Assembly: GCA_024683775.1 (NCBI GenBank)
Contig: GCA_024683775.1_4106.1
From: a phage
Reading direction: 5' to 3' (one strand)
DNA length: 64,000 nt
Part shown: positions 1 through 64,000 of the stretch, piece by piece
How positions within the stretch are numbered: position 1 is the first letter of the stretch
How the letters are laid out: the number at the start of each line of letters is the position of its first letter
Notes under the pieces: model-generated
Told to the model about the DNA's origin: nothing
The model's database searches: none
Seen by the model: only the letters and a program-made list of their open reading frames with translations
Position numbers and translations under genes: made by a program

Positions 1-12
1 AAAAAAAAAAGC

Positions 13-41
13 TTGACAGGTAGATTTTAATTATATATAAT
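13..41 (+). promoter_or_regulatory. sigma70-type promoter (TTGACA, 17-bp spacer, TATAAT)
   Basis: TTGACA at 13-18, 17-nt spacer, TATAAT at 36-41, about 38 nt upstream of the ATG at 79. Confidence 0.55.
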
Positions 42-78
42 TATCACATACCCAAAATCACAAAAAAAGACAAATAAA

Positions 79-1188
79 ATGCCAAAAGTAAGTATCGACA
101 AAGAAAAATTCATTGAAGAGATGAACAACAAGTATGGAACATATGGTGAATTTGATTTCAGCACTTTAGTATTCAAAGCAAGTAAGACAACAGTTAAATG
201 TAATAAATGCGGAAAAGAAAATACTAAACCTGCACTACGTCACATTTCATGTACATGTGCTTCATGTTATTCAAACATGTCACAGCGTTCGAACAACGAA
301 AAATTTATCAGTACTGTAGAAACTAAATTTGGAAAAGATAAATTCAAATTTGATAAACTAAATTACACTAATGCTATATCAAAAGTAACAATTTTCTGCA
401 CAGATGAAGAGCATAATGATTACTTTGAAATTACACCAAACAAATTTCTTACTGGTAAGGGTTGTCCTGTATGTAATAAAAATGAAGCATACAGTACTGA
501 AGAATTCGTAGAAAAAGTAAAAGAAAATTATGGAAATGACAAATTTGACTTCACGAATACAATATACATTAATCAAAAGAGTAAAGTTGTTGTATACTGT
601 AACGATGGATGTCACTTTTGGGAAGTAGACCCAAAAACTCTATTAGTTGGAAAAACAGGATGTGGTAAATGCTCAGGGAAAGGTGGTCGAAGTAACGATG
701 AATTCATTTTTGAAGCAAAACGTATTCATGGTGATAAGTATGACTATAGCACTGTTGATTATGTTAGTAGTTTAATTTCAATTGACATCAGATGCCCTAC
801 TCATGGAGTATTTAAACAATCACCAAAATCACACATTTTTGGTCGCGGATGTCCTCGTTGTGGAAAGTACGGATATCAATCATCTAAACCTGGATATTTC
901 TATGTTCAGAAACTAACTAACAAAGATAAGACTGTATACAAATATGGAATTACTGGTGATATGAAGAGACGATTACATGAACAAAGTCGTGACTCTGAAT
1001 TTGAACATGAAGTACTCGTCGAACGTTACTTTGAAGATGGTCATAAACCATTAGTACTGGAAAAGTTTTTGAAACAATATATTGATAGTGGTGTTGTAAG
1101 TACTGAAGAGTTACCATCAGGATTTACTGAAACTTTTGATGCTAAGTATCTTGAAAGTGTTTTGGAAATCGTAAATACTTTTAAGTAA
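79..1188 (+). CDS. Zn-ribbon tandem-repeat protein with C-terminal T5orf172 (GIY-YIG-like) domain
   Basis: Four ~50-aa repeats each with K(Y/F)G.DKFDF and paired CxxC motifs; C-terminus YKYGITGDMKRRLHEQ resembles the T5orf172/MUG113 core. Confidence 0.55.
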   Translation: MPKVSIDKEKFIEEMNNKYGTYGEFDFSTLVFKASKTTVKCNKCGKENTKPALRHISCTCASCYSNMSQRSNNEKFISTVETKFGKDKFKFDKLNYTNAISKVTIFCTDEEHNDYFEITPNKFLTGKGCPVCNKNEAYSTEEFVEKVKENYGNDKFDFTNTIYINQKSKVVVYCNDGCHFWEVDPKTLLVGKTGCGKCSGKGGRSNDEFIFEAKRIHGDKYDYSTVDYVSSLISIDIRCPTHGVFKQSPKSHIFGRGCPRCGKYGYQSSKPGYFYVQKLTNKDKTVYKYGITGDMKRRLHEQSRDSEFEHEVLVERYFEDGHKPLVLEKFLKQYIDSGVVSTEELPSGFTETFDAKYLESVLEIVNTFK

Positions 1189-1211
1189 ACAACCATAAGG
1201 AGTTGACACGG

Positions 1212-1562
1212 ATGTTAACTGTATACATTTTTAAGAAAGAAGAGTACTTAAAGAGTCAGTACTCAAAAATTGAGATTAACGTTCCATACGGGACTTTAGT
1301 TGGTTATGATGAAGCTAGTGAAACTTTGTATTATAATGATGATAGACTGGACTATAGTATTGATTCATTTATTGAAGACATACTTGATAGTAACACTGAA
1401 GATATGTTATATGAAGAATACTTAGATAAGTACAAAGAACGTATGTCAAAGTTACATGCTGATGCTCCAGTACTGAACATTTCAAAAACTCCTTCTGAAT
1501 TCGAGCCACAAAACCCATTCCAACGCCTAATTGATGCTGGGGTAAATTTCCGAATTACTTGA
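1212..1562 (+). CDS. hypothetical protein
   Basis: ORF with AAGGAG 9 nt upstream of ATG 1212 (track start 1203 is TTG). Confidence 0.45.
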   Translation: MLTVYIFKKEEYLKSQYSKIEINVPYGTLVGYDEASETLYYNDDRLDYSIDSFIEDILDSNTEDMLYEEYLDKYKERMSKLHADAPVLNISKTPSEFEPQNPFQRLIDAGVNFRIT

Positions 1563-1601
1563 TTAATAAATATCTTCATATTACTGATGGAGATATTTTC
1601 T

Positions 1602-1910
1602 ATGTCACAGATATGTTATGTTATAGTAAATGATGCGTGGCCTGATTATGTTAAGATAGGATTTACCAGTAAATCTGAAATGACAGAACGTTTAAGGACA
1701 TATCAAACTGCTACACCTTTTAGAGATTTTGTGGTATACCATGAAGTACACTTTGAAGATGCACGTTTAGCAGAGAAAGAAATTCACAAAAGACTAAAAC
1801 AAATGAACGCAGTAAGGCAACCTAACACCGAGTGGTTCAAGATGCCTAAGAAGATAGCAGCGAACATCGTTGATTCTGTTCTTGACGATATGGAAAACGA
1901 CTTGCTATAG
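1602..1910 (+). CDS. T5orf172 / GIY-YIG-like domain protein
   Basis: YVKIGFTSKSEMTERLRTY motif; GGAG 9 nt upstream of ATG 1602. Confidence 0.5.
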   Translation: MSQICYVIVNDAWPDYVKIGFTSKSEMTERLRTYQTATPFRDFVVYHEVHFEDARLAEKEIHKRLKQMNAVRQPNTEWFKMPKKIAANIVDSVLDDMENDLL

Positions 1911-1922
1911 TAATAAATATAG
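1911..1922 (+). promoter_or_regulatory. late-promoter-like element (ATAAATA core)
   Basis: taATAAATAtag about 33 nt upstream of the tail-fibre ATG; resembles T4 late -10 TATAAATA. Confidence 0.35.
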
Positions 1923-1951
1923 TATATATTAATCATTAAAGGGATTTATAC

Positions 1952-3580
1952 ATGAGCATAAGTTTTAATAACCCACTGGATACTATGACTAGTACTGGTG
2001 CTAATGGATCTTTAGAACTAATAGTGCTTGGTGGTACACCAACTAATCCAAGACCTATTCGTTTTAATTCATCTTCTGTCATTTTACCAGTACAGGCATT
2101 GCCAGCAGGTGAGCAAGGTGCTATGGTATTTGATAGAAATGAGTTGGTGTTAAAATACCACAACGGGACAAGTTGGATTGCAGTATACGATACTGATACA
2201 ATTCTTGAACCAATCCGTATTTCACTCGATGAAGTGAACCGTAAACTGAATTTAAAAGTTGAAACAGTAACATATAGTAGTAGTGCTGTTCCAAGTGCGA
2301 GCATTAGTGGTACGAATTTAAATATCGTATTCCCTATTCCATCAAGTAGCGGTACTGGCCCAACAGGTCTTTATACTTCAATGAAGCCTGGTGCAATTAC
2401 CCAGTACTCATTGACTTCTGGACAAACTGTTGCTAGTATTCGTGAACAGATGTCTGGAGTAACCAATGGTCAAAGTGGTCGTAATGGTTCACAAGGTTCT
2501 CCGTGGAAAACATCTGATGGTTGGTGTTTTGCTGATGGAATGTGGTGGACATGGGATGGTGAAAATGGTACAATCACAAAACAAGTTCCAAATCTTAACC
2601 AAGAAGCATACTTGAAAGGTATTACCACATCAGGCGTAACTAAAACTGATAGTGTGATTGCAAGTAGTGCATCAATTAGTGGTACTGCGATATCAATTGA
2701 ACAACTTCCACCGCACTCATTTAGTTTCAGTGGAACTACTGGTGCTGCTGGTCGTCATAGTCATAGCCAAGCACTAAAAGGTATGGACAGAAGTGGTCTT
2801 AATGCGTTAACATCCAGTAACGACAACGGAATCCCAACTGTAATTAATAACATTAACGAAGCACCTAATCACGTGCATAGTTTCAGTGGTTCAACCAATA
2901 CCGTTGGTAGTGGACAAGCACATACCCACGGAATTAGCAATATTGACGTACCACACTTTAATGTGGCATACTTATATAACATTGCTGAGTCTAACGTTGC
3001 ATTGAGTGAAAAAGTTGCAAACACTCGTTATGTACTTAAAACTGGTGATACAATGTCTGGTTCATTGAGTATCGCAAACAGTGCAACAATTCGTTCGAAT
3101 GATACTTCATTAGTACTTTACTTCCGTAACGCGGCAGGAACTACTGAACGTGCAGCAATTTATCACAGTTCATCAACAAATACATTACGTTTGAGAAGTA
3201 ATGGTGGTTCTGAAGTTACAATTAACTCTTCTGGTGTACTTTATGCTCCATCAGTAACTGGTGCATCATTGTCTATTTCTGGAAACACAGCAACTGTTGC
3301 TAGTAAAAACATCGTCAGATCTATTAACGGTAACAACGCTGATGCAAGCGGTAACGTAACTTTAACACTGGGTGCTGTACAAGATGTTCGTTTAAGTAAA
3401 AGAACATCTACGCGAAGTGTTCCTGATTCTTCTTGGATCTATGCACCAGAAGGTGCTACGCTTGATGGGTTGTTTATTTCCGTAAATGGGAGTTCTGGTA
3501 CACACGTTGAAGGTTATAGTTGGAGATATACACAAAAATTAGTCAATGGTGTATGGACTAACGTAGTAGTGGAGTCTTAA
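1952..3580 (+). CDS. tail fibre protein
   Basis: Ser/Thr/Gly/Asn-rich 542-aa protein with HSHS, HVHS, HTHG His-x-His motifs and LKTGDTMSGSL motif typical of phage tail fibres. Confidence 0.6.
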   Translation: MSISFNNPLDTMTSTGANGSLELIVLGGTPTNPRPIRFNSSSVILPVQALPAGEQGAMVFDRNELVLKYHNGTSWIAVYDTDTILEPIRISLDEVNRKLNLKVETVTYSSSAVPSASISGTNLNIVFPIPSSSGTGPTGLYTSMKPGAITQYSLTSGQTVASIREQMSGVTNGQSGRNGSQGSPWKTSDGWCFADGMWWTWDGENGTITKQVPNLNQEAYLKGITTSGVTKTDSVIASSASISGTAISIEQLPPHSFSFSGTTGAAGRHSHSQALKGMDRSGLNALTSSNDNGIPTVINNINEAPNHVHSFSGSTNTVGSGQAHTHGISNIDVPHFNVAYLYNIAESNVALSEKVANTRYVLKTGDTMSGSLSIANSATIRSNDTSLVLYFRNAAGTTERAAIYHSSSTNTLRLRSNGGSEVTINSSGVLYAPSVTGASLSISGNTATVASKNIVRSINGNNADASGNVTLTLGAVQDVRLSKRTSTRSVPDSSWIYAPEGATLDGLFISVNGSSGTHVEGYSWRYTQKLVNGVWTNVVVES

Positions 3581-3581
3581 T

Positions 3582-4100
3582 ATGAAAACATATACACATT
3601 TCAAAAAATATATCCCAGTAGAAAAGAAACATGGAGATAATGTTCTTTATCTATTGTCAGATGAGGGTGTTGACTGGTATGATTGTCAAAACGAATTCAG
3701 ACAAGATACTTTAAAAGTTCAGTACTCTGACGATGGATATATTGCACAAGCATCATATGATGTAACATTGTTAGTACCGTATGGATACAGTGTTTCTGAG
3801 TTGGAGCATGATGGAGATGAAGATGAAGTAGTTGGTAAAATCTATGATGGAAGTAAAATTTCTGATTATGTTGAATCTACTGATGAAAAGATCAAACGTC
3901 TATCATCTGAGCACCAAGAATTAAGAACCGTAGCAATTAATGAGTTGAATAACATTAAGATGGCGATAGATCTTGAGGTAGCAACTGATTATGAAATAGA
4001 ACTGTTTCCTAAGTTGAAAGCATATGTTCTTGAGCTATCATCTCTAACAACATCTGAATTTAGTAAGAAGAAGTTTTCGTTCCCTGTTAAACCTGTTTAA
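3582..4100 (+). CDS. hypothetical protein, possible tail-fibre assembly/chaperone (by position only)
   Basis: 172-aa acidic ORF immediately downstream of the tail-fibre gene. Confidence 0.3.
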   Translation: MKTYTHFKKYIPVEKKHGDNVLYLLSDEGVDWYDCQNEFRQDTLKVQYSDDGYIAQASYDVTLLVPYGYSVSELEHDGDEDEVVGKIYDGSKISDYVESTDEKIKRLSSEHQELRTVAINELNNIKMAIDLEVATDYEIELFPKLKAYVLELSSLTTSEFSKKKFSFPVKPV

Positions 4101-4108
4101 AAGTTTTT

Positions 4109-4138
4109 TTGGAACAAAATCGTAAGTAGTGATACAAT
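4109..4138 (+). promoter_or_regulatory. promoter (TTGGAA, 18-bp spacer, TACAAT with TG extension)
   Basis: ttggaaCAAAatc box at -35 and tgaTACAAT; member of the GAGACAAAC-box promoter family. Confidence 0.45.
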
Positions 4139-4141
4139 GTA

Positions 4142-4177
4142 GTCATCTTACAGAGGTTGTGAGATGACATTTTTTTT
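4142..4177 (+). terminator. hairpin plus T-run (terminator or attenuator)
   Basis: GTCATCT / AGATGAC 7-bp stem at 4142-4148 and 4162-4168 followed by TTTTTTTT 4170-4177. Confidence 0.45.
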
Positions 4178-4201
4178 CAAAACACATGGAGAAGCAAACA
4201 A

Positions 4202-4507
4202 ATGGCAAAAGCTAAAAAAGAAGTTAAAGTTGAAATTCGTGACCTAAATGATGAACAACGTAAACGTCTAGGTGATGCACTAAACAACGCAGTAGTACAA
4301 CTTACTTTTATTGACGACACCAAAGCATCCTATGCAGATTTCATTAGTTCCATCTCTGATGAACTAGGTATTGATGCATCCGATATCAAACAAGCCGCTC
4401 AACGTATCTACAAAGGCGATTACTTTGATAAACAAAACAAACTCGATAATATCGAAACTATCCTAAGTGTTACTAACAATTTGCCACAAGCAGATGACGA
4501 TTACTAA
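4202..4507 (+). CDS. hypothetical protein
   Basis: 101-aa ORF with GGAG upstream. Confidence 0.45.
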   Translation: MAKAKKEVKVEIRDLNDEQRKRLGDALNNAVVQLTFIDDTKASYADFISSISDELGIDASDIKQAAQRIYKGDYFDKQNKLDNIETILSVTNNLPQADDDY

Positions 4508-4531
4508 TAAGTACTAAAAACTAAACTTTAT

Positions 4532-4560
4532 AGCCTCCAATGAATGGGGGCTTTATTTTT
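4532..4560 (+). terminator. rho-independent terminator
   Basis: AGCCTCCA/TGGGGGCT stem followed by TTTATTTTT. Confidence 0.5.
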
Positions 4561-4589
4561 AACTTAATAAACGTAAAGGAATACAAACG

Positions 4590-7500
4590 ATGTATATCGA
4601 TGCTTATATGGAACGTAAACGTACTGGTGATATTTTGCACGTAGCAGAACGTAAAAACGGTAAACGTATTCTACGTCAGTTGGACCCAGTATATGAATAT
4701 TATGTTGAATCTCCTACTGGTGAACACAAAACAATTTATGGAACTAACGCAAAGCATTTGGAGTTTGAAACTCAATCACAGATGAATAAAAGCGTTGAGC
4801 AACATAAAAATGAAGGTCTACGTATTTTTGAAAGTGATTGCAACATTACCTTCAAAACGTTGGCTAGAGAATACATGGGTAAAGGTTCGCCGGATTTGAA
4901 CGTAGCATTTTTCGATATCGAAACAGACTTCCATAAGAAGTTTGGTTATGCTCCACCATCAGATCCATTCAACCGTGTAACTGCAATTTCTCTATATCAA
5001 TCATGGACTGGTAAGGATTATGTACTGACTTTGCCACCAACTGATATGGAAATGTACGAAGCACAAGATATTGTTCGTCAGTTAAACGAAGAAACTAACG
5101 ACCCTAACAGTACTGTCATCCTTTATACGGATGAGAAAGAAATGTTTATGGAGTTCTTTAGTCTAATCGATGACTCTGATGTAATTTCAGGTTGGAACAG
5201 TGAATTCTTTGATATTCCATATATGGTCAACCGTACCAAGAAAATCTTCAACGAAGCAACTACTGCTCGTTGGTGTTTGTGGAATAAAAAACCAAATGCT
5301 CGTGAAGCTGATAACTTTGGTAAAACTGTAGTAACATATGATCTTATTGGTCGTGTACACTTAGACTATCTTGCTCTTTATAAGAAACATGCTGGTCAAG
5401 TTGAACAGTCGTACAAACTAGATTATATTGCTGAAAAGGTAACTAAAGAAAACAAAGTATCCTATGAAGGTTCATTGGATAAACTATACCGTGAAGATTA
5501 TATTACATTCTTGCGTTATTCTAAGCAGGATAGTATTCTTCTAAAGAAAATTGATGCTAAATGTGACTTTATCAACCTGCACAACCGTCTTGCTCATAAA
5601 GAATGTGTACTAATTAGTACTACAATGGGTTCGGTTGCACTAATCGACACTGCTATCATCAACCTTGCTCACAGTCGCGGTGAAGTTGTTTTTAACAAAG
5701 CACCGAAAGATGATATTGAGATAGATCCAGAGATGGAGTACTATGGTGAAGAAGGTGATGAAGAAGATGAGAAAATCAGTGCAAAAGCTGCTGGTGCATG
5801 GGTTCAAGATCCAGTTCTTGGCCTTGTTAGCGATTTGGGATGTACAGACTTTAACTCATTGTATCCAACTGTACTACGTACACTTGGCATGAGTACTGAA
5901 TGTATTCTTGGACAACTTCGTCAAGACTACACTGATGCATATCTTGCTGCTAAAGTACAAGAGCAAAAAGCTAAATCCAAATCTAAAGCGTTTGAACCTG
6001 ATTGGACCGCTGCATGGCATGGTTTATTTGCTGCTGTAGAATTTACAATGGTTCATGAAAAATCTGACAAAACTTTGATTGTTGATTTAGAAGATGGTAG
6101 TTCGTTCAATGCAACTGGTAAAGAATTGTATGATATTATCTTTGCTGAAGACAGTACTATTGTACTAAGTGCTAACGGAACACTTTTTGATAAGTCTAAG
6201 TATGGTGTAATTCCAGATATTCTTACTCAATGGTATTCTGAGCGTAAAGCACAACAAAAAATGGTAATCGACTACAAACACATGTACAGTGATGGGTGGG
6301 AATTCAATGGTTCTGAGAAGGTTGAACCTTTGCTATCTAACTACACAAGTGGTACAATGTTCCGTACAAACTTACATGACAATGATCCTGTTTATCTATT
6401 ACGTATTGCTATTGGTAAAGGTCAATGGGAAGAAGTTGCAAAACTCATTGTGGAAAATGGTTTAGTACTGAAAGATGGTCGTATTTTCTGTGCAACGGAA
6501 GATAAGAATTACTTCAAACAGCAAAGTGCATTCTGGAAACAGAACCAGCAAATTCGTAAGATTCTTCTAAACAGTCTATATGGTGCACTATTGAACAAAG
6601 GTTCACGTTTCTTTGATAAGCGTTTAGGTCAGTCCGTTACCTTAACTGGTCGTTCTATGACTAAACATATGGCAAGCCGTATCAATGAAATCACTACTGG
6701 TGTTTATAATCACCAAGGTGGCTCTGTAATTTACGGTGATACTGACTCCGTTTACTTCAGTGTAACTCATTACCTGAAAGAACAAGGTATTCCATATAAT
6801 CTTTCTAAAGAAGAAATTGTTGACATGTATATCAAAATCGGTGATGAAGTTGGTGAATCATTCCCTTCATTCATGAACGAAATGTTCAATACTGGTATTG
6901 AGAAAGGTAAGATTGTTGGTGCAGACCTAGAGATGGTCGGTTCCCGTGGTCTATTCCTGAAGAAAAAGCGTTATGCAATTCTCAAGTACTGGGAAGATGG
7001 TTTCCGTAAAGATGTTGATGGAAAGCCTGGTGAAATTAAAGCGATGGGTCTTGAAATTAAACGTTCAGATACGCCAAAATACATCCAGAACTTCCTAGAA
7101 GAGACTCTAATTGCATTGCTGGTGGGTGAGTCTGAAGCTCAACTTAAACAGCGTGTACGTGACTTTAAAGAGGTATTTAAAGACATGCCTGTACACGAAA
7201 AGGGTTCACCGAAAACTGTTAAGAACTATACCAACTTAGAAGCAGAATATGAAGTTTCTGGTAAATGTAAAGTTGGTCACGTATTAGCAGGTATTCAATG
7301 GAACCGTCTACGTGAAGTATATGATGACAAAACTGTACCTGAAGTAACTGACGGTACAAAAGTAATTGTATGTAACTTAAAAGATAACCCGATGGGTATT
7401 AAAGCAGTAGGTTACCCAATTGACTGTGTGGAATATCTACCTGAATGGTTCTTAGAACTACCATTTGATACAGAGAAAATGGAAGAAATAGTTCTAACTA

Positions 7501-7595
7501 AAAAATTAGAAAACATTTTTGGTATTCTGGATATGGATATTGGTATTCATGAGAAAAGCACAGCAGCCGTTAATAACGGATTCTTCACCTGGTAA
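4590..7595 (+). CDS. DNA polymerase, family B (T4 gp43-like)
   Basis: 1001 aa; exonuclease motif FFDIETD, polymerase motifs KILLNSLYGAL and YGDTDSVYF. Confidence 0.9.
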   Translation: MYIDAYMERKRTGDILHVAERKNGKRILRQLDPVYEYYVESPTGEHKTIYGTNAKHLEFETQSQMNKSVEQHKNEGLRIFESDCNITFKTLAREYMGKGSPDLNVAFFDIETDFHKKFGYAPPSDPFNRVTAISLYQSWTGKDYVLTLPPTDMEMYEAQDIVRQLNEETNDPNSTVILYTDEKEMFMEFFSLIDDSDVISGWNSEFFDIPYMVNRTKKIFNEATTARWCLWNKKPNAREADNFGKTVVTYDLIGRVHLDYLALYKKHAGQVEQSYKLDYIAEKVTKENKVSYEGSLDKLYREDYITFLRYSKQDSILLKKIDAKCDFINLHNRLAHKECVLISTTMGSVALIDTAIINLAHSRGEVVFNKAPKDDIEIDPEMEYYGEEGDEEDEKISAKAAGAWVQDPVLGLVSDLGCTDFNSLYPTVLRTLGMSTECILGQLRQDYTDAYLAAKVQEQKAKSKSKAFEPDWTAAWHGLFAAVEFTMVHEKSDKTLIVDLEDGSSFNATGKELYDIIFAEDSTIVLSANGTLFDKSKYGVIPDILTQWYSERKAQQKMVIDYKHMYSDGWEFNGSEKVEPLLSNYTSGTMFRTNLHDNDPVYLLRIAIGKGQWEEVAKLIVENGLVLKDGRIFCATEDKNYFKQQSAFWKQNQQIRKILLNSLYGALLNKGSRFFDKRLGQSVTLTGRSMTKHMASRINEITTGVYNHQGGSVIYGDTDSVYFSVTHYLKEQGIPYNLSKEEIVDMYIKIGDEVGESFPSFMNEMFNTGIEKGKIVGADLEMVGSRGLFLKKKRYAILKYWEDGFRKDVDGKPGEIKAMGLEIKRSDTPKYIQNFLEETLIALLVGESEAQLKQRVRDFKEVFKDMPVHEKGSPKTVKNYTNLEAEYEVSGKCKVGHVLAGIQWNRLREVYDDKTVPEVTDGTKVIVCNLKDNPMGIKAVGYPIDCVEYLPEWFLELPFDTEKMEEIVLTKKLENIFGILDMDIGIHEKSTAAVNNGFFTW

Positions 7596-7605
7596 GGAAA
7601 ATATT

Positions 7606-7746
7606 ATGATTATTGCAGACGAAACTAAACTAAAATATGACGAAGTAAATGACGTATTCTCTGATGAATCACTGGCACTGTCTGAGGACAGTGTTAACGA
7701 GGCGTGGGAACAGTACGTTTTATGGAGTGCATCCCAAGGAGAGTAA
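7606..7746 (+). CDS. hypothetical small protein
   Basis: 46-aa ORF starting at ATG 7606 just after the polymerase stop; the track ORF from 7519 overlaps the polymerase. Confidence 0.3.
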   Translation: MIIADETKLKYDEVNDVFSDESLALSEDSVNEAWEQYVLWSASQGE

Positions 7747-7747
7747 T

Positions 7748-8050
7748 ATGGAAAATATCTATAAGCGTGTTGGTGCAGTACTGGAAGATAGTACTATCGT
7801 AAATTCAGTACTTGCATACAATAATGATGATGAAGTTGTTCTAATGTCTGCTGGTTTCACCAGAACTGGTTCTGTTGAAATTGACGGTGAGATTGTTGAC
7901 GTCTATTCTATTGAAAAGAAACGCAAAGTTGTCATTGTTGAAGATGTTAACACGTTAAAAGACTTAGAACATCTACGTTACAAATTCAACATTGGTGCAG
8001 GTGCAAACGCTGATAAGCCGTACCTTAAACGTTGGAACACAAAATACTGA
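7748..8050 (+). CDS. hypothetical protein
   Basis: 100-aa ORF from ATG 7748. Confidence 0.4.
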   Translation: MENIYKRVGAVLEDSTIVNSVLAYNNDDEVVLMSAGFTRTGSVEIDGEIVDVYSIEKKRKVVIVEDVNTLKDLEHLRYKFNIGAGANADKPYLKRWNTKY

Positions 8051-8057
8051 TAAAAAA

Positions 8058-8087
8058 TTGAGACAAGCATCATTCACGAGATATAAT
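8058..8087 (+). promoter_or_regulatory. promoter with GAGACAAAC-type -35 box
   Basis: ttGAGACAAgc at 8058-8068, 18-nt spacer, TATAAT at 8082-8087. Confidence 0.5.
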
Positions 8088-8154
8088 GGTGCTTGTAGTA
8101 ATCTGAAGCATACAAAAACATTTTTGATTAACAAATAAAACGGAGAATTATATA

Positions 8155-8886
8155 ATGGATCTACGCAACGTACTACGTGACCTAGTTAACACTACCAACG
8201 GCATCGACTTTTCTTGTATCGCAGTTAGCAGTGAAGACCGTGGTGATGGACAGCGTGTTTACATGGAAGCATACACCGATGACCGCACCCTAGTTATGCG
8301 TGCTCACACTAAAGAAGACGTACCAGAAGTTCAAGGTCGTTTTGGTCTTGGTAACCTAGGTCTTCTACAGGGTCTAATGTCTCTAAAAACTTATAGTACT
8401 GAAGGAACTACTATCACTTCTAATTTGAAAGATGGTGCAGTTAAGAGCCTAGCATTCAAAGCAGAAGATGCAAGCACTACTTTCATGGTTCAACCAGAAA
8501 AACTAATTCCAGCCCAGCCTCGTTTCCACGAACAACCATATGACGTACAGGTTACACCTAGTGCAGCTAAAGTTCAGGAACTAAAAAGCTTCTCTGGTGT
8601 GTTTAAATCTTTCAGTTCTCTAGTAACTCCATACACTGAAGGTGATACTCTTTACTTCCACGTTGGTGAGAAGAACAAAAGTAACCACGTTGGTGCACTA
8701 GCATTCTCTAAAACTGAAGGTGAACTAGGTCTTGGTTTTGGTTATAACATTGACCGTGTTCTACAAGCTCTATCCCGCGTTTCTAACGCAGAATCTGTTA
8801 CCCTTGGTATTACCAAAACTGGTATGCTAAACGTAACTCTAGACACTGGTATTGCGGTATACAAGATTTACGTAACAGGTTGCTAA
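8155..8886 (+). CDS. sliding clamp (T4 gp45-like)
   Basis: 243 aa; NVLRDLVNTTNGI and FGLGNLGLLQGLMSL align by eye with the T4 gp45 N-terminal region; highly biased codon usage; position near polymerase. Confidence 0.55.
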   Translation: MDLRNVLRDLVNTTNGIDFSCIAVSSEDRGDGQRVYMEAYTDDRTLVMRAHTKEDVPEVQGRFGLGNLGLLQGLMSLKTYSTEGTTITSNLKDGAVKSLAFKAEDASTTFMVQPEKLIPAQPRFHEQPYDVQVTPSAAKVQELKSFSGVFKSFSSLVTPYTEGDTLYFHVGEKNKSNHVGALAFSKTEGELGLGFGYNIDRVLQALSRVSNAESVTLGITKTGMLNVTLDTGIAVYKIYVTGC

Positions 8887-8896
8887 TATAAATAAT

Positions 8897-8924
8897 GGGG
8901 AACATGGAGTTCCCCAAATTTTTG
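8897..8924 (+). terminator. rho-independent terminator
   Basis: GGGGAAC-ATGGA-GTTCCCC hairpin then T-run. Confidence 0.6.
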
Positions 8925-8952
8925 ATTTAAAAATAAGTAAAGGAAGACAAAA

Positions 8953-9159
8953 ATGCCATTATATACATATCGTTGTGAAAAAGAAGAATGTAAACACAGT
9001 TTAGAAAAGATTGTAAAAATTGCCAATCGTGAAGAACCTCATGATTGTCCTCAATGTAATGGTGAAAAGACTATGAAGTTGGAAGTTTTTACCCCTGGTG
9101 ATAAAGGTGCTAATCTTTATTTCCGTGGTAAATGGTTTGCAAACACTGGAGGTTACTGA
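8953..9159 (+). CDS. FmdB-like zinc-ribbon protein
   Basis: MPLYTYRCEKEECKH...CPQCNG pattern typical of FmdB-family Zn ribbons. Confidence 0.5.
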   Translation: MPLYTYRCEKEECKHSLEKIVKIANREEPHDCPQCNGEKTMKLEVFTPGDKGANLYFRGKWFANTGGY

Positions 9160-9160
9160 T

Positions 9161-9463
9161 ATGAAAATTAAAATGATTAACGATTATGTACTGGTTCGTC
9201 AAATTGAAGCACAGAATAAAAGTACTGGTGGTATTATCCTAGGAAACGTGGAACCACCATGTGTTGGTATGGTGATTTCAGTTGGTGAAGGTAAAGTACT
9301 ACCTAATGGGCAAATTGCAGAACATAATATTTGTGTTGGTGATATGGTTGTATTCGGTCGCTCATCACTAAACACTCCTATCACTGAAGATCTTGGTGGT
9401 GGTGAAGACACATATTATGTGATGAAAATTGAAGAAATTTTTGGTAAGAAATCAAATGGCTAA
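9161..9463 (+). CDS. GroES-like co-chaperonin (gp31-like)
   Basis: DYVLVRQIEAQNKSTGGIILG ... VGDMVVFG matches the Cpn10 pattern; GGAGG 7 nt upstream of ATG 9161. Confidence 0.6.
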   Translation: MKIKMINDYVLVRQIEAQNKSTGGIILGNVEPPCVGMVISVGEGKVLPNGQIAEHNICVGDMVVFGRSSLNTPITEDLGGGEDTYYVMKIEEIFGKKSNG

Positions 9464-10181
9464 AAAAAGGTTTATTCCTTTCTGGATGGTCCCCGCTCAT
9501 TGGGGACTTTCTGGTAAAGCGAAAGAGATTGCGAAAGCATACTACTATAACGATGATTATGAAGCTGATATGTTAGTTGCAGAACTTACATATCTAACAC
9601 CATATGAAGTTGATGTAGCACAGTTGGATATCAAAAAGAAATACAATGTATTAGAAACTCTTGATTATCTAATAGCACAGGCAGATGTACAATTGAAGTA
9701 TTCCAAGATTACCCGTGATGAGTATAATGTAAAATTACTTGATGCTAAATTAAGTACTGGTGCAATTACTCAAAAAGAGTATGATATGGAAGTAATCGAA
9801 CTAATGCCTGATGGTGATGACAAACGTCTTAAAGCTATCGAGTTTGCATATCGTTATGAAGAGATTACACAACAAGAGTATTCAAAGGAAATCTTTACTT
9901 TACGTAAAGAACCTTGGATTGATTTGGATGTAGTACTTAATCCAGAAACAAATGAAGTTGAATTTGTTTTTGATTATAATGAATACTTTTGGAAAAAGTT
10001 AAAAGCGGAAGGTCATCCAGGTAATGACGAAGAAGAAATTATTGACAACTTCGTTAGAGACATGGGGCGTAAACTAGCTACGGATGATTTCAGTGATGAT
10101 TATGACGTAAAGCTAGTGAATGCGAACGAAGGGTTAGAGAATCTACCTGGTTTACCTGAAGGGTTCCGTTCATACAAATAA
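9456..10181 (+). CDS. hypothetical protein with ITxxEY repeats
   Basis: ORF overlapping the GroES-like stop by 8 nt; repeated ITRDEY / ITQKEY / ITQQEY motifs. Confidence 0.4.
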   Translation: MAKKRFIPFWMVPAHWGLSGKAKEIAKAYYYNDDYEADMLVAELTYLTPYEVDVAQLDIKKKYNVLETLDYLIAQADVQLKYSKITRDEYNVKLLDAKLSTGAITQKEYDMEVIELMPDGDDKRLKAIEFAYRYEEITQQEYSKEIFTLRKEPWIDLDVVLNPETNEVEFVFDYNEYFWKKLKAEGHPGNDEEEIIDNFVRDMGRKLATDDFSDDYDVKLVNANEGLENLPGLPEGFRSYK

Positions 10182-10214
10182 AAAAAGGAGAGCAAAAGCT
10201 CTCCTTTTCTTTTA
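10181..10214. terminator. bidirectional terminator between convergent genes
   Basis: A-run, GGAGAGC-AAAA-GCTCTCC hairpin, T-run. Confidence 0.6.
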
Positions 10215-10225
10215 TCTTTAATTTA

Positions 10226-10915
10226 TTAAACCATCGCTGGGATGAATTTGAATAGTTTGATACCGAAGTCACCAGCAGCATCAGCAGCTTGGGAACGTAG
10301 AACAACTTCAGTAACACCATCTTTAGCGAGTAGTGGAACTGCGGTTAGGTCATCAATTAGTAGACGGCCTTCTTCGATCTCAGTACTTGGAACGCCTTGG
10401 AAAGATTGAATATCTTTATCAAATACGTTAGCACGTTCAACGAGGAAAGTAACTACTGATGCACTAGCGATATCAACAGCACCAACACTTAGGATACCGT
10501 CAGCAGCGTTGGTAAAACCAGTAACTGCAAATGGTTCAGCGTCGTTGCCAGCGATTTCGGAAGTAGCGATGATAACTGCACGTTGTTGAACAACATCAAC
10601 GATACGTTTAACGTTAGTTTGTGCAGCGTAAGCAGCGTTATAATCAGCTTCTAGAGTTGCTGCTTCAAATGGAGTACCATCGATACGGATGATACCTTTT
10701 TCGTTTAGATATGCAACGATTTCATCAGCTACGTCAGTGTTTAGGAAACGTTGTAGACCAGCGAAAGAACCAACTGCACCAGTAACACGCACGTTAACAT
10801 TACCAATTTTACTAATTGCGATAGATGCTAGGGCGTTTTTGCCACAGAAGTAACCTAGAATTTTATCAAAGGAATAACCATTGATACGTTCAAAAGAAGT
10901 ATTAGTATTAGACAT
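10226..10915 (-). CDS. abundant late protein, paralog B (probable virion structural protein)
   Basis: 229 aa, Ala/Gly/Val/Thr-rich, strongly biased codons; paralogous to 10931-11530 (QQRAV(I/L)..TS and ER..VFDK motifs); GGGGGA RBS. Confidence 0.5.
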   Translation of the reverse strand: MSNTNTSFERINGYSFDKILGYFCGKNALASIAISKIGNVNVRVTGAVGSFAGLQRFLNTDVADEIVAYLNEKGIIRIDGTPFEAATLEADYNAAYAAQTNVKRIVDVVQQRAVIIATSEIAGNDAEPFAVTGFTNAADGILSVGAVDIASASVVTFLVERANVFDKDIQSFQGVPSTEIEEGRLLIDDLTAVPLLAKDGVTEVVLRSQAADAAGDFGIKLFKFIPAMV

Positions 10916-10930
10916 ATTGTAGTCCCCCTA

Positions 10931-11530
10931 TTATAGTTGTACTGGTAGAGCAGCACGAACTTTAATTGCAACAGCGTCAGCGGCAGCAGCATCACCAACA
11001 CCATCAGTACCTAGAGCAACATAAGATTTGGTACGGAAGAATTTAGCTTGTGCAATAGCTTTAGCTAGTTCAACAGTTGGATCAACTGGAACAGAGTAAG
11101 CAGCACCTGGGCGAACTTCTTGTTTGTCAAATACGTCTTGACGTTCACAGATGAAGGTTAGAGCAACAGAACCAGCACCACCTGTAACATCAGCACCACT
11201 AGTACCAAACGCGATTACGTTACCACCAACGGTTTTAAAGTCAGCAGGGATAACAACAGCGGTGTCTAGAGCTAGTACGGAAGTAGTAACTAGTACTGCA
11301 CGTTGTTGTAGTAGTTGGGTAATCATGAATTGGTTGTATTGAGCATTGCTGATTGCAGTTTGTAGTGCTTCATCTTGAATTTCGGAACCGTCAGAAGTAA
11401 CAGCGGTAGTACCAACTTCAACATCTGCTGGTAGATCAACAACGATGGTTACGAAACCATTGTTACCACCCCAGTATTCACGAGCAGTAGCAGACATACC
11501 ATAGTTACGGTTAAAAGAATTAAGACTCAT
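10931..11530 (-). CDS. abundant late protein, paralog A (probable virion structural protein)
   Basis: 199 aa; paralog of 10226-10915; GGAG RBS; late-type elements upstream. Confidence 0.5.
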   Translation of the reverse strand: MSLNSFNRNYGMSATAREYWGGNNGFVTIVVDLPADVEVGTTAVTSDGSEIQDEALQTAISNAQYNQFMITQLLQQRAVLVTTSVLALDTAVVIPADFKTVGGNVIAFGTSGADVTGGAGSVALTFICERQDVFDKQEVRPGAAYSVPVDPTVELAKAIAQAKFFRTKSYVALGTDGVGDAAAADAVAIKVRAALPVQL

Positions 11531-11572
11531 AAAAATCTCCTTGTCAAATTTTGTGCAGGAACACCCTGCTTA

Positions 11573-11647
11573 ATATTATTTATCAAAAAATATAAACCAC
11601 ATTTAAATTTAAGGCAATATTCCCTGATCTCTATGATATTATTTATC
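11573..11647 (-). promoter_or_regulatory. two copies of late-promoter-like GATAAATAATAT element
   Basis: Minus-strand GATAAATAATAT at 11584-11573 and 11647-11636, 40-115 nt upstream of the start at 11530. Confidence 0.4.
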
Positions 11648-11651
11648 AAAT

Positions 11652-16908
<5,257 letters not shown>

Positions 16909-16955
16909 GATGTTTGTCAGGGCAATGAGCCTTGACAAACAGAGTAAAAAAAACC

Positions 16956-16985
16956 TTGGGACGGTTAAAAATCCCATGATATAAT
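16956..16985 (+). promoter_or_regulatory. promoter (TTGGGA, 18-bp spacer, TATAAT with TG extension)
   Basis: ttggga at 16956-16961, catgaTATAAT with TATAAT at 16980-16985; second promoter upstream of the SSB gene. Confidence 0.45.
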
Positions 16986-17072
16986 GTAAATTGTTGATGA
17001 GTCAATGAAGACAAATCAACGTTAATAGCCCGTTAAAACTTAACAAACAAACTAATGACAAGGAAGCCCAAT

Positions 17073-18122
17073 ATGCAAACTCTAGCTGAAATTCGTGCAA
17101 AACTAAAAGCTGAACAAGAAAAAGCAGAAGCACAGAAGAATGGTACATTTACAGGTGAACGTAAAGCCGATTCTTTCCTAGCTTTCTGGAATGTCCCTTA
17201 CAATGAACCACTAAACCTACGTTTTCTACCAGATGCTGATGAGTCTAACCCATTCTTCTGGCGTGAACGTGATATGATCAACCTAACGTTCCAAGGTATT
17301 GTTGGTATGCACACCGATAAAGTTACCGTTCAAGTACCATGTAACGAAATGTGGGTTCCTAAATCATGTCCAATTCTTAAAGAAGTACGTCAATGGTTCC
17401 AAAGTGCGAATGAAACTGGAAACGAAGAACTGAAAGCAATGGCTGGTCGTTACTGGAAAAAGAAAACCTATCTAATGCAATGTTTCGTTGCTCCTGATAG
17501 CGTAGCAGTAAAAGACGATATTGCTCCAGAAAACCCAATCCGTCGTATCCTAGCTAACAAAGATATCTTTGATAAAGTTAAATCTATCCTGCTAAACCCA
17601 GGCATCAAAGAACTACCAACTCACTACATTCACGGTCGTGACTTTGGTATTGTTAAAACTAAGAATGGTGGTGGTTACAATAGCTATGACATGTCTCAAT
17701 TCTCCATGTCCGAGCGTCCACTCAATGAAGAAGAACTGGCAGCGATTGAAAAGTTTGGTCTATATAATCTAAATGATTTTATGCCAAAACAACCAACTCC
17801 AGAAGAACTAAAAGCTATCGAAGAAATGTTCGAAGCATCTGTTGATGGTAAACCTTATGACCCTGCACGTTGGGCTTTCGCTTACCGTCCAGCAGGTGTA
17901 CAAAAACCAACAACTGGTACTATTAGTGAAAACAAACCTGCTCCACAAGCTCCAGTACAACAACCTGCTCCTGCACAAACTCCTGCTCCGCAAGCACCAG
18001 TAGCTACTCCTACTCCTGCTGCTGAACCAGTAGCTGCTGCACCAGCACCAGTAGCTGAAGCTCCAAAAGAACAACTTTCTGCATCTGCACTAGTTGCTCG
18101 TTTGAAACAACAAGGTAAGTAA
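17073..18122 (+). CDS. single-stranded DNA-binding protein (T4 gp32-like)
   Basis: N-terminus QTLAEIRAKLKA and LNLRFLP resemble gp32; Pro/Ala/Gln-rich flexible C-terminal tail; AAGGAAG RBS before ATG 17073. Confidence 0.75.
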   Translation: MQTLAEIRAKLKAEQEKAEAQKNGTFTGERKADSFLAFWNVPYNEPLNLRFLPDADESNPFFWRERDMINLTFQGIVGMHTDKVTVQVPCNEMWVPKSCPILKEVRQWFQSANETGNEELKAMAGRYWKKKTYLMQCFVAPDSVAVKDDIAPENPIRRILANKDIFDKVKSILLNPGIKELPTHYIHGRDFGIVKTKNGGGYNSYDMSQFSMSERPLNEEELAAIEKFGLYNLNDFMPKQPTPEELKAIEEMFEASVDGKPYDPARWAFAYRPAGVQKPTTGTISENKPAPQAPVQQPAPAQTPAPQAPVATPTPAAEPVAAAPAPVAEAPKEQLSASALVARLKQQGK

Positions 18123-18140
18123 TAGTATTTGAAAAGTTAA

Positions 18141-18169
18141 GGGGCAACGGAGTTTGCCCCGTTTTATTT
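18141..18169 (+). terminator. rho-independent terminator
   Basis: GGGGCAA-CGGAGT-TTGCCCC hairpin then GTTTTATTT. Confidence 0.6.
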
Positions 18170-18191
18170 CATAAAATTCAAGGAGCGAATT

Positions 18192-19310
18192 ATGAAAATG
18201 ACAAGTGGTTTTGCAAACATTCTAAAAAATAGTACTGGTAGCGTTAAAAAGAATACTGGTGTTAGCGTAGGCTTTCATGATCCTGATACATGGATTAGTA
18301 CTGGTAACTTTGCTTTGAACTATCGTATTAGTGGTTATTTTGACCGTGGTATTCCACTAGGTAAAGTAACCATGTTTGCTGGTGAATCTGGTTCTGGTAA
18401 ATCATTTATCGTTTCTGGAAACATCGCCCGTGAAGCACAACAACAAGGTATCTTTGTTGTTATGATTGATTCCGAGAACGCATTGGATTCAGATTGGCTA
18501 CAAGCACTAGGTGTAGACACTTCAGAAGAAAAACTACTAAAAGTAAACATGGGTATGATTGGTGATGTTGCTAAATTTACCTATGAGTTCATCGAAGGGT
18601 ATCGTAAAGAATACGAAAATACTCCTAAAGAAGAACGTCAAAAAGTATTATTCATTATCGACTCAATTGGTATGTTGAATACTGAAGTTGCTAATGACCA
18701 GATGAAAGCTGGTAACTTGAAAGGTGATATGGGTCACAAACCTAAACAGCTTAAAGCTTACATCACCAACTGTGTAAACTCGATTGGTTCACTTAACATT
18801 GGTATGGTTTGTGTAAACCATAGTTATGAATCCCAAGATATGTTCAACCCTGATCCAAAAGTATCTGGTGGTAGTGGTTTGATTTATGCATCTTCTATGG
18901 TTATCGCAATGGGTAAACTAAAACTTAAAGAAGATGAAGAAGGCAACAAGACTTCAGATGTAAGTGGTATTCGTTCTAAATGTAAAGTCATGAAGACTCG
19001 TTACAACAAACCATTTGAAGATGTTGAGATTAAAATTCCTTGGGATAAAGGTATGGACCCACGCAGTGGTCTACTAGATATGTTCGAGAAATATGAACTT
19101 ATCGTTAAATCTGGTAACCGTCTAATGTACGTTGATATTGACACTGGTGAACAGATTCTAAAATATCGTAAAGAATGGATGCGTAACGAAGATTCTTGCC
19201 TTGATTTAGTTATGAATCAATTCAAACGTCACCCTTTGATTGAAGAAGTCAAAGAAGAAGAAAAAGGTGATGAATCATTTGGTACTGATATTGGAAGTAG
19301 TGAGGAATAA
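18192..19310 (+). CDS. uvsX: RecA-family recombinase UvsX
   Basis: Walker A GESGSGKSF in a RecA/UvsX-like context; AGGAG RBS. Confidence 0.85.
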   Translation: MKMTSGFANILKNSTGSVKKNTGVSVGFHDPDTWISTGNFALNYRISGYFDRGIPLGKVTMFAGESGSGKSFIVSGNIAREAQQQGIFVVMIDSENALDSDWLQALGVDTSEEKLLKVNMGMIGDVAKFTYEFIEGYRKEYENTPKEERQKVLFIIDSIGMLNTEVANDQMKAGNLKGDMGHKPKQLKAYITNCVNSIGSLNIGMVCVNHSYESQDMFNPDPKVSGGSGLIYASSMVIAMGKLKLKEDEEGNKTSDVSGIRSKCKVMKTRYNKPFEDVEIKIPWDKGMDPRSGLLDMFEKYELIVKSGNRLMYVDIDTGEQILKYRKEWMRNEDSCLDLVMNQFKRHPLIEEVKEEEKGDESFGTDIGSSEE

Positions 19311-19771
19311 TGAAACCTTGGCATTGGATCATCAAAGATGATAAATCTAAAATAATCGACATGATTGAACACTTCGAAAAAGAAACTGAAGAAGCTCGTC
19401 GTGAAGTTAAAAAGATTGGCATCATTGAAAAGATTGCTCAGGAGATTCCAGGCTGGCATGAGACTCGTCTCAGTCAGCTTCAAGAACTAGAAGCGGTACT
19501 TGAAATGCTAGAAATTGAAATGCGTCAACTACAAGCTGAAAAGTTTAAATATTTCCTTGAAGCATATCGTCGAGCACTATCATCTTCTGACTGTAAAAAG
19601 TATGTTGAAGGTGATAAAGAAGTTTGTGAATTATCCGAACTAATAAATGAAGTATCATATATCCGTAATACGTTTTCCAGTATTGTTAAATCCTTAGAGA
19701 TGAAAGCTTTTCAGTTAAACAATATTGTGAGACTACGTGCTGCTGGTATTGAAGATGCACGTTTAGAATAA
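19310..19771 (+). CDS. hypothetical protein (coiled-coil rich)
   Basis: 153-aa ORF directly after uvsX. Confidence 0.4.
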   Translation: MKPWHWIIKDDKSKIIDMIEHFEKETEEARREVKKIGIIEKIAQEIPGWHETRLSQLQELEAVLEMLEIEMRQLQAEKFKYFLEAYRRALSSSDCKKYVEGDKEVCELSELINEVSYIRNTFSSIVKSLEMKAFQLNNIVRLRAAGIEDARLE

Positions 19772-19779
19772 CTATCCAT

Positions 19780-19806
19780 AAGGACGCATTACGCGTCCTT
19801 TTTCTA
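19780..19806 (+). terminator. rho-independent terminator
   Basis: AAGGACGC-ATTAC-GCGTCCTT hairpin then TTTCT. Confidence 0.55.
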
Positions 19807-19818
19807 TGCGAGAATAAA

Positions 19819-20637
19819 ATGACAAAATTAGATGAGTTCCTATCAAACGTATCAGTACTAGACACCGAAACAACTGGTGTCGAAAGTGAAGATGATATTA
19901 TTGAATTTAGTATTTCATATCCTCACGATGCACATGAGAATATTGATACTATTGATAACTACACTTTGCGTTATAAACCACTAAAAGATATACCACCAGA
20001 AGCAAGTGCTGTGCATTTTATCAGTACTGAAGATGTAGCAAACTGCATTGGTTATAAAGATGACTTAGAAAACATTGACGCACTAATGGGGTGTCGTAGT
20101 TATTTTATTGGACACAACGTTCAATTTGACCGCCGAATGATGGTAGATAATGAATATAAATATCGTAACTCAGTTTCGCAGTACTTGCTCGATGAAGATA
20201 AATGGATTTGTACCCTTCGTTTAGCTAAGAAGATGTTTGCAGAAGACACTGAATTCAAAAACTTAACTCTAAGTTATTTGTGGTATAAATTTGGTTGCTA
20301 TCGTGACGTACATCGTGCAGTGAATGCTCACGCAGCAAAAGATGACGTATTCATGTGTTACCAAGTTCTAATCAAATTGATTGAAGTTGCGATTGAACGT
20401 GGACATATTGACCCTAATGGTGACATTGGTGAACAAATCGTAACATTCTGTAATACACCAATGCGTTATAAATTCATGCCATTTGGTAAACACAAAGGCG
20501 AACCAATGGAAACTGTTCCATTGAACTATATTGAATGGATGATTACTAACAGTGATATCCTTGATGCAAGTAACCCAAACTGTGATAAAGATTTAGTATA
20601 TACATTTGAGTACGAATATAATACTCGAACTAATTAA
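19819..20637 (+). CDS. DnaQ-like DEDDh 3'-5' exonuclease
   Basis: Exo I LDTETTG, Exo II GHNVQFD, Exo III H...D (HRAVNAHAAKDD). Confidence 0.65.
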   Translation: MTKLDEFLSNVSVLDTETTGVESEDDIIEFSISYPHDAHENIDTIDNYTLRYKPLKDIPPEASAVHFISTEDVANCIGYKDDLENIDALMGCRSYFIGHNVQFDRRMMVDNEYKYRNSVSQYLLDEDKWICTLRLAKKMFAEDTEFKNLTLSYLWYKFGCYRDVHRAVNAHAAKDDVFMCYQVLIKLIEVAIERGHIDPNGDIGEQIVTFCNTPMRYKFMPFGKHKGEPMETVPLNYIEWMITNSDILDASNPNCDKDLVYTFEYEYNTRTN

Positions 20638-20652
20638 TAAAGGTATTCATGG

Positions 20653-22137
20653 ATGAAAACTTGTAAGCTAACCTTACTGGACGAGGTTAATTGTAAATTT
20701 GAGGGACTAGATCCCTCAATTCGTCAGAAGATGATTCGTGCAACAGAATATGTACTTCCATACGCTAAGTTCACCCCTGCTGGTCGTATTGGTCGTTGGG
20801 ATGGTAAGGTACAGTTTATGAACTTAGGTGGCAGTACTTACTACCACATGTTGGATAAGTTGTTGCCAATCTTAGATGAAGCAAAAATTGATATTGAACT
20901 TGAAGATCATCGTGTCAATTATGGATTCAATTTTGAACCAATTGATGAAGATATTTTTAGTGATGTTGTGTTTGGTGCTGGACACCACATGGAAGGTAAG
21001 TCAATCAAGCTCAGAGAGCATCAGGTGAACGCAGTTAATGCTTGCCTTGCAAACCCACATGGTTTATTATTAGCAGCTACAGGGGCTGGTAAAACGCTCA
21101 TCACAGCGGCATTATCCAAGAAGGTACAAGAGTATGGACGTTCTGTGATTATCGTACCTAGTACTGATTTGGTGCAGCAAACATATGATGACTATGTTAT
21201 GTGTGGTCTGGATACTGGTGTGTTCTATGGTGCACAGAAAGACTTTGGTCACCAACACACAATCACTACTTGGCAGTCATTCAACTCTTTGTGGAAGAAA
21301 ACAAAGAAAGGTGAAATTGAACTGACCGAACAAGATGTTCATGACTTTATTGATGGTGTGGTTTGTGTGATTGTCGATGAGTGTCAAGGTGCTGGTGGTG
21401 ATGCATTAGTTCAAGTACTCTCTAAAGTTATGAATAACGTACCACTTCGTTGGGGTTTAACTGGTACTATTCCAAAAGACCAAGTTGTTGCTGCGAAGAT
21501 TAAATGTAACGTTGGTGATGTGATATTTAAAATCACAGCTAAAGAATTACAAGATAAAAAAATACTAAGCACATGTAATGTGAACTGTATTAAACTTAAA
21601 AGTAATTTAAAGTTCGCGTCATATGCAGAAGAATTAAAGTACTTAGTTACTGACCGTGATAGAATGGCATATGTAGCATCACTGATAGGTGCGTTAGCAG
21701 AATCTGGAAACACTTTAGTACTGGTTGATAGACTTGAAGCTGGTGAATTACTTTGTGAATTTTTGGGTATTCCTAAGTCAGAATTTGTTCGTGGGGAAAC
21801 CAAAAAGAAAGATCGTGAATCTTCATATGGTGAAATTCGCTGGGCTGATAACAAAATACTCATTGCAACCTATGGGGTAGCAAGTACTGGTATCAGTATT
21901 TCTCGTTTGTATAATGTTGTTCTAATCGAACCAGGAAAAAGCTTCGTTCGTACCATACAGTCCATTGGTCGTGGGTTGCGTCGAGCAGAAGACAAAGACC
22001 ACGTGGAAATCTTTGATATCAGTGGCACAAACAAATATAGTGCAAAACACTTACGTGAACGTTTACAATACTATAAGGAAGCACAATATCCTCATAGTAT
22101 CATAGATGTTAAGGATTGGGAAAATACAGCGGGATAA
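20653..22137 (+). CDS. uvsW: SF2 helicase UvsW-like
   Basis: N-terminal GRWDGKVQF as in T4 UvsW, Walker A AATGAGKT, DEAH-like VIVDECQ. Confidence 0.75.
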   Translation: MKTCKLTLLDEVNCKFEGLDPSIRQKMIRATEYVLPYAKFTPAGRIGRWDGKVQFMNLGGSTYYHMLDKLLPILDEAKIDIELEDHRVNYGFNFEPIDEDIFSDVVFGAGHHMEGKSIKLREHQVNAVNACLANPHGLLLAATGAGKTLITAALSKKVQEYGRSVIIVPSTDLVQQTYDDYVMCGLDTGVFYGAQKDFGHQHTITTWQSFNSLWKKTKKGEIELTEQDVHDFIDGVVCVIVDECQGAGGDALVQVLSKVMNNVPLRWGLTGTIPKDQVVAAKIKCNVGDVIFKITAKELQDKKILSTCNVNCIKLKSNLKFASYAEELKYLVTDRDRMAYVASLIGALAESGNTLVLVDRLEAGELLCEFLGIPKSEFVRGETKKKDRESSYGEIRWADNKILIATYGVASTGISISRLYNVVLIEPGKSFVRTIQSIGRGLRRAEDKDHVEIFDISGTNKYSAKHLRERLQYYKEAQYPHSIIDVKDWENTAG

Positions 22138-22146
22138 TCCCGCTGT
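22126..22146 (+). other. perfect hairpin with the uvsW stop codon in its loop
   Basis: ACAGCGGGA-TAA-TCCCGCTGT (9-bp stem, 3-nt loop); no T-run follows. Confidence 0.5.
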
Positions 22147-22149
22147 ACA

Positions 22150-22158
22150 TGATATAAT
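22150..22158 (+). promoter_or_regulatory. extended -10 promoter element TGaTATAAT
   Basis: catgatataatgt immediately after the hairpin; same motif as at 16977 and 57314. Confidence 0.4.
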
Positions 22159-22193
22159 GTGTCGTATGACAACAACAAGGAAGTAAAATAAAA

Positions 22194-22622
22194 ATGGAAT
22201 TAAGATCTAGTATTGCTTTTATCTGTGACCAAGAAACGTTAGATGTAATTGATGTATTGTTGAATGATGATGGTATCATGGATGACATGGTATCTTCACT
22301 TGACTATATACCTGAACTAGAAACTGACGATACTAATGTTTGGAGATGTAATATTGACACTAATTCATGGATTAATATCTATGAATTGCAAACCAGAATT
22401 GACTCGAAAGTTGAATCATTAAAATATGATATCATCTATGCAAGTACTGATACTACAACGTTTATTGATGTTGTTAGTCTTAGTGGTAATTTTGATTCTT
22501 ACTTAGATACCGATGTTGATAAGATTCAAGAAATGTGTGAAACGTATGGTCTTGAATTCTATGGTACATCCGATGAAGATGAAGAAGATTACTACGATGA
22601 AGATGAAGATTCCCAGTACTAA
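22194..22622 (+). CDS. highly acidic small protein (candidate DNA mimic)
   Basis: 142 aa, Asp/Glu-rich, C-terminus DEDEEDYYDEDEDSQY. Confidence 0.45.
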   Translation: MELRSSIAFICDQETLDVIDVLLNDDGIMDDMVSSLDYIPELETDDTNVWRCNIDTNSWINIYELQTRIDSKVESLKYDIIYASTDTTTFIDVVSLSGNFDSYLDTDVDKIQEMCETYGLEFYGTSDEDEEDYYDEDEDSQY

Positions 22623-22631
22623 GGAGATGAG

Positions 22632-23129
22632 ATGAACGTATTAACCCCAGAAAATAATTCATTTGATATGGATTTAGTAACTGAACACATTCCATCAGAA
22701 ATGTATTGTGTTTTAGATTTGAGTCCAAACGGTGACTCTGACTTTTATTTTCGCCACATTTTGAACACTGTATCATTTAATAGTATCAGTGCTGATTTGC
22801 AGATTGGTGAAAAGATTATCCAAGTACCATTGGGTTGGCAAATCATGTTGGGTGATGAAGAGACAGGTATGGTTGAGATGTGTACCATTGAAAACATTCT
22901 TAATATGAAAGAACCTAAAGCTTTTGTTTACAATCCAATCCGTTCGATGTATCCTAAGTTTGAACCTGTAAAAGTACTGCGTGTATTCGCACTCACTACT
23001 AAGTGGCAGATCCCTATGCTGCCTAAGAAGAACTTACTATGTGTTCCTCTGCACAGTGGTGATAATCCACCTTGTGTTTACTTTGCAGATGAGAACGAGA
23101 AAATTCAAGATTTGTATCTAGGAGTGTAA
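22632..23129 (+). CDS. hypothetical protein
   Basis: 165-aa ORF. Confidence 0.4.
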   Translation: MNVLTPENNSFDMDLVTEHIPSEMYCVLDLSPNGDSDFYFRHILNTVSFNSISADLQIGEKIIQVPLGWQIMLGDEETGMVEMCTIENILNMKEPKAFVYNPIRSMYPKFEPVKVLRVFALTTKWQIPMLPKKNLLCVPLHSGDNPPCVYFADENEKIQDLYLGV

Positions 23130-23131
23130 TA

Positions 23132-23977
23132 GTGTTAGATTTCAGTAATATTAAAGCTAAGTCAGTAGACGAAAACGATAAACCAACCCAGCATACATTT
23201 TCTATTGCTGAATTTCTAAAACATATTGACCGTGCAGATTACAAATACTATAATGACATGACCGAAGATGAGCGTAAGGAATTTACGCCTTATACTGTAC
23301 TTCGTTGGGTAAGTTCACTTGATGACTCACTTCAAGTAACTTTCCCTAGTAGTAAAGTGGAAAACGTATTTGGTAAGTGGAAAGCTGGTGGCAAAGAAGC
23401 ACTCACTGAACTTGTCAAAGAACTCAATAGTACTGGTGTTAATGTAACATCAGTTACTAAGTACTGTCACAGTGACTATGATTGGCGTATCAAGTTTGCC
23501 GTACAAAGCAATGATGATGCTAACAAGTTGATTGCAGCAATGACTGAATTTAGTATTGCTGGTGGACAGATCATCTCATTGGTTGACAGTGACGTTGTAC
23601 GTTATCAGTTGATTATGTTGAATGATATGGTTAATGATGGGTTCTGGGATATGAAAGAACACCCTGAACTTGTATATCAACTACTATGTTCTGTTCATGA
23701 TATGTTGGGTGGTAAGGAATTACCACGAAACTGGTTAAACTTTTCCAAGAGTTTTAAGCGTGCTAATAATGAATTATTTGAACTCATTAAAAGTACACAG
23801 CCAGATTCAATCGCAACTCAAATGAACGAAGATGAATATAAAATTGTTTTGTTGCAATATAACAAAAAAACATTCGAGTCTTTCCTTGAAGACATAGGTT
23901 TACAAGAGAAAGAAATGAAATCAATGATGAAATTATTTAAAGAAGAATGTAAGAAATATGGCAAAGAAATCAAGTAG
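23132..23977 (+). CDS. hypothetical protein
   Basis: 281-aa ORF, GTG start with AGGAG 7 nt upstream. Confidence 0.4.
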   Translation: MLDFSNIKAKSVDENDKPTQHTFSIAEFLKHIDRADYKYYNDMTEDERKEFTPYTVLRWVSSLDDSLQVTFPSSKVENVFGKWKAGGKEALTELVKELNSTGVNVTSVTKYCHSDYDWRIKFAVQSNDDANKLIAAMTEFSIAGGQIISLVDSDVVRYQLIMLNDMVNDGFWDMKEHPELVYQLLCSVHDMLGGKELPRNWLNFSKSFKRANNELFELIKSTQPDSIATQMNEDEYKIVLLQYNKKTFESFLEDIGLQEKEMKSMMKLFKEECKKYGKEIK

Positions 23978-24668
23978 TCCCGTATACAAATGTAAGTTCT
24001 GTGATAAAGAATTTAAACGCGAAGACACAGTTAACACACATAAGTGTGTTAAACGTGACCGCTATGAAGATCGTGATAGCCGCCCCATGAGGGAGGCTTT
24101 TCGCATTTATATGCAATTCATGGAGTTAAACCATTTCCCTTTCAAGAAGGGAGTTGAACCATTAATGGCTTTTATAAAATCAAAGTACTTTAGTGATTTT
24201 TATGATTTTGCAATTTATTATTTGAACAACCGTGATATTTTAGATATTGATGGTTTTGTAAAAAGTCTAATTGTAAGAAACCGTCCTATTATGGAATGGA
24301 GTACTTATAAAGCAAAGGATGAATGGATATTAGATTGTATTCGTTCAGAATCTCCCAATGCTGCGGTTTCCCGTAGTGTTGTTGCGATGGTGGAATGGGG
24401 TCAGAATCTGAACTTGGAGTGGAATAAGTTTTTTTCCAATGTGAGTTCTGCCCGTGCAATTGCATGGATTGAGAGTGGTAAGATTTCACCTTGGATTATC
24501 TGGTTAGCACCAAAAGAAAGTACTAATAAGTTTTTCAAGAATCTCTCTAACTCTGAAATCGAGTATATACTTAAATACATTGATCCTAGTTACTTTGAGG
24601 TTAAAACTATAAAGTACAAAAAGGAATGTGATGAAATAAAAAGTATGCTACGTGAGGCTGGATTATGA
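23958..24668 (+). CDS. hypothetical protein with N-terminal C2H2-like zinc finger
   Basis: YKCKFCDKEFKREDTVNTHKC motif. Confidence 0.4.
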   Translation: MAKKSSSPVYKCKFCDKEFKREDTVNTHKCVKRDRYEDRDSRPMREAFRIYMQFMELNHFPFKKGVEPLMAFIKSKYFSDFYDFAIYYLNNRDILDIDGFVKSLIVRNRPIMEWSTYKAKDEWILDCIRSESPNAAVSRSVVAMVEWGQNLNLEWNKFFSNVSSARAIAWIESGKISPWIIWLAPKESTNKFFKNLSNSEIEYILKYIDPSYFEVKTIKYKKECDEIKSMLREAGL

Positions 24669-24994
24669 ATGGAAAAAGTATATATAATAAAATACCAGAA
24701 GGGTATGTACCTGTGCCTAAAGCAGATAAATCTAAATCTTTATCATTGCTTAGACAGGGTTCTATAACTGAAATTACACTTGATGGTAAAACCTTTCAGG
24801 TGCACGATCCTGTTCGTGTAGAAAAAATTATCAGTATGGTTGAAAGACATGAGGAAAGATTCTTTGGTCTAAGTCAAGAGTTGTCAAAGACCAAACAAAA
24901 GTGTACAATGTTAGAAAATCAGGTAACCAAATTATCTAACACTGTAAACAAATTGCAGGAGCAAATCAAAAATGCAGGATTCGACAAATTCTAA
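24665..24994 (+). CDS. hypothetical protein
   Basis: 109-aa ORF with C-terminal coiled-coil-like segment. Confidence 0.4.
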   Translation: MNGKSIYNKIPEGYVPVPKADKSKSLSLLRQGSITEITLDGKTFQVHDPVRVEKIISMVERHEERFFGLSQELSKTKQKCTMLENQVTKLSNTVNKLQEQIKNAGFDKF

Positions 24995-25610
24995 TTCGTA
25001 CCGTAAAGCACGAACAGATATCGACATTGACTTCAAAGATAGTAAGTCAGTGATTGCACAGCTTCCTTGTGTGCGAAGTACAGAAAAAATTACGGAGGAT
25101 GGTTTAATCCCCCATAACAGTGGTGTTCATTTTGATAATATACCAATTGACCCTATCACTGGTTTAGCCAGCATACAATATAAAGAAGCCGAACGCTTGG
25201 GATATCAAAAGGTAGATATCCTGTCACAATCGGCTTACCAGTATGTTCGTGATAGAGCACATTTAAAAGAACTAATGAATCAGGAACCTAATTGGGATCT
25301 TCTGTTAGAACCAGAAATAGTTGAACATCTTTCACAGATTAAAAAACACGTTACATTATTAAATGTGTGGAAACCTAAATCCATTGATGAACTTGCAATG
25401 TTTATTGCAATGATTCGTCCTGGAAAAAGGCAGTGCCAAAGTATGAATACATGGAGTGAAGTTGAATCCACTATATGGGATTACAGTACTATTGGCACAG
25501 ACCAAGCAGGAAATAAGTTACGATATTTCAAAAAGCCACATGCGTATGCATACAGCTTAATGATTGTAGTTCAACTTAACGCTTTAGTTGAACATCTTAC
25601 TTCTTCTTAA
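24972..25610 (+). CDS. DnaE-like (Pol III alpha) palm-domain fragment, C-terminal half
   Basis: TDIDIDF resembles the DnaE catalytic PDFDVDF; IDELAMFIAMIRPG vs DnaE FEDMIALVALFRPGP; HAYAYSLM vs SHSAAYALV; GGAG RBS. Confidence 0.45.
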   Translation: MQDSTNSNSYRKARTDIDIDFKDSKSVIAQLPCVRSTEKITEDGLIPHNSGVHFDNIPIDPITGLASIQYKEAERLGYQKVDILSQSAYQYVRDRAHLKELMNQEPNWDLLLEPEIVEHLSQIKKHVTLLNVWKPKSIDELAMFIAMIRPGKRQCQSMNTWSEVESTIWDYSTIGTDQAGNKLRYFKKPHAYAYSLMIVVQLNALVEHLTSS

Positions 25611-25950
25611 GAGCCACATTACGACGCTTGATGCGTTTTTGTGGCAAATCACTTAAAGAAACTACTGGACCACAAACGAAATTCACCGCAGGGGTATCGA
25701 ATCTCTGTGTGTAAGGTTCAAATTTCTCCATCTCTTCTTGGAAGAATAGACAGACTGGAATTGACCTGTTGCTTTGCCACCACCAATCATGTGCTATACC
25801 CAACAATTCATCTTGCATTGGTTCATCCATATCATCAAAGCAGTAAAGAGTAGTATACTGTTTACTTTTTATCTTGATAATACCAATGAAAGTTTTACCA
25901 TCACACTGAACTACCGTGATAAATGGTGGAATAGTATTATATTGATTCAT
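25597..25950 (-). CDS. hypothetical protein (lone minus-strand gene)
   Basis: 117-aa ORF with basic C-terminus; TATAAAT elements in the divergent upstream region. Confidence 0.4.
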   Translation of the reverse strand: MNQYNTIPPFITVVQCDGKTFIGIIKIKSKQYTTLYCFDDMDEPMQDELLGIAHDWWWQSNRSIPVCLFFQEEMEKFEPYTQRFDTPAVNFVCGPVVSLSDLPQKRIKRRNVALKKK

Positions 25951-25958
25951 ATGAGTTC

Positions 25959-25982
25959 CATAAATATTAGTATAAATTTATA
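25959..25982. promoter_or_regulatory. divergent late-promoter-like region with 12-bp palindrome TATAAATTTATA
   Basis: cATAAATAtta at 25959-25969 and the perfect palindrome at 25971-25982 lie between divergent starts at 25950 and 26008. Confidence 0.4.
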
Positions 25983-26007
25983 CCTATTATTTATGGAAGG
26001 AAAAACT

Positions 26008-26985
26008 ATGGCTCATCACGGCGTGTTTATGTACCCTTATAACCAAGAAGTATCATTGGGCAATTTTAATATGCCATATAGCAATGAGAAACTTACAATA
26101 TACAGAGGTGCAAATAACAATTTATCATTCACAGTGCATAACGCTGATGGAAAATATACATTACTAAAAGATAACGAATATCTAACATTCATGATTTTTG
26201 ATGCTAGAAACAATACTAAATTATTCGATGTAGTTTTGGATAAACAAAAACCATCATGGCTATCAGAAAGTGGACAAGCAAGACAAACATTAGGCAATAG
26301 TAAAAAAGTATATTATGGATGTATTGTTCCTGCTGGTGTAATTCAGGATACTAGTCCTGGTTCAAAATATAGATGGAGTATTACTAAAGTAACAATGGAT
26401 GGTTCCTTGATTGAACCTACACAGTACTTATACACTGGTCTTGATTATGAAGCCTCTGCTGAATTGATCATTTCCGACCAAGCTGCTCCTGTGTTTGTGC
26501 CAAGTATTGAAGTATCTGTTAATAAAAACCCAGCATGGACTACCATCAAACGCTTGTATCATGAACCAATCGCTCGTGGCGTTATTGGTGAATTTGATAT
26601 AATGGCAACATCTCCCCTTCCTGCACAAATGCAGTACGGATTAGTTGATGGTCTTAGTACTATTGCAATGTACTTTGATAAATTCATTGGTAGAATTCAA
26701 TTACAAGGATGTTTGTGTAATAACGTACCAACTGATAACGAAAACTATAAATGGTTTATTGTTAAATTGGATGGTAAAGAATATATCGAAAATGATATTG
26801 ATGAAAATGGATTCCCTAAAGCGTTAGATGGGATTCAAGCATTTAATTTTAAAGGTAATTACATGTGGTTGCGATTGGTTGTTTGTATTCATCCTAAGAT
26901 CGTTCCAGTTCCTTATGACTATGCGGCAGTAAGAAAAGTCTATGACCCACTACTGTCAGTTCCTAAAATTTTGATTCGCAGGTGA
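26008..26985 (+). CDS. hypothetical late protein (probable structural)
   Basis: 326-aa ORF from ATG 26008 with GGAAGG RBS; the track ORF from 25774 extends upstream without RBS. Confidence 0.45.
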   Translation: MAHHGVFMYPYNQEVSLGNFNMPYSNEKLTIYRGANNNLSFTVHNADGKYTLLKDNEYLTFMIFDARNNTKLFDVVLDKQKPSWLSESGQARQTLGNSKKVYYGCIVPAGVIQDTSPGSKYRWSITKVTMDGSLIEPTQYLYTGLDYEASAELIISDQAAPVFVPSIEVSVNKNPAWTTIKRLYHEPIARGVIGEFDIMATSPLPAQMQYGLVDGLSTIAMYFDKFIGRIQLQGCLCNNVPTDNENYKWFIVKLDGKEYIENDIDENGFPKALDGIQAFNFKGNYMWLRLVVCIHPKIVPVPYDYAAVRKVYDPLLSVPKILIRR

Positions 26986-27011
26986 GACAAAACAAGTGTT
27001 TGTGCTATAAT
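26982..27011 (+). promoter_or_regulatory. promoter with GAGACAAAC-type -35 box
   Basis: gtGAGACAAAac at 26982-26993, 18-nt spacer, tgcTATAAT with TATAAT at 27006-27011. Confidence 0.5.
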
Positions 27012-27040
27012 CATTTGTGAGAAATAACAAGGATTAAATT

Positions 27041-28096
27041 ATGAACGCTGTACAAAACATCATGGCACAAATCATGAATGACCCAGTACCAGGAATTGGT
27101 ATGTGGACACATCACAATTGTCCTGCTTGTGTGTTCCGTGGTCATTCACGCCCCGATACTAAAAATCGCGGCAATCATATGTTTAACGCAGATGGTTCTG
27201 TTTCTTATAACTGTTTTAACTGTAGTCTAAAAACTGGGTGGCAACCTGGAAAATATATGAGCAAAGATATGGAGTCTTTGCTCATTTCTTTTGGTGCACA
27301 GGATAAGGAAATAGAACTAGCTAAATTTTACATTAAAGAAATGGTTGATAGTGGAGACTTTGCAGAACAAGAAACTACTGCATCTAAACTATATCAACGT
27401 GTAACTGTTCGTGAATTACCACCGAACTCAAAAACATTTTGGGAATGGGCATCGTTACCAGAAGAGCAAATACCACAAGAATTTATTAGTGTTCTGAATC
27501 ATGTGAATGAGCGAAATCCATATCTATTAGATTTAGAATTGTATTGGAGTCCAGCTAAAGAACATAAAATGTATGACCGATTTATCATACCATACGTTAT
27601 GAACGGTAAAATTATCGGATATACTGCTAGACACAAACTTAAAGACCCAGGAAGTACCTATCGTTTTATTAATCAGGTCAGTACTAATATTCTATATAAT
27701 TATGATCTGTTACAAGATGAACGAATTAAAACTATATTAGTTTGTGAAGGTCCAATGGATGCAGCACTAATGGGTGGTGTTTCTGCAAATAACTTTAAAT
27801 TGTCAGCAGTACAAATAGATGTACTTAAAGCTGCACAAGAAAAAGGTAAAAAGATTGTTATCGTACCAGACCGTGATAAGGATGGATTACAAACAATCGA
27901 ACAAGCACTAGAATATGGATTTAGTGTTTCTTTCCCAGATTTTGGGGCAGTACGTGTTGGAAGTACTATACGTCACATTAAAGATTTTGACGAAGCATGT
28001 GCTAGATTTGGAAGATTATTTTGTTTACAACTGATACATGATAGTATAGTTGACGAGCCTTTCTATATTAAAGCACAAACGGATAAGTGGATGTAA
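27041..28096 (+). CDS. DNA primase (T4 gp61-like)
   Basis: N-terminal zinc-binding HNCPAC...CFNC, Toprim-like LVCEGPMDA. Confidence 0.75.
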   Translation: MNAVQNIMAQIMNDPVPGIGMWTHHNCPACVFRGHSRPDTKNRGNHMFNADGSVSYNCFNCSLKTGWQPGKYMSKDMESLLISFGAQDKEIELAKFYIKEMVDSGDFAEQETTASKLYQRVTVRELPPNSKTFWEWASLPEEQIPQEFISVLNHVNERNPYLLDLELYWSPAKEHKMYDRFIIPYVMNGKIIGYTARHKLKDPGSTYRFINQVSTNILYNYDLLQDERIKTILVCEGPMDAALMGGVSANNFKLSAVQIDVLKAAQEKGKKIVIVPDRDKDGLQTIEQALEYGFSVSFPDFGAVRVGSTIRHIKDFDEACARFGRLFCLQLIHDSIVDEPFYIKAQTDKWM

Positions 28097-28122
28097 CACA
28101 GGATATAAATGAGGGAACATAA

Positions 28123-29643
28123 ATGATTCAAAGCACAGTGGACGTCAAACAGTATGGGATTAATGCACAACAATACTTACTATCCCAAGTTTTCAGTAAT
28201 CCAGATTTATTTGTACGTTGTAAAAATATTCTAAAGCCAGAATATTTTGATAAAACATTTCATGAAAGTATTCAGTACGTTCATGATTATGCAGCAAAAT
28301 ATAGTTCATCCCCTACACTGAAAGATATCGAAGTGAAAGGTGGTTATCAGTATGATCATTATGAAGTACAAGAACTTCATAAACAGGCAGTACTGGATAC
28401 CTGTAGTGAGTTTTGCCGTCACAAAGCTCTAGCTCTAGCAGTAGAGAAAGGTATGGAATTAGTACATCAGAAAAAATATGGTGGCATCGAAGAACTCATT
28501 CGTGAAGCTATGTTAGTATCTGTACAGAATGAGTTGGGTCTTGATATCTTTGAAAATCCAGAAGATACCATTCGTTCATTGAGCACTATGCAAGGTTCAT
28601 TCAAGAGTGGATGGGAAACCCTTGACTATAAACTATTCGGTGGTTTTGGTCGCCGTGAACTTGAAATCTTTGCAGCCGCGTCTGGTGGTGGTAAATCAGT
28701 AGTACTACAGAACTTAGCAGTTAACTTTGCTAAGGCTGGTATGAATGGTGCATACATTTCACTAGAACTAGCAGAAGAGTTGGTAGCCGTTCGTATCTAT
28801 GGTATGATGACTGAATCTAAGCTAAGTAACGTTAAGAACGAAGCTGAAAAGATTGGTCTACGAGTTCAAATGGAAGGCAAGGATAGTGGTATATTGCGTA
28901 TTAAACGTTTACCAGAATCCGTAACAACCACTGATGATATTGAAAGTTATCTTCGTGAATTGCAAATTAAAATGGAAGTCAAATTAGATTATGTTTGTGT
29001 GGACTACCTTGACCTATTAACATCAAATCGTCTTGGTCCTAATGATAAATCTAATACATTTACAAAAGATAAATTTGTATCTGAAGAATTGCGTGCACTA
29101 GCAACCAAAATGGATTTGACCGTCTTCACTGCGTCACAGTTTAACCGTAGTGGTATGGATGAAGATAAGAAAAGTCAAAGTCAGATTGCTGGTGGTATTT
29201 CTAAAATCTATACTGCGGATAACGTTATCTACATTGAAGCACGTAAAGAAACTGGCGAACTTTGGTTTGACTTCCAGAAAACACGTAACAGTAGTGCAGT
29301 TGGTTCACGTTTGCGTATGTCATATGATATCGATTCACTTCGTGTACTAGACCACGCAACCACAATCCAACAATTCGAAACTGATGGGTCAGGATTCCGT
29401 CACAGTGGCATCTCTAAGGTCGGCGGTGGTAACATGGCAATGCCACCAAGTACAATGCAAACACTGCGTCATACGCTTTCTGGTGCTCCTAAACCAAGCA
29501 CTACACCGAGTGTTGAAAGCGTAACACTAAATACAGATAGTGATCCAATCACTTCTACACAAACTGAATCCCAGCCTCAACAGCCTCACATTGGTACTGA
29601 TCGTGTAAATGCAATGAAGCAATGGTTAAATCAAAGGAAATAA
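28123..29643 (+). CDS. replicative DnaB-family helicase (T4 gp41-like)
   Basis: Walker A AAASGGGKSV in a RecA-fold context; 506 aa. Confidence 0.8.
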   Translation: MIQSTVDVKQYGINAQQYLLSQVFSNPDLFVRCKNILKPEYFDKTFHESIQYVHDYAAKYSSSPTLKDIEVKGGYQYDHYEVQELHKQAVLDTCSEFCRHKALALAVEKGMELVHQKKYGGIEELIREAMLVSVQNELGLDIFENPEDTIRSLSTMQGSFKSGWETLDYKLFGGFGRRELEIFAAASGGGKSVVLQNLAVNFAKAGMNGAYISLELAEELVAVRIYGMMTESKLSNVKNEAEKIGLRVQMEGKDSGILRIKRLPESVTTTDDIESYLRELQIKMEVKLDYVCVDYLDLLTSNRLGPNDKSNTFTKDKFVSEELRALATKMDLTVFTASQFNRSGMDEDKKSQSQIAGGISKIYTADNVIYIEARKETGELWFDFQKTRNSSAVGSRLRMSYDIDSLRVLDHATTIQQFETDGSGFRHSGISKVGGGNMAMPPSTMQTLRHTLSGAPKPSTTPSVESVTLNTDSDPITSTQTESQPQQPHIGTDRVNAMKQWLNQRK

Positions 29644-29646
29644 TGA

Positions 29647-29919
29647 ATGTCTAGTAAATCCAATAAAAAGAATCTACTTGATAGTATAGTTGACTATACA
29701 CCAGAGAAAGATACATTACAGAGTTTTGGTAATCGTGCAGATCATGCAATCAACTCTGTTATTCATTTATTGGAGAGTATCGAAGATGAATTTAACCAAA
29801 CTGATGCTGAAGATTTGAAGAAACGTTTATTTCTTAGTATTAAGAACCGAGATTATAAAAAGTTTCAGAAGGGCTTGGAGAACATAGCACTTGATGAAAA
29901 ACGTAATAAAGGGAATTGA
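29647..29919 (+). CDS. hypothetical protein
   Basis: 90-aa ORF. Confidence 0.4.
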   Translation: MSSKSNKKNLLDSIVDYTPEKDTLQSFGNRADHAINSVIHLLESIEDEFNQTDAEDLKKRLFLSIKNRDYKKFQKGLENIALDEKRNKGN

Positions 29920-29920
29920 T

Positions 29921-30088
29921 ATGAAGAAGAAAACTAAACTAAAAGAAAATGCTTCTGCTGGTGCAACATCAGCAGGTGCAGTAGCATCAGTCAGTACTGG
30001 ATTAAATTACCCATTACTTCGAAGAATGCCTCCTACAAATTTCTTTGGATATAAAGTTGTTGAGACTAAAAATAAGGATATTGAATGA
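29921..30088 (+). CDS. hypothetical small protein
   Basis: 55-aa ORF from ATG 29921. Confidence 0.3.
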   Translation: MKKKTKLKENASAGATSAGAVASVSTGLNYPLLRRMPPTNFFGYKVVETKNKDIE

Positions 30089-30477
30089 AACCATATACTT
30101 TCTACACAATTAATACTGTTGTAGATATAGGTGATGGTACAACTCCAACAATCATCGATTCTAAGTTCACAGGTGCTATGAATTTGTCGAGGTTGTTGGA
30201 GGCTATTATGGTACATGATTATCCCATGATGGTAAGTGTAGTAAAAACTGAAATAGATCTATATAAAGATAACAACGCATCTTTCTATAATCTTCCAGTT
30301 TCATGGGGTAAATGTACTCTTAGTACTTTCAAATTCGCAATACCAATGGATGTTGATTTGCGTTTGAATGGAATACCATTAGTTTTACCTACAGAATTAA
30401 ATGGTAAAAGAATTACAAAATTTATCACAACAGGTAATGATACAAATATTAGCATCAGCAAACAGACCTTTTCTTAA
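30085..30477 (+). CDS. hypothetical protein
   Basis: 130-aa ORF. Confidence 0.4.
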   Translation: MKPYTFYTINTVVDIGDGTTPTIIDSKFTGAMNLSRLLEAIMVHDYPMMVSVVKTEIDLYKDNNASFYNLPVSWGKCTLSTFKFAIPMDVDLRLNGIPLVLPTELNGKRITKFITTGNDTNISISKQTFS

Positions 30478-30498
30478 TTGTGATAAATATCATAAAGC

Positions 30499-30520
30499 AA
30501 GACAGAGGTCTTTTTTATTT
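30499..30520 (+). terminator. weak hairpin plus T-run
   Basis: AAGAC-AGAG-GTCTT followed by TTTTTTATTT. Confidence 0.4.
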
Positions 30521-30534
30521 TATATGGAGTAATT

Positions 30535-31497
30535 ATGGATATAAACCAAACAGCAGCGGAGCTACAGAAGTTTGCTGACGCACATAATTTGAATGTTGAT
30601 GTTTCTGTTGTACTGGATAATATGGATGCGGGTGATTTCATCACACTAAATGCCGCTATGGATAATTCAGATAACCGTGAAATTTTTCAAATTCTACAAA
30701 AGTACAAAGCACAAATGAGTGAAAGTTTCTCATACTTCAGTACTGATAATGTAACTAAACATATTGTTGAAAGTTCTGATTGGCATAAGACAGTTGATTC
30801 TATGACAATGAAAGACTTAGTTGAAGCATACAAAAGTAACTTCACATACTCTGATGTTTCTAAGTTGAGTATTCAAGAATTAAAAACTATTGTGTTTGAA
30901 GATTTATCCTCTAATTTGGAAAATCCAGAAAATCAATTAAAATCTACACAGATTGCTAAAATGAATGTGTCACAGCAACAACAGCAAGTGAACCCACAAA
31001 CCCAAGCTAAACTTAAACAAGCAGAACTACAACGTAATGCTAATAACATTAAAGTTAGCGTCCCTGGGAATCAAAGCGGTACTGATTCAATTGAACCTGT
31101 TGTTGGTATCGATGCTGGACAAAACCCACAGCAATCTTTAGTAGTAACTAAAAGTGGCACTAAGCCAAACGAATTGAATGTTTTCCCTTTGGATGATGTA
31201 ACTCCAGTTGACAATCAAAATCAAAGTACTACAATTCGTGAAGAGAAATCACCACAAGAAATTAATAGTGAAGTGATGGGTGAGCCTGGTATGGAACCAG
31301 ACGGTAATCCAAATTCACCATCTCCACTAACACAACACGCACCAGGTATGGGTGAAATGATTCATGCAATCGCTGATATCGAAAAAGAAGATGATATCTA
31401 TGGTGATGAAAGTGTAATGGCAAACTCTGCACAACAAGAGAATGATGAGATGGTAGATCAAATCATTGATTTCTGTCACCGTATGCGAGGCCGATAA
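30535..31497 (+). CDS. hypothetical protein (Gln/Asn-rich)
   Basis: 320-aa ORF. Confidence 0.45.
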   Translation: MDINQTAAELQKFADAHNLNVDVSVVLDNMDAGDFITLNAAMDNSDNREIFQILQKYKAQMSESFSYFSTDNVTKHIVESSDWHKTVDSMTMKDLVEAYKSNFTYSDVSKLSIQELKTIVFEDLSSNLENPENQLKSTQIAKMNVSQQQQQVNPQTQAKLKQAELQRNANNIKVSVPGNQSGTDSIEPVVGIDAGQNPQQSLVVTKSGTKPNELNVFPLDDVTPVDNQNQSTTIREEKSPQEINSEVMGEPGMEPDGNPNSPSPLTQHAPGMGEMIHAIADIEKEDDIYGDESVMANSAQQENDEMVDQIIDFCHRMRGR

Positions 31498-31715
31498 TGA
31501 GAACTGTACCTAATGTTCATGGTCACAACACTATGGTTTCCAACGAAGAATACAGACTATTACAGAAAATTAAGGCACGAGGTTCCGTGCCAGTTGAAAA
31601 AGTAAACGAATACTATCAGGAACTTGCGGATAAAATGGTATCTCGTGGAGTCCTAAATATTGTTGAGAAAGATGACGGTACTGAAGAGTATTCAACTGTT
31701 AGGAGTAATAAATGA
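31497..31715 (+). CDS. hypothetical protein
   Basis: 72-aa ORF. Confidence 0.35.
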   Translation: MRTVPNVHGHNTMVSNEEYRLLQKIKARGSVPVEKVNEYYQELADKMVSRGVLNIVEKDDGTEEYSTVRSNK

Positions 31716-32389
31716 ATTACGAGTACGATCAACAATCAGTTAATCAGATGGCTGATTTGTTAAGCGGTTTGAATGACATTGAAGCTGGTGCAACCCATAA
31801 TGCGTCTGGTGTTCCTTACAAGTCAGGTGGTGATATCGGTGCAATGACCGACATTTTGACATCATTAAATGAAGCTGGTATGAATTATGGTGTTGATCCA
31901 GAACAGACACATCCACATGTTGTTCCATTCCACGCCCCATACAATGAACACATGCTTGGTCACCAACCAGCACAACCTGTTGTACAACGTGCACCTGCTA
32001 AACCTAAAACTAACTGGAGTTTAGTAGAAGAAAAAATTCAAGGTACTAAATCAACAAAAGTATACAGTGTTAAATGTAATCATAGTTCTCAAGTTATCAT
32101 GAATAATATTATGATGTATGAAGCTGCACTAACACTAGTAAACCTTCTCAACGAAGGAAGAATGTTGACAGATGCAAAAGTTCTTGGTATCATCAGTTCC
32201 GGTTTACAATACACCAATGTAATTACCGAAGCATTGAAGGCTGCACAGAAACGTCAACGTGTTCTGAATGAGTCGAAGTACGATGAAGCAAAAGATTTAG
32301 ATATCATCATCGCTGAAAAGAAAGCTGAAGCATACAAACTCAAAGAGCGTGTACTGAACTTTCTAAAGAGTGAAGGTTATATAAAGTAA
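31712..32389 (+). CDS. hypothetical protein
   Basis: 225-aa ORF. Confidence 0.4.
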   Translation: MNYEYDQQSVNQMADLLSGLNDIEAGATHNASGVPYKSGGDIGAMTDILTSLNEAGMNYGVDPEQTHPHVVPFHAPYNEHMLGHQPAQPVVQRAPAKPKTNWSLVEEKIQGTKSTKVYSVKCNHSSQVIMNNIMMYEAALTLVNLLNEGRMLTDAKVLGIISSGLQYTNVITEALKAAQKRQRVLNESKYDEAKDLDIIIAEKKAEAYKLKERVLNFLKSEGYIK

Positions 32390-32422
32390 ATAAATTTAGT
32401 GATATTTTATAAGGAAATTCAA

Positions 32423-33055
32423 ATGTCTAACTACAAAAAACTAATGGAATCTGCTTCACGTGTTGAAGCAATGAAGTTCATCAAATTGAACGAATCTAAT
32501 ATTGAGAAAGCTGAAATCGTTCTCTCTGTTAAAGGTGAAATCGTTGACAAACTACAACGTCAGTCTGAAGTAATCAATAACATGGGCGTTGACGTTCTAG
32601 GTCCACTACTTGACCGTATCAAAGCGGAACAAGGTCTTGATGCTGCACAGAACTTTAGTGATAGCGTTCGCCACCTACTTCAACATGCAGTTACTACTCT
32701 AATGGATGTTAAAGACAAAATCAGTACTGAAACTTTAAAACTAACTGGTGATATCACTGATGGTCCAGCAGTTTCTGATATTGGTAGTGAAGATGTTGAT
32801 ATCGACATTGCTGCTGACACCCCAACGTTCGACATGGGTACTGATGCTGATTTCGAAGAAGATATTATTTCTGAGCCAGTACCAACTGAGCGTGAAATGA
32901 AAGAATCTGTAAAACCAACTCAAATTGGTATTAAGATGGAAAGTGTTCGCGGTACTGTAGGTACTAAATTCTTCAAAAACAAAGAAGAAATGAAAACTTG
33001 GCTATCTGAGAACGAGAAGAAAGTTAAACGTGTACTAGGATACGTTAAAAAATAA
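32423..33055 (+). CDS. hypothetical protein
   Basis: 210-aa ORF from ATG 32423 with AAGGA RBS. Confidence 0.4.
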   Translation: MSNYKKLMESASRVEAMKFIKLNESNIEKAEIVLSVKGEIVDKLQRQSEVINNMGVDVLGPLLDRIKAEQGLDAAQNFSDSVRHLLQHAVTTLMDVKDKISTETLKLTGDITDGPAVSDIGSEDVDIDIAADTPTFDMGTDADFEEDIISEPVPTEREMKESVKPTQIGIKMESVRGTVGTKFFKNKEEMKTWLSENEKKVKRVLGYVKK

Positions 33056-33071
33056 TTAAGGATGAATCTAA

Positions 33072-33401
33072 ATGAGATTTCAAGATCTTACAGAAGAGGC
33101 TCCTGGTAAAGACATACGCAATATGATTACTACTATTGCGTTGTCTTTAGTATCATCGGGTCGCGAAGAAGTGAACCTACAATCTTTAATCGCTGAAATC
33201 AAAAAGCGAACCAACATTGATGTTCCTTATAATGTTATGATGGATATTCTAAACTCTTTGCCATTTGTGCAAGATGCGAATTCGGATGTTGTAACATTTA
33301 CTGGTAATGATTCAGAAAGTACTGGTGAAGTTGAACAGAACTCTGAAGACCAAGTTGAAGATTGGGCAACAAAAGCTGCTGTTGCAGCAAATAAGCAATA
33401 A
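33072..33401 (+). CDS. hypothetical protein
   Basis: 109-aa ORF. Confidence 0.4.
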   Translation: MRFQDLTEEAPGKDIRNMITTIALSLVSSGREEVNLQSLIAEIKKRTNIDVPYNVMMDILNSLPFVQDANSDVVTFTGNDSESTGEVEQNSEDQVEDWATKAAVAANKQ

Positions 33402-33404
33402 AAA

Positions 33405-33434
33405 CTGAGACAAACAAAAATACGATGCTATAAT
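33405..33434 (+). promoter_or_regulatory. promoter with GAGACAAAC-type -35 box
   Basis: ctGAGACAAACaa at 33405-33417, 18-nt spacer, tgcTATAAT with TATAAT at 33429-33434. Confidence 0.5.
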
Positions 33435-33447
33435 TAGGAGTACACGG

Positions 33448-34167
33448 ATGTACACACCACCAATTGTTAGCAGATATACATACGTTGATTACAAAAGAAT
33501 TGAAGGCGGCCCCGAAGGTCGCCTTTATTCAACTCCAACAGGGAATCTGCCGTCAGTGACAACAATTCTTAGTGCCACCTCTGACAATGAGGGGTTGAAA
33601 AAATGGAGAGAATTTGTTGGTGAAGAGAAAGCTAATGAGATTACATTAGAAGCATGTACTGTTGGTACTTTTATGCACGAGAACTTAGAATATCGTCTGG
33701 ATGGAAAGCCAGACCACCAAGGTGGTATGCCGATACGAGTTCTGGCCCGTAGAATGGCTGACAAAATTCAAGAAGAAGCATGGCCTAGAATCAATGAAGT
33801 GTGGGGTCAGGAAGTTCCATTATTCTATGAAGGATTATGGGCTGGAACAACTGACTTAGTTGGAGTTCATGATGGTATTCCTTCTATCATGGACTATAAG
33901 AATTCCCGTAAATTAAAGACATGGGAACATATCGAAAATTACCGTATGCAAATCGCTGCATATGCACTATCGCATAATCAAATGTTTGGAACAAATATTG
34001 AGCGTGGTGTAATTTTCATCTGTGTAAGAAAAGATCCTAACAATTTACAATATCAAGAATTCGTTATTGAAGGACAAGACTTCAAGGATGCGGTTGATAT
34101 GTGGATTGGTAGAGTTGAACAATACTATATTTTACGTGGAGAAATTGAATCAAATGGAACAGCATAA
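33448..34167 (+). CDS. PD-(D/E)xK family nuclease (RecB/Cas4-like fold)
   Basis: Motifs H (FMHENLEY), D (TTDLVGV), D-x-K (MDYK) and QxxxY (QIAAY). Confidence 0.6.
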   Translation: MYTPPIVSRYTYVDYKRIEGGPEGRLYSTPTGNLPSVTTILSATSDNEGLKKWREFVGEEKANEITLEACTVGTFMHENLEYRLDGKPDHQGGMPIRVLARRMADKIQEEAWPRINEVWGQEVPLFYEGLWAGTTDLVGVHDGIPSIMDYKNSRKLKTWEHIENYRMQIAAYALSHNQMFGTNIERGVIFICVRKDPNNLQYQEFVIEGQDFKDAVDMWIGRVEQYYILRGEIESNGTA

Positions 34168-34711
34168 ACAAATGAAACAAGACCTATATACAATTCGTGC
34201 ACTAGAAAGTAAAGGCTACTCCTTAGATGAAGTAATCAAACTAAGTGATGAAGAAATTGACAAACTACAACTTTCAAATAAACTTCTAGTTAATATTAAA
34301 GATTATAAATCTCGCGGTGCAAAACCAGTAGAAGTAATCAAAGAGAAAATTGCTGAAGATATTAGTGTTGATGAAGTATCTCGTAATGTTGCACCAGAAG
34401 TAATCGAATCATATGTAGTAGATACTGAAGAACAAATTAAAGTATCTGAAGAAGTACAAGTAATCGCTGAAGAACTAGCACCTGTTGTTGAAGAAGAAGA
34501 CGTTGTTGTTATTGAACGTGTTGAAGCTTCAAAAGAAGATTTGGATATTATCAAAGAAGCACTAAAAACCAAAGAACTAAAAAGTGTTGCAAACTATGTA
34601 AAACACTTGAAATCCCTAGTTCCTGAATCAATTCTTTCTTCCGTTGATAGCTCTGTTGTATCTCAACTAATCAATGAGCGTATTGCTGAAGTTAAAGAAA
34701 ACGCTAAATAA
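34154..34711 (+). CDS. hypothetical acidic protein
   Basis: 185-aa ORF from ATG 34154. Confidence 0.4.
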   Translation: MEQHKQMKQDLYTIRALESKGYSLDEVIKLSDEEIDKLQLSNKLLVNIKDYKSRGAKPVEVIKEKIAEDISVDEVSRNVAPEVIESYVVDTEEQIKVSEEVQVIAEELAPVVEEEDVVVIERVEASKEDLDIIKEALKTKELKSVANYVKHLKSLVPESILSSVDSSVVSQLINERIAEVKENAK

Positions 34712-34739
34712 TCCTATAATACTATAGGAGATAGTTTTT

Positions 34740-35321
34740 ATGGCACAACAACAAATTGCGTTACAGCAAGTAAGAACTGGTAAGCAACGTGACTTACCAG
34801 ACGCGTTGGAAAAAGGCCAGATAGGATTCAGTACTGATGTGGGTCGTGTATTCATCGGCCTACCTTCCTCATCAGACCCAGCAAGCTTAGTTGCTGGGCG
34901 TACATGGGAAACTGATCCAAACTCTGGTAAAGAGAACGTGGAAATAATTACCGAATTCTCACCGTGGAGAACGGTATCCAAAATCATCAACCGTCCATTT
35001 GAAGTAGACATTCCACAAAACCAAGAGAGTGTTGAAGTTATTATTGAAAGTGAAAGTCGTGTATTCATCGACTACATCGCGTATAATAGCAATGAGACTA
35101 TTTTAGAATCAGGCACAGTGCAAATTGTTGCTGCTGGTTCTTCAACTATGATTGCACAGTCAAATAACACAAGCCGTACTGATGCAATTTTATCTATTCT
35201 GTTTAGTAATCCAGTTTATGATTCAAGTACTGGAAATATGCAATTTGACATAGTTAATGCGGATTATTTAAATTCAGGATACCACATAGAATTTGTATAT
35301 CGTGGGTGGGACAAACCTTAA
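34740..35321 (+). CDS. hypothetical protein
   Basis: 193-aa ORF with GGAG RBS. Confidence 0.45.
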   Translation: MAQQQIALQQVRTGKQRDLPDALEKGQIGFSTDVGRVFIGLPSSSDPASLVAGRTWETDPNSGKENVEIITEFSPWRTVSKIINRPFEVDIPQNQESVEVIIESESRVFIDYIAYNSNETILESGTVQIVAAGSSTMIAQSNNTSRTDAILSILFSNPVYDSSTGNMQFDIVNADYLNSGYHIEFVYRGWDKP

Positions 35322-35340
35322 AAGGCGTCCCGCCTTTTTC
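35321..35340 (+). terminator. short hairpin plus T-run
   Basis: AAAGGCG-TCC-CGCCTTT followed by TTTTC. Confidence 0.4.
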
Positions 35341-35387
35341 TTCCACAAAATTTAAGAACTGTATAAACAATATAACAAGGATGACAC

Positions 35388-37706
35388 ATGATTAACGTAA
35401 CCAAGCGTAATGGAAAAAAAGAACCGTTATCTTTGGATAAGATCCATCAAATTTTATTTTTTGCTGCCGAAGGGCTGAGTGGTGTATCTGTTTCCGAAAT
35501 TGAAATTCGTGCACAACTTCAATTCTTTGAAGGTATTGAAACAAATACTATTCATGATATTCTGATTAAATCAGCAGCAGAACTTATTTCTGAAGATACA
35601 CCAAACTACCAATACGTTGCTGGTCGCTTACTAAATTATAGTATCCGTAAGCAAGTGTATGGTGACTATGACCCTATCAAGTACACTGCACATCTACAAG
35701 AAATGGTAGATACAAAAATCTATGATCCAGAAATTCTTGAGAAATACACACTTCAAGAAATTGAAGAGCTTGGACGTTACATCAAACATAAACGTGATGA
35801 TAAATTCACTTATGTTGCTATGCGTCAGTGGGAAGGAAAGTATCTATATAAGAATCGCGTAACTAAGAAAATCTACGAAACTCCACAAATGGCATATATG
35901 ACCATTGCAGCAATCATCTTTATGGAGTATGATCGCTCTGTACGTATGTCTTATGTTAAGAAGTTTTATGATGCTGTTAGTAACTTTGATATCAGTCTCC
36001 CGACTCCTATCATGGCTGGTCTACGTACCAATACACGTCAGTTTAGTTCTTGTGTAGTACTAAACGTTGGGGATAGTCTAGATAGTATTGGTTCTTCTAA
36101 CCACGCTATCCTACGTTATATTTCCCGTAAAGCTGGACTTGGTATCAATATGGGCCGCATTCGTGCTCTGGACTCCGAGATTCGTTCAGGTGATGCAGTA
36201 CACACTGGTTTGATTCCTTTCATTGCATCAACTGCTAAGACCGTTAAAAGCTGCTCTCAAGGTGGTGTACGTGGTGGTGCAGCAACAGTCCACTTCCCAT
36301 TGTGGCATTTGGAATTTGACAATCTTGTAGTACTGAAAAATAACAAAGGTACTGAGTTCAACCGTGTTCGACAACTTGACTATTGTTTCCAAGTGAACAA
36401 AACACTATATCAACGTTTAGTTGATGGCAAGAATATTACATTCTTTAGTCCTAATGAAGTTCCTGGGCTATATGAAGCATTCTGTTCTAACCAAAAAGAA
36501 TTTGAAAAGCTGTACAAGAAGTATGAAGCTGATCCAAGCATTCGTAAAAAATCTGTATCTGCTGTTGAAGTATTCAGTACTCTAATGACTGAACGTGCAG
36601 AAACTGGTCGTATCTATATTCAAAACATTGACCATGCAAACACACACTCAACCTTTATTGAATCAATTGCACCAATTGAACAATCCAACTTGTGTCAAGA
36701 AATCGCACTACCATCTGTGCCATTTGATGATATTAATACTGGTGAAGGTTTGATTAGTCTATGTACTTTGAGTGCAATCAACTGGGGTAACTTTGATCGT
36801 CCAGAAGATATGGAAACTGCTTGTGATCTTTCTGTACGTGCTCTTGATTCTCTATTGGATTATCAAGACTACCCAGTAGTTCATGCTGACCGTGCAACTA
36901 AAATGTATCGCCCATTAGGTGTTGGTATAATTAACTTTGCATACTTCCTTGCTAAACGTGGTTTGCGTTACAATGAAGCTGCATTGGAAACAGTTAACGA
37001 GTGGGCTGAAGCATGGTCTTATTATCTAATTAAATCTTCTGTTCAGCTTGCTAAAGAGAAAGGTAAGTGTGAAGGTTTTGACACACTAAAATATGCTAAA
37101 GGTATTTTACCAATTGATACCTATAAAGAAGATATTGATGCGTTGGTATCTCCTGAACTAAAACAAGATTGGGAAACATTGCGTCAGGATATCAAACAAT
37201 ATGGTATTCGTAACGCAACAACTATGGCACTGATGCCAGCAGAAACTAGTGCACAAATCAGTAACAGTACTAATGGTATTGAGAAACCTCGTTCACTTGT
37301 AACTAAGAAACTATCTAAAGATGGTATTCTGAAACAAGTAGTTCCTGAAATCAATAAGTTGAAAAACAAATATGATTTATTGTGGGACCAGAAAGATAAC
37401 ATCGGTTATCTACAAATCTGTGGTGTTCTTCAGAAATACATTGACCAAAGTATCAGTGTGAATACCAGTTACAATCCAGCACACTTCCCTGATGGTAAGT
37501 TGCCAATGTCAACACTACTAACTGAATTAATGTATGCATACAAAGTTGGTTTGAAAAATCTGTACTATCATAATACTAATGATGGTTCTGATGAAGTTGA
37601 TGTTGAGAAAGTACTAAAAGAAGCTGCAAAACCAGAATCAGGACAGTTTGTGTTGCCTACACTACCTGACTTAGATGAAGGTGATTGTGATAGTTGTAAG
37701 ATCTAA
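35388..37706 (+). CDS. nrdA: ribonucleotide reductase class I large subunit
   Basis: 772 aa; N-terminal ATP-cone (VTKRNGKKEPLSLDKI), active-site NLCQEIALP, C-terminal Cys pair. Confidence 0.9.
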   Translation: MINVTKRNGKKEPLSLDKIHQILFFAAEGLSGVSVSEIEIRAQLQFFEGIETNTIHDILIKSAAELISEDTPNYQYVAGRLLNYSIRKQVYGDYDPIKYTAHLQEMVDTKIYDPEILEKYTLQEIEELGRYIKHKRDDKFTYVAMRQWEGKYLYKNRVTKKIYETPQMAYMTIAAIIFMEYDRSVRMSYVKKFYDAVSNFDISLPTPIMAGLRTNTRQFSSCVVLNVGDSLDSIGSSNHAILRYISRKAGLGINMGRIRALDSEIRSGDAVHTGLIPFIASTAKTVKSCSQGGVRGGAATVHFPLWHLEFDNLVVLKNNKGTEFNRVRQLDYCFQVNKTLYQRLVDGKNITFFSPNEVPGLYEAFCSNQKEFEKLYKKYEADPSIRKKSVSAVEVFSTLMTERAETGRIYIQNIDHANTHSTFIESIAPIEQSNLCQEIALPSVPFDDINTGEGLISLCTLSAINWGNFDRPEDMETACDLSVRALDSLLDYQDYPVVHADRATKMYRPLGVGIINFAYFLAKRGLRYNEAALETVNEWAEAWSYYLIKSSVQLAKEKGKCEGFDTLKYAKGILPIDTYKEDIDALVSPELKQDWETLRQDIKQYGIRNATTMALMPAETSAQISNSTNGIEKPRSLVTKKLSKDGILKQVVPEINKLKNKYDLLWDQKDNIGYLQICGVLQKYIDQSISVNTSYNPAHFPDGKLPMSTLLTELMYAYKVGLKNLYYHNTNDGSDEVDVEKVLKEAAKPESGQFVLPTLPDLDEGDCDSCKI

Positions 37707-37710
37707 TTAA

Positions 37711-37737
37711 AGATCCCGCTTCGGCGGGATTTATTTC
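37711..37737 (+). terminator. rho-independent terminator (TTCG tetraloop)
   Basis: ATCCCGC-TTCG-GCGGGAT then TTATTT. Confidence 0.65.
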
Positions 37738-37751
37738 ATAGGAGTGATATA

Positions 37752-38525
37752 ATGAAAGTTGACTATCGTAGTCCAATAGATATTGGATTCATAGAAGAAT
37801 TTTGGGATGATCTTGATATGGATATGATTGTTCGCTATCAAAAACTCCCACAAGACTTTATAAAAAAACATTTTGATAAAATGAACCCTAATATGTTAGC
37901 TCGATATCAAACAATGACAACTGATTTTCTTAAAGAAAAGTGGGAGTGGTTTGATAAAAATGTTATTGCACAATATGTAGTCATGCCAATGGAATTGATT
38001 ATGGAAAAATGGAATGACTTCAAAGATAACTTTCTGGATACTGTTGCTAAGTATCAAAAACTAACACAAGATTTTATTCAAGACAAATGGAATGACCTTG
38101 TTGAATTTAGAGATGGTGTAATGTCGGAAATTTCCAGATACCAAAAACTAACACTTGATTTCATTAAAGATAAATGGGATTATATTGATAAGAACTATAT
38201 TTCATATTATCAAACTTTAACGGTTGATTTTATCAAAGATAATATTACTGCATTAAATGTTGCAGCAGTATCCGCATTTCAAATACTATCGGATGATATA
38301 CGCTCATTGATGGGGTTAGAAGCACCAGCAAAAACTATTACGGGTAATCAAATACTCGCGTTGGACCCATGTGCCGATGGTATGGCTCGATACAATGCTC
38401 ATACACCTGACAATAATACAGTTTTGACATGGAATGAACTACTTACACTACACTTGGGTTCACAAGAAGGAATTAGTGATATCCATTGGCTATCATATAA
38501 ATTGGGTCATAAAATTAATACATAA
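37752..38525 (+). CDS. tandem-repeat protein (about seven ~24-aa YQxLTxDFIxDKW repeats)
   Basis: Repeats RYQKLPQDFIKKHF, RYQTMTTDFLKEKW, KYQKLTQDFIQDKW, RYQKLTLDFIKDKW, YYQTLTVDFIKDN. Confidence 0.5.
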   Translation: MKVDYRSPIDIGFIEEFWDDLDMDMIVRYQKLPQDFIKKHFDKMNPNMLARYQTMTTDFLKEKWEWFDKNVIAQYVVMPMELIMEKWNDFKDNFLDTVAKYQKLTQDFIQDKWNDLVEFRDGVMSEISRYQKLTLDFIKDKWDYIDKNYISYYQTLTVDFIKDNITALNVAAVSAFQILSDDIRSLMGLEAPAKTITGNQILALDPCADGMARYNAHTPDNNTVLTWNELLTLHLGSQEGISDIHWLSYKLGHKINT

Positions 38526-38537
38526 AGGAATATATAT

Positions 38538-39662
38538 ATGTCAGTTTTCAAAATTAATGAGAAGTCTCACCTAGAAAAGAATATGTTTTTTGATGAAAGT
38601 GTTGATATTCAACGATTTGAAAGTAACAAATACTCTACACTTGAAAAACTAACTGAACAACAGAAAAGTTTCTTCTGGACACCAGGTGAAGTTGACGTAT
38701 CTAAAGATAAAATTGATTTTGCTAACCTCAATGATTCTGAGAAGCATATCTTTACATCAAACTTAAAACGTCAAATCCTTCTTGATTCAGTTCAAGGTCG
38801 TGGTCCTAATCTAATGCTACTGCCATATGCATCTCTACCTGAACTTGAAAACTTTATTGAAACATGGGCGTTCTTTGAAGGTGCTATTCATAGTAAATCA
38901 TATACACATATTATTCGTAACATTTATCCTAATCCATCTGAAGTTTTTGATACTATGTTGGACATTCCAGAAATCACCGATTGTGCTGCTGATGTTTCAA
39001 AATACTATGATGACCTTGATGAACTAGGAACATTGTATCGTGCATTAGGTGAAGGCACTCATACTGTTAATGGTAAAACTATTGAAATTAATATGTATGA
39101 TCTAAAGAAAAAACTATGGTTATGTTTGAATAGTATTAACATTCTTGAAGGTGTTCGTTTTTATGCTAGTTTTGCTTGTTCATGGGCATTTGCAGAGAAC
39201 AACCTCATGGAAGGTAATGCAAAGATTATTCGTCTAATTTGTCGTGATGAAAACCTTCATCTCGCAGCAACACAAATGATTTTACGTCTTCTAAAGAAAG
39301 AAGATCCAGATATGGTAAAAATTGCCGAAGAGTGCTATGATGAAGTACTGGAAATGTTTATGTCTGCTATTCGCCAAGAAGAAGCATGGGCAGATTTCCT
39401 CTTTAAAGATGGTTCTATTATTGGATTGAACTCTGAAATTCTTAAACAGTATGTTCGCTGGATTGGTTCTAAGCGTATGACTGCACTTGGTATCAAATGT
39501 CCATATACTGTATCCAAGAGTAACCCACTACCGTGGACTGAACACTGGGTAAGTGGTAGTTCTGTACAGGTAGCACCACAAGAAACTGAAATCAGTTCTT
39601 ATATCATTGGTGGTATTGTGAATGATATCCAAGGAGATACATTCTCGCCATTTAAACTATAA
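38538..39662 (+). CDS. nrdB: ribonucleotide reductase class I small subunit
   Basis: 374 aa, length and ferritin-like helical pattern of R2; adjacent to nrdA. Confidence 0.8.
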   Translation: MSVFKINEKSHLEKNMFFDESVDIQRFESNKYSTLEKLTEQQKSFFWTPGEVDVSKDKIDFANLNDSEKHIFTSNLKRQILLDSVQGRGPNLMLLPYASLPELENFIETWAFFEGAIHSKSYTHIIRNIYPNPSEVFDTMLDIPEITDCAADVSKYYDDLDELGTLYRALGEGTHTVNGKTIEINMYDLKKKLWLCLNSINILEGVRFYASFACSWAFAENNLMEGNAKIIRLICRDENLHLAATQMILRLLKKEDPDMVKIAEECYDEVLEMFMSAIRQEEAWADFLFKDGSIIGLNSEILKQYVRWIGSKRMTALGIKCPYTVSKSNPLPWTEHWVSGSSVQVAPQETEISSYIIGGIVNDIQGDTFSPFKL

Positions 39663-39674
39663 AATAAAACTAAC

Positions 39675-39699
39675 AGGGATTCTATGAATCCCTTTTCTT
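39675..39699 (+). terminator. rho-independent terminator
   Basis: AGGGATTC-TAT-GAATCCCT then TTTCTTA. Confidence 0.5.
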
Positions 39700-39710
39700 A
39701 TGGAATTTAT

Positions 39711-39875
39711 ATGAGTGATATTTTTACAATTGAGCGTAATGTTATCTATGACTTCTACCTAACTGGTGGATTTAAGGTAACTGGTGCAGTATCTGATGTT
39801 TGTCCCAATGGCCTTGTACTGGTAGATGGTACTAGAGTCGTTCAGGCACACATTGTCATGTTTGTACCAACCTAA
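39711..39875 (+). CDS. hypothetical small protein
   Basis: 54-aa ORF from ATG 39711; the track start at 39684 lies inside the terminator hairpin. Confidence 0.3.
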   Translation: MSDIFTIERNVIYDFYLTGGFKVTGAVSDVCPNGLVLVDGTRVVQAHIVMFVPT

Positions 39876-39881
39876 TAAAAT

Positions 39882-39911
39882 TTAGGACAAACACCAGAAC
39901 TGTGCTATAAT
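39882..39911 (+). promoter_or_regulatory. promoter with GGACAAAC box
   Basis: ttaGGACAAACac at 39882-39894, 18-nt spacer, tgcTATAAT with TATAAT at 39906-39911. Confidence 0.45.
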
Positions 39912-39913
39912 GA

Positions 39914-42774
<2,861 letters not shown>

Positions 42775-42851
42775 AATCTTATTGTTATTTTTATAAAGTA
42801 TTTACCCAAATTTACGTTTTTTTGATAGTTTATATGGAGTTAAAGTAATAA

Positions 42852-44160
<1,309 letters not shown>

Positions 44161-44182
44161 AGTGTAATAATCAGTCGAGGGA

Positions 44183-45526
44183 ATGATGAGTAAAATCAAG
44201 CTTACGGATAAGCAACAAGAAATTTTTGATAATTTTGTAGATCGTGTTTATAATTATGCAGGTAAAACTATATCTGTACTGTCAGCACCAGCGGGTACAG
44301 GTAAAACTTTCACTACTGCTGAGATTGTTAAAGCACTATGTAAAAATTACAATATTGCAGTAACATCGCCAACACACAAGGCAAACTCTGTTATTCGCAA
44401 TATGCTAATCAACAATGCTGGGTTAACTAAAGAAGATGCACAGGTTAGTACTATTCACTCATTTCTAGGTTTAAAACTAGTATATGAAAAGAATCGTCAA
44501 GTACTGAAGCATGACCCACAAAGTAAAGTTAGTAATACTAATGTTGATATTCTAATTGTCGATGAATGTAGTATGATTTCAGAAGAACTGTTTCAACACA
44601 TTCAGGATCAATTGTGGCGTGTTCGCCGAGCGGTTTTATTCATCGGTGATCGCTGTCAGTTGCCTCCAGTTGAATCAGAAGGAACAATAGGAGAAACTAA
44701 GCTTTCCCCTACTTTTGATGTTCCAGTACAATATGAATTAACAGAAGTTTTACGTCAAGCGTTGGATAACCCTATACTTGCAATTGCAACTGCAATTCGT
44801 GAGTGCATAGGTACTTCCAAGAACCCGTTTGATATTATGCACCAGACACATGGTTTGAGTACTATTACACCAATTGAAGATGAAGATCTTTTCTTGGAAG
44901 TTTACCGTGAATTTATTATGGAGAACAAAGGTTCAGCTAAGAAGATATTTGATTTTGTTAATGAAAATAAAATTTTGGCATACACTAACTACCGTGTGAA
45001 CTTGGCTAACATCTACATTCGTAGCCAATTGTTTGAAGTACCAGAGGAATTCACAAAAGGTGAACCGATTGTATTTGAAAGTATCACTGAGAACAGTCCA
45101 TATGTGGTCCAGCAAATCATCCAATGTCCTGATGTGAAAACCGAAAGTTTCATGGGGATTGACTGTTGGCAATTCCGTTTACCAAATGGTAGCTACATCT
45201 TAGGTGTAGGGCCAGAAACGAGAATTGCAATGGAAACTAAACTTGATGAACTAGTTAAAAACATTGAGAAAAAAGAAATCAACCCATTGACAAAGAAACC
45301 ATATATGTGGCAAGATTACTATGTGATTAAAAACAAATTACATATTATCAACTATCCTTATGCAACAACTGTTCACAAATCACAAGGAAGTACATTCGAT
45401 AACATCTGGTTTGATACTGATTTTATTGAGCGTATTGGCACTAATGATACAAAATGTAGAATCCTATATACTGCAATGACACGACCGCGTTATAATGTTA
45501 TGTTGCGTCAAAATGCACGATTCTAA
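44183..45526 (+). CDS. dda: SF1 helicase Dda-like
   Basis: Walker A SAPAGTGKTF, Walker B ILIVDECSM, 447 aa. Confidence 0.75.
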   Translation: MMSKIKLTDKQQEIFDNFVDRVYNYAGKTISVLSAPAGTGKTFTTAEIVKALCKNYNIAVTSPTHKANSVIRNMLINNAGLTKEDAQVSTIHSFLGLKLVYEKNRQVLKHDPQSKVSNTNVDILIVDECSMISEELFQHIQDQLWRVRRAVLFIGDRCQLPPVESEGTIGETKLSPTFDVPVQYELTEVLRQALDNPILAIATAIRECIGTSKNPFDIMHQTHGLSTITPIEDEDLFLEVYREFIMENKGSAKKIFDFVNENKILAYTNYRVNLANIYIRSQLFEVPEEFTKGEPIVFESITENSPYVVQQIIQCPDVKTESFMGIDCWQFRLPNGSYILGVGPETRIAMETKLDELVKNIEKKEINPLTKKPYMWQDYYVIKNKLHIINYPYATTVHKSQGSTFDNIWFDTDFIERIGTNDTKCRILYTAMTRPRYNVMLRQNARF

Positions 45527-45565
45527 TAGACTAAATGATATACACAAATAATTTTGATTCTTAAC

Positions 45566-45577
45566 AATAAATAATCA
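45566..45577 (+). promoter_or_regulatory. late-promoter-like element caATAAATAATc
   Basis: ATAAATAAT 33 nt upstream of ATG 45610. Confidence 0.35.
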
Positions 45578-45609
45578 AAAGTGTTTTGTATTATGGAGAA
45601 GAATATACA

Positions 45610-46176
45610 ATGAACAATTTACTACAAGTATTCAAAATTGAAGTTGCAGGGACAAATCTAGATAATATTCCTTATTATATGTATGAAGATTATGATTCAT
45701 CTTCCCCAACAACTGCACCAACCGACCAACAAACAATTGACAAGTCTGTAGCACTACTACGTTACCTACAGGTTACACGTCTACTATCAACATATTCTGT
45801 TCCAGTGTATTGTACTGTTGAATTTGCTACCCCAGGCACAGCAGCAACTATTCCAACTGGTGCAACCATCAATGTTGGTTATATCAGCTACGAGCCATTC
45901 CTAAGCACTCTAAGTGTTGAAGAACAAGCTGCACTAACCACTGTTGATCTTAAAACTGCTAAAGCAGCAGAAGTTATTCAAGAGTTGCTAAACGAATCCC
46001 TAAAAGGTGACGGTACTAACGCAATTGAGAATGAAGAAATTTCTGTTCAGAAAACAATCCAACGTGTTAAAGATGCACTATCTACCACCACTGTTGATTT
46101 CATTGAGTACGAGAATGTGTACCTAAACGTACCTTCTATTACTGATGCTTCTGTAGTTTCTTACGTAAAATTATAA
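45610..46176 (+). CDS. hypothetical late protein (possible structural)
   Basis: 188-aa Thr/Ala/Val-rich ORF from ATG 45610. Confidence 0.4.
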   Translation: MNNLLQVFKIEVAGTNLDNIPYYMYEDYDSSSPTTAPTDQQTIDKSVALLRYLQVTRLLSTYSVPVYCTVEFATPGTAATIPTGATINVGYISYEPFLSTLSVEEQAALTTVDLKTAKAAEVIQELLNESLKGDGTNAIENEEISVQKTIQRVKDALSTTTVDFIEYENVYLNVPSITDASVVSYVKL

Positions 46177-46199
46177 TTTAACCACATGGAGTTCTTGAC

Positions 46200-46394
46200 A
46201 TGACTGACAAAACCTTTTATGATCGTATTATTGAAGACAAGGGTGTTTTCGATAAAGTTGTTTATGACTTAGAACTTATGATCAAAGACGCACCAAATCC
46301 ACGCGTGCGTACTCAAGCAGAGTTTGCTAAAACTTATCTAGTGCAAGTTCAAGCAATCTGTGAAGCAATTAAAAAACATAATGATAGTGCTTGA
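46200..46394 (+). CDS. hypothetical small protein
   Basis: 64-aa ORF. Confidence 0.35.
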   Translation: MTDKTFYDRIIEDKGVFDKVVYDLELMIKDAPNPRVRTQAEFAKTYLVQVQAICEAIKKHNDSA

Positions 46395-46419
46395 CAGAAC
46401 ATTAGTTCTTAACTATAAT
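46391..46419 (+). promoter_or_regulatory. consensus sigma70 promoter (TTGACA, 17-bp spacer, TATAAT)
   Basis: TTGACA at 46391-46396, TATAAT at 46414-46419, about 45 nt upstream of the IF3-like ATG. Confidence 0.6.
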
Positions 46420-46463
46420 TACTATCGAATTGAACATTAAAACCATATCGGAGCTTTTATTAC

Positions 46464-47526
<1,063 letters not shown>

Positions 47527-47539
47527 CAGTATATAACCT

Positions 47540-49706
<2,167 letters not shown>

Positions 49707-49707
<1 letters not shown>

Positions 49708-50501
49708 TGCCAAGTAAAAGTAAAAGTCAAGCGAAATTCTTCGCTGCTGCTGCCCATAATCCTGAATTCGCCAAAAAAGCAGGGATTTCACAAAGTGCAG
49801 CAAAAGAGTGGAATGCAGCCGATGAAAAAGAGGGAAATCTTAAGAAAGGTTCAAAACTCCCTAATAAAGTAAAAGAATCTAGTATGCGTGGTTTGGTTGA
49901 TATTGTACAAGATGCAGAATTAGCTGATACAGAAGACAGAACTAGTGATATAATGGATTCATGTGAAGAAGACCATAAAGAGAAATTGGAAGAAATGCCA
50001 CAACGTTTCGATAGTTTCCAAGGCCAAGACCGTGACGAGTTCGTTGACAAAACTGCTGAGATGACAGGTAAGCACAACATGGTTAAGTTCGCAGAACACA
50101 AAGATTATGATGTGTTTATGAATAAGAATGGTACTGGGTTTATTGCCTATGATAAAGCGGGTAAACAGCTTGCTATCGTTAGTGGACATTTGTCGAATGA
50201 TGCAGTGGTTGGTGTACCACAAGTGTTTGAGATTTCTGCTACGGCCTCTAAAACTGGTACTAAAGGTATCATCTATAATATCTTTATGGATATGGTTTCT
50301 CATGGTATTAAAGTACTAAGTGACAGTCTTCACACAGATGATGCAATTAAATTCTGGACCCGATTGATTGGTTCACACCAAGTCTACATTGTGGGTGGTG
50401 GTGAAGTATTGGCTAAGGCTAGTCCAGAGAAGGTTCACAAGTACTGGAGTGATGATGAATTTAGTCCTAGTGCTGAATTACAATTACTTCTGGTAAAATA
50501 A
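49707..50501 (+). CDS. hypothetical protein
   Basis: 264-aa ORF, N-terminus MPSKSKSQAKFFAAAAHNPEF. Confidence 0.45.
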
Positions 50502-50507
50502 TAATTG

Positions 50508-50537
50508 TCGGGGCATTTAATGTCCCGATATTTTTTT
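50508..50537 (+). terminator. rho-independent terminator
   Basis: TCGGGGCAT-TTA-ATGTCCCGA hairpin then TATTTTTTTT. Confidence 0.55.
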
Positions 50538-50565
50538 GAGACAAACAAAGCATTGATGATACAAT
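50536..50565 (+). promoter_or_regulatory. promoter with GAGACAAAC-type -35 box
   Basis: ttGAGACAAACaa at 50536-50548, 18-nt spacer, tgaTACAAT with TACAAT at 50560-50565. Confidence 0.5.
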
Positions 50566-50600
50566 GTTGCATGACAAAGAGACATTAAAAAGGAATTCAA

Positions 50601-52565
50601 ATGGCTAAGAAAGAAAGTGCTGTTCTTCAGGAACATGATGTACAACGTCTAAACGATTATCAACATGCTCGCTTACGTACTGAGATGTATCTGGGTTCAC
50701 GTTCTGTTCACGAAAGTCAAGTACTGATCTTTGGTGAGTCTGGATATGAAGTTAAAAACGTTGAGTGGGTTCCTGCAATTCTAACTGCTACTCGTGAAAT
50801 TATCGATAACAGCTTAGATGAATTTAAAAAAGCTGGAACAAAAGAGCCAGTACTCAAAGTTGATTTCAATGAAGAAGAGTTATCCTTTGAGATCAGTGAT
50901 AATGGTCGTGGTATTCCAATTGACTATGTTCCTGAGTATCAGAAAAACCTTTGTACAATGGTAATGACTGAAACTAAAACTGGTCGTAACTTTGATGATT
51001 CGAAGCGTGATGAAACAATCGGTCAGAATGGTTTGGGTGGTTCAGTTGCAATGATTGTAAGTTCTAAAGCTGAACTTGAAATCCATCGCCAAGGTCGCCC
51101 GTATAAAACACAAAGTAGCAATGACGGATATGACGGTTTTTATAAGTTCAATCAGAAGTTCGAAGAAGGAACTATTATGTTTCCTGAACTTCATGTACAT
51201 GAACCAACTATTCGTAAGGTTCAAGCAGATAAGACTGGAACAACAATTCGCTTCACTCTGAGTTCTGAGGTATTTCCTAACCGTAAACTGCCAACCGAAT
51301 TGTTATACAGTATTTTGAAAGAAATGTCTGCTGCTAACCCTACCTATAAGATTTTCCTTAACGGTAAGCGTATTGCAATTAAAGGAACTACTGAAAAAGC
51401 ACTATTCAACGCATCTAAACTGATGCAATTGAACGTTAAAGATGAATCATTCAACTTTAACAGTACTTTCTACATTGTTCCTAATGCAGTATCGGGTATG
51501 AACACTAACTTCCATATGCATGGTTTGGTTAACAATGCCCCAGCATTTGATGGCGGTACACATCTTGATACATTCAAGAAATTCTTCTCATTAGGAGTCG
51601 GGACTGCTCTAGAGAAAGAATCAAAGAAACGCAAGATGAAACCTAACCGCTCTGATATTGAAGAAGGTCTGTTGATTTATAACGTAACAACGATGAAAGC
51701 ACCATCATTCAACTCACAGATTAAATCAAAACTAACCAACGAAAACGTTATTCGTCCAATTCAACAAGCGATGAATTCTGAATGGTTCGATGAATTAGTC
51801 AAGAAGAACAAAGAGTGGATTGATGAAATTTTTGAACGCTGTGCTGCTCGTACCAACAAGAAAGATGCAGAAGAAGATCGCCGTCTAGCTAAAAAACTAC
51901 TGAAAGGTAAAGTTGCAAAACTATTGGACAGTACAGGTACGGATCGTTCCAAATGCATCCTACTAATTGCTGAGGGTGATTCTGCTATTTCCAACATGGC
52001 GAGTGCTCGTGATCCTAAAGTTCATGGTATTCTACCATTGCGTGGTAAAATTATGAACGTCAGTGGTAATGAGAAAACCAAAGAATTAATGGATTCAATG
52101 GCATTGCATGATATAATGGCGAGTATCAACCTGATTCCTGGTGTAAAAGCGGAAAGAGCAGACCTTAACTATGGTAAGCTTTATATCTGTGCCGATGAAG
52201 ATGAGGATGGAAAGAACATTGGTGCTTTAGTATGTAACTTCCTATACAAATTCTGGCCTGAACTATTCCAAGACCCAGAGAATCCATTTGTGTATATATT
52301 CAAAACACCATTCATCATTCTAGAGAAAGGTAAGGAATCCAAGTACTACTATGGTCATGATGTACATGAATACAACCCAGATGATTGGAAAGGTTGGAAA
52401 GCAACCCGTGCGAAAGGATTGGGTACGTTAGAAAAAGCAAACTTCCGTGATGCATTCACTAACAGTGTTGCAGTAGCGATTACAGATGATGGTCGCCTTG
52501 GTGAAACTCTTGATTTGATTTTCAACAAGAAACGTGCTGATGATCGTAAGAACTGGATGGAATAA
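50601..52565 (+). CDS. DNA topoisomerase II large subunit (GyrB-like; T4 gp39+gp60 equivalent)
   Basis: 654 aa; GHKL ATPase motifs (DNGRGIP, GLGGSVA) and Toprim region (LIAEGDSA). Confidence 0.85.
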   Translation: MAKKESAVLQEHDVQRLNDYQHARLRTEMYLGSRSVHESQVLIFGESGYEVKNVEWVPAILTATREIIDNSLDEFKKAGTKEPVLKVDFNEEELSFEISDNGRGIPIDYVPEYQKNLCTMVMTETKTGRNFDDSKRDETIGQNGLGGSVAMIVSSKAELEIHRQGRPYKTQSSNDGYDGFYKFNQKFEEGTIMFPELHVHEPTIRKVQADKTGTTIRFTLSSEVFPNRKLPTELLYSILKEMSAANPTYKIFLNGKRIAIKGTTEKALFNASKLMQLNVKDESFNFNSTFYIVPNAVSGMNTNFHMHGLVNNAPAFDGGTHLDTFKKFFSLGVGTALEKESKKRKMKPNRSDIEEGLLIYNVTTMKAPSFNSQIKSKLTNENVIRPIQQAMNSEWFDELVKKNKEWIDEIFERCAARTNKKDAEEDRRLAKKLLKGKVAKLLDSTGTDRSKCILLIAEGDSAISNMASARDPKVHGILPLRGKIMNVSGNEKTKELMDSMALHDIMASINLIPGVKAERADLNYGKLYICADEDEDGKNIGALVCNFLYKFWPELFQDPENPFVYIFKTPFIILEKGKESKYYYGHDVHEYNPDDWKGWKATRAKGLGTLEKANFRDAFTNSVAVAITDDGRLGETLDLIFNKKRADDRKNWME

Positions 52566-52576
52566 TATAGATTAAT

Positions 52577-52599
52577 GGGGAACATGGTGTTCCCCTTTT
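52577..52599 (+). terminator. rho-independent terminator
   Basis: GGGGAACA-TGG-TGTTCCCC then TTTT; near-identical to the hairpin at 8897. Confidence 0.65.
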
Positions 52600-52615
52600 A
52601 CAAAGAGACAATGGA

Positions 52616-54028
52616 ATGGCTAAAAGTAAAAAAACCGAAAATCAAAGCATCGATAACCAAACACTAACTCTACTAGATTATAACAGTTCTGATTATGTGA
52701 ATACCACATCACTAGAATATTCAATGTACACACTAGACCGTGCAATCCCTGGGATTGATGGCCTTAAGAGTTCACAACGTAAAGCAATATTCACCCTCTC
52801 AAAAGTTAGTGGTGAAATCAAAACTGTATCATGTGCTGGTAAAATGATTAGTGATGGTATCTATCTACACGGTGATACATCTGCATCTGGAACTCTCCAG
52901 AACCTAGCATCACCAGTGGTAAACAACTACCCACTCATTGGTAAACGTGGTGGTTTTGGTACACAAGTAAACAGTACTCCAGCTTCTGCTCGTTATACTT
53001 ATGTTAAAAAGAATAAAAGTACTGAAATGTTAGTGCTACGTGACGCTGACATTATTCCAATGAAAGAGAACTATGATGGTACTACAATGGAACCAAGTTT
53101 CTTTTTACCTATCATCCCACTATCTTTGTTTGGTAACGATAGTATGTCAGTAGGTTATAAGAGTACAATTCTACCACATAAGATTGAAGATGTTATTGAT
53201 AACTGTATTCGTGCTATTGATAAAAAACCATTAAAAGAAATGACTCCATACTATGTTTCATGTGGTGCAAGTGATATCGTAACTAAGCTTGATGAAAACA
53301 AATATGAGTTCTATGGTAAAGCACAAGTAATTGATGCCAGTACTGTTAAAGTGACAGGTCTACCACCAAACTACAGTATTGAGAAATTCATCGAGAAACT
53401 CATTAAGATGAGCGATGATGGTGATATTCGTGATTATGATAATGATAGTACTGATGTTATTGATATCACAATCAAACTACCACGCGGTACATCTGCTAAA
53501 TGGGTGGAGAAAGATGTAATTGAATACTTTGGCATTCATAAGAAGATGACACAAATCCTAACTGTTCTAGGTGAGAATGGTAAGGTTAAAGTCTATGATA
53601 ACACAATGGATTTGATTAAGGACTTTGTTGAATTCCGTTTCAAATACTATGTGAAACGCTATGAGAAGAAACTTGATGATTGTGCTGCTGAAGTACGTTA
53701 TAAGATTCTAATCAAAGAATGTTTTGATAATGATATGATTGCTAAGGTTAAGGGTTTTGCTAACCGTTCAGAAATGGTTGAGTTTGTTAAATCATTAAAC
53801 ACTGAAATCGAAGCAACCGATGAGAATATTCAAAGCATCGTAAACTTCCCATCATATCGTTGGACCCAAGACAATTATCAATCAGTACTAGCTGATATTC
53901 AACATAACTTGGATTTAATGGATGAATATAACAATCTCCTGTCGAATCATGATTTGATTTGGAACATCTATAAAGATGAGTTGAAAGAACTACGTAAGAT
54001 TGACTTCACGCCAAAAACTGAAGATTGA
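52616..54028 (+). CDS. DNA topoisomerase II medium subunit (GyrA-like; T4 gp52-like)
   Basis: 470 aa; SMYTLDRAIPGIDGLKSSQRKAIF breakage-reunion region. Confidence 0.8.
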   Translation: MAKSKKTENQSIDNQTLTLLDYNSSDYVNTTSLEYSMYTLDRAIPGIDGLKSSQRKAIFTLSKVSGEIKTVSCAGKMISDGIYLHGDTSASGTLQNLASPVVNNYPLIGKRGGFGTQVNSTPASARYTYVKKNKSTEMLVLRDADIIPMKENYDGTTMEPSFFLPIIPLSLFGNDSMSVGYKSTILPHKIEDVIDNCIRAIDKKPLKEMTPYYVSCGASDIVTKLDENKYEFYGKAQVIDASTVKVTGLPPNYSIEKFIEKLIKMSDDGDIRDYDNDSTDVIDITIKLPRGTSAKWVEKDVIEYFGIHKKMTQILTVLGENGKVKVYDNTMDLIKDFVEFRFKYYVKRYEKKLDDCAAEVRYKILIKECFDNDMIAKVKGFANRSEMVEFVKSLNTEIEATDENIQSIVNFPSYRWTQDNYQSVLADIQHNLDLMDEYNNLLSNHDLIWNIYKDELKELRKIDFTPKTED

Positions 54029-54038
54029 TTATAAACAG

Positions 54039-54068
54039 GGAAGACCTTTATGGGTCTTCCTTGTCCTT
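54039..54068 (+). terminator. rho-independent terminator
   Basis: GGAAGACC-TTTATG-GGTCTTCC then TTGTCCTTT. Confidence 0.5.
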
Positions 54069-54070
54069 TA

Positions 54071-54080
54071 TATAAATAAT
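54071..54080 (+). promoter_or_regulatory. late-promoter-like element TATAAATAAT
   Basis: Exact TATAAATA 39 nt upstream of ATG 54117. Confidence 0.4.
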
Positions 54081-54116
54081 CTATAGATAATGGTAGCTTG
54101 GCTATGGAGAATTATA

Positions 54117-56513
54117 ATGACAACTTTTACCCCTAGATGGGATATAAAAGCCGATGCTCGATATATACAAGAAGGACAAGACATTCTTGTGCGTTTGAGT
54201 ATCAACAAAGAAACCACAACGGATGATAGTTATATACTTAATGAAAACGAATACTTAGAGATGATTCTAACTATTCAGGGTTTGGACAGTTCTGATGCAG
54301 TATTTCAACCAGAAGATCACTACGCAGTGTATGTTGGTAATGATGAATCTAATCTCACACCTATATCATCAGGTATTACTGGTAACAAGTTGATTAATGG
54401 TAAGCACAAATGTAAAATTGATAAAACTCAATTTGATCTATCGGCAAGCACTAATACCGAAGATGTTTATTTTATTAAATTGCATTGTAAAGATGATGGT
54501 ACATTTAACAACTCTGAACAGATTAACTTCTATCTTCAAGCAGTAAATGTTATGTACTATGGTAACATTTCCCCTAGTGGTGAAATTGGTTCAAATGAAG
54601 TAACAATTGAATATGATAGTCAGGAAGTGTGGGTTACTCCTGGAATCGAAATCGGTGATGATGACAAATTATATTGTATTGGTGATATTGAATACGGTTC
54701 CAACAGTACTTTATTTGTACAGGGATTTGGTCGTCGTCGTCCATTTATTTTAGGAACTGATACATCAACTGACATATCTCCTAGAGTATTTTATCCAGCG
54801 TATCGTCTACTCGATATGACCCCAGCAGAAGTTCCTGCTCGCCACATCACTGATGATTATGCAATCCTACGTCCTATTGATAATATATGGCCTGTATTTG
54901 GTATTAATAAAGAAATTAAGGTTAATATTCAAACTAGCTCTGGAGAGTTACTAGATTCAGGATTGGTTTTCAACCCAAATGGACAATTTCTGCAAACATT
55001 CCTATATGACTCTGATGCATGTGATGCATATTTCAAAGTTGAAATTGTTGATATTTTGAGTACATATAGTTATGACACTGACCGCTTCGCTATAAACCAA
55101 CGTTTCAAAGCATATCAAATGTGGGTATGTCCAGACAATGTAGATGGTATATACGCTGATGGTGATAAACCTTTACCTAATCATTTGTATCAGTTGAAAG
55201 ATAACGTTGTATATCCATATGTAATCTCTGGTGAATATGATCTAGGTGAAACAAAGCCAGTGTTTAAAAGTTCAGATTGGATTGATTTAGGATATTATGA
55301 TTCAAGCTTAGGTGAGAATATTATAGGTGAAGAGAAGATGTTCCGTGTTCTAGTGAACGCAGAAGAAGAAAACTCAATAGACTTCACAACTGATAGTGAT
55401 TTAGGTAGTATTCATGTGGGTGAATATTTCGGTCACAGTACTTATCCACAAATACAAACTACCAGTACTAATCAGGTATCTTATGTATTAGATGGTGGGC
55501 CTGATGATATTCGCAAATATGGTTTGGACCTCACCGCAGATGGGTTCTTGGTCGGAACTGCATATGCAAAAAGTTTAGATTTCAGTGCAAATGATGATAT
55601 AAAATTGGAATTCAACATCAAAGCATATGACACTGAAGGTGGTGTTGCGTCCAAGTTATTTAAACTGAAAATTGTACGTGGTTTTGGACAAAACTACTTA
55701 AGTGCACATATTGTACCTTCTGTTTATTTTGAACGTGAATGGTTTAAGTGTATTAGTACACCATCATTTACAAAACAAGCTTTCCATCGACAATCAGATG
55801 ATAGATACGGGTTACAAAAAGTACCACGTATTCTATTAAAAGAAAACTTTTTGAGTCAGAACTATACTTACACTACGTTGAGTGATATTAAAAAAGTACT
55901 TAGGGAAAATATCATAAACCAAACTGGTGCAACTATACCTGATGGAAAATTTAGAATGGTAATGGGCAACTATAAAGTAATGTCAGCACTTGACAACCAA
56001 GGTAACTTGCAGTATGATATATTATACCGTGAAGTTTTACCCGCAGGTTCATTGGTGTCGGTTTCTAAGAATCCAAGAAGTTACACGCAAATTGATAACG
56101 GAACACTCGGTGAAATATTTGGCTTGCGTCAAAATATTTTTGCAGCAATTGGCGAAGACACAACTAACCTTGTGAAAGACCCAACTGATTTACAAAACCG
56201 TGGTTTGTATGTAGATGCTATACCAGGAATTTCTGATGAGATGCTAGATACTGTTCCTCGCTTCATGAATCACCCATACGAAGAAGATGGAGTTAAAAAG
56301 AAATTCATGCCAATCATTCCAGTTGCATACTGTGCACCAGGAAAGGGTGAAGCATTCTTTAACACTTTACTTCAGAACAATGAACATGGTAAGATGGTTG
56401 GTGTTGAGTTTGAAATCACAGGAGTTGAATTTGGATTCTTTGCACATGAATTCGAAAACTACGTTCATGATACATTTTTGATTTCATTACAAAACAGCAA
56501 TTTAGGAGGATGA
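54117..56513 (+). CDS. large hypothetical late protein (probable virion/baseplate protein)
   Basis: 799 aa from ATG 54117 with GGAG RBS; late-type element upstream. Confidence 0.5.
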   Translation: MTTFTPRWDIKADARYIQEGQDILVRLSINKETTTDDSYILNENEYLEMILTIQGLDSSDAVFQPEDHYAVYVGNDESNLTPISSGITGNKLINGKHKCKIDKTQFDLSASTNTEDVYFIKLHCKDDGTFNNSEQINFYLQAVNVMYYGNISPSGEIGSNEVTIEYDSQEVWVTPGIEIGDDDKLYCIGDIEYGSNSTLFVQGFGRRRPFILGTDTSTDISPRVFYPAYRLLDMTPAEVPARHITDDYAILRPIDNIWPVFGINKEIKVNIQTSSGELLDSGLVFNPNGQFLQTFLYDSDACDAYFKVEIVDILSTYSYDTDRFAINQRFKAYQMWVCPDNVDGIYADGDKPLPNHLYQLKDNVVYPYVISGEYDLGETKPVFKSSDWIDLGYYDSSLGENIIGEEKMFRVLVNAEEENSIDFTTDSDLGSIHVGEYFGHSTYPQIQTTSTNQVSYVLDGGPDDIRKYGLDLTADGFLVGTAYAKSLDFSANDDIKLEFNIKAYDTEGGVASKLFKLKIVRGFGQNYLSAHIVPSVYFEREWFKCISTPSFTKQAFHRQSDDRYGLQKVPRILLKENFLSQNYTYTTLSDIKKVLRENIINQTGATIPDGKFRMVMGNYKVMSALDNQGNLQYDILYREVLPAGSLVSVSKNPRSYTQIDNGTLGEIFGLRQNIFAAIGEDTTNLVKDPTDLQNRGLYVDAIPGISDEMLDTVPRFMNHPYEEDGVKKKFMPIIPVAYCAPGKGEAFFNTLLQNNEHGKMVGVEFEITGVEFGFFAHEFENYVHDTFLISLQNSNLGG

Positions 56514-56514
56514 T

Positions 56515-56826
56515 ATGTTCAATCCATTTTTTGATCCATCAACCATGACCGAGAAAGAGTTACAATTGAAAATTAACGAACAATCGATGCGTATTACGTC
56601 TGCTCGTGCAGCAGGTATGAGTGATATGATTGTTGGTAACATGCAAACCGTTCTGAATCAGTGCTATGCTGAATTAGAGATTCGTCAGGGACAAAAAGAA
56701 AAAACCTCCTATGATGAGCAAGACCCATGTATATTTGACATGAACTCTTACTTAACGGATAACGAAGAGGATCAGAAGAAGAAAAATGAAAGTACAAGGA
56801 AACAGATTTATAAGTCCCAATGGTGA
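56515..56826 (+). CDS. hypothetical protein
   Basis: 103-aa ORF. Confidence 0.4.
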   Translation: MFNPFFDPSTMTEKELQLKINEQSMRITSARAAGMSDMIVGNMQTVLNQCYAELEIRQGQKEKTSYDEQDPCIFDMNSYLTDNEEDQKKKNESTRKQIYKSQW

Positions 56827-57304
56827 TGTAAAATGTAACCTTAATGCAGTCGTGTATGCAATCAACTGTGGTGCAGATATTCAGTACTTACAGCTACAGG
56901 AGATTGATGAACCGGAACGATTGAAATTTAACGATAATTGTAAAAAATTTGGTTTAGAACAGCGTATGCTGGATTATACAATAGAACATGATAAAAACCA
57001 TGAGCTATGGCGTTATGATCCAGTGTACGATAACATCAACTTGCGTGAGTACTTTTTACAGAAATGTACATCGGATGAAGCCCGTGAACGTGTAATGTAT
57101 GAGATTGATTTGTTTGAACATTACAACATGACTAAGCTTTTAAGATGTATGATCTGGTTAGTTGATTATATGGAAGAGCACAATATTTTTTGGGGTCTTG
57201 GGCGTGGTAGTTCAGTGGCTTCGTATTGTTTGTTCCTGATTGATTTGCATATGGTTGATTCTTTGAAGTATAAACTAGATGTAAATGAATTTTTGAAATG
57301 GTAG
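56786..57304 (+). CDS. DnaE-like (Pol III alpha) palm-domain fragment, N-terminal half
   Basis: WGLGRGSSVASYCLFLIDLHMVDSLKYKLDVNEFL resembles DnaE [34 protein letters not shown]; ends just before where the catalytic Asp pair would lie. Confidence 0.45.
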   Translation: MKVQGNRFISPNGDVKCNLNAVVYAINCGADIQYLQLQEIDEPERLKFNDNCKKFGLEQRMLDYTIEHDKNHELWRYDPVYDNINLREYFLQKCTSDEARERVMYEIDLFEHYNMTKLLRCMIWLVDYMEEHNIFWGLGRGSSVASYCLFLIDLHMVDSLKYKLDVNEFLKW

Positions 57305-57344
57305 AAAAACATGTGATATAATGTTGTTTGAGGCGTTATATCAC
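57293..57344 (+). promoter_or_regulatory. promoter (TTGAAA, 18-bp spacer, TGtgaTATAAT) embedded in a 9-bp inverted repeat
   Basis: -10 at 57317-57322; GTGATATAA at 57313-57321 and TTATATCAC at 57336-57344 are perfect inverted repeats. Confidence 0.45.
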
Positions 57345-57367
57345 TCACATAGAAAAAGGATTTTTAT

Positions 57368-57712
57368 ATGTCAAAACACACAACTTATCGTGGAACCACC
57401 ATTGATATGGATATGCTAAAGTATCAAAACCAGCACCAAGTAGCACTAGGTAATGCAAACCTAAATGCTCGTGGTGATAAGATTGGTTCAGGTGGTACGG
57501 TCATTAAAACCCGTGAAGAACTAATCCAAGAAAAAGAACGTGAAATGCAAATTCCTGATTTCATTCCTGAACACCAACTTCACAGTGCTGAATATAGTAC
57601 TGAAGAAGTATGGGATGATGAAAGCTTTGAAGTTCAACCACAAGAACCAGAAGTTGAAGTATCTGAAGAGAAGAAAGCTCCACGCCGAGCAAAAACTAAA
57701 GATCAGGAGTAA
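57368..57712 (+). CDS. hypothetical protein
   Basis: 114-aa ORF. Confidence 0.4.
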   Translation: MSKHTTYRGTTIDMDMLKYQNQHQVALGNANLNARGDKIGSGGTVIKTREELIQEKEREMQIPDFIPEHQLHSAEYSTEEVWDDESFEVQPQEPEVEVSEEKKAPRRAKTKDQE

Positions 57713-57715
57713 TTC

Positions 57716-58042
57716 ATGACCAATAAAGTAATGACAGCTTGTAAAGGTAAAGTTATTGTAACTGAACTAGAACATGGTGAGCGTAAAACCGCAGGTGGTA
57801 TTGTACTGACAAGTGATGATGGTAAGATACGTGGTATTCGTTGTCGTTGGGCTAAAGTATATTCTGTTGGTGAAGACATTACCGATATCAAAGAAGGACA
57901 ATGGATTCTAATTGACCACGGTCGTTGGTCGAGAACTATTGAGATTGATGGTATTAAAATGAATCTCGTTGATTATCCAGCAGCAGTAAGTTTGGTATCT
58001 GACACTGATCCACGCATCTCTGCTCAAACATTTGGTCGTTAA
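57716..58042 (+). CDS. GroES-like co-chaperonin (Cpn10 family)
   Basis: GKVIVTELEHGERKTAGGIVLTSDDGK closely parallels GroES [27 protein letters not shown]. Confidence 0.7.
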   Translation: MTNKVMTACKGKVIVTELEHGERKTAGGIVLTSDDGKIRGIRCRWAKVYSVGEDITDIKEGQWILIDHGRWSRTIEIDGIKMNLVDYPAAVSLVSDTDPRISAQTFGR

Positions 58043-58053
58043 AACATAAATCT

Positions 58054-58086
58054 AAAGCTCGGATATATTATCTGGGCTTTTTATTT
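58054..58086 (+). terminator. rho-independent terminator
   Basis: AGCTCGGAT-ATATT-ATCTGGGCT (with G-U pairs) then TTTTTATTT. Confidence 0.5.
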
Positions 58087-58098
58087 GGATGAAAATAC

Positions 58099-58368
58099 AT
58101 GATAACTGATGATGGAAAATATAGTTTTTCTGACGTTACGTTAGTTTCTAAAAATGGACGATTTATGTTTGAAGATAGAACTAACACGAAGTACGTATAT
58201 GAAGTTTCTCATGATATGTTTAAGTACTTACTTATCGTATCAGCCCAGGCCGAAGCAATGGGTGTGAAGAACAAAGCAAACTCATTTAATTTTTTGTTTA
58301 ATCAACTTGAAATGACAGAAGACTTATTCACTGCATTGTTGTATGATTATGCAGATTGGATTTCATAA
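58099..58368 (+). CDS. hypothetical protein
   Basis: 89-aa ORF. Confidence 0.4.
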   Translation: MITDDGKYSFSDVTLVSKNGRFMFEDRTNTKYVYEVSHDMFKYLLIVSAQAEAMGVKNKANSFNFLFNQLEMTEDLFTALLYDYADWIS

Positions 58369-58394
58369 ACACCTAATATACAAGGAAATAAAAC

Positions 58395-59348
58395 ATGACT
58401 ACATTATGGACTGAAAAATACCGCCCACAAACTATGGAAGATTATGTATCTAAGAACGAAGCCCTACGTCAGAAGATGGAAGAATGGATTCGTACTGGTG
58501 ATATCCCACATATTGGATTTTTTGGACCAGCAGGGACAGGTAAAACTTCAGCAATCAAAGTACTACTGAATGGTCTGGAAGCTAACGGACACCTTGACCC
58601 TAGTGATGTAACAACACTGAATATGTCAGATGAAGGTATCGATGCTGTTCGTGACAAAATTGATGCAGCAGCAAAACTATCATGTTTTGGTCGTTATCGT
58701 GTATTTGTTCTGGAAGAAATGGAACAAATGAACCACAAAGCACAGGGTAGCTTGAAACGTGTCATGGAAGATTACCATGAAAATGCTCGTTTCATTCTTA
58801 CCAGTAATGAACCACATAAGATTCAGAAACCTATTATCTCTCGTGTTCAGGTCATCACCATTGAGAAGCATGATATGGAACAATTCATGTCACGCATCTA
58901 CAACGTACTATTGGCAGAAGGAGTAGATCTAAGTACTGATGAAAGTATTGAACAAGTACAAAAATACATCAATGTTTCATATCCTGATTTCCGCAAAACG
59001 CTAAACGTATTGCAAAGTTCAGTAGTCGATGGTAAACTTGTAAAGCTTGAAGACAGTATTGAGAACTCTGCTGGGTATCGTACTGCCATTATTGATGCAC
59101 TAAAAGCTGGTAACATTCGTCAAATGCGTGAGCAGATCGTGCAAAACATTCCTGATGATGAGATGGATGCATTCTTCTCTTATCTGTATCGTAATGCAGA
59201 AATGTTCAGTACTGATGAAATTACTCTAATGAAAATTAAGGTTAAGATTCGTGACGCTGTTGTTAAACAAGCTACCGTGTCTGACCGTGAAATGAATCTC
59301 AGTGCATTACTGTGTGAGATTGACCTAATCTGTTCGGGGAACATGTAA
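58395..59348 (+). CDS. clamp-loader ATPase (RFC-like; T4 gp44-like)
   Basis: EKYRPQTMEDYV, Walker A FFGPAGTGKTS, LTSNEPHKI sensor region. Confidence 0.85.
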   Translation: MTTLWTEKYRPQTMEDYVSKNEALRQKMEEWIRTGDIPHIGFFGPAGTGKTSAIKVLLNGLEANGHLDPSDVTTLNMSDEGIDAVRDKIDAAAKLSCFGRYRVFVLEEMEQMNHKAQGSLKRVMEDYHENARFILTSNEPHKIQKPIISRVQVITIEKHDMEQFMSRIYNVLLAEGVDLSTDESIEQVQKYINVSYPDFRKTLNVLQSSVVDGKLVKLEDSIENSAGYRTAIIDALKAGNIRQMREQIVQNIPDDEMDAFFSYLYRNAEMFSTDEITLMKIKVKIRDAVVKQATVSDREMNLSALLCEIDLICSGNM

Positions 59349-59974
59349 TGAAAGACCGTTGTATTGTATTCGACTGTGATGAAGTACTACTAGATCACAT
59401 TGGTTCATTAGGAGAATACGCAAAACTCCAATATGATATCAACCCAACAACACCATACCCACTCGCATACGATTTATCTGAATGGTTTGGTGTTTCACGA
59501 GAAAAAGTTCAAGAGATCATTACTGAATTCAATCAACGTTCGTATATGTTTGGATTACTAAAACCTGTAGAAACTAACACTGTAAGTATTATGCATGAAC
59601 TGCGTGATCGTTTTTACAAGGAAAAATTCATAGTACTGACTAAGTGTGGTAAGAAAGGTTATAGCGAGGTACTTCGCAATACTAATCTTATGCATGTATT
59701 TGGTGAGACATGTTTTGATGAAATCATCATTGTTGAAATGAATGAATCTAAGCATGAAGCATTAGTAGAATTAAAAGAACGATATGACGTAAAACTGATG
59801 ATTGATGATTATATCAATAATATTGAAACATCAATGGAATTGGGTATCCCATCAGTTATGATGCGAGCGTCCCACAATCATATGTATAAAAATGGTTATG
59901 GGTATGACTATGTTAACAACTGGGATGAACTACGTTTAAAAATCTATTCAGTACTGTCGAAATATTACCAATAA
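59348..59974 (+). CDS. HAD-superfamily 5'(3')-deoxyribonucleotidase-like protein
   Basis: N-terminal IVFDCDEVLLD (DxDxV motif) and MIDDYINN. Confidence 0.55.
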   Translation: MKDRCIVFDCDEVLLDHIGSLGEYAKLQYDINPTTPYPLAYDLSEWFGVSREKVQEIITEFNQRSYMFGLLKPVETNTVSIMHELRDRFYKEKFIVLTKCGKKGYSEVLRNTNLMHVFGETCFDEIIIVEMNESKHEALVELKERYDVKLMIDDYINNIETSMELGIPSVMMRASHNHMYKNGYGYDYVNNWDELRLKIYSVLSKYYQ

Positions 59975-59989
59975 TATAGTAAAAACAAT

Positions 59990-60014
59990 GGGGATTATTT
60001 AATCCCCTTTTATT
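59990..60014 (+). terminator. rho-independent terminator
   Basis: GGGGATT-ATTT-AATCCCC then TTTTATT. Confidence 0.55.
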
Positions 60015-60073
60015 GTTTTTTAAAAGTAGTAAATAGTATTATATGTGCTAGTTTTTTAAGGATAATATAAAAC

Positions 60074-60640
60074 ATGGATGATTTAGATTATACAGATAAT
60101 GCAGTCCAGCAGTTGTATGATAACAGCGGTATGCTAGATATACTTCTGGCTGTTGAAAAATATTTTGATGATAATGATTTGTACGCATATCATGGTATCA
60201 TCGAAGGTGAACTCGTTGAAGGTCCGATTGTTAGTAAGTACTGGTGTACTGTGACATTCAAATACTATCGTGAGAATTTCCCTGATCCTACTGCATTCTC
60301 AATTCTTGAGAAGCACGGGACTAAGGTATATGTGAAAGCAGATTATGAAATTACACCTATTCAAGATCCTAACCGTCAGGCTGATATGAAGAGTGTGGCA
60401 ACGCAATCTGGTTCTGTTCGTATTCCAAAAAATGAACGAATTCCAGTTCTATTGGTTCGTGTACAAATTCCTAGAAACCTAATCAACCCTGAAAGTTTTG
60501 ATGAATACAAACTAATGGCTTCCGAGTTCAATAGTAATCCTATGAATGCACAAGAACCATCAGATGAGCCAATTACTGGTGAAGATGTTGATTTAGATGT
60601 AGAAGTATCTGATGATGTACAACAAGGTGGTATGCAATGA
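60074..60640 (+). CDS. hypothetical protein
   Basis: 188-aa ORF. Confidence 0.45.
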   Translation: MDDLDYTDNAVQQLYDNSGMLDILLAVEKYFDDNDLYAYHGIIEGELVEGPIVSKYWCTVTFKYYRENFPDPTAFSILEKHGTKVYVKADYEITPIQDPNRQADMKSVATQSGSVRIPKNERIPVLLVRVQIPRNLINPESFDEYKLMASEFNSNPMNAQEPSDEPITGEDVDLDVEVSDDVQQGGMQ

Positions 60641-61317
60641 AAAAGAAACTAAATGAACAAGGTTTACGTCCACAAGTACTAAAGGATTTGATTCATCCTA
60701 TTATTAGTGTAGATGAATATACTCCTAAGATTGAAGATAGTAATATCGTTGTTATGTTTCAAGTACTAAACAACTTTGATGCTGCATATGACCTGTCATC
60801 TTTTATTGAGAAGTCTCCAATTGATGCAGTTGATACTGAAGCTGCTGAAACACCTAACCTGGATGGTCGTTATCAGGTATTCGTTGAAATGGAACGTGAT
60901 GCGGAATTTCCAGAAAACCTACTTCGTCTTATCAAAACTATTGAAAACATTTGCCCAAATCCTGGCTGGAAGATTCAGCTTTATGGTGTGAATGATCCGA
61001 TTGATGTTGATTTTGATGAAATTCAACAACGTATCGATTTGGGTATTCCTAAATCCATCAGTGAATTTTTAGACTTTGCTGGTGTATCTGTTGTTAAAGA
61101 AGGTCACATGCTTGCACTAAACACTGCATATGGTAAACTACATTACAGTACTGGTAGTGGCTTTGTGTCAGAAGCATACGTAAAACAGCTTCTATCGAAC
61201 GATACGCAGGTAGATACATCTCGCTTAAGTTCGGTACTAGGTGAAAGTTATAGCGTCCTACGTAGCGGTAATCAGTATGTAGTAGGTAAAGATGGGAAGT
61301 ATTTGGTGTTACGATGA
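60637..61317 (+). CDS. hypothetical protein
   Basis: 226-aa ORF. Confidence 0.45.
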   Translation: MKKKLNEQGLRPQVLKDLIHPIISVDEYTPKIEDSNIVVMFQVLNNFDAAYDLSSFIEKSPIDAVDTEAAETPNLDGRYQVFVEMERDAEFPENLLRLIKTIENICPNPGWKIQLYGVNDPIDVDFDEIQQRIDLGIPKSISEFLDFAGVSVVKEGHMLALNTAYGKLHYSTGSGFVSEAYVKQLLSNDTQVDTSRLSSVLGESYSVLRSGNQYVVGKDGKYLVLR

Positions 61318-62132
61318 GAATTTTAAACATGCTTAAATCTCTCCATGAGACTACCAAACTTCACCAAGACGACAAGTATCATCGTAGTACAACTAAAGAT
61401 TTGGCATGTAGAATGTATATGAGACGATTCGAAATTTCTCGAATCGGTAAAGGATGGGACGATATCAAACGTGAAGATATCGACCCTGATGCGGTATTCA
61501 AAGCATACATGGCACGAAAAGTTTTTATCAATGAGAAAACTTTTTATATTGACAGCGATAAAGAACTTGAAGTAAAATTTACGAAAGGCTTGTGGAAGAT
61601 TTGGTGCTTAGAGACGTTCGGTGAAGTGTTACCAGAGCCACCAGTACCAGAAACTTACAAAGATCTAAAAGCTATATTTGACAATGAACATATACATACA
61701 AATTACTCACTATATGAAACTGTTTCCGAAGCGGTATTTTATGGAGAGTTGAACGGTCATAACAAGTACTTTGATAGTATGGTGAGTTTTGATTTATTCT
61801 GTCATCTCCCTGGTATCTCTAGTTGGACATGTGACCAGCATCGAGCTAGTAAGGTAGACAAGCGTAAGTTCTCTGCCCAACGCTTTATGCAAGCTGCTAT
61901 GGGTATGTACAAATTGGATTATCTTGGGTGTCCAGAACCATATAAACATTTTTGGAAAGAACGTGCACAAAAGTGCATGAACTATTGTATAATTCGTTTA
62001 ATGGATTCATACATTTTAAAATTCAGAAATGCAACTGTGTATGATATGCCGGAACCACCAAAGAATGAAAAGTACCCACCAGTAAAAACATTTGTGTGGT
62101 ACAAGGACAAGAGTAACAAAAGGATGCACTAA
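61314..62132 (+). CDS. hypothetical protein
   Basis: 272-aa ORF. Confidence 0.45.
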   Translation: MRILNMLKSLHETTKLHQDDKYHRSTTKDLACRMYMRRFEISRIGKGWDDIKREDIDPDAVFKAYMARKVFINEKTFYIDSDKELEVKFTKGLWKIWCLETFGEVLPEPPVPETYKDLKAIFDNEHIHTNYSLYETVSEAVFYGELNGHNKYFDSMVSFDLFCHLPGISSWTCDQHRASKVDKRKFSAQRFMQAAMGMYKLDYLGCPEPYKHFWKERAQKCMNYCIIRLMDSYILKFRNATVYDMPEPPKNEKYPPVKTFVWYKDKSNKRMH

Positions 62133-62150
62133 GGTGCGTCCTTTTTTTCT
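62121..62150 (+). terminator. rho-independent terminator
   Basis: AGGATGCA...GTGCGTCCT hairpin overlapping the stop codon, then TTTTTTT. Confidence 0.5.
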
Positions 62151-62162
62151 TTAAAAAATGGT

Positions 62163-62191
62163 TTGACAAATACATCGTGTGTATGTAGAAT
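62163..62191 (+). promoter_or_regulatory. consensus sigma70 promoter (TTGACA, 17-bp spacer, TAGAAT)
   Basis: TTGACA at 62163-62168, tgTAGAAT with TAGAAT at 62186-62191. Confidence 0.6.
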
Positions 62192-62231
62192 GTACGTATC
62201 GTATCAATTTTAATTAATTAAGAGGTTAGTA

Positions 62232-63359
62232 ATGAAAGGAAAATATTTTTTCATTGACAACGGAAAAGAAGTTGAAATCAAAGAATTTAACTTCAACTAC
62301 GTTCTTAACTCACTGTTAAAACAGTATGATCGTTCATCGAATCGAAAATATATGTATACCATTGTTGTGGACAGAACATACGATTCATTGGGAAATCCAC
62401 ATTTCGACACCCGTTCACTTTCACTCGACGAGATCTATTTTGATAATCGCCGTTTGAAGGTAATGGATTTGATGAAAGATAAAATTCATTTCTCAAATGT
62501 GAGAATCGTTCCAGATCTCCCAATTCCTCCGTTAGAGAAGGAGTACCGAGACTGGAAGGAAGGCAAACTTCGTCCAAACATGGCAGCAGTAGCTACTTCA
62601 CCAGACGTTCCGGCTCCTATTGTTCTTAAGAAGAAACCTATCGATCCTGAATGTGATATGGTTGCTGACATTGAACGTTGGATGGAATTCCCAGATACAA
62701 TTAAAAAAGATTCGGTAAAAGTACTGGATTGGTATGTTAACCTCCCAGTATGTGCACAAGAAGTTGGTATGAAGATTCAGAAGATCTCTGAGCGACAATT
62801 GGATTTGAACGCAGCACTACAACAACACAGTGATTATATCCGTTTATTAATGGGTAACCTTACAACAGCACTGGAAAAGTTATTCCCGTTGAAGCCTACC
62901 TTTGCACAGAAGTTGTTTGGGAAAGCAGATATCAAAGTTCAACCATCTGATTTACCAAAAGTAATGAAAGCATTGAATGAGGCCGTGAAGTACGATACTA
63001 ACAAGTTTAGTGGTATTACGTCTTTATTCACTGAAATTCGTGAGGAAGTTCGTGAAATCAAAAATGAACTTGAGTATGGTAAGATTGGGTGTGAATATGC
63101 AATTCGTCGTTTGGAAGATCCATTTGAATATGAACTAACGCTTGAACGTATTATGAAAATGGGTATTTCAACAGCAATGACTGAAACTAGTATTGTTGGT
63201 GTTAGTAAGCAGTATCAGATTGATATGAGCCGAATGATTGATATTCAAACTATCACTATCCCATTGATTATAGGTCGTTTACAAGCTCAAACTGGTAAAG
63301 CAGTCGATGAAGATACTGCCAATATCATTCGCAACCTAGCGTATGGAAATAAAGAGTAA
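62232..63359 (+). CDS. hypothetical early protein
   Basis: 375-aa ORF downstream of a consensus promoter. Confidence 0.45.
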   Translation: MKGKYFFIDNGKEVEIKEFNFNYVLNSLLKQYDRSSNRKYMYTIVVDRTYDSLGNPHFDTRSLSLDEIYFDNRRLKVMDLMKDKIHFSNVRIVPDLPIPPLEKEYRDWKEGKLRPNMAAVATSPDVPAPIVLKKKPIDPECDMVADIERWMEFPDTIKKDSVKVLDWYVNLPVCAQEVGMKIQKISERQLDLNAALQQHSDYIRLLMGNLTTALEKLFPLKPTFAQKLFGKADIKVQPSDLPKVMKALNEAVKYDTNKFSGITSLFTEIREEVREIKNELEYGKIGCEYAIRRLEDPFEYELTLERIMKMGISTAMTETSIVGVSKQYQIDMSRMIDIQTITIPLIIGRLQAQTGKAVDEDTANIIRNLAYGNKE

Positions 63360-63367
63360 AAAAGTAG

Positions 63368-63396
63368 TTGACAGTACTGAGTGTTGCCTGTAGAAT
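63368..63396 (+). promoter_or_regulatory. consensus sigma70 promoter (TTGACA, 17-bp spacer, TAGAAT)
   Basis: TTGACA at 63368-63373, tgTAGAAT with TAGAAT at 63391-63396. Confidence 0.6.
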
Positions 63397-63442
63397 GTTT
63401 ATCACTGAGCAACACTATCTTAAATTAACTGAGGAATACACA

Positions 63443-64000
63443 ATGTCCGAGAAAGAAATCAATCCGAAAAAAGCAACAGTTAAACAAGCCAAAGCAACCA
63501 AAACTGCCAAACGTACTACCAAAACAGCAGCACACACAATTGACGCAACTGATATCTTCGAACAACAGTCCAAGTCACTTCCAGTACTGAAAGATACTAA
63601 AGGCAACAGTATGGCTTTAACTGTGCAGAATATTAATACCATCGGAACCACTGCTGGGGCAGGTGTAGGACGTTTGGCTGATGAAATCATGTCAAAAGTT
63701 AACGTCACTGATGATAATACCGAATTCGGTAAGTCTATTACTACTATCTTGACATTGACTCGTGCAGTTGATATTGATAGTCTACAGGACGATAAATCAA
63801 TCGTAGGCTGGGTCAAAAAACTTTTTGTTAATGCTAAACAGAAAGTTGGCGATCAGTACAAAAACAGTAAAGAACAAATTGATGAAATCATGAACACTCT
63901 TCAGGTTGGTATTAACCGCCAGCATGGGGAATGTGCATGGCTAGACACTGCTTACAACGAAAACAAAAACTATCTCTTTGAACTACGTGATACGTTAGTT
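63443..64000 (+). CDS. hypothetical early protein (partial, runs off the window end)
   Basis: ATG 63443 with GAGGA RBS; open to the window end; Lys/Thr/Ala-rich N-terminus; not in the ORF track because no stop is reached. Confidence 0.45.
   Translation, partial: MSEKEINPKKATVKQAKATKTAKRTTKTAAHTIDATDIFEQQSKSLPVLKDTKGNSMALTVQNINTIGTTAGAGVGRLADEIMSKVNVTDDNTEFGKSITTILTLTRAVDIDSLQDDKSIVGWVKKLFVNAKQKVGDQYKNSKEQIDEIMNTLQVGINRQHGECAWLDTAYNENKNYLFELRDTLV

What the first reader, a model, noticed from the sequence alone, without database searches (positions are those of the whole stretch)
37752..38525. Tandem-repeat protein inserted between nrdA and nrdB
A 257-aa ORF with about seven ~24-aa repeats of consensus (R)YQxLTxDFIxDKWxxxDKN sits exactly between the two RNR subunit genes. 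In T4-like phages the nrdA-nrdB junction is a known hotspot for mobile-element insertions. This ORF has no obvious endonuclease motif. It could be a repeat scaffold or a cargo gene left by a mobile element.
Basis: partly seen in the sequence, partly recalled or inferred. Interest (0 to 1): 0.45.

Follow-up and report, generated by a model that had tools for sequence, protein, structure and literature searches.

The report
Dispensable helical-repeat gene inside phage nrdAB operon
The 257-aa ORF between nrdA and nrdB is a real, selected gene of a jumbo coliphage encoding a helical-repeat protein of the uncharacterised viral "tryptophan repeat" family; it is an old resident of this site that relatives keep deleting, not cargo dropped by a mobile element.

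Summary
ORF 37752-38525 (+), 257 aa, lies between nrdA (35388-37706) and nrdB (38538-39662). It has seven 23-29-aa repeats plus one degenerate unit (z = 17.6 against shuffles) and a conserved ~70-aa C-terminal domain.

The window is an Asteriusvirus, a Rak2/121Q-like jumbo phage 99.9% identical to phage WPEC5, not a T4-like phage.

The gene is single-copy and under purifying selection (dN/dS about 0.05, dS saturated). Its length is 257 aa in seven of eight sequenced orthologues. It sits in the same slot in 19 of 72 related records. Its tree follows the NrdAB tree.

At least six structurally distinct empty alleles exist. One of them, in phage Turkey5, keeps a relic of the gene's leader and last codons and fits a deletion between two AAATTG repeats. 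The gene is therefore ancestral and repeatedly lost.

The function is untested. The likeliest role is a non-essential protein-binding adaptor. In phage GAP32 the same slot holds an endonuclease gene instead. Interest is low to moderate.

The parts
37752..38525 (+). Complete gene for the 257-aa repeat protein (the end coordinate includes the stop codon)
   Evidence: ORF. It is 100% identical in seven deposited Asteriusvirus genomes and 64-83% identical in nine further jumbo phages at the same locus. dN/dS is 0.04-0.06. It is the only family member in the window.
37770..38276 (+). Repeat array, residues 7-175: seven helical-hairpin repeats of 23-29 aa (22-aa first unit); a degenerate eighth unit follows at residues 176-198
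   Evidence: Self-alignment z = 17.6. The AlphaFold2 model shows regular pairs of short helices with pLDDT mostly above 90. The profile finds 1462 cluster representatives at E <= 1e-3. Foldseek matches entomopoxvirus tryptophan-repeat proteins at E = 2.5e-10.
38307..38522 (+). C-terminal domain, residues 186-257. Invariant in the ten-sequence alignment: I..PC..G..R, then WN, then D..WL; nearly invariant (>=90%): Y after the R, L and H after WN, I after the D
   Evidence: Alignment A3 has 10 invariant and 4 nearly invariant columns, shared with small two-domain metagenomic proteins P0052, P0085, P0090, P0131, P0123 and P0262; the same profile also matches P0266-P0273. phrog_27418 matches residues 174-249. 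No Pfam or NCBIfam match.
37734..37751 (+). Leader with the Shine-Dalgarno sequence (AGGAG) of the repeat gene
   Evidence: Sequence. A purine-rich Shine-Dalgarno sequence sits at the same distance in the orthologues. A mutated copy of this leader survives in the empty allele of Turkey5: 20 of 26 bases match, and 0 of 1000 shuffles reach the score.
37713..37733 (+). Conserved stem-loop (CCCGC-TTCG-GCGGG) followed by a T-rich tract, directly after the nrdA stop; the upstream boundary of the variable slot
   Evidence: It is present in every relative, whether occupied, empty or endonuclease-bearing, with compensatory stem changes.
35388..37706 (+). nrdA (class Ia RNR large subunit), upstream flank
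   Evidence: and the annotations of the relatives.
38538..39662 (+). nrdB (class Ia RNR small subunit), downstream flank. Its ribosome-binding site (AAGGAA) starts at the stop codon of the repeat gene

Best explanation
The ORF is a genuine accessory gene that has long resided inside the nrdA-nrdB operon of Rak2-like jumbo phages. It encodes a two-module protein.

The N-terminal module is a rigid alpha-solenoid of seven 23-29-aa helical-hairpin repeats. It is a divergent member of the viral 'tryptophan repeat' family. The C-terminal module is a conserved ~70-aa domain.

Most likely the solenoid surface binds a protein partner, from the host or the phage, during the phase of infection when the RNR genes are expressed. 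The C-terminal module would then dock or act on that partner.

The function is beneficial, since the gene is under purifying selection, but not essential. The gene has been deleted many times; at least one deletion fits slippage or recombination between short direct repeats. Homologous recombination through the conserved nrdA and nrdB flanks can spread either allele.

Shown: gene reality, selection, fold class, family relationship, ancestral position, and one deletion scar. Inferred: protein binding, the timing of expression, and the conditional benefit.
For: Gene and selection:
- Intact in all 19 carrier records; 257 aa in seven of the eight sequenced orthologues, 254 aa in EJP2.
- dN/dS is 0.04-0.06, similar to nrdB, although dS is saturated.

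Ancestry:
- The NrdAB tree and the ORF tree have largely the same topology. Carriers occur in every deep branch: XaC1, CBB/Kaldavass, Yen9-03, EJP2, and JNE01/UE-S1/window.
- The Turkey5 empty allele lies between flanks 97.6-98.6% identical to those of the carrier JNE01. It keeps the leader and mutated start of the gene (0 of 1000 shuffles reach the score) and its last codons ATACATAA.
- That allele matches the predicted product of a deletion between two AAATTG repeats at 79 of 96 positions.
- The empty alleles differ in length and sequence (45, 52-54, 55, 60, 63 and 94 nt), so there were several independent events.

Fold and family:
- AlphaFold2 gives pLDDT 91.8 and pTM 0.78, an all-helical solenoid.
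- Foldseek against viral models puts entomopoxvirus tryptophan-repeat proteins, pithovirus, orpheovirus and marseillevirus proteins and phage G gp558-563 on top, E = 2.5e-10 to 1e-4.
- Deposited phage genomes name related proteins 'tryptophan repeat gene family protein'.

Modularity:
- The same repeat array is fused to at least two different C-terminal domains in a sample of 274 relatives.
- One entomopoxvirus member, AMV254, is reported to carry an F-box, which marks a substrate-recruiting adaptor (PMC7728225).
- Elsewhere the family forms tandem paralogue clusters, as host-interaction families typically do.

Dispensability:
- vB_Ec-M-J, TH47 and CMSTMSU lack the gene, yet their nrdA and nrdB are 98.6-98.9% identical to the window's.
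Against: - No partner, expression data or phenotype exists for any family member in the literature held.
- The strict conservation of position inside the RNR operon could reflect an RNR-linked role rather than a host-directed one.
- The C-terminal domain has no recognisable relatives of known function.
- The gene is more diverged than its flanks: 74-80% against 84-94% nucleotide identity between the window and UE-S1. This could reflect faster evolution or allele exchange, and the number of independent deletions would be lower if recombination spreads empty alleles.
Confidence: 0.55

Rival explanations
1. RNR accessory subunit. The solenoid binds NrdA and/or NrdB, or glutaredoxin or NrdI-like helpers, and assembles, stabilises or regulates the phage class Ia ribonucleotide reductase. 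It might, for example, tether it into a dNTP-synthesising complex.
For: The gene has kept exactly this position between nrdA and nrdB across several genera. It lies on the same strand, 9-19 nt from the nrdB start, with its stop codon abutting or lying a few bases upstream of the nrdB ribosome-binding site. That layout is typical of co-translated partners.
Against: Most relatives (53 of 72 records) lack the gene. These include vB_Ec-M-J, whose nrdA and nrdB are about 99% identical to the window's, so loss required no compensating change in the RNR. Homologues in other phages and elements are not next to RNR genes; they sit in paralogue clusters.
Confidence: 0.15
2. Counter-defence or host-takeover factor in the strict sense. 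The protein neutralises a strain-specific bacterial immunity or stress protein, which would explain why its retention varies from lineage to lineage.
For: - Distribution among very close relatives is patchy.
- The gene evolves faster than its flanks.
- The family expands into tandem multigene clusters in other phages, and in a contig whose neighbouring genes carry DUF932, DUF3846 and DUF4314; from my own knowledge, untested here, such genes are typical of anti-restriction regions.
- Eukaryotic large DNA viruses carry the same repeat in multigene families.
Against: There is no similarity to any known anti-defence protein. The PADLOC library was not informative for this question and was not searched. 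This reading is a special case of the best explanation rather than a true alternative.
Confidence: 0.2
3. Remnant cargo of a mobile element (homing-endonuclease cassette or similar) that inserted at the nrdA-nrdB junction.
For: There is a presence/absence polymorphism with clean boundaries. GAP32 has a free-standing endonuclease gene in the same slot. From my own knowledge, untested here, T4-type phages carry the homing-endonuclease gene mobE between nrdA and nrdB.
Against: - No endonuclease domain, and an all-helical repeat fold.
- No target-site duplication or terminal repeats.
- GC content is 0.30-0.35 across the gene, only slightly below the 0.32-0.38 of the adjacent nrdA and nrdB windows.
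- The ORF tree tracks the host-gene tree, and carriers are found in all deep branches.
- A deletion scar is present in an empty allele.
- No intron or other RNA element was found.
Confidence: 0.05
4. A decaying or non-functional ORF that happens to remain open.
For: The gene is frequently lost, and no function is known.
Against: The frame is intact and the length almost fixed in all carriers, despite divergence down to 64% amino-acid identity. dN/dS is about 0.05. The fold is predicted with confidence. Invariant residues are shared with distant relatives.
Confidence: 0.02

Closest known systems
'Tryptophan repeat gene family' of entomopoxviruses (for example MSV027, MSV029, MSV205, AMV029). 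The same name is used in GenBank for Bacillus phage BpSp and phage G proteins (gp556, gp558-563).
   Same: Both have tandem ~23-aa helical repeats with the core motif Q-x-L-[ST]-x-x-F-I. These proteins are the top Foldseek matches: E = 2.5e-10 to 1e-4 at 20-26% identity. tblastn finds phage G gp563 and a BpSp 'tryptophan repeat gene family protein'. Neither family has a characterised function.
   Different: Here the gene is single-copy and syntenic inside an RNR operon, not part of a multigene family. The canonical Trp (the DKVDW position) is mostly replaced, and a Trp sits one residue after the canonical Phe (DKW where the family has REF). Two repeats carry 3- and 6-residue insertions. The C-terminal domain matches the profile in only 19 of the 274 relatives examined.
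PHROG family phrog_3532 (unknown function), with phrog_11920, phrog_22019 and phrog_27418
   Same: phrog_3532 matches residues 2-229 at E = 4e-37, and phrog_27418 covers the C-terminal domain. The same PHROGs hit the paralogue clusters in metagenomic contigs.
   Different: PHROGs give no function. The window protein matches less strongly than the consensus-like members do (E = 1e-64 to 1e-97).
Short-period alpha-solenoids with solved structures: leucine-rich repeat variant (1LRV, 24-aa period), PBS-lyase/YibA-type HEAT-like repeats and alphaRep binders, and the PP2A-A, importin and Integrator INTS4 HEAT arrays
Free-standing homing endonuclease genes at phage nrdA-nrdB junctions (mobE of T4-type phages, from my own knowledge; GAP32_299 here)
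   Same: They occupy the same intergenic slot, and their presence varies among relatives.
   Different: The window ORF has no nuclease domain and shows vertical inheritance. GAP32_299 is unrelated to it (BLASTP E = 1.8) and matches endonuclease families (phrog_681 at 2.8e-53, MUG113/T5orf172 at 6.5e-5).

Membership tests
Viral 'tryptophan repeat' family (entomopoxvirus MSV/AMV type; phrog_3532) | Tandem array of ~23-aa repeats with the core Q-x-L-[ST]-x-x-F-I and a following aromatic residue | tested here: met
   There are seven units of 23-29 aa. The profile of the orthologues retrieves 1462 cluster representatives with the consensus ISxYQxLSEDFIREFxDKVDW. phrog_3532 matches at E = 4e-37.
Viral 'tryptophan repeat' family (entomopoxvirus MSV/AMV type; phrog_3532) | Detectable similarity to the named entomopoxvirus members | tested here: met
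   Foldseek (3Di+AA) against BFVD gives Mythimna separata EPV at 2.5e-10, AMV029 at 4.1e-10, MSV027 at 5.1e-10 and MSV205 at 5.7e-9, with 20-24% identity. A sequence-only test against these proteins could not be run because they are not in the searchable sets.
Viral 'tryptophan repeat' family (entomopoxvirus MSV/AMV type; phrog_3532) | Conserved Trp at the end of each repeat (the DKVDW position) | tested here: not met
   In the window protein that position is K, N, F or L (YIDKN, WFDKN, DKMNP). Trp occurs instead one residue after the canonical Phe (EKW, DKW). The protein is therefore a divergent subfamily, not a canonical member.
Viral 'tryptophan repeat' family (entomopoxvirus MSV/AMV type; phrog_3532) | Organisation as a multigene family (several paralogues per genome) | tested here: not met
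   There is one copy per Rak2-like genome (places_in_record = 1) and one in the window. By contrast there are 13 places in LPJP1, 8 in BpSp and 5 in phage G.
Homing-endonuclease or mobile-element cassette | Encodes a nuclease domain (HNH, GIY-YIG, LAGLIDADG, PD-(D/E)XK) | tested here: not met
   No Pfam, NCBIfam or PHROG nuclease hit. The fold is an all-helical solenoid.
Homing-endonuclease or mobile-element cassette | Phylogeny incongruent with the flanking genes, or recent spread | tested here: not met
   The ORF tree is largely congruent with the NrdAB tree, and the ORF is more diverged than its flanks, not less.
Homing-endonuclease or mobile-element cassette | Empty sites are pristine, with no remnant of the element | tested here: not met
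   The Turkey5 empty site retains the leader and the 3' codons of the gene. The other empty sites are too short and AT-rich to judge.
HEAT/ARM/LRV-type alpha-solenoid (fold class) | Superhelical stack of antiparallel helix pairs | tested here: met
HEAT/ARM/LRV-type alpha-solenoid (fold class) | Sequence-level homology to a curated HEAT, ARM or LRV family | tested here: not met
   No Pfam repeat family matches. No PDB sequence matches.
RNR accessory protein | Physical or functional interaction with NrdA or NrdB | not testable with these tools
   Only synteny is available. Loss of the gene without any accompanying change in NrdA or NrdB argues against an obligatory role.

The most novel reading that the evidence does not exclude
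The ~70-aa C-terminal module has invariant Cys, Gly, Arg, Trp-Asn and Asp-x-x-Trp-Leu and a nearly invariant His. It may be a previously unrecognised effector or docking domain that the solenoid delivers to a specific host protein. If so, this single-copy, genetically tractable coliphage gene would be the first experimental handle on a repeat family shared by jumbo phages, entomopoxviruses and giant viruses. That family has thousands of members and no Pfam model, solved structure or known function. Alternatively, the protein may be a facultative third subunit that tunes the phage RNR.
Probability: 0.12. Interest if true: 0.65.

Novelty: new member of a known kind. Interest (0 to 1): 0.3.

Why it matters
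For the scan, this settles that the ORF is a real but ordinary accessory gene, not a mobile-element footprint.

Three points are of wider use:
- The repeat family is very large: 1462 cluster representatives at 50% identity and more than 4000 clusters at 90%. It spans bacterial and eukaryotic large DNA viruses. It has no Pfam or NCBIfam model and no solved structure.
- The E. coli jumbo-phage copy is single, short, well modelled and naturally present or absent in near-isogenic phages (WPEC5/fEgEco12 against vB_Ec-M-J; JNE01 against Turkey5). That offers ready-made material for a functional test.
- The nrdA|nrdB slot of Rak2-like phages exists in three states (repeat gene, empty, endonuclease gene), which makes it a compact example of accessory-gene turnover inside a conserved operon.

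Tried and rejected
- DNA-level tandem repeats: none found.
- Pfam, NCBIfam and PDB sequence searches of the ORF and of consensus-like relatives: noise only.
- The precomputed PF08004/DUF1699 label on many relatives is only a faint hit and was not reproduced by hmmscan. The literature search for DUF1699 returned only typographical errors for DUF1669.
- The first AlphaFold2 run, with 6 orthologues, was poor (pLDDT 60) and was not used. A 33-row alignment including repeat fragments gave pLDDT 91.8.
- The afdb50 fold library was unavailable.
- Foldseek against the PDB gave no hit at E <= 0.001.
- A word-indexed search with the C-terminal domain alone found only 9 proteins, all short, with the same architecture wherever the N-terminus is present, so no informative fusion partner emerged.
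- The SNP pattern between the window and vB_Ec-M-J around the junction showed no clear co-conversion or import tract. Sliding identity shows the ORF more diverged than its flanks but does not separate fast evolution from allele exchange.
- Low-gap-penalty alignments of the empty intergenic regions to occupied loci scatter spuriously. Only the terminal blocks and the Turkey5 relic are trustworthy.
- Rfam: no intron or other RNA family.
- Literature on CBB, fEgEco12, jumbo-phage comparative genomics and phage G: the gene is not discussed. The original MsEPV genome paper is not held.
- The reverse-strand ORFs overlapping the gene (37731-37871 and 37896-38057) were treated as spurious by-products of an AT-rich coding region and not pursued.

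Full report
**1. What is there.**
The ORF listing and the raw sequence show a 774-nt ORF (37752-38525, + strand, 257 aa). It lies between a 772-aa NrdA gene (35388-37706) and a 374-aa NrdB gene (38538-39662).

A GC-rich stem-loop with a UUCG-type loop and a T-rich tail follows the nrdA stop (37713-37733). The ORF has its own AGGAG Shine-Dalgarno sequence. Its TAA stop runs directly into the nrdB ribosome-binding site.

The window is not from a T4-like phage. The 4.3-kb nrd region is 99.2-99.9% identical to Escherichia phages WPEC5, WPEC3, fEgEco12, EC.P1, BF17, Turkey3 and Ecwhy_1. These are 350-385-kb jumbo phages, and those whose records were opened are classified in the genus Asteriusvirus, the Rak2/121Q group.

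**2. The repeats.**
Tandem Repeats Finder finds nothing at the DNA level. At the protein level the N-terminal 98 residues align to residues 99-185 with score 126, against 29.4 +/- 5.5 in 500 shuffles (z = 17.6).

The units are 7-28, 29-51, 52-74, 75-100, 101-129, 130-152 and 153-175. A degenerate eighth unit (176-198) leads into a non-repetitive C-terminal region.

**3. Distribution and history.**
A blastn search recovers 72 records of the Rak2-like clade. tblastn finds the ORF in 19 of them, always as a single copy and always between nrdA and nrdB:
- seven near-identical Asteriusviruses;
- UE-S1 (83% aa identity) and JNE01 (82%);
- Xanthomonas phages XaC1 and XbC2, Erwinia phage Kaldavass, Yersinia phages fHe-Yen9-03 and -04, Escherichia phage EJP2 and Pectobacterium phage CBB (64-70%).

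In the non-carriers listed the gene is cleanly missing, leaving 45-94 nt between nrdA and nrdB. The Klebsiella Rak2-group junctions were not inspected.

Absence occurs at every level of relatedness:
- vB_Ec-M-J, TH47 and CMSTMSU have flanks 98.6-98.9% identical to the window.
- Turkey5 has flanks 97.6-98.6% identical to the carrier JNE01.
- Serratia phage BF lacks the gene, although Yen9-03 and -04 of the same genus carry it.

A neighbour-joining tree of NrdA+NrdB for 15 phages places carriers in every deep branch. The tree of the ORF itself has largely the same topology. Strict Dollo parsimony needs seven losses on that tree.

The empty alleles fall into at least six different length and sequence classes, so several independent events are certain. 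Homologous recombination through the conserved flanks may have spread some alleles.

The Turkey5 allele is informative. Its 94-nt spacer keeps a mutated copy of the ORF leader and start. The window has TCATAGGAGTGATATAATGAAAGTTG and Turkey5 has TCATAGAGATGATATAATAAATTTTG; 0 of 1000 shuffles reach the alignment score. It also keeps the ORF's last codons, ATACATAA. It matches, at 79 of 96 positions, the product predicted for a deletion between two AAATTG repeats at ORF nucleotides 4 and 747 of JNE01.

No target-site duplication, inverted repeat, intron or RNA family is present. GC content is 0.30-0.35 across the gene, only slightly below the 0.32-0.38 of the adjacent nrdA and nrdB windows.

Together these results show an ancestral gene that is repeatedly deleted, not an insertion.

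**4. Selection.**
All eight sequenced orthologues are intact; seven are exactly 257 aa and EJP2 is 254 aa. Nei-Gojobori dN/dS is 0.04-0.06 for four pairs, the same range as nrdB. dS is saturated, so the ratio is approximate.

The gene evolves faster than its neighbours. Window against UE-S1 gives 83% aa identity for the ORF and 96% for NrdAB; at the nucleotide level the figures are 74-80% and 84-94%.

**5. Family.**
Pfam, NCBIfam and PDB sequence searches give nothing. PHROGs place the protein in phrog_3532 (E = 4e-37, unknown function) and its C-terminus in phrog_27418.

A profile of the orthologues, searched exhaustively against 1.84 billion cluster representatives, finds 1462 proteins at E <= 1e-3. 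A word-indexed profile search finds 4206 clusters at 90% identity.

Their repeats follow the consensus ISxYQxLSEDFIREFxDKVDW. The window protein is a divergent variant: the terminal Trp is mostly lost and a Trp appears one position after the canonical Phe.

GenBank calls relatives in Bacillus phages BpSp and G 'tryptophan repeat gene family protein'. The name was coined for entomopoxviruses.

The link to the entomopoxvirus proteins was tested directly. Foldseek of the model against viral predicted structures ranks the following on top, at E = 2.5e-10 to 1e-4 and 17-26% identity for most of them:
- Mythimna separata EPV, AMV029, MSV027, MSV205 and MSV029;
- pithovirus, orpheovirus and marseillevirus proteins;
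- phage G gp558-563.

Elsewhere the family occurs as tandem paralogue clusters: at least six adjacent genes in Listeria phage LPJP1, four in a 201-kb metagenomic contig and three in another.

The repeat array is combined with different C-terminal domains. One is a frequent YxFQYxY...FGLSxWT domain. Another is the domain found here, which also closes a set of small (94-199 aa) metagenomic proteins. In the ten-sequence alignment A3 its invariant residues are I..PC..G..R, WN and D..WL.

**6. Structure.**
With six orthologues AlphaFold2 was unconvincing (pLDDT 60). With a 33-row alignment it gave pLDDT 91.8 and pTM 0.78.

The model has regular pairs of short helices from residue 11 to 186. These are followed by a compact domain of four helices and a two-residue beta-bridge pair.

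**7. Mechanism.**
It is shown that the gene is real and selected, encodes an alpha-solenoid with a conserved terminal domain, sits ancestrally in the nrdAB operon, and is dispensable.

It is inferred that the protein works as a binding adaptor. The grounds are these:
- The fold class consists almost entirely of binding scaffolds.
- The family shows domain modularity.
- One entomopoxvirus member is reported to carry an F-box (PMC7728225).
- The family forms multigene clusters in other viruses.

On this reading the repeat surface recognises a partner and the C-terminal module docks or acts on it, during the period when the RNR genes are expressed. The patchy retention suggests a host- or condition-dependent benefit.

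An RNR-accessory role is the main rival, because of the long-conserved synteny. It is weakened by loss of the gene without any change in NrdA or NrdB, and by the lack of RNR linkage in other genomes.

The mobile-element reading is essentially refuted for this gene.

**8. A relevant side observation.**
In Cronobacter phage GAP32, of the same genus as the carrier CBB, the identical slot holds an unrelated 245-aa gene. RefSeq annotates it as an endonuclease. It matches phrog_681 (2.8e-53), an HNH PHROG (9.4e-13) and Pfam MUG113/T5orf172 plus zinc-ribbon motifs.

The repeat gene is simply not that element.

**9. Verdict.**
The gene is a divergent new member of a known but uncharacterised viral repeat family. 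Its population dynamics are ordinary accessory-gene turnover.

Its value is as a tractable entry point to that family. Interest is 0.3.

Noticed in passing
L019 (Cronobacter phage GAP32, NC_019401) 2392-3129; equivalent to window 37734-38537: The same nrdA|nrdB slot holds an unrelated 245-aa endonuclease-like gene (GAP32_299). It matches phrog_681 'endonuclease' at 2.8e-53, an HNH PHROG at 9.4e-13, and Pfam MUG113/T5orf172 plus DUF723 and zinc-ribbon motifs. The slot therefore exists in three states across the clade: repeat gene, empty, or endonuclease gene.
   Followed up: partly
window 37713-37733 (+), and the same place in L001-L014 and L019: The stem-loop directly after the nrdA stop (CCCGC-TTCG-GCGGG plus a T-rich tail) is kept in every relative whatever follows it. 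The stems show compensatory changes (CCCAC/GTGGG, CCCGT/ACGGG, CCCCTC/GAGGGG). It is probably a leaky terminator, an attenuator or an mRNA-stabilising hairpin within the nrdAB operon.
   Followed up: partly
L005 (Escherichia phage Turkey5) 2302-2395, compared with L006 (JNE01) 2302-3135: The 94-nt empty spacer of Turkey5 is a deletion scar. It keeps the leader with ATG mutated to ATA, and the last codons of the lost gene. It fits a 743-bp deletion between two AAATTG direct repeats.
   Followed up: yes
L018 (Listeria phage LPJP1) 2927-8046; L015 3663-10227; L016 1009-2255: In other phages and elements the same repeat family forms tandem clusters of 3 to 6 or more paralogues with different C-terminal tails. 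On L015 the neighbouring genes carry DUF932, DUF3846, DUF4314 and SEC-C.
   Followed up: partly
P0155, P0157, P0175, P0265 and about 90 of the 274 collected relatives: A second, more frequent C-terminal domain is fused to the same repeats (WLYKD...YIIAYK...NFQYQY...FGLSAWT...VKV..EDVG..KIRC). It also has no current Pfam hit apart from a faint precomputed DUF1699 label.
   Followed up: no
BFVD hits A0A1L2CVN3 (phage CBB, 264 aa) and K4FBA1 (phage GAP32, 254 aa): Two other Rak2-like phage proteins give weak Foldseek matches to the model (12-16% identity, E = 9e-5 and 6e-4). They may be a second, very divergent helical-repeat protein in these genomes. No counterpart was detected in this window.
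   Followed up: partly
window 36887-37388 (3' part of nrdA): Substitutions between the window and its closest gene-less relative vB_Ec-M-J are concentrated here: 18 of 47 fall in about 500 bp. At most of these sites vB_Ec-M-J agrees with 121Q and UE-S1. This hints at a small recombination patch in the window lineage.
   Followed up: partly

Follow-up and report, generated by a model that had tools for sequence, protein, structure and literature searches.

A 172-aa open reading frame (ORF) in a 64,000-nucleotide stretch of phage DNA (hereafter, the window) raises the question of whether a polymerase of the bacterial DnaE type can be encoded in two pieces and, if so, whether the pieces make one enzyme. 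The initial annotation had read this ORF as the N-terminal half of a miniature DnaE-like polymerase core, the other half being a 212-aa ORF on the same strand, 31 kb upstream. Our analysis supports this reading of the 172-aa ORF, which had been called with exactly the right coordinates, strand, and length (Table 1). We estimate a probability of about 75% that its product is one of two subunits, the N-terminal one, of a minimal, intein-free C-family (DnaE-like) polymerase core that is likely accessory.

Gene calls for the window were taken from the annotation of the matching stretch of fEgEco12 and from Pfam scans. Over the 4 kb around the N half, nine Escherichia jumbo phages (EC.P1, fEgEco12, WPEC5, and Ecwhy_1 among them) share 99.0-99.5% identity with the window, and PBECO4, 121Q, and other Asteriusvirus phages share ~81%. 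Judged by its gene content, the window is a T4-like replication and morphogenesis region. Besides the genes in Table 1, it carries those for a gp32-like SSB, a RecA/UvsX-like protein, a UvsY-like protein, a UvsW-type helicase, ribonucleotide reductase, and topoisomerase.

Table 1. Positions in the window of the two half-genes, their active-site motifs, and other genes considered here
Feature	Position	Strand	Details
Family B DNA polymerase with 3'-5' exonuclease domain, gp43-like	4590..7595	+	1001 aa; PF03104 E 1.3e-22, PF00136 E 3.7e-21; labelled 'DNA polymerase' in fEgEco12
Sliding clamp	8155..8886	+	fEgEco12 annotation only; no Pfam match at E <= 0.001
DnaQ/RNase T-type 3'-5' exonuclease	19819..20637	+	272 aa; PF00929 E 1.6e-14
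C half of split mini-DnaE	24972..25610	+	212 aa; palm beta-sheet, three catalytic aspartates, shortened fingers
DxD strand, D16-I-D18-I-D20 (in TDIDIDF)	25017..25031	+	invariant in 51 homologues; equivalent to E. coli D401-F-D403-V-D405
K80-V-D82, D82 being the third catalytic aspartate	25209..25217	+	invariant; equivalent to E. coli K553-F-D555
DNA primase, near C half	27041..28096	+	annotation
DnaB-type replicative helicase, near C half	28123..29643	+	PF03796 DnaB_C E 4.1e-17
N half of split mini-DnaE	56786..57304	+	172 aa; ATG start, TAG stop
GS motif codons, G139-R140-G141-S142-S143	57200..57214	+	read from sequence; equivalent to E. coli G361-R362-G363-S364
GroES/gp31-like co-chaperonin, two genes downstream of N half	57716..58042	+	Cpn10 E 1.1e-4; PHROG 931 E 3.7e-20
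Clamp-loader AAA+ subunit, gp44/RFC-like	58395..59348	+	317 aa; PF13177 E 2.1e-12; AAA, Gp44_lid; PHROG 168 E 3.4e-78

A split enzyme of this kind is already known from comparative genomics. Iyer, Anantharaman, Krishnan, Burroughs, and Aravind (2021, Viruses 13:63; PMC7824862) describe a split minimal Pol III alpha in 'group 2.2' jumbo phages: the N-terminal protein binds NTP, the C-terminal one binds Mg2+ and template, and their genes are distant from each other and accompanied by a family B polymerase. The authors call the enzyme previously unrecognised and phage-specific, propose that the halves reconstitute a complete enzyme, and suggest that it cooperates with the family B enzyme in the synthesis of one strand or acts in repair. 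The pair in the window is the same entity, with nothing different in kind. It too resides with a family B polymerase and a T4-type replisome, and the window phage has the hallmarks of group 2.2 (a family B polymerase, a gp32-type SSB, a UvsW-type helicase, an RFC-like loader, IF3, and KTSC). The genes for the IF3 homologue and the KTSC-domain protein lie at 46464-46967 and 47601-48146 on the plus strand (fEgEco12 annotation); both are among the group 2.2 features given by Iyer et al. (PMC7824862). A 2025 genome paper lists the gene merely as 'DNA polymerase III DnaE', and PHROGs label both half families 'DNA polymerase', which many GenBank records follow for one or both genes. Our literature search found no biochemical, structural, or genetic work on any split mini-DnaE member and no discussion of the split enzyme after the 2021 paper; a 2026 jumbo-phage review does not mention it. 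We add a comparison of the predicted structures with solved DnaE and PolC, the exact seam, dN/dS values, synteny to PA5oct and Slickus01, a 141.6-kb non-jumbo host phage, and rare single-chain fusions, one of them linked to a Rep gene; we saw none of these points in the available part of PMC7824862.

The resemblance of the N half to DnaE is above chance by HMM. Pfam PF07733 (DNA_pol3_alpha) matches it at 36.4 bits, over a curated cut-off of 23.9 (E 5.8e-9), with residues 90-171 aligned to profile positions 15-95 of 260, and PHROG 11127 ('DNA polymerase') covers it in full (E 3.9e-85). The block that carries the motif, in the C-terminal third of the protein, reads GLGRGSSVASYCLFLIDLHMVDSLKYKLDVNEFLKW. 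It had been described as GRGS-x-x-SY...VD..KY.L...FL, and it is indeed present and DnaE-like, but the spacing given was one residue short at two places: three residues (SVA) rather than two separate GRGS from SY, and four (DVNE) rather than three separate L from FL. The N half contains the GS motif, the nucleotide-binding loop of the Pol-beta-like nucleotidyltransferase fold. We collected 110 homologues of the N half (95-187 aa); PF07733 was found in all but one fragment, and none of the 110 has a fusion partner. Across 52 aligned homologues, down to 29% identity, residues W75, R102, E106, G137, G139, R140, G141, S142, S143, V144, S146, Y147, and H155 are invariant, and nearly all of the proteins terminate at or just past EFLK. 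The profile built from these 52 retrieves only DnaE chains from the PDB. Profile positions 100-173 align with residues 320-393 of E. coli DnaE, the terminal ..EFLKW falling on FERFLN393. Because the profile ends at E. coli residue 393 and the aspartates are D401 and D403, the N half stops eight residues before the metal-binding strand, i.e., upstream of the catalytic aspartates, as had been proposed. One position counts against the reading: where E. coli has R390, the N-half family has a glutamate (E168) that is nearly invariant. An AF2 model of the N half (pLDDT 84.4) consists of helices and the GS loop, and its best Foldseek matches are DnaE and PolC only.

The catalytic triad is found in the upstream ORF, whose N terminus is MQDSTNSNSYRKARTDIDIDF. 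In this C half, the DxD strand aligns to residues 413-424 of Mtb DnaE1 and the K80-V-D82 stretch to the KMDFLG segment of the same protein. Invariant among 51 aligned homologues are D16, D18, D20, K80, D82, R149, P150, K152, H190, and Y194, of which R149 and P150 correspond to R639 and P640, and H190 and Y194 to H760 and Y764, of E. coli DnaE. The motifs DxDxD, KxD, RPxK, and HxxxY are collinear with Mtb DnaE1. The family is large (789 matches at 90% clustering, 562 representatives at 50%), and nearly all of its members are 190-220 aa long. The sequence evidence for the C half is weak when taken alone, i.e., a match to Pfam DNA_pol3_finger at E 0.04, below the cut-off, and a profile match to the PDB at E 0.25, not significant by itself, so that a comparison of folds was needed. 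In the AF2 model of the C half (pLDDT 92.9), the top 12 Foldseek matches are all DnaE, and the beta-sheet of the palm lies wholly in this half (strands 16-21, 34-41, 44-53, and 80-85). The two halves were modelled separately, and their Foldseek E-values are modest (4e-3 and 1.4e-2, with TM-scores of 0.36-0.49). DnaE or PolC is the best match of both. Between them, the two ORFs carry the marks of a C-family core: a PF07733 match, a GS loop, a catalytic triad (from the partner ORF), and a DnaE-type palm plus fingers.

To locate the seam, we aligned a concatenated N+C alignment with E. coli DnaE using hhalign. The join is artificial, but the match is continuous over the junction (query 109-208 on DnaE 319-419; probability 91%, E 1.1e-6), with FLKW paired with FLNPE and RKARTDIDIDF with RVSMPDFDVDF. 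A natural fusion, P0381, likewise matches PF07733 straight through the junction (residues 99-207 on profile positions 14-121, E 9.3e-16). The seam maps between E. coli N393 and D401, and on these alignments the break is placed inside the catalytic palm, between the GS-loop subdomain and the DxD strand. With the break there, neither protein has a complete active site, and non-covalent docking of the two would be required to form one. The separate models make it plausible that each half is an autonomous folding unit. We suggest that the N half would contribute a helical subdomain with the G-R-G-S loop, the element that binds the triphosphate of the incoming dNTP in Pol III alpha. From the C half would come the beta-sheet with its three catalytic aspartates and shortened fingers (RPG, KxHxxxY), and the two would dock non-covalently to form one complete active site.

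Both genes sit in conserved surroundings. The GroES-like gene and the clamp-loader gene do adjoin the N half, as noted earlier; the Cpn10 match of the former is 22.6 bits against a cut-off of 21.1, and the latter is identified by PHROG 168. In PA5oct, from a different phage family, a small ORF and a GroES-like chaperonin gene come after the N half, and a gene for a 309-aa protein lies where the window has the clamp-loader gene. After the C half of PA5oct come a small convergent ORF, a structural gene, and the primase and DnaB helicase genes. The window shows the same order. Slickus01 keeps the convergent ORF, primase, and helicase grouped with the C half, with the clamp loader 1.4 kb upstream. 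The gene for each half is preceded by a virion-protein gene. The convergent ORF of the window encodes 117 aa (25597-25950, minus strand) and overlaps the 3' end of the C half by 14 nt; in PA5oct, Slickus01, and the loci L006 and L007, the same place beside the C half is taken by a reverse-strand ORF of 108-132 aa. Scans for sigma-70 promoters and terminators around both halves gave nothing above shuffled expectation. We noted a strong promoter-like site of the extended -10 type at 57293-57345 on the plus strand (TTGAAA, an 18-nt spacer, and TG-n-TATAAT) that overlaps the stop codon of the N half and is followed, just 5' of a 114-aa ORF at 57368, by the inverted repeat GTGATATAA...TTATATCAC. 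A similar TG-TATAAT site precedes the primase gene (26982-27011).

Single-chain forms exist in nature, in four clusters of 336-376 aa. An exhaustive search of the representatives returned P0288 (375 aa) and P0373 (336 aa), in which the C-half match begins at residues 190 and 110, respectively, and the preceding parts are N-half homologues with an RGS loop and a short linker before DxD. Two more clusters on separate contigs, P0380 and P0381 (78-81% identity), confirm the P0288 fusion. The genes of these three close fusions (375-376 aa) occupy the genomic position of the C-half gene; examples are found on ENA and Logan metagenome contigs (L004, 1066-2193; L006, 519-1649). Their nearest relatives are split, with C parts 58-67% identical on contigs of 144-285 kb, and the gene order 3' of the fused gene on L006 is that found 3' of the split C half in these relatives. 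A neighbour-joining tree of 334 C domains, which is distance-based and midpoint-rooted, places the three close fusions as one clade nested in split clades, and P0373, on a long branch, separately among split forms. Since they are nested among split forms, the fusions look secondary and independent, although the tree is suggestive only.

Immediately upstream of the P0373 gene, on a plasmid-like, high-GC contig (L005), is a ColE2-type Rep/primase gene. The pair spans positions 1516-4181, the start of P0373 lying 4 nt within the end of the upstream gene, which encodes 552 aa with a PF03090 'Replicase' match (50.7 bits) and an HTH. This contig (JGI metagenome 3300080032, Ga0669126_0033275, 7992 bp) has a bacterial or plasmid-like look, unlike a jumbo phage. 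The two genes may form a minimal replication module of a Rep-primase and a polymerase. P0373 as the sole query retrieved nothing from bacterial genomes. The C-half profile found 18 loci in bacterial genomes, all in metagenome-assembled bins and none in isolate genomes, and an N half was present within 5 kb of the C half at none of the 18. A 187-aa ORF that overlaps the start of the C half in L007 was considered as an N half; it is a zinc-finger protein instead, positionally homologous to window 23958-24668.

What would such an enzyme do? A phage with its own family B replicase, clamp, clamp loader, primase, and helicase would most likely use the mini-DnaE as an accessory enzyme: the family B polymerase is the main replicase, which makes the mini-DnaE a second polymerase. 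The PHP domain, most of the thumb, the distal fingers, and the clamp-binding, OB, and tau-binding regions are absent. Neither half has a PHP, HhH, or OB Pfam match, and tblastn of E. coli DnaE against the window found no other DnaE pieces (nothing at E below 5). Two chains of 172 and 212 aa that lack PHP, thumb, clamp-binding motif, and OB make a minimal variant, not a canonical DnaE/PolC. Without thumb, distal fingers, and accessory domains, the enzyme is expected to be distributive, and processive synthesis is doubtful given that it has no thumb or recognisable clamp-binding region. Its most likely role is that of an accessory DNA polymerase of low processivity that works at the fork or close to it, with possible jobs in extending the primers of the neighbouring primase-helicase, in gap-filling, or in repair synthesis. 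The location of the C half by the primase-helicase genes, and of one fusion by a Rep/primase-type replicase gene, would favour primer extension or short-patch synthesis. A more elaborate version, in which an active two-subunit polymerase works with the phage primase-helicase, extending primers or handing them off to the family B replicase, and the fusions replicate small replicons, is tentative, and we hold it to be rather doubtful. It has a parallel in Bacillus, where DnaE serves as the primer-extending, hand-off polymerase for PolC. It is also conceivable that the DnaQ-type exonuclease of the window acts as a proofreading partner of the mini-DnaE. The exonuclease gene sits between recombination genes and that of the UvsW-type helicase, and its product has a short C-terminal QSregVF_b match (E 3.5e-5). 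The product of the CBB homologue is described as a Pol III epsilon-like DnaQ protein (PMC5259590).

Three other readings of the pair were weighed. In the first, it would be a heterodimeric nucleotidyltransferase and not a replicative or repair DNA polymerase. It might, for instance, transfer nucleotides without a template or under RNA direction, tail primers, or make nucleotide signals or decoys against host defence. The Pol-beta-like nucleotidyltransferase superfamily includes many non-polymerase enzymes, lengths and alignments show that thumb, clamp-binding region, and proofreading domain are absent, and the phage already has a complete family B replisome. Against these points, the fingers motifs RPG and K-x-H-x-x-x-Y (KSHxxxY), which are DnaE-specific, are invariant in the C half, and its fingers superpose on those of PolC and DnaE over 185-193 residues in structural alignment. 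The conserved neighbourhoods also speak of replication, with the clamp loader beside the N half and primase plus helicase beside the C half, as does the fused homologue that directly follows a Rep/primase-type replicase gene. We therefore consider the nucleotidyltransferase reading unlikely.

The second reading takes the ORFs as decaying fragments of a captured dnaE, or as independent of each other, with a resemblance that has no catalytic meaning. The 172-aa protein was noted as a 'truncated' Pol III alpha in the CBB genome paper of 2017 (PMC5259590), and one or both genes are 'hypothetical' in many records. Selection and occurrence argue otherwise. First, in the comparison with PBECO4, the N half has a dN/dS of 0.010 and the C half one of 0.036; with RaK2 and K64-1, the values are 0.055 and 0.125. 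A range of 0.01-0.125 for both genes indicates purifying selection. Second, every catalytic and nucleotide-binding residue is invariant among >50 homologues of each half, at identities as low as about 30-40%. The termini are conserved, and the family has 562 representatives at 50% clustering. Third, the halves co-occur. By tblastn, 93 phage records contain the N half and 96 the C half, the counts per genus being nearly the same, and both were present in every case checked individually (PA5oct, SCTP-2, Xoo-sp13, Vibrio phage 2.275.O, phiKp_21 as a partial record, and Slickus01). Finally, the fusions, which look independent, join the halves in frame and in the DnaE order. We regard decay or independence as largely refuted and very improbable.

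The spacing between the halves varies among the split isolate genomes examined from 11 to 116 kb: 44 kb in PA5oct, 116 kb in SCTP-2, and 14 kb in Xoo-sp13. The shortest distance belongs to Alishewanella phage Slickus01 (OQ508957.1), with halves at 68346-68957 and 79796-80308 (18346-18957 and 29796-30308 on locus L030). This myovirus has a genome of 141.6 kb, which shows that the split enzyme also occurs in phages below 200 kb. Its family B polymerase is annotated as two adjacent ORFs (2558-4261 and 4261-5196).

The last alternative, that a split intein or RNA trans-splicing joins the halves covalently into a single-chain active enzyme, has a precedent in Synechocystis DnaE, but it is hardly credible here given that neither ORF matches any intein or Hint Pfam family at E <= 1 (as the initial annotation had held), that the junction has no conserved Cys/Ser/Thr at the +1 position, and that each ORF has its own start and stop codons. 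A split intein requires roughly 100 + 35 residues, and there are too few at both junction ends to make room for one. The N half has from zero to a few residues past EFLK (0-1 in most homologues), and the C half has 15 before the first catalytic aspartate (0-5, often none, in many homologues). Nor do the genes flanking the two halves include homing endonucleases.

The two-piece, intein-free core that we favour can be placed beside three known systems. With bacterial DnaE and PolC (PDB 2hnh, 2hpi, 5lew, and 3f2b), it shares the Pol-beta-like palm, the GS loop, the DxD, the third aspartate, the RPG and KSHxxxY fingers motifs, and a collinear motif order. It differs in having 384 aa in two chains where bacterial DnaE has 1160 aa in one, and 62 residues between DxD and KxD (the thumb) where E. 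coli has 150; the phage fingers stop near E. coli DnaE residue 782. Cyanobacteria (Synechocystis/Nostoc) encode DnaE-n and DnaE-c in two distant genes whose products are joined by a naturally split intein. There, too, a C-family polymerase arises from two distant genes of one genome, but the cyanobacterial break lies in the fingers and is trans-spliced, whereas the phage break lies in the palm and has no intein. Split family B polymerases, i.e., gp43A/gp43B of some T4-related phages and the two-gene PolB of Methanothermobacter, are non-covalent: their catalytic core consists of two polypeptides that associate without splicing. They belong to another family and fold, and their pieces are usually neighbouring genes with a mobile-element insertion between them, unlike the widely spaced halves of the phage mini-DnaE.

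If active when reconstituted, the enzyme would be the smallest known C-family DNA polymerase, with 384 aa in total or 336-376 aa as a single chain. It would be a rare natural case of an active site divided between two unlinked genes without an intein, and it would show how little the bacterial replicase fold needs for catalysis and offer a simple, tractable model for the ancestral Pol III core. It would also pose the puzzle of why phages with a full T4-type family B replisome keep a second polymerase of bacterial type.

Two further features of the window were noted. Its GroES-like genes number two: the one at 9161-9463 (plus strand) has a strong, full-length Cpn10 match (E 1.1e-16), and the one near the N half, with its weak Cpn10 match, falls in the PHROGs class of head morphogenesis (gp31-like). 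The large terminase is encoded by three consecutive overlapping ORFs on the plus strand (13259-13945, 13917-14261, and 14224-15561), labelled 'DNA packaging protein gp17', 'terminase large subunit', and 'large terminase subunit' in fEgEco12; this trio could be another split gene or a case of programmed frameshifting.

What the first reader, a model, noticed from the sequence alone, without database searches (positions are those of the whole stretch)
57293..57344. Promoter whose -10 element forms one arm of a 9-bp inverted repeat
GTGATATAA at 57313-57321 overlaps the extended -10, and TTATATCAC at 57336-57344 is its perfect reverse complement 14 nt downstream, covering the expected start site. 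That geometry is typical of an operator for a dimeric repressor, or of a 5' stem-loop in the transcript. The same (C)ATGATATAATG -10 sequence recurs at 16900, 16977 and 22150 without the partner arm.
Basis: seen in the sequence. Interest (0 to 1): 0.4.

Follow-up and report, generated by a model that had tools for sequence, protein, structure and literature searches.

The report
Phage promoter embedded in RNA hairpin
A real, conserved inverted repeat overlaps the -10 box of an already-predicted internal promoter in a jumbo coliphage, and comparison with relatives suggests it is a sense-strand RNA stem-loop present only in transcripts that read through from upstream, not a repressor binding site; what it does is still unknown.

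Summary
GTGATATAA (57313-57321) and TTATATCAC (57336-57344) are perfect complements 14 nt apart, and the first arm overlaps an extended -10 (TGaTATAAT), with TTGAAA/TGAAAT 17-18 bp upstream. The window is an Asteriusvirus-type (121Q/RaK2-like) jumbo coliphage. The orthologous promoter in phage CBB is already published as Porf_329, one of 18 "divergent RpoD-like" promoters.

Across nine distinct relatives the 3' arm is far better conserved than its flanks (94% against 53-61% identity). Pairing is kept while the distance between arms changes: half-site distances are 13, 14, 26, 27 and 29 bp. Several pairs are G·U, and the sense-strand RNA fold is the more stable one in all 7 lineages scored. This argues against a dimeric operator and for a nucleic-acid hairpin, most likely RNA.

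The promoter's own transcript starts inside the loop. Only read-through transcripts, for example from the late promoter at 54071, can therefore form the stem. It is not an intrinsic terminator, it does not mask the ribosome site, and it matches no Rfam family.

A second promoter-in-hairpin at 8059-8096 shows clear compensatory covariation across the family, so the arrangement recurs. Function is unresolved. Interest is moderate.

The parts
57293..57299 (+). -35-like element: TTGAAA with an 18-bp spacer, or TGAAAT with a 17-bp spacer in the register of the phage promoter class. It lies in the last codons (E-F-L-K-W-stop) of the upstream gene.
   Evidence: It matches the TGAAAC(G) box of the CBB 'Promoter 1' class; the ortholog Porf_329 reads TGAAATGGTAAAAAAAATTATGGTATAAT.
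57314..57322 (+). Extended -10 element TGaTATAAT
   Evidence: It is invariant in all Asteriusvirus-type orthologs.
57313..57321 (+). 5' arm of the inverted repeat (GTGATATAA). As RNA the arm extends to 57325.
57322..57335 (+). Spacer or loop. The expected start of the promoter's own transcript is about 57329-57331 (G/A, 7-8 nt after the -10).
   Evidence: Inferred from sigma-70 geometry. A purine sits at this position in the window, 121Q, UE-S1, Turkey5 and A4. This is the most variable segment among relatives, at 53% pairwise identity.
57336..57344 (+). 3' arm of the inverted repeat (TTATATCAC). As RNA the arm starts at 57332.
   Evidence: Pairwise identity among 7 lineages is 94%, against 53% in the loop and 61% downstream; 2 of 9 columns vary against 18 of 22, Fisher p=0.003.
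57356..57370 (+). Shine-Dalgarno AAGGA (57356-57360) and the ATG (57368) of the 114-aa gene. Neither is part of the stem.
56786..57304 (+). Upstream gene: a 172-aa stand-alone fragment related to DNA polymerase III alpha. Its stop codon lies in the promoter spacer.
   Evidence: PF07733 at 5.8e-9 and phrog_11127
57368..58042 (+). Genes served by the promoter: a 114-aa protein (phrog_14844; a fENko-Kae01 homolog was found by virion mass spectrometry) and a GroES-like co-chaperonin at 57716-58042
58054..58080 (+). Intrinsic terminator that closes the transcription unit
   Evidence: Annotated at the orthologous place in phage G17.
54035..54078 (+). Upstream terminator (54035-54064) followed by a T4-type late promoter motif TATAAATA (54071-54078). 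This is the likely source of read-through transcripts that contain both arms.
   Evidence: No terminator is predicted between 54064 and 58054. The late motif ATAAATA precedes structural genes in CBB.
8059..8096 (+). Sister element. A promoter of the same class (tGAGACA at 8059-8065, TATAAT at 8082-8087) is enclosed by a 12-bp stem: ACAAGCATCATT at 8063-8074 pairs with AATGGTGCTTGT at 8085-8096. It lies upstream of the gene annotated as sliding clamp (8155-8886).
   Evidence: Compensatory covariation is seen across 12 relatives.

Best explanation
The repeat is a sense-strand RNA stem-loop interleaved with an internal promoter.

The promoter (TGAAAT, 17 bp, TGaTATAAT) belongs to the phage's class of divergent RpoD-like promoters and drives the 114-aa gene and the GroES-like gene. 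Its 5' arm is the -10 element itself and its expected start lies in the loop. Transcripts made from this promoter therefore lack the 5' arm and cannot fold.

Transcripts that start upstream carry both arms. They come most plausibly from the late promoter at 54071 and run through the structural gene, the 103-aa gene and the DnaE-fragment gene with no terminator in between. They fold a 9-13 bp AU-rich hairpin 8 nt after the upstream stop codon. The two mRNA isoforms of the same genes thus differ by one structured intercistronic element.

Shown here:
- the promoter motif and its orthology;
- the conservation of the 3' arm;
- pairing that is kept despite changes in loop length;
- the bias toward the sense strand from G·U pairs;
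- the absence of a terminator tail;
- the absence of ribosome-site masking.

Inferred:
- that read-through transcripts exist;
- that the hairpin acts on them. The most likely action is as a stability or processing determinant, either by hiding an AU-rich single-stranded junction or by giving a protective end after cleavage, rather than by controlling initiation at the promoter.
For: - Orthologs keep complementarity with loops of 5, 8, 13 and 14 nt and arms of 7-12 bp.
- 93.5% of cells are paired over 11 pairs in 9 sequences, against 14-60% when the partners are slid.
- The 3' arm is under purifying selection relative to its flanks.
- At the pair 57322/57335 the partner alternates between G and A. 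It is U·G in the window, Turkey5 and A4, and U-A in TH47, UE-S1 and ph0011.
- Sense-strand RNA is more stable than antisense RNA in 7 of 7 Asteriusvirus-type lineages, for example -14.9 against -7.3 and -9.0 against -3.8 kcal/mol.
- The same sense-strand bias holds in 19 of 21 sequences at three other promoter-embedded hairpins.
- The sister locus at 8059-8096 shows real covariation. All 72 cells pair, 4 of 6 pairs carry double changes, the covariation score is 0.747 against 0.315 in shuffles (0 of 500 reach it), and the slid controls stay at or below 0.146.
- There is no terminator between the late promoter at 54071 and the element.
Against: - No double-sided covariation is possible at this locus, because the 5' arm is the invariant -10. 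Pairing cannot be formally separated from conservation of a sequence motif here.
- Turkey5/JNE01 and A4 each carry one uncompensated mismatch in the core.
- RaK2-type phages keep the promoter without the hairpin. In Munch-type phages no TATAAT -10 was found at this site. The element is therefore dispensable in the wider family.
- The weak GGTA/TACC pairing in GAP32/CBB-type phages is not significant. 'GTAC' after the -10 is also common among CBB class promoters.
- Three other operon-internal class promoters in the window (27003, 33426, 39903) have no arm complementary to the -10 (for 27003 see the weak enclosing stem listed under noticed in passing).
- No transcript-mapping data were found among the papers searched for these phages.
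- The effect on read-through RNA is a guess.
Confidence: 0.5

Rival explanations
1. The repeat is an operator. A dimeric phage or host protein binds the two half-sites GTGATA and TATCAC on duplex DNA, occludes the -10 and the start site, and represses the promoter, for example to shut it off late in infection.
For: The symmetry is perfect over 9 bp and covers the -10 and the start region. The 3' arm sequence is strongly conserved. The element is found at this promoter only, which would allow gene-specific control.
Against: The half-site distance is 26, 27, 29, 13 or 14 bp in close relatives, which a rigid dimer could not follow. The stem extensions are G·U pairs, which are mismatches in DNA, and the fold is asymmetric between strands. 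No second copy of the half-site pair exists in 64 kb. The repeat does not have the CRP geometry TGTGA-N6-TCACA, and its orientation is opposite to lambda-type TATCAC...GTGATA operators (sequence reading). The sister hairpin at 8059-8096 changes its sequence completely while keeping pairing, which is how a structure behaves, not a protein site. These phages are described as lacking repressor genes (PMC11895373).
Confidence: 0.08
2. The repeat acts as a DNA-level structure. The + strand hairpin or a cruciform extrudes under negative supercoiling or when the DNA is single-stranded. This sequesters the -10 in a stem and makes the promoter sensitive to DNA topology or replication.
For: The repeat is AT-rich and the + strand folds as DNA at -6.4 kcal/mol, z=-2.6. 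The short-loop versions in EJP2 and Hallingskeid are geometrically suited to extrusion. A structure, not a sequence, is what is conserved.
Against: A 14-nt spacer with 9-bp arms is unfavourable for cruciform extrusion (established knowledge). A cruciform needs both strands to fold, but the antisense fold is much weaker in the window, Turkey5 and A4. The G·U-rich stems at the SSB promoters of relatives fold at -10.9 (CBB) and -8.4 (GAP32) kcal/mol on the sense strand against 0.0 on the antisense strand, which points to RNA.
Confidence: 0.1
3. The repeat has no function. It is a quasi-palindrome that arose by chance or by template-switch mutation next to an AT-rich, partly self-complementary -10 (TATA), and it persists by shared descent.
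For: The chance probability over 15 promoters in the window is about 0.05. Two lineages carry uncompensated mismatches, and the RaK2 and Munch groups lack the repeat. There is no covariation at this locus. No effect on ribosome-site accessibility was found.
Against: The 3' arm is 94% conserved, while the adjacent loop and the downstream spacer are 53% and 61% (p=0.003). Pairing survives a large loop deletion and 1-3 nt loop indels. The partner of 57322 changes between G and A in a way that preserves the pair. An independent promoter-in-hairpin in the same genome shows compensatory covariation.
Confidence: 0.2
4. The repeat is a T4-type translational switch, as at T4 genes e, soc, 49 and I-TevI. 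Long read-through transcripts would fold so that the ribosome site of the 114-aa gene is hidden, and only transcripts from the internal promoter would be translated.
For: The layout matches: the promoter sits inside the hairpin, so the short transcript lacks the 5' arm. The minimum-energy fold of 57290-57380 adds weak outer helices that bracket the AUG.
Against: The 3' arm ends 11 nt before the Shine-Dalgarno sequence and 23 nt before the AUG. The computed cost of opening the initiation region shows no consistent difference between long and short transcripts across 14 relatives that have the promoter, with the sign varying. The consensus fold of 7 relatives keeps the hairpin but no helix that sequesters the ribosome site.
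Confidence: 0.05

Closest known systems
CBB 'Promoter 1' class of divergent RpoD-like promoters in RaK2-like jumbo phages (Buttimer et al. 2017, PMC5259590, Table S6; also reported for GAP32)
   Same: The position is orthologous (Porf_329, upstream of CBB_329). The architecture is the same: TGAAAC(G)/TGAAAT, a 17-bp spacer and an extended -10 (T/G)(A/G)TGnTATAAT. The class is associated with replication-type genes.
   Different: The class was predicted by motif search only. No stem-loop overlapping the -10 was described. In this phage the class -35 reads tGAGACA or GGACA at most sites (sequence reading).
PeSL/PmSL composite promoter-stem-loop cassettes of T4-like phages (Arbiol et al. 2010, PMC2839356; Comeau et al. 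2014, PMC4122927)
   Same: Both are a compact intergenic unit that combines a sigma-70-like promoter with a stem-loop acting on transcription coming from upstream.
   Different: PeSL stem-loops are G/C-rich and were tested as terminators. [quoted passage not shown] Here the stem is AU-rich, has no U tract, is interleaved with the -10 and start region, and is unique in sequence.
T4 late or middle promoters located inside hairpins that mask ribosome sites (genes e, soc, 49, I-TevI). Cited from my own knowledge; the review PMC3014915 appeared but was not read.
   Same: The promoter lies inside the stem-loop, so only upstream-initiated transcripts can fold. The result is two mRNA isoforms with different structure.
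   Different: In T4 the 3' arm contains the Shine-Dalgarno sequence and the AUG. Here it does not, and the computed accessibility does not differ.
Operators that overlap the -10, such as lambda OR1/PR and LexA boxes (my own knowledge)
   Same: An inverted repeat covers the -10 and the start site.
   Different: Operators keep a fixed half-site spacing and sequence. Here the spacing varies from 13 to 29 bp and G·U pairs occur.

Membership tests
Sigma-70-type extended -10 promoter of the RaK2-like 'divergent RpoD-like' class | TATAAT -10 with a TG extension one base upstream | tested here: met
   TGaTATAAT at 57314-57322
Sigma-70-type extended -10 promoter of the RaK2-like 'divergent RpoD-like' class | Class -35 box TGAAAC(G) or TGAGAC starting 23 nt upstream of TATAAT | tested here: met
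   TGAAAT at 57294-57299 matches 5 of 6 positions. The register is the same as in CBB Table S6 and as at window sites 16900, 27003, 33426, 39903 and 43836.
Sigma-70-type extended -10 promoter of the RaK2-like 'divergent RpoD-like' class | Orthology to a listed member | tested here: met
   CBB Porf_329 lies at the same intergenic junction, between the DnaE-fragment gene and CBB_329.
Sigma-70-type extended -10 promoter of the RaK2-like 'divergent RpoD-like' class | Mapped transcription start, and dependence on host sigma-70 or on the phage RpoD-like sigma | not testable with these tools
   No transcript-mapping data were found among the papers searched.
Operator for a dimeric DNA-binding repressor | Constant half-site spacing among orthologs | tested here: not met
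   13, 14, 26, 27 and 29 bp
Operator for a dimeric DNA-binding repressor | Symmetry at the DNA duplex level (Watson-Crick on both strands) | tested here: not met
   The 9-bp core is symmetric, but the extensions are G·T, and the antisense fold is much weaker in the window, Turkey5 and A4.
Operator for a dimeric DNA-binding repressor | A cognate binding protein | not tested
   The flanking genes match no DNA-binding family in Pfam or PHROGs. The rest of the genome was not examined.
Intrinsic (rho-independent) terminator | G+C-rich stem followed at once by a U tract | tested here: not met
   The stem has 34% G+C and the tail is TCACATAGA. The terminator scan does not call it. No U tract follows the stem in the relatives that carry the hairpin.
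T4-type hairpin that masks a ribosome site and holds an internal promoter | The promoter start lies inside the hairpin, so the short transcript lacks the 5' arm | tested here: met
   The 5' arm is the -10, and the expected start at about 57329-57331 lies in the loop.
T4-type hairpin that masks a ribosome site and holds an internal promoter | The 3' arm pairs with the Shine-Dalgarno sequence or the AUG, so that long transcripts are less accessible | tested here: not met
   The arm ends at 57344 and the Shine-Dalgarno sequence starts at 57356. The opening energies of long and short transcripts show no consistent difference.
PeSL/PmSL cassette | A G/C-rich terminator stem-loop upstream of the promoter's AT-rich and -35 region | tested here: not met
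   The stem overlaps the -10 and lies downstream of the -35. It is AU-rich.
PeSL/PmSL cassette | Many near-identical copies flanking variable ORFans | tested here: not met
   The 3' arm is unique in the window. The locus lies between conserved core genes.
CRP binding site | TGTGA-N6-TCACA | tested here: not met
   In EJP2 and Hallingskeid, TGTGA and TCACA are 11-12 nt apart. In the window they are more than 20 nt apart (sequence reading).
Conserved structured RNA element | Pairs maintained by compensatory changes | tested here: inconclusive
   At this locus only one-sided G·U to A-U changes are seen, because the 5' arm is fixed. At the sister locus 8059-8096 the feature is clearly met.
Conserved structured RNA element | Match to a described RNA family | tested here: not met
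   No Rfam hit at gathering threshold in the window. Only chance-level hits (E of 2.4 or more) fall around the element.

The most novel reading that the evidence does not exclude
Promoter-embedded sense-strand RNA stem-loops may be a deliberate, family-wide device of RaK2/121Q-like jumbo phages. At selected middle-class promoters the RNA copy of the promoter is folded. This applies to the gene annotated as sliding clamp, to SSB and to the 114-aa/GroES unit. Transcripts arriving from upstream would then be marked and handled differently from transcripts started at the promoter, for example by being processed, stabilised or degraded by a host or phage ribonuclease. That would give a post-transcriptional layer of temporal control keyed to promoter usage.
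Probability: 0.25. Interest if true: 0.6.

Novelty: new variant of a known kind. Interest (0 to 1): 0.38.

Why it matters
Gene regulation in the 350-kb RaK2/121Q-like jumbo phages is almost unstudied. Their promoters are known only from motif searches. If the stem-loops interleaved with internal promoters really separate read-through from promoter-initiated mRNAs, they would be a compact way to give the same genes two differently handled transcripts at different times of infection.

The arrangement is related in layout to the T4 hairpin-plus-promoter switches and to PeSL cassettes, but it differs from both. The finding also supplies two concrete, mutable test cases (57313-57344 and 8063-8096). 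One practical caution follows for annotators: a symmetric sequence over a -10 is not necessarily an operator. If the hairpin has no effect, the finding reduces to a confirmed, already-predicted promoter.

Tried and rejected
1. Translational masking. Opening energies of the Shine-Dalgarno/AUG region in long and short transcripts of 14 relatives with the promoter show no consistent difference. The consensus fold has no helix over the ribosome site.

2. Intrinsic terminator, on either strand. The sense strand has no U tract. On the antisense strand a U run follows the stem at once in EJP2 and Hallingskeid, but the antisense stem is weak in Turkey5 and A4 (-3.8 and -2.6 kcal/mol), and no minus-strand genes need terminating.

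3. A second, convergent -10 on the minus strand. It is perfect only in UE-S1. The critical last T of the hexamer is C in the window and G in 121Q, and the hexamer is absent in EJP2 and Hallingskeid.

4. CRP, lambda-type and LexA-type sites. The spacing or the orientation is wrong (sequence reading).

5. Covariation between the Asteriusvirus arm (GTGATA/TATCAC) and the GAP32/CBB-type arm (GGTA/TACC). The latter hairpins are not significant (z about -0.2), and 'GTAC' follows the -10 in several CBB class promoters, so this was not counted as evidence.

6. The idea that only this promoter needs a hairpin because it alone is operon-internal. The promoters at 27003, 33426 and 39903 are also internal and have no arm complementary to the -10.

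7. The idea that every class promoter carries a spacer hairpin. The 18 CBB Table S6 promoters fold no better than spacer shuffles, -19.5 against -19.3 kcal/mol, p=0.44.

8. Frameshift or readthrough stimulator for the upstream stop codon. There is no slippery heptamer, and readthrough of TAG ends after 3 codons (sequence reading).

9. Rfam families: none.

10. A metagenome scan for more Asteriusvirus-type variants returned only GAP32/CBB-type sequences and 121Q-identical ones.

11. A literature search for transcriptomes of these phages found none.
Full report
**Source of the window.** The region 56700-58100 is 99.8% identical to Escherichia phages EC.P1, Ecwhy_1 and fEgEco12. It is about 83% identical to 121Q, PBECO4 and many others (genus Asteriusvirus, genomes of about 350 kb). 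A more sensitive search with 57150-57500 finds 72 records. They include the Klebsiella phages RaK2 and K64-1, Cronobacter GAP32, Pectobacterium CBB, Salmonella Munch, Yersinia fHe-Yen9-04 and Erwinia phages. The window therefore comes from a RaK2/121Q-like jumbo myovirus.

**The observation.** The sequence reads TTTTTGAAATGGTAGAAAAACATGTGATATAATGTTGTTTGAGGCGTTATATCACTCACATAGAAAAAGGATTTTTATATG.
- GTGATATAA (57313-57321) and TTATATCAC (57336-57344) are perfect complements 14 nt apart.
- TATAAT (57317-57322) carries a TG extension. TTGAAA lies 18 bp upstream, and the scan scores the pair 11 of 12 with TG.
- The -35 falls in the last codons (E-F-L-K-W-stop) of a 172-aa gene that encodes a stand-alone fragment related to DNA polymerase III alpha (PF07733, phrog_11127).
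- Downstream lie a 114-aa gene (phrog_14844; its fENko-Kae01 homolog was detected by virion mass spectrometry), a GroES-like gene and a terminator at 58054-58080.
- The -10 motif recurs 12 times, all on the + strand, against 4.1 expected.
- None of the other 14 TGnTATAAT sites has a downstream partner of 8 nt or more, and TTATATCAC is unique on the + strand.

**The promoter is already known by orthology.** The CBB genome paper lists 18 divergent RpoD-like promoters with a TGAAACG -35 box and a classic -10. Many of them lie upstream of replication genes (PMC5259590). Its Table S6 contains Porf_329, TGAAATGGTAAAAAAAATTATGGTATAAT. That is the same junction, between the DnaE-fragment gene and the 114-aa gene. 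Read in that register, the window has TGAAAT, a 17-bp spacer and TATAAT. Other class members in the window carry tGAGACA or GGACA at the same distance. These phages encode an RpoD-like sigma factor and a gp55-like late sigma factor. Which holoenzyme uses this class has not been tested.

**What relatives show about the repeat.** I compared the junction in 15 annotated phages, 6 further close relatives and the viral and metagenomic contigs.

The promoter is present in nearly all of them. Munch, fENko-Kae01 and one contig have no TATAAT -10 at this site.

Within the Asteriusvirus-type group the repeat is always present, but its geometry changes:

| Phage | Arms (bp) | Loop (nt) | Note |
|---|---|---|---|
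| window | 9 | 14 | |
| 121Q | 10 | 14 | |
| ph0011 | 11 | 13 | |
| UE-S1 | 12 | 13 | |
| EJP2 | 9 | 5 | |
| Hallingskeid | 7-8 | 6-8 | |
| Turkey5/JNE01 | 9 | 14 | one core mismatch |
| A4 | 9 | 14 | one core mismatch |

The distance from GTGATA to TATCAC is thus 26, 27, 29, 13 or 14 bp.

Each hairpin folds better than versions with a shuffled downstream half. The fraction of shuffles reaching the observed energy is 0.000-0.016, except A4 at 0.08.

Among the seven long-loop lineages the 3' arm core is 94% identical pairwise. The loop is 53% identical and the spacer before the ribosome site is 61%. Two of 9 columns vary in the arm against 18 of 22 in the flanks (p=0.003).

The close relative TH47 differs from the window at 57335 (G to A), which converts a U·G pair into U-A. 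Across lineages the partner of 57322 is G or A in six of seven.

No two-sided covariation can occur here, because the 5' arm is the invariant -10.

RaK2 has the promoter but no significant hairpin. The GGTA/TACC pairing in the GAP32/CBB-type phages is weak (z about -0.2). It is also confounded by a common GTAC after the -10 in CBB promoters. I do not count it.

**RNA or DNA, and which strand.** As RNA, the window stem extends to 13 bp with three G·U pairs at -14.9 kcal/mol. The antisense RNA reaches only -7.3. In all seven Asteriusvirus-type lineages the sense fold is the more stable one, for example -9.0 against -3.8 in Turkey5 and -7.7 against -2.6 in A4. As single-stranded DNA the fold is -6.4 kcal/mol.

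Three features fit a sense-strand RNA hairpin better than a protein-binding palindrome or a cruciform: the strand asymmetry, the tolerance of loop indels and the G/A alternation.

**Which RNA can fold.** The 5' arm is the -10, so a transcript from this promoter begins in the loop in the long-loop phages (a purine sits 7-8 nt after the -10 in all of them). In EJP2 and Hallingskeid it begins within the 3' arm. Only transcripts that start upstream contain both arms.

Upstream, a terminator (54035-54064) is followed by TATAAATA (54071-54078) in front of an 807-aa virion protein gene. No terminator is predicted from there to 58054. The ATAAATA motif is the proposed late promoter of this family. Late read-through across the junction is therefore plausible, but it has not been shown.

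**What the hairpin is not.**
- It has no U tract and is not called as a terminator.
- It does not contain the ribosome site. The computed opening energies of the initiation region do not differ consistently between long and short transcripts in the 14 relatives that carry the promoter. The consensus fold keeps only the hairpin.
- It matches no Rfam family.
- It does not fit the CRP, lambda or LexA site geometries.
- A minus-strand -10 is intact only in UE-S1.

**A recurring arrangement.** A scan of intergenic folds turned up a second class promoter inside a stem. It has tGAGACA at 8059-8065 and TATAAT at 8082-8087. The arm ACAAGCATCATT (8063-8074) pairs with AATGGTGCTTGT (8085-8096). It lies upstream of the gene that three records annotate as sliding clamp. 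I could not confirm that annotation by family or structure search.

Its orthologs keep the stem with entirely different sequences:
- EJP2: ACGTATCTATT / AATAGATACGT
- Three viral contigs: GACGTATG / CATACGTC, GACGTATGTA / TACATACGTC and GACGTATCT / AGATACGTC
- Serratia BF: ACGTATACG / CGTATACGT
- CBB Porf_265: ACGGGTAC / GTACCCGT

On the six pairs that stay in register in the alignment, all 72 cells pair and 4 pairs carry double changes. The covariation score is 0.747 against 0.315 in shuffles (0 of 500 reach it), and the slid controls stay at or below 0.146.

In CBB and its relatives the two tandem promoters before the SSB gene also have their extended -10 paired as the 3' arm of G·U-rich stems. 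For promoter P1 the sense-strand fold is -10.9 kcal/mol in CBB and -8.4 in GAP32, against 0.0 for the antisense strand.

Over the four loci the sense fold wins in 26 of 28 sequences. These sequences are not independent of each other.

The arrangement is not universal. The 18 published CBB promoters as a set fold no better than spacer shuffles (p=0.44). Several class promoters in the window have no such stem.

**Best explanation.** The inverted repeat is a selected sense-strand RNA stem-loop interleaved with an internal promoter. It distinguishes read-through transcripts, which fold, from promoter-initiated transcripts, which lack the 5' arm.

The effect is inferred, not shown. Termination and ribosome-site masking are excluded computationally. 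I therefore favour a role in the processing or stability of the long mRNA at the intercistronic junction. I give about 0.5 to the RNA-hairpin reading as a whole and much less to any particular downstream effect.

Rivals:

| Reading | Confidence |
|---|---|
| Neutral quasi-palindrome | 0.2 |
| DNA-level hairpin or cruciform | 0.1 |
| Dimeric operator | 0.08 |
| T4-type translational switch | 0.05 |

**Comparison with known systems.** The promoter is a member of the published CBB/GAP32 class. The combination of promoter and stem-loop resembles the PeSL/PmSL cassettes of T4-like phages. It also resembles the T4 hairpins that hold an internal promoter. It fails a defining feature of each, because the PeSL stem is a G/C-rich terminator next to the promoter's upstream AT-rich region and the T4 hairpins pair with the ribosome site. 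It is best filed as a new variant of a known kind. Interest is moderate. It would rise if transcript mapping shows that the stems control the fate of read-through RNA.

Noticed in passing
window 8059-8096 (orthologs in L160, L167-L177): A second promoter of the same class is enclosed by a 12-bp stem, upstream of the gene annotated as sliding clamp. The stem sequence differs completely among relatives, but pairing is kept in 72 of 72 cells, and 4 of 6 pairs carry compensatory changes.
   Followed up: yes
L160 (CBB) record positions 200872 and 200959; L178-L183: Two tandem class promoters lie before the SSB gene in CBB/GAP32-type phages. Their extended -10 forms the 3' arm of G·U-rich stems that fold only on the sense strand. 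The 5' arm changes among relatives to keep pairing.
   Followed up: partly
window 16899-17055: Two tandem class promoters (-10 at 16903 and 16980) lie upstream of the SSB ortholog at 17055-18122 (62% identical to CBB_277). Between them is a strong 13-bp hairpin (about 16912-16940, -15 to -22 kcal/mol) followed by a run of eight A, not U. Its role is unknown.
   Followed up: partly
window 54035-54078: A strong terminator is followed directly by TATAAATA, the T4-type late promoter motif, in front of the 807-aa virion protein gene. Only 3 copies of this octamer occur in the window (8887, 20155, 54071), fewer than the 7.2 expected by chance.
   Followed up: partly
window 56786-57304: A 172-aa stand-alone ORF matches only a small part (positions 15-95 of 260) of the DNA polymerase III alpha NTPase domain. 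It is conserved as a separate gene across the whole phage family. Its function as a fragment is unclear.
   Followed up: no
window 33403-33450: This class promoter has a consensus -35 (tGAGACA), but its -10 is followed immediately by the Shine-Dalgarno sequence (TATAATTAGGAG). A start 7 nt downstream would leave the ribosome site out of the transcript. The same layout is seen in CBB Porf_300.
   Followed up: no
window 26976-27025: A possible third promoter-enclosing stem: TCGCAGGTGA pairs with TCATTTGTGA (10 bp, three of them G·U) around the class promoter at 27003. It is weak (z=-1.9) and was not checked in relatives.
   Followed up: no
window 22127-22160 and 37713-37753: At two promoters a G/C-rich terminator-like hairpin sits immediately upstream and overlaps the -35 position. 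This is a PeSL-like tandem arrangement of terminator and promoter.
   Followed up: no
whole window: There is a strong strand asymmetry of the hexamer GTGATA: 58 copies on the + strand against 16 of its complement TATCAC. Nearly all long ORFs are on the + strand, and + strand ORFs cover 91% of the window.
   Followed up: no
L006 (RaK2) 745-790: In RaK2 the upstream gene ends differently, and a second TTGAAC box follows the stop codon. It sits in the loop of a weak 8-bp A/U hairpin (-4.1 kcal/mol, not significant), so the promoter there appears to have been rebuilt.
   Followed up: partly

What the first reader, a model, noticed from the sequence alone, without database searches (positions are those of the whole stretch)
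57716..58042. Two distinct GroES-like co-chaperonin genes in one window
The genes at 9161-9463 and 57716-58042 both match the Cpn10 pattern but are clearly different sequences. T4-type phages normally carry a single gp31 to retarget GroEL for capsid folding. Two paralogs may mean separate client proteins or separate timing.
Basis: partly seen in the sequence, partly recalled or inferred. Interest (0 to 1): 0.4.

Follow-up and report, generated by a model that had tools for sequence, protein, structure and literature searches.

The report
Two GroEL lid genes, jumbo coliphage
A giant E. coli phage (genus Asteriusvirus) really does carry two very different GroES-like "lid" genes for the host GroEL folding machine, one GroES-shaped and one shaped like phage T4 gp31; both are already annotated in public genomes, but nobody has tested why the phage keeps two.

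Summary
Observation confirmed. Both ORFs exist at the stated coordinates. Both are Cpn10 by Pfam and have predicted Cpn10 folds, and they share about 34% identity over 41 residues.

The window is not a T4-type phage. It is an Asteriusvirus (Rak2-like jumbo myophage), 99.6% identical to fEgEco12 and EC.P1.

- **Gene A (9161-9463)** is GroES-type: roof hairpin present, GGIIL mobile loop 2 residues shorter than in E. coli GroES.
- **Gene B (57716-58042)** has gp31-like architecture: no roof hairpin, and a GGIVL mobile loop 5 residues longer than in GroES. By sequence it is a separate lineage, no closer to T4 gp31 than to GroES.

Both genes are conserved across the Rak2-like clade, with dN/dS about 0.06. 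The Escherichia members encode no GroEL, so both proteins presumably cap host GroEL.

The two genes sit in different operons. B follows a conserved partner ORF, behind a strong extended -10 promoter of the class found before replication genes. A lies between a zinc-ribbon gene and an overlapping virion-protein gene, behind a T4-late-like TATAAATA.

The pair is already annotated as co-chaperonins in fEgEco12, Turkey3, 121Q and others. Function is untested. Metagenomic relatives with fused Cpn10 domains hint at mixed lids.

Modest interest; already known at the annotation level.

The parts
9161..9463 (+). Gene A: GroES-type co-chaperonin (100 aa), identical to fEgEco12 g361 'co-chaperone GroES'
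   Evidence: Pfam Cpn10 61.1 bits over full length. phrog_3188 GroES 9.9e-27. PDB GroES sequences down to 1e-11. AF2 model plus Foldseek: the top 36 hits are all Cpn10. 100% identical in fEgEco12, Turkey3, Ecwhy_1 and others.
9212..9256 (+). A mobile loop (residues about 18-32), with G23-G24-I25-I26-L27 at the same numbering as E. coli GroES G23-G24-I25-V26-L27. The distal arm is 2 residues shorter than in GroES and carries a conserved E-P-P-C motif.
   Evidence: Alignments A2 and A5. Low-pLDDT block 21-30 between strands 9-17 and 33-41.
9284..9343 (+). A roof beta-hairpin (residues 42-61, GEGKVLPNGQIAEHNICVGD), the same length as in E. coli GroES
   Evidence: Alignment A5. Short strands at 45-46 and 52-53 in the model.
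8953..9159 (+). Zinc-ribbon (CxxC...CxxC) gene one base upstream of A, in the same operon
   Evidence: Pfam Zn_ribbon_8 42.5 bits and phrog_13665. The same arrangement is found in CBB and PBECO4.
9456..10181 (+). Virion structural protein gene whose start overlaps the end of A by 8 bases
   Evidence: phrog_13349 7e-111. Annotated as virion structural protein in fEgEco12 and CBB. Sequence.
8887..8916 (+). TATAAATA (T4-late-promoter-like, 8887-8894) followed by the hairpin 8896-8916, between the sliding-clamp gene and the Zn-ribbon/A/virion operon
   Evidence: Conserved in PBECO4 but absent at the equivalent place in CBB.
10183..10208 (+). Terminator-like hairpin that closes the A operon
57716..58042 (+). 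Gene B: roofless, long-loop Cpn10 (108 aa), identical to fEgEco12 g423 'co-chaperone GroES'; annotated 'head morphogenesis' or 'chaperonin' in other records
   Evidence: Pfam Cpn10 22.6 bits. phrog_931 3.7e-20, which is the family where T4 gp31 scores 3.7e-50. AF2 pLDDT 84.5; the top 21 Foldseek PDB hits are all co-chaperonins, including gp31 1g31. Found in 88 phage records.
57764..57844 (+). B mobile loop (residues about 17-43) with G27-G28-I29-V30-L31. The distal arm is 4 residues longer than in GroES, and it ends in the invariant R44-W45.
   Evidence: Alignments A1 and A5. Low-pLDDT blocks 21-40 between strands 12-16 and 44-51.
57368..57712 (+). orf114: conserved partner gene of unknown function, 3 bases upstream of B
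   Evidence: phrog_14844, no Pfam match. Directly upstream of the B homologue in CBB, Vibrio phage 2.275.O, PA5oct, PBECO4 and metagenome contigs. dN/dS 0.03.
57293..57322 (+). Sigma-70-type promoter TTGAAA-N18-TATAAT with an extended -10 TG, upstream of orf114-B
   Evidence: 11 of 12 matches plus TG. The extended -10 motif occurs in 10 intergenic places against 0.55 expected, all before replication or nucleotide-metabolism genes. Conserved in CBB and PBECO4.
58054..58080 (+). Intrinsic-terminator-like hairpin plus T-run directly after B
   Evidence: Equivalent hairpins follow the B homologue in CBB and PBECO4.

Best explanation
The window belongs to an Asteriusvirus (Rak2-like) jumbo coliphage. 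It encodes two anciently diverged Cpn10 co-chaperonins and no GroEL. Both are predicted to form lids that dock on the host GroEL through the hydrophobic tripeptide of their mobile loops (inferred). Gene A is a GroES-type lid with a closed roof. It is transcribed with a zinc-ribbon protein and a virion protein, probably including late transcription. Gene B is a roofless lid with a loop 5 residues longer than in GroES. That is the architecture that in T4 gp31 gives a taller, roomier folding cage. B is transcribed with a conserved small partner ORF from an early/middle-type promoter of the replication-gene class. The most likely reason for keeping both is division of labour, with different phage client proteins and/or different expression windows, rather than redundancy. 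Shown here: gene existence, fold class, loop and roof anatomy, conservation, purifying selection, operon structure, and absence of a phage GroEL. Inferred: GroEL binding, heptamer formation, timing and clients.
For: - Cpn10 family and fold for both genes.
- The GroEL-contact motif is conserved. In the A family G24 and I25 are invariant and L27 is at least 90% conserved. In the B family G28 is invariant and I29 is at least 90% conserved.
- The roof hairpin is present in A and GroES and absent in B and gp31.
- Loop length, excluding the GGIVL motif: GroES 10+14, A 10+12, B 11+18, gp31 14+15.
- Both genes occur throughout the Rak2-like clade: 81 phage records for A and 88 for B, always about 50 kb apart. 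B also occurs in PA5oct, Atu_ph07 and Phosso.
- dN/dS against PBECO4 is 0.062 for A and 0.064 for B.
- tblastn with E. coli GroEL finds no Escherichia phage among 264 matching records, whereas 34 Escherichia jumbo phages carry A and B.
- The promoter and terminator bracketing orf114-B are conserved in CBB and PBECO4.
- The extended -10 promoter class is restricted to replication and nucleotide-metabolism genes. ATAAATA is enriched in intergenic regions before structural genes: 9 against 3.5 expected.
- The clade encodes a T4-like late sigma factor (PMC6102473; PMC7247149).
- T4 gp31 and RB49 CocO are established precedents for phage lids that work on host GroEL (Keppel 2002, cited in PMC5259590; PMC5649160).
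Against: - There is no experimental datum for any Rak2-like Cpn10: no binding, complementation, expression or knockout.
- The models are monomers, so oligomeric state and GroEL docking were not modelled.
- B passes the Pfam threshold only marginally and only over its N-terminal 60%.
- The TATAAATA before the A operon is absent in CBB, where the operon follows a terminator without a visible late motif. The 'late' label for A is therefore weak, and read-through from the clamp promoter is possible.
- The ATAAATA enrichment is modest: 9 of 500 shuffles reach it.
- The T4 rationale for a bigger cage (a 56 kDa gp23) does not transfer obviously. The Asteriusvirus major capsid protein is 42 kDa (PMC7247149). 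Clients are unknown.
- B lies in a deeply conserved replication-gene block (Pol III alpha fragment - orf114 - B - clamp loader). That could point to a role other than capsid folding.
Confidence: 0.6

Rival explanations
1. A and B do not act as two separate homo-heptameric lids. Instead they co-assemble into mixed lids on GroEL, as the chloroplast Cpn10/Cpn20 family does. The roofed-to-roofless subunit ratio would then tune cage size and roof opening.
For: Metagenomic relatives at the same locus (Pol III alpha fragment - orf114 homologue - Cpn10) encode fused Cpn10 domains. P0134 is an A-type domain (38.6 bits to the A-family HMM; phrog_3188) joined in frame to a B-type domain (122 bits; phrog_931), and a further GroES-type gene lies just upstream of it. 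P0123 and P0125 join a short-loop roofless domain to a B-type domain, each on two contigs. P0124 is a triple B-type. Domain fusion is classical 'Rosetta stone' evidence for physical association. Precedents are Cpn10(1) working only as a hetero-oligomer with Cpn20 (PMC4242682) and the Cpn11/20/23 complex (PDB 7ekq, which is also the best PDB sequence hit for both A and B).
Against: The A::B fusion rests on a single 2-kb contig. In the window the two genes are 48 kb apart, in different operons with different promoter types. PA5oct-like, Atu_ph07 and Phosso phages show B but no A by tblastn, so B can evidently work without A. No multimer modelling could be run.
Confidence: 0.15
2. B is a Cpn10-fold protein that has been recruited to a function other than capping GroEL, for example together with orf114 in the replication module. 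Only A would then be a working co-chaperonin.
For: B always lies between a DNA Pol III alpha fragment and the clamp loader, with a conserved partner ORF and a replication-class promoter. Family-specific invariant residues R44-W45 and H68-G-R70-W71-x-R73 have no counterpart in GroES or gp31. The Pfam Cpn10 match is marginal and partial. The B-family profile retrieves only 616 clusters out of 1.84 billion proteins, so it does not recognise ordinary GroES.
Against: The GroEL-binding G-G-I-V-L tripeptide, within a long low-confidence loop, is conserved across the whole family. That is hard to explain without GroEL binding. T4 gene 31 itself sits among early genes (cd, 31.1, rIII), not among head genes. 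Gene order in this clade is conserved globally. Tandem fusions with GroES-type domains tie B to chaperonin function.
Confidence: 0.15
3. The two genes are functionally redundant. One is a dispensable back-up, or a leftover of horizontal acquisition.
For: Phage genomes often carry accessory duplicates. The CBB branch has gained a third, bacterial-like GroES with 47% identity to the E. coli protein. This shows that such genes are readily acquired.
Against: Both are retained in every Rak2-like genus examined (Asteriusvirus, Alcyoneusvirus, Mimasvirus, Eneladusvirus, the Vibrio phage), with conserved synteny and dN/dS of about 0.06. Their lid architectures differ in exactly the two elements that determine cage geometry.
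Confidence: 0.07

Closest known systems
E. coli GroES / bacterial Cpn10 (PF00166)
   Same: Gene A has the same length class, the same G23-G24-I25-x-L27 numbering, a roof hairpin of identical length, and a full-length Pfam and PDB sequence match. Gene B shares the fold and the GGIVL tripeptide.
   Different: A is only about 37% identical to E. coli GroES over 67 residues. It has a distal loop arm 2 residues shorter, with a conserved EPPC motif. It is encoded in an operon with a zinc-ribbon protein and a virion protein instead of with groEL. B lacks the roof hairpin and has a loop 5 residues longer.
Phage T4 gp31 (head-assembly co-chaperonin; PDB 1G31, 2CGT; phrog_931)
   Same: B shares the two structural adaptations that distinguish gp31 from GroES: no roof hairpin, and a mobile loop of the same total length (29 residues between the flanking strands, against 24 in GroES). 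It falls in the same PHROG. Like gene 31, it sits among early or replication genes. The predicted partner is host GroEL.
   Different: The extra loop residues lie on the distal arm in B and on the proximal arm in gp31. B lacks the gp31 C-terminal insertion, and its phrog_931 match covers only positions 1-80 of 109. An HMM built only from T4-like gp31 sequences scores B at 9.5 bits, lower than A at 13.8 bits. The hhalign probabilities are equal for B and A, 92.5% against 92.1%. The upstream partner orf114 is unrelated to T4 31.1. tblastn with gp31 finds 1396 T4-like records, with no Rak2-like phage among the listed rows or the named top genera.
RB49 CocO
   Same: It is a second, independently diverged phage co-chaperonin that works with host GroEL and can replace GroES (Keppel et al. 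2002, as cited in PMC5259590 and PMC5649160).
   Different: No sequence comparison was made here. RB49 carries one such gene, not two.
Chloroplast Cpn10/Cpn20 (Cpn11/20/23) co-chaperonin system
   Same: Several divergent Cpn10 paralogues serve one chaperonin. Tandem-domain forms exist among metagenomic relatives of B. Chlamydomonas Cpn20 and Cpn11 are the best PDB sequence hits for A and B respectively.
   Different: In the window the two domains are separate genes 48 kb apart. Hetero-oligomerisation is untested.
'Two GroES-like proteins' reported for phage CBB (Buttimer et al. 2017, PMC5259590)
   Same: It belongs to the same phage clade. CBB_268 is the orthologue of gene A, with the same zinc-ribbon and virion-protein neighbours.
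   Different: The second gene named there, CBB_131, is a third, bacterial-like GroES at about 67 kb that the Escherichia phages lack. The B orthologue CBB_330 was not counted in that paper. So CBB has three Cpn10 genes, and the A+B pairing as such is recorded only in GenBank annotations.

Membership tests
Cpn10/GroES co-chaperonin (PF00166) | Sequence match to the family profile above the curated threshold | tested here: met
   A: 61.1 bits, positions 1-92 of 93. B: 22.6 bits against a cutoff of 21.1, positions 4-65 only. The B match is marginal and partial.
Cpn10/GroES co-chaperonin (PF00166) | Cpn10 beta-barrel fold | tested here: met
   These are predicted models only. For B (pLDDT 84.5) the top 21 PDB hits are all Cpn10/GroES/gp31, with TM 0.53-0.66. 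For A (pLDDT 76) the top 36 hits are all Cpn10. The viral library gives GroES-annotated proteins for B.
Cpn10/GroES co-chaperonin (PF00166) | Flexible mobile loop carrying Gly followed by a hydrophobic tripeptide that contacts GroEL | tested here: met
   A has GGIIL and B has GGIVL. The motif is conserved in both families. The loop regions are the low-pLDDT stretches between the first two main strands.
Cpn10/GroES co-chaperonin (PF00166) | Roof beta-hairpin that closes the dome | tested here: not met
   This feature is met for A, with the same length as in GroES. It is not met for B, which has a 7-9 column deletion. The hairpin is typical but not obligatory: gp31 and some virioplankton GroES lack it (PMC5649160).
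Cpn10/GroES co-chaperonin (PF00166) | Heptameric ring that binds GroEL in the presence of nucleotide | not testable with these tools
E. coli GroEL is the only available partner, because no GroEL is found in Escherichia jumbo phages.
T4 gp31 family (head-assembly co-chaperonin) | Roofless dome and elongated mobile loop | tested here: met
   B has no roof hairpin. Its loop is 11+18 residues, against 14+15 in gp31 and 10+14 in GroES. The extension is on the opposite arm from gp31.
T4 gp31 family (head-assembly co-chaperonin) | Specific sequence relationship to gp31 beyond generic Cpn10 similarity | tested here: inconclusive
   phrog_931 scores 3.7e-20 for B and 3.7e-50 for gp31. However, that PHROG is built by remote-homology clustering and may already contain B relatives. 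An HMM of seven T4-like gp31 sequences gives B 9.5 bits, A 13.8 and GroES 8.8. The B-family HMM gives gp31 4.5 bits and GroES 13.2. hhalign gives B-gp31 92.5% and A-gp31 92.1%.
T4 gp31 family (head-assembly co-chaperonin) | gp31-specific C-terminal insertion (about 14 residues before the last strand) and conserved H-Y-K...Y C-terminus | tested here: not met
   Absent from B in alignment A5. The phrog_931 match stops at profile position 80 of 109.
T4 gp31 family (head-assembly co-chaperonin) | Gene neighbourhood cd - 31.2 - 31.1 - 31 - rIII | tested here: not met
   B lies between a Pol III alpha fragment plus orf114 and the clamp loader. orf114 shows no similarity to gp31.1.
T4 gp31 family (head-assembly co-chaperonin) | Required with GroEL for folding of the major capsid protein | not testable with these tools
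   No genetic or biochemical data exist for any Rak2-like phage. The Asteriusvirus major capsid protein is 42 kDa.
Tandem / hetero-oligomeric co-chaperonins (chloroplast Cpn20 type) | Two Cpn10 domains in one polypeptide | tested here: not met
   The window genes are single-domain and 48 kb apart. Fused forms occur only in metagenomic relatives (P0123, P0124, P0125, P0134).
Tandem / hetero-oligomeric co-chaperonins (chloroplast Cpn20 type) | Different Cpn10 paralogues co-assemble in one lid | not testable with these tools
   This would need multimer modelling or native mass spectrometry.

The most novel reading that the evidence does not exclude
The Rak2-like jumbo phages run a two-lid, or mixed-lid, system on the host's single GroEL. 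A roofed GroES-type subunit (A) and a roofless long-loop subunit (B, possibly working with its conserved partner orf114) would co-assemble or alternate on GroEL to set cage volume and roof opening for different phage clients. This would be a viral counterpart of the chloroplast Cpn10/Cpn20 system. The natural A-type::B-type and B::B domain fusions in uncultured relatives are the comparative hint for it.
Probability: 0.15. Interest if true: 0.6.

Novelty: already known. Interest (0 to 1): 0.3.

Why it matters
Phage co-chaperonins are the textbook case of a virus re-tooling a host folding machine (T4 gp31, RB49 CocO). Every studied case has one lid gene. A whole clade of 350-kb phages that keeps two lids with opposite roof and loop designs, under strong purifying selection and without its own GroEL, would be a natural experiment. 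It could show how lid geometry selects clients, and a GroES-type and a gp31-type lid could be compared on the same GroEL in the same infection. These phages infect E. coli K-12 (Sharanji and slurp01 were isolated on MG1655), so complementation and knockout tests are straightforward. As a finding, however, it is not new: the genes are already annotated as co-chaperonins in several GenBank records.

Tried and rejected
1. B as a true gp31 orthologue. The phrog_931 hit suggested it, but an HMM built only from T4-like gp31 sequences does not prefer B over A. hhalign is equal for both. Synteny and the C-terminal half also differ. I therefore keep 'gp31-like architecture' and reject 'gp31 family member'.

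2. orf114 as the counterpart of T4 gp31.1. There is no similarity (BLASTP E 5.7).

3. A phage-encoded GroEL partner. None is found in Escherichia jumbo phages. Among the relatives examined here, only Vibrio phage 2.275.O was seen to have one.

4. My first reading of the CBB paper as prior description of this pair. This was wrong: CBB_131 is a third gene.

5. Temporal expression from the PA5oct RNA-seq paper. It gives no gene-level data in the text, and no supplements are held.

6. Exact TATAAATA as a late promoter. Its three copies are fewer than chance predicts for the whole window. Only the shorter ATAAATA shows intergenic enrichment (9 against 3.5), and the motif upstream of the A operon is not conserved in CBB.

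7. Function of orf114. It has no Pfam hit and no named homologue among 45 relatives.

8. The papers on fEgEco12, Sharanji, Eneladusvirus and phAPEC6. None discusses the co-chaperonins.
Full report

Yes. The ORF at 57716-58042 (+, 108 aa; "B") is present. So is the ATG-initiated ORF at 9161-9463 (+, 100 aa; "A"), which lies inside a longer GTG ORF.

Both pass the Pfam Cpn10 gathering score of 21.1 bits. A scores 61.1 bits over the whole profile. B scores 22.6 bits and matches only over residues 8-65.

A matches solved GroES/Cpn10 chains down to E 1.5e-11. B matches only Chlamydomonas Cpn11, weakly, at E 0.14.

The two proteins are very different from each other. BLASTP gives 34% identity over 41 residues, E 0.017. 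hhalign of their families gives 68% probability.

A scan of all 337 stop-to-stop segments of the window with three family HMMs finds no further Cpn10-like ORF.

**2. Where the window comes from**

The window is not from a T4-type (Straboviridae) phage.

- Both loci are 99.6% identical to Escherichia jumbo phages EC.P1, fEgEco12 and WPEC5, 99.5% to Ecwhy_1, and about 80-83% to PBECO4/121Q.
- fEgEco12 and Ecwhy_1 are a species of the genus Asteriusvirus, part of the Rak2-like jumbo myophages (PMC13070987).
- The window corresponds to fEgEco12 positions about 204.8-268.8 kb. It starts in the major capsid protein gene and runs through replication, packaging and virion genes.

In fEgEco12 both genes are already annotated "co-chaperone GroES" (g361, g423). 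Turkey3, 121Q, Ecwhy_1, Sharanji, Muenster and Munch also annotate both as chaperonin or GroES. RefSeq records call B "head morphogenesis".

**3. Anatomy of the two proteins**

AlphaFold2 models built on family alignments have mean pLDDT 84.5 for B and 76.0 for A. Their significant Foldseek hits in the PDB are exclusively co-chaperonins:
- for B, the top 21 hits, including T4 gp31 (1g31);
- for A, the top 36 hits.

The viral structure library returns GroES-annotated proteins for B.

A twelve-sequence alignment of E. coli GroES, the A family, the B family and T4-like gp31 shows the differences. My recalled T4 gp31 sequence was verified as 100% identical to GenBank X17657.

| Feature | E. coli GroES | A | B | T4 gp31 |
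|---|---|---|---|---|
| GroEL-contact motif | G23-G24-I25-V26-L27 | G23-G24-I25-I26-L27 | G27-G28-I29-V30-L31 | S-G-L-I-I |
| Mobile loop, proximal + distal arm (excluding GGIVL) | 10+14 | 10+12 | 11+18 | 14+15 |
| Roof hairpin | present (21 residues) | present (21 residues) | absent | absent |
| gp31 C-terminal insertion | no | no | no | yes |

- **A** keeps the GroES numbering of the contact motif and a roof hairpin of identical length. Its distal loop arm is 2 residues shorter.
- **B** has lost the roof hairpin, as gp31 has. B and gp31 are both 5 residues longer than GroES in the loop, but the extension lies on opposite arms. B also lacks the gp31 C-terminal insertion.
- In both models the loop is the low-confidence stretch between the first two main strands. 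Only the A model has the small hairpin strands at the roof position.
- The contact motif is conserved family-wide. In A, G24 and I25 are invariant. In B, G28 is invariant and I29 is at least 90% conserved.
- B has invariant residues of its own with no counterpart in GroES or gp31: R44-W45 and H68-G-R70-W71-x-R73.

**4. Is B a gp31?**

PHROGs places B in phrog_931 (E 3.7e-20), the family in which T4 gp31 scores 3.7e-50. A and E. coli GroES fall in phrog_3188.

PHROGs are built by remote-homology clustering, so I tested this independently.

| HMM built from | B (bits) | A (bits) | E. coli GroES (bits) | T4 gp31 (bits) |
|---|---|---|---|---|
| seven T4-like gp31 sequences | 9.5 | 13.8 | 8.8 | 167.7 |
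| B family | 174.6 | 9.7 | 13.2 | 4.5 |
| A family | 9.6 | 163.1 | 53.4 | 6.4 |

hhalign gives B-gp31 92.5% and A-gp31 92.1%. tblastn with gp31 finds 1396 T4-like records, with no Rak2-like phage among the listed rows or the named top genera.

B is therefore a separate Cpn10 lineage whose resemblance to gp31 is architectural and possibly convergent.

The B-family profile retrieves 616 clusters at E<=1e-3 among 1.84 billion representatives, 281 of them at E<=1e-10. This is a distinct, moderately large, mostly metagenomic family. The profile does not pull in ordinary GroES.

**5. Distribution and selection**

- A homologues occur in 81 phage records and B homologues in 88.
- Both are present in every Rak2-like group examined: Asteriusvirus, RaK2/K64-1, Munch/SE_PL, CBB, GAP32, Serratia BF, the Erwinia and Yersinia Eneladusvirus phages, EJP2 and Vibrio phage 2.275.O. 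They are always about 50 kb apart.
- B alone extends to PA5oct-like Pseudomonas phages, Atu_ph07 and Sinorhizobium Phosso.
- Against PBECO4, dN/dS is 0.062 for A and 0.064 for B, with dS of 0.8-1.2, which is near saturation.
- tblastn with E. coli GroES revealed a third, bacterial-like GroES (about 47% identity) at about 65-73 kb in CBB, GAP32, BF and the Erwinia and Yersinia phages. The Escherichia phages do not have it.

This last point corrects a tempting reading of the literature. [quoted passage not shown] 2017 (PMC5259590) are the third gene plus the A orthologue. The B orthologue CBB_330 was not counted there.

tblastn with E. coli GroEL finds 264 phage records, and no Escherichia phage is among the frequent names. 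Vibrio phage 2.275.O does encode a GroEL with 69% identity. In the window's lineage both lids must therefore use host GroEL.

**6. Gene context and expression signals**

*B locus.* B is the second gene of a compact two-gene unit.
- A strong sigma-70-type promoter lies at 57293-57322: TTGAAA, 18-nt spacer, TATAAT with an extended -10 TG, 11 of 12 matches.
- orf114 follows at 57368-57712, then a 3-base gap with a GGAG ribosome-binding site, then B.
- A hairpin plus T-run at 58054-58080 closes the unit.
- Both the promoter and the terminator are conserved in CBB and PBECO4.

orf114 belongs to phrog_14844 and has no Pfam match or named homologue.
- It sits directly upstream of the B homologue in CBB, Vibrio 2.275.O, PA5oct (45% identity, E 2e-16) and PBECO4.
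- The same holds in metagenome contigs, inside the conserved block Pol III alpha fragment - orf114 - B - clamp loader.
- It is unrelated to T4 gp31.1.

*A locus.* A is the middle gene of a different unit.
- The zinc-ribbon gene (8953-9159) ends one base before A.
- A's last 8 bases overlap the start of a virion structural protein gene (9456-10181).
- A terminator-like hairpin follows at 10183-10208.
- Upstream lies TATAAATA (8887-8894) and then a hairpin.
- The same neighbours are present in CBB, PBECO4 and, without the zinc-ribbon gene, the Vibrio phage.

*Promoter classes in the window.*
- The extended -10 motif TGNTAYAAT occurs in 10 intergenic places against 0.55 expected (0 of 500 shuffles reach it). 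All lie before replication or nucleotide-metabolism genes: clamp region, gp32, primase, RNase H, topoisomerase, orf114-B.
- ATAAATA occurs 9 times in intergenic DNA against 3.5 expected (9 of 500 shuffles reach it). It lies mostly before structural genes, including the minus-strand virion genes.
- The clade encodes a T4-like late sigma factor (PMC6102473; PMC7247149).

This suggests B is expressed early or middle and A at least partly late. The evidence for A is weak. Exact TATAAATA is not over-represented in the whole window, and the motif is absent upstream of the A operon in CBB. No gene-level transcript data could be found.

**7. Most likely mechanism**

Both proteins are co-chaperonin lids for host GroEL. 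A forms a closed, GroES-like dome. B forms an open-roofed lid on longer tethers, the design that in gp31 enlarges the cage (Hunt et al. 1997, from established knowledge; PMC6318259 for the GroES/gp31 analogy).

Several observations argue for division of labour by client and/or time, and against redundancy:
- retention of both genes across genera;
- strong purifying selection on both;
- opposite roof and loop designs;
- separate operons.

Confidence is about 0.6 for the core claim that both are GroEL lids with non-redundant roles. It is lower for timing.

One caveat on clients. The T4 argument (a 56-kDa gp23 that does not fit under GroES) does not transfer directly, because the Asteriusvirus major capsid protein is 42 kDa.

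**8. Rivals**

(a) *Mixed lids.* The best hits of the B profile include fused proteins.
- P0134 is an A-type domain (38.6 bits to the A HMM; phrog_3188) joined in frame to a B-type domain (122 bits; phrog_931). It sits at the canonical locus, and another GroES-type gene lies just upstream. It is known from one 2-kb contig only.
- P0123 and P0125 join a short-loop roofless domain to a B-type domain, each on two contigs.
- P0124 has three B-type domains.

Such fusions are Rosetta-stone hints that different Cpn10 domains work in one ring, as in chloroplast Cpn10/Cpn20. Against this: the 48-kb separation, the different promoters, and phages that have B only.

(b) *B exapted to a non-GroEL role in the replication module.* The conserved block, the partner ORF and the private RW/HGRW motifs support this. 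The conserved GGIVL loop, the fusions with GroES-type domains, and the fact that T4 gene 31 also lives among early genes argue against it.

(c) *Redundancy.* This is unlikely given the conservation and the dN/dS values.

**9. Novelty and verdict**

The two proteins are 100% identical to GenBank entries annotated as co-chaperonins. GroES is listed among the clade-specific core genes (PMC5852040). Roofless viral GroES variants have been described (PMC5649160).

What is not in the literature I could search is any functional treatment of the pair. Also missing are the recognition that B is a distinct roofless long-loop lineage with a conserved partner ORF, the count of three paralogues in the CBB branch, and the fused forms.

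The finding is of modest interest. It is a clean, testable system in an E. coli phage, but not a surprise to specialists.

Noticed in passing
window 57368-57712 (+): orf114 (phrog_14844) has no Pfam match or named homologue. It is always immediately upstream of the B-type Cpn10 from Asteriusvirus to PA5oct and uncultured jumbo phages, with dN/dS 0.03. It has a conserved N-terminal motif YRGxxIDMDxLxxQNxxxVAxGNxNxNARGDxxGxGGxVIK, followed by an acidic stretch and a basic tail. It may be a functional partner of B.
   Followed up: partly
L020 1211-1840 (P0134); L021 4001-4627 (P0123); P0124, P0125: Uncultured relatives encode fused Cpn10 domains at the same locus: A-type::B-type (one contig), short-loop roofless::B-type (two contigs each), and a triple B-type. 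These are phage counterparts of chloroplast Cpn20-like tandem co-chaperonins. L020 carries three Cpn10 domains in a row after the orf114 homologue.
   Followed up: partly
CBB KU574722.1 67407-67673 and equivalents in GAP32, Serratia BF, Erwinia pEa_SNUABM_12/47/50, Yersinia fHe-Yen9-04, XbC2: A third, bacterial-like GroES gene (about 47% identity to E. coli GroES) is present in these Rak2-like genera but not in the Escherichia Asteriusvirus group. The CBB paper's 'two GroES-like ORFs' are this gene plus the A orthologue.
   Followed up: partly
MG592671.1 206909-208471 (Vibrio phage 2.275.O._10N.286.54.E11): This Rak2-like Vibrio jumbo phage carries a full GroEL (69% identity to E. coli GroEL) in addition to A-type and B-type Cpn10 genes. 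The Escherichia members have no GroEL.
   Followed up: no
window, intergenic regions, e.g. 4130, 11673, 16900, 16977, 22150, 27003, 33426, 39903, 50557, 57314: There are two promoter classes. The extended -10 TGNTAYAAT, often with a TTGAGACAAAC-like -35, occurs in 10 intergenic places against 0.55 expected, all before replication or nucleotide-metabolism genes. ATAAATA (T4-late-like) occurs 9 times against 3.5 expected, before structural genes (1566, 1913, 8888, 30483, 47565, 54072, and 11583/11646 on the minus strand).
   Followed up: partly
window 13259-15561 (+): The large terminase (gp17-like) is annotated as three successive overlapping ORFs (13259-13945, 13920-14261, 14224-15561). A split or truncated terminase was also noted for CBB in PMC5259590.
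   Followed up: no
window 56786-57304 (+): A stand-alone 172-aa fragment of the DNA Pol III alpha NTPase domain (PF07733, 36 bits) is conserved just upstream of orf114-B in all relatives and metagenome contigs examined.
   Followed up: no
window 1602-1910 (+): A GIY-YIG nuclease gene sits between the major capsid protein region and the tail fibre gene. It is probably a homing endonuclease.
   Followed up: no
window 9251-9262 (A residues 31-34, E-P-P-C): There is a nearly invariant Cys within a conserved EPPC motif in the distal arm of the A mobile loop. The gene immediately upstream encodes a CxxC...CxxC zinc-ribbon protein. No explanation was found.
   Followed up: no
L021 4697-6943: In one uncultured relative the clamp-loader gene downstream of the Cpn10 locus appears interrupted. 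There are intein-splicing (faint) and TnsA-like endonuclease (weak) Pfam hits.
   Followed up: no
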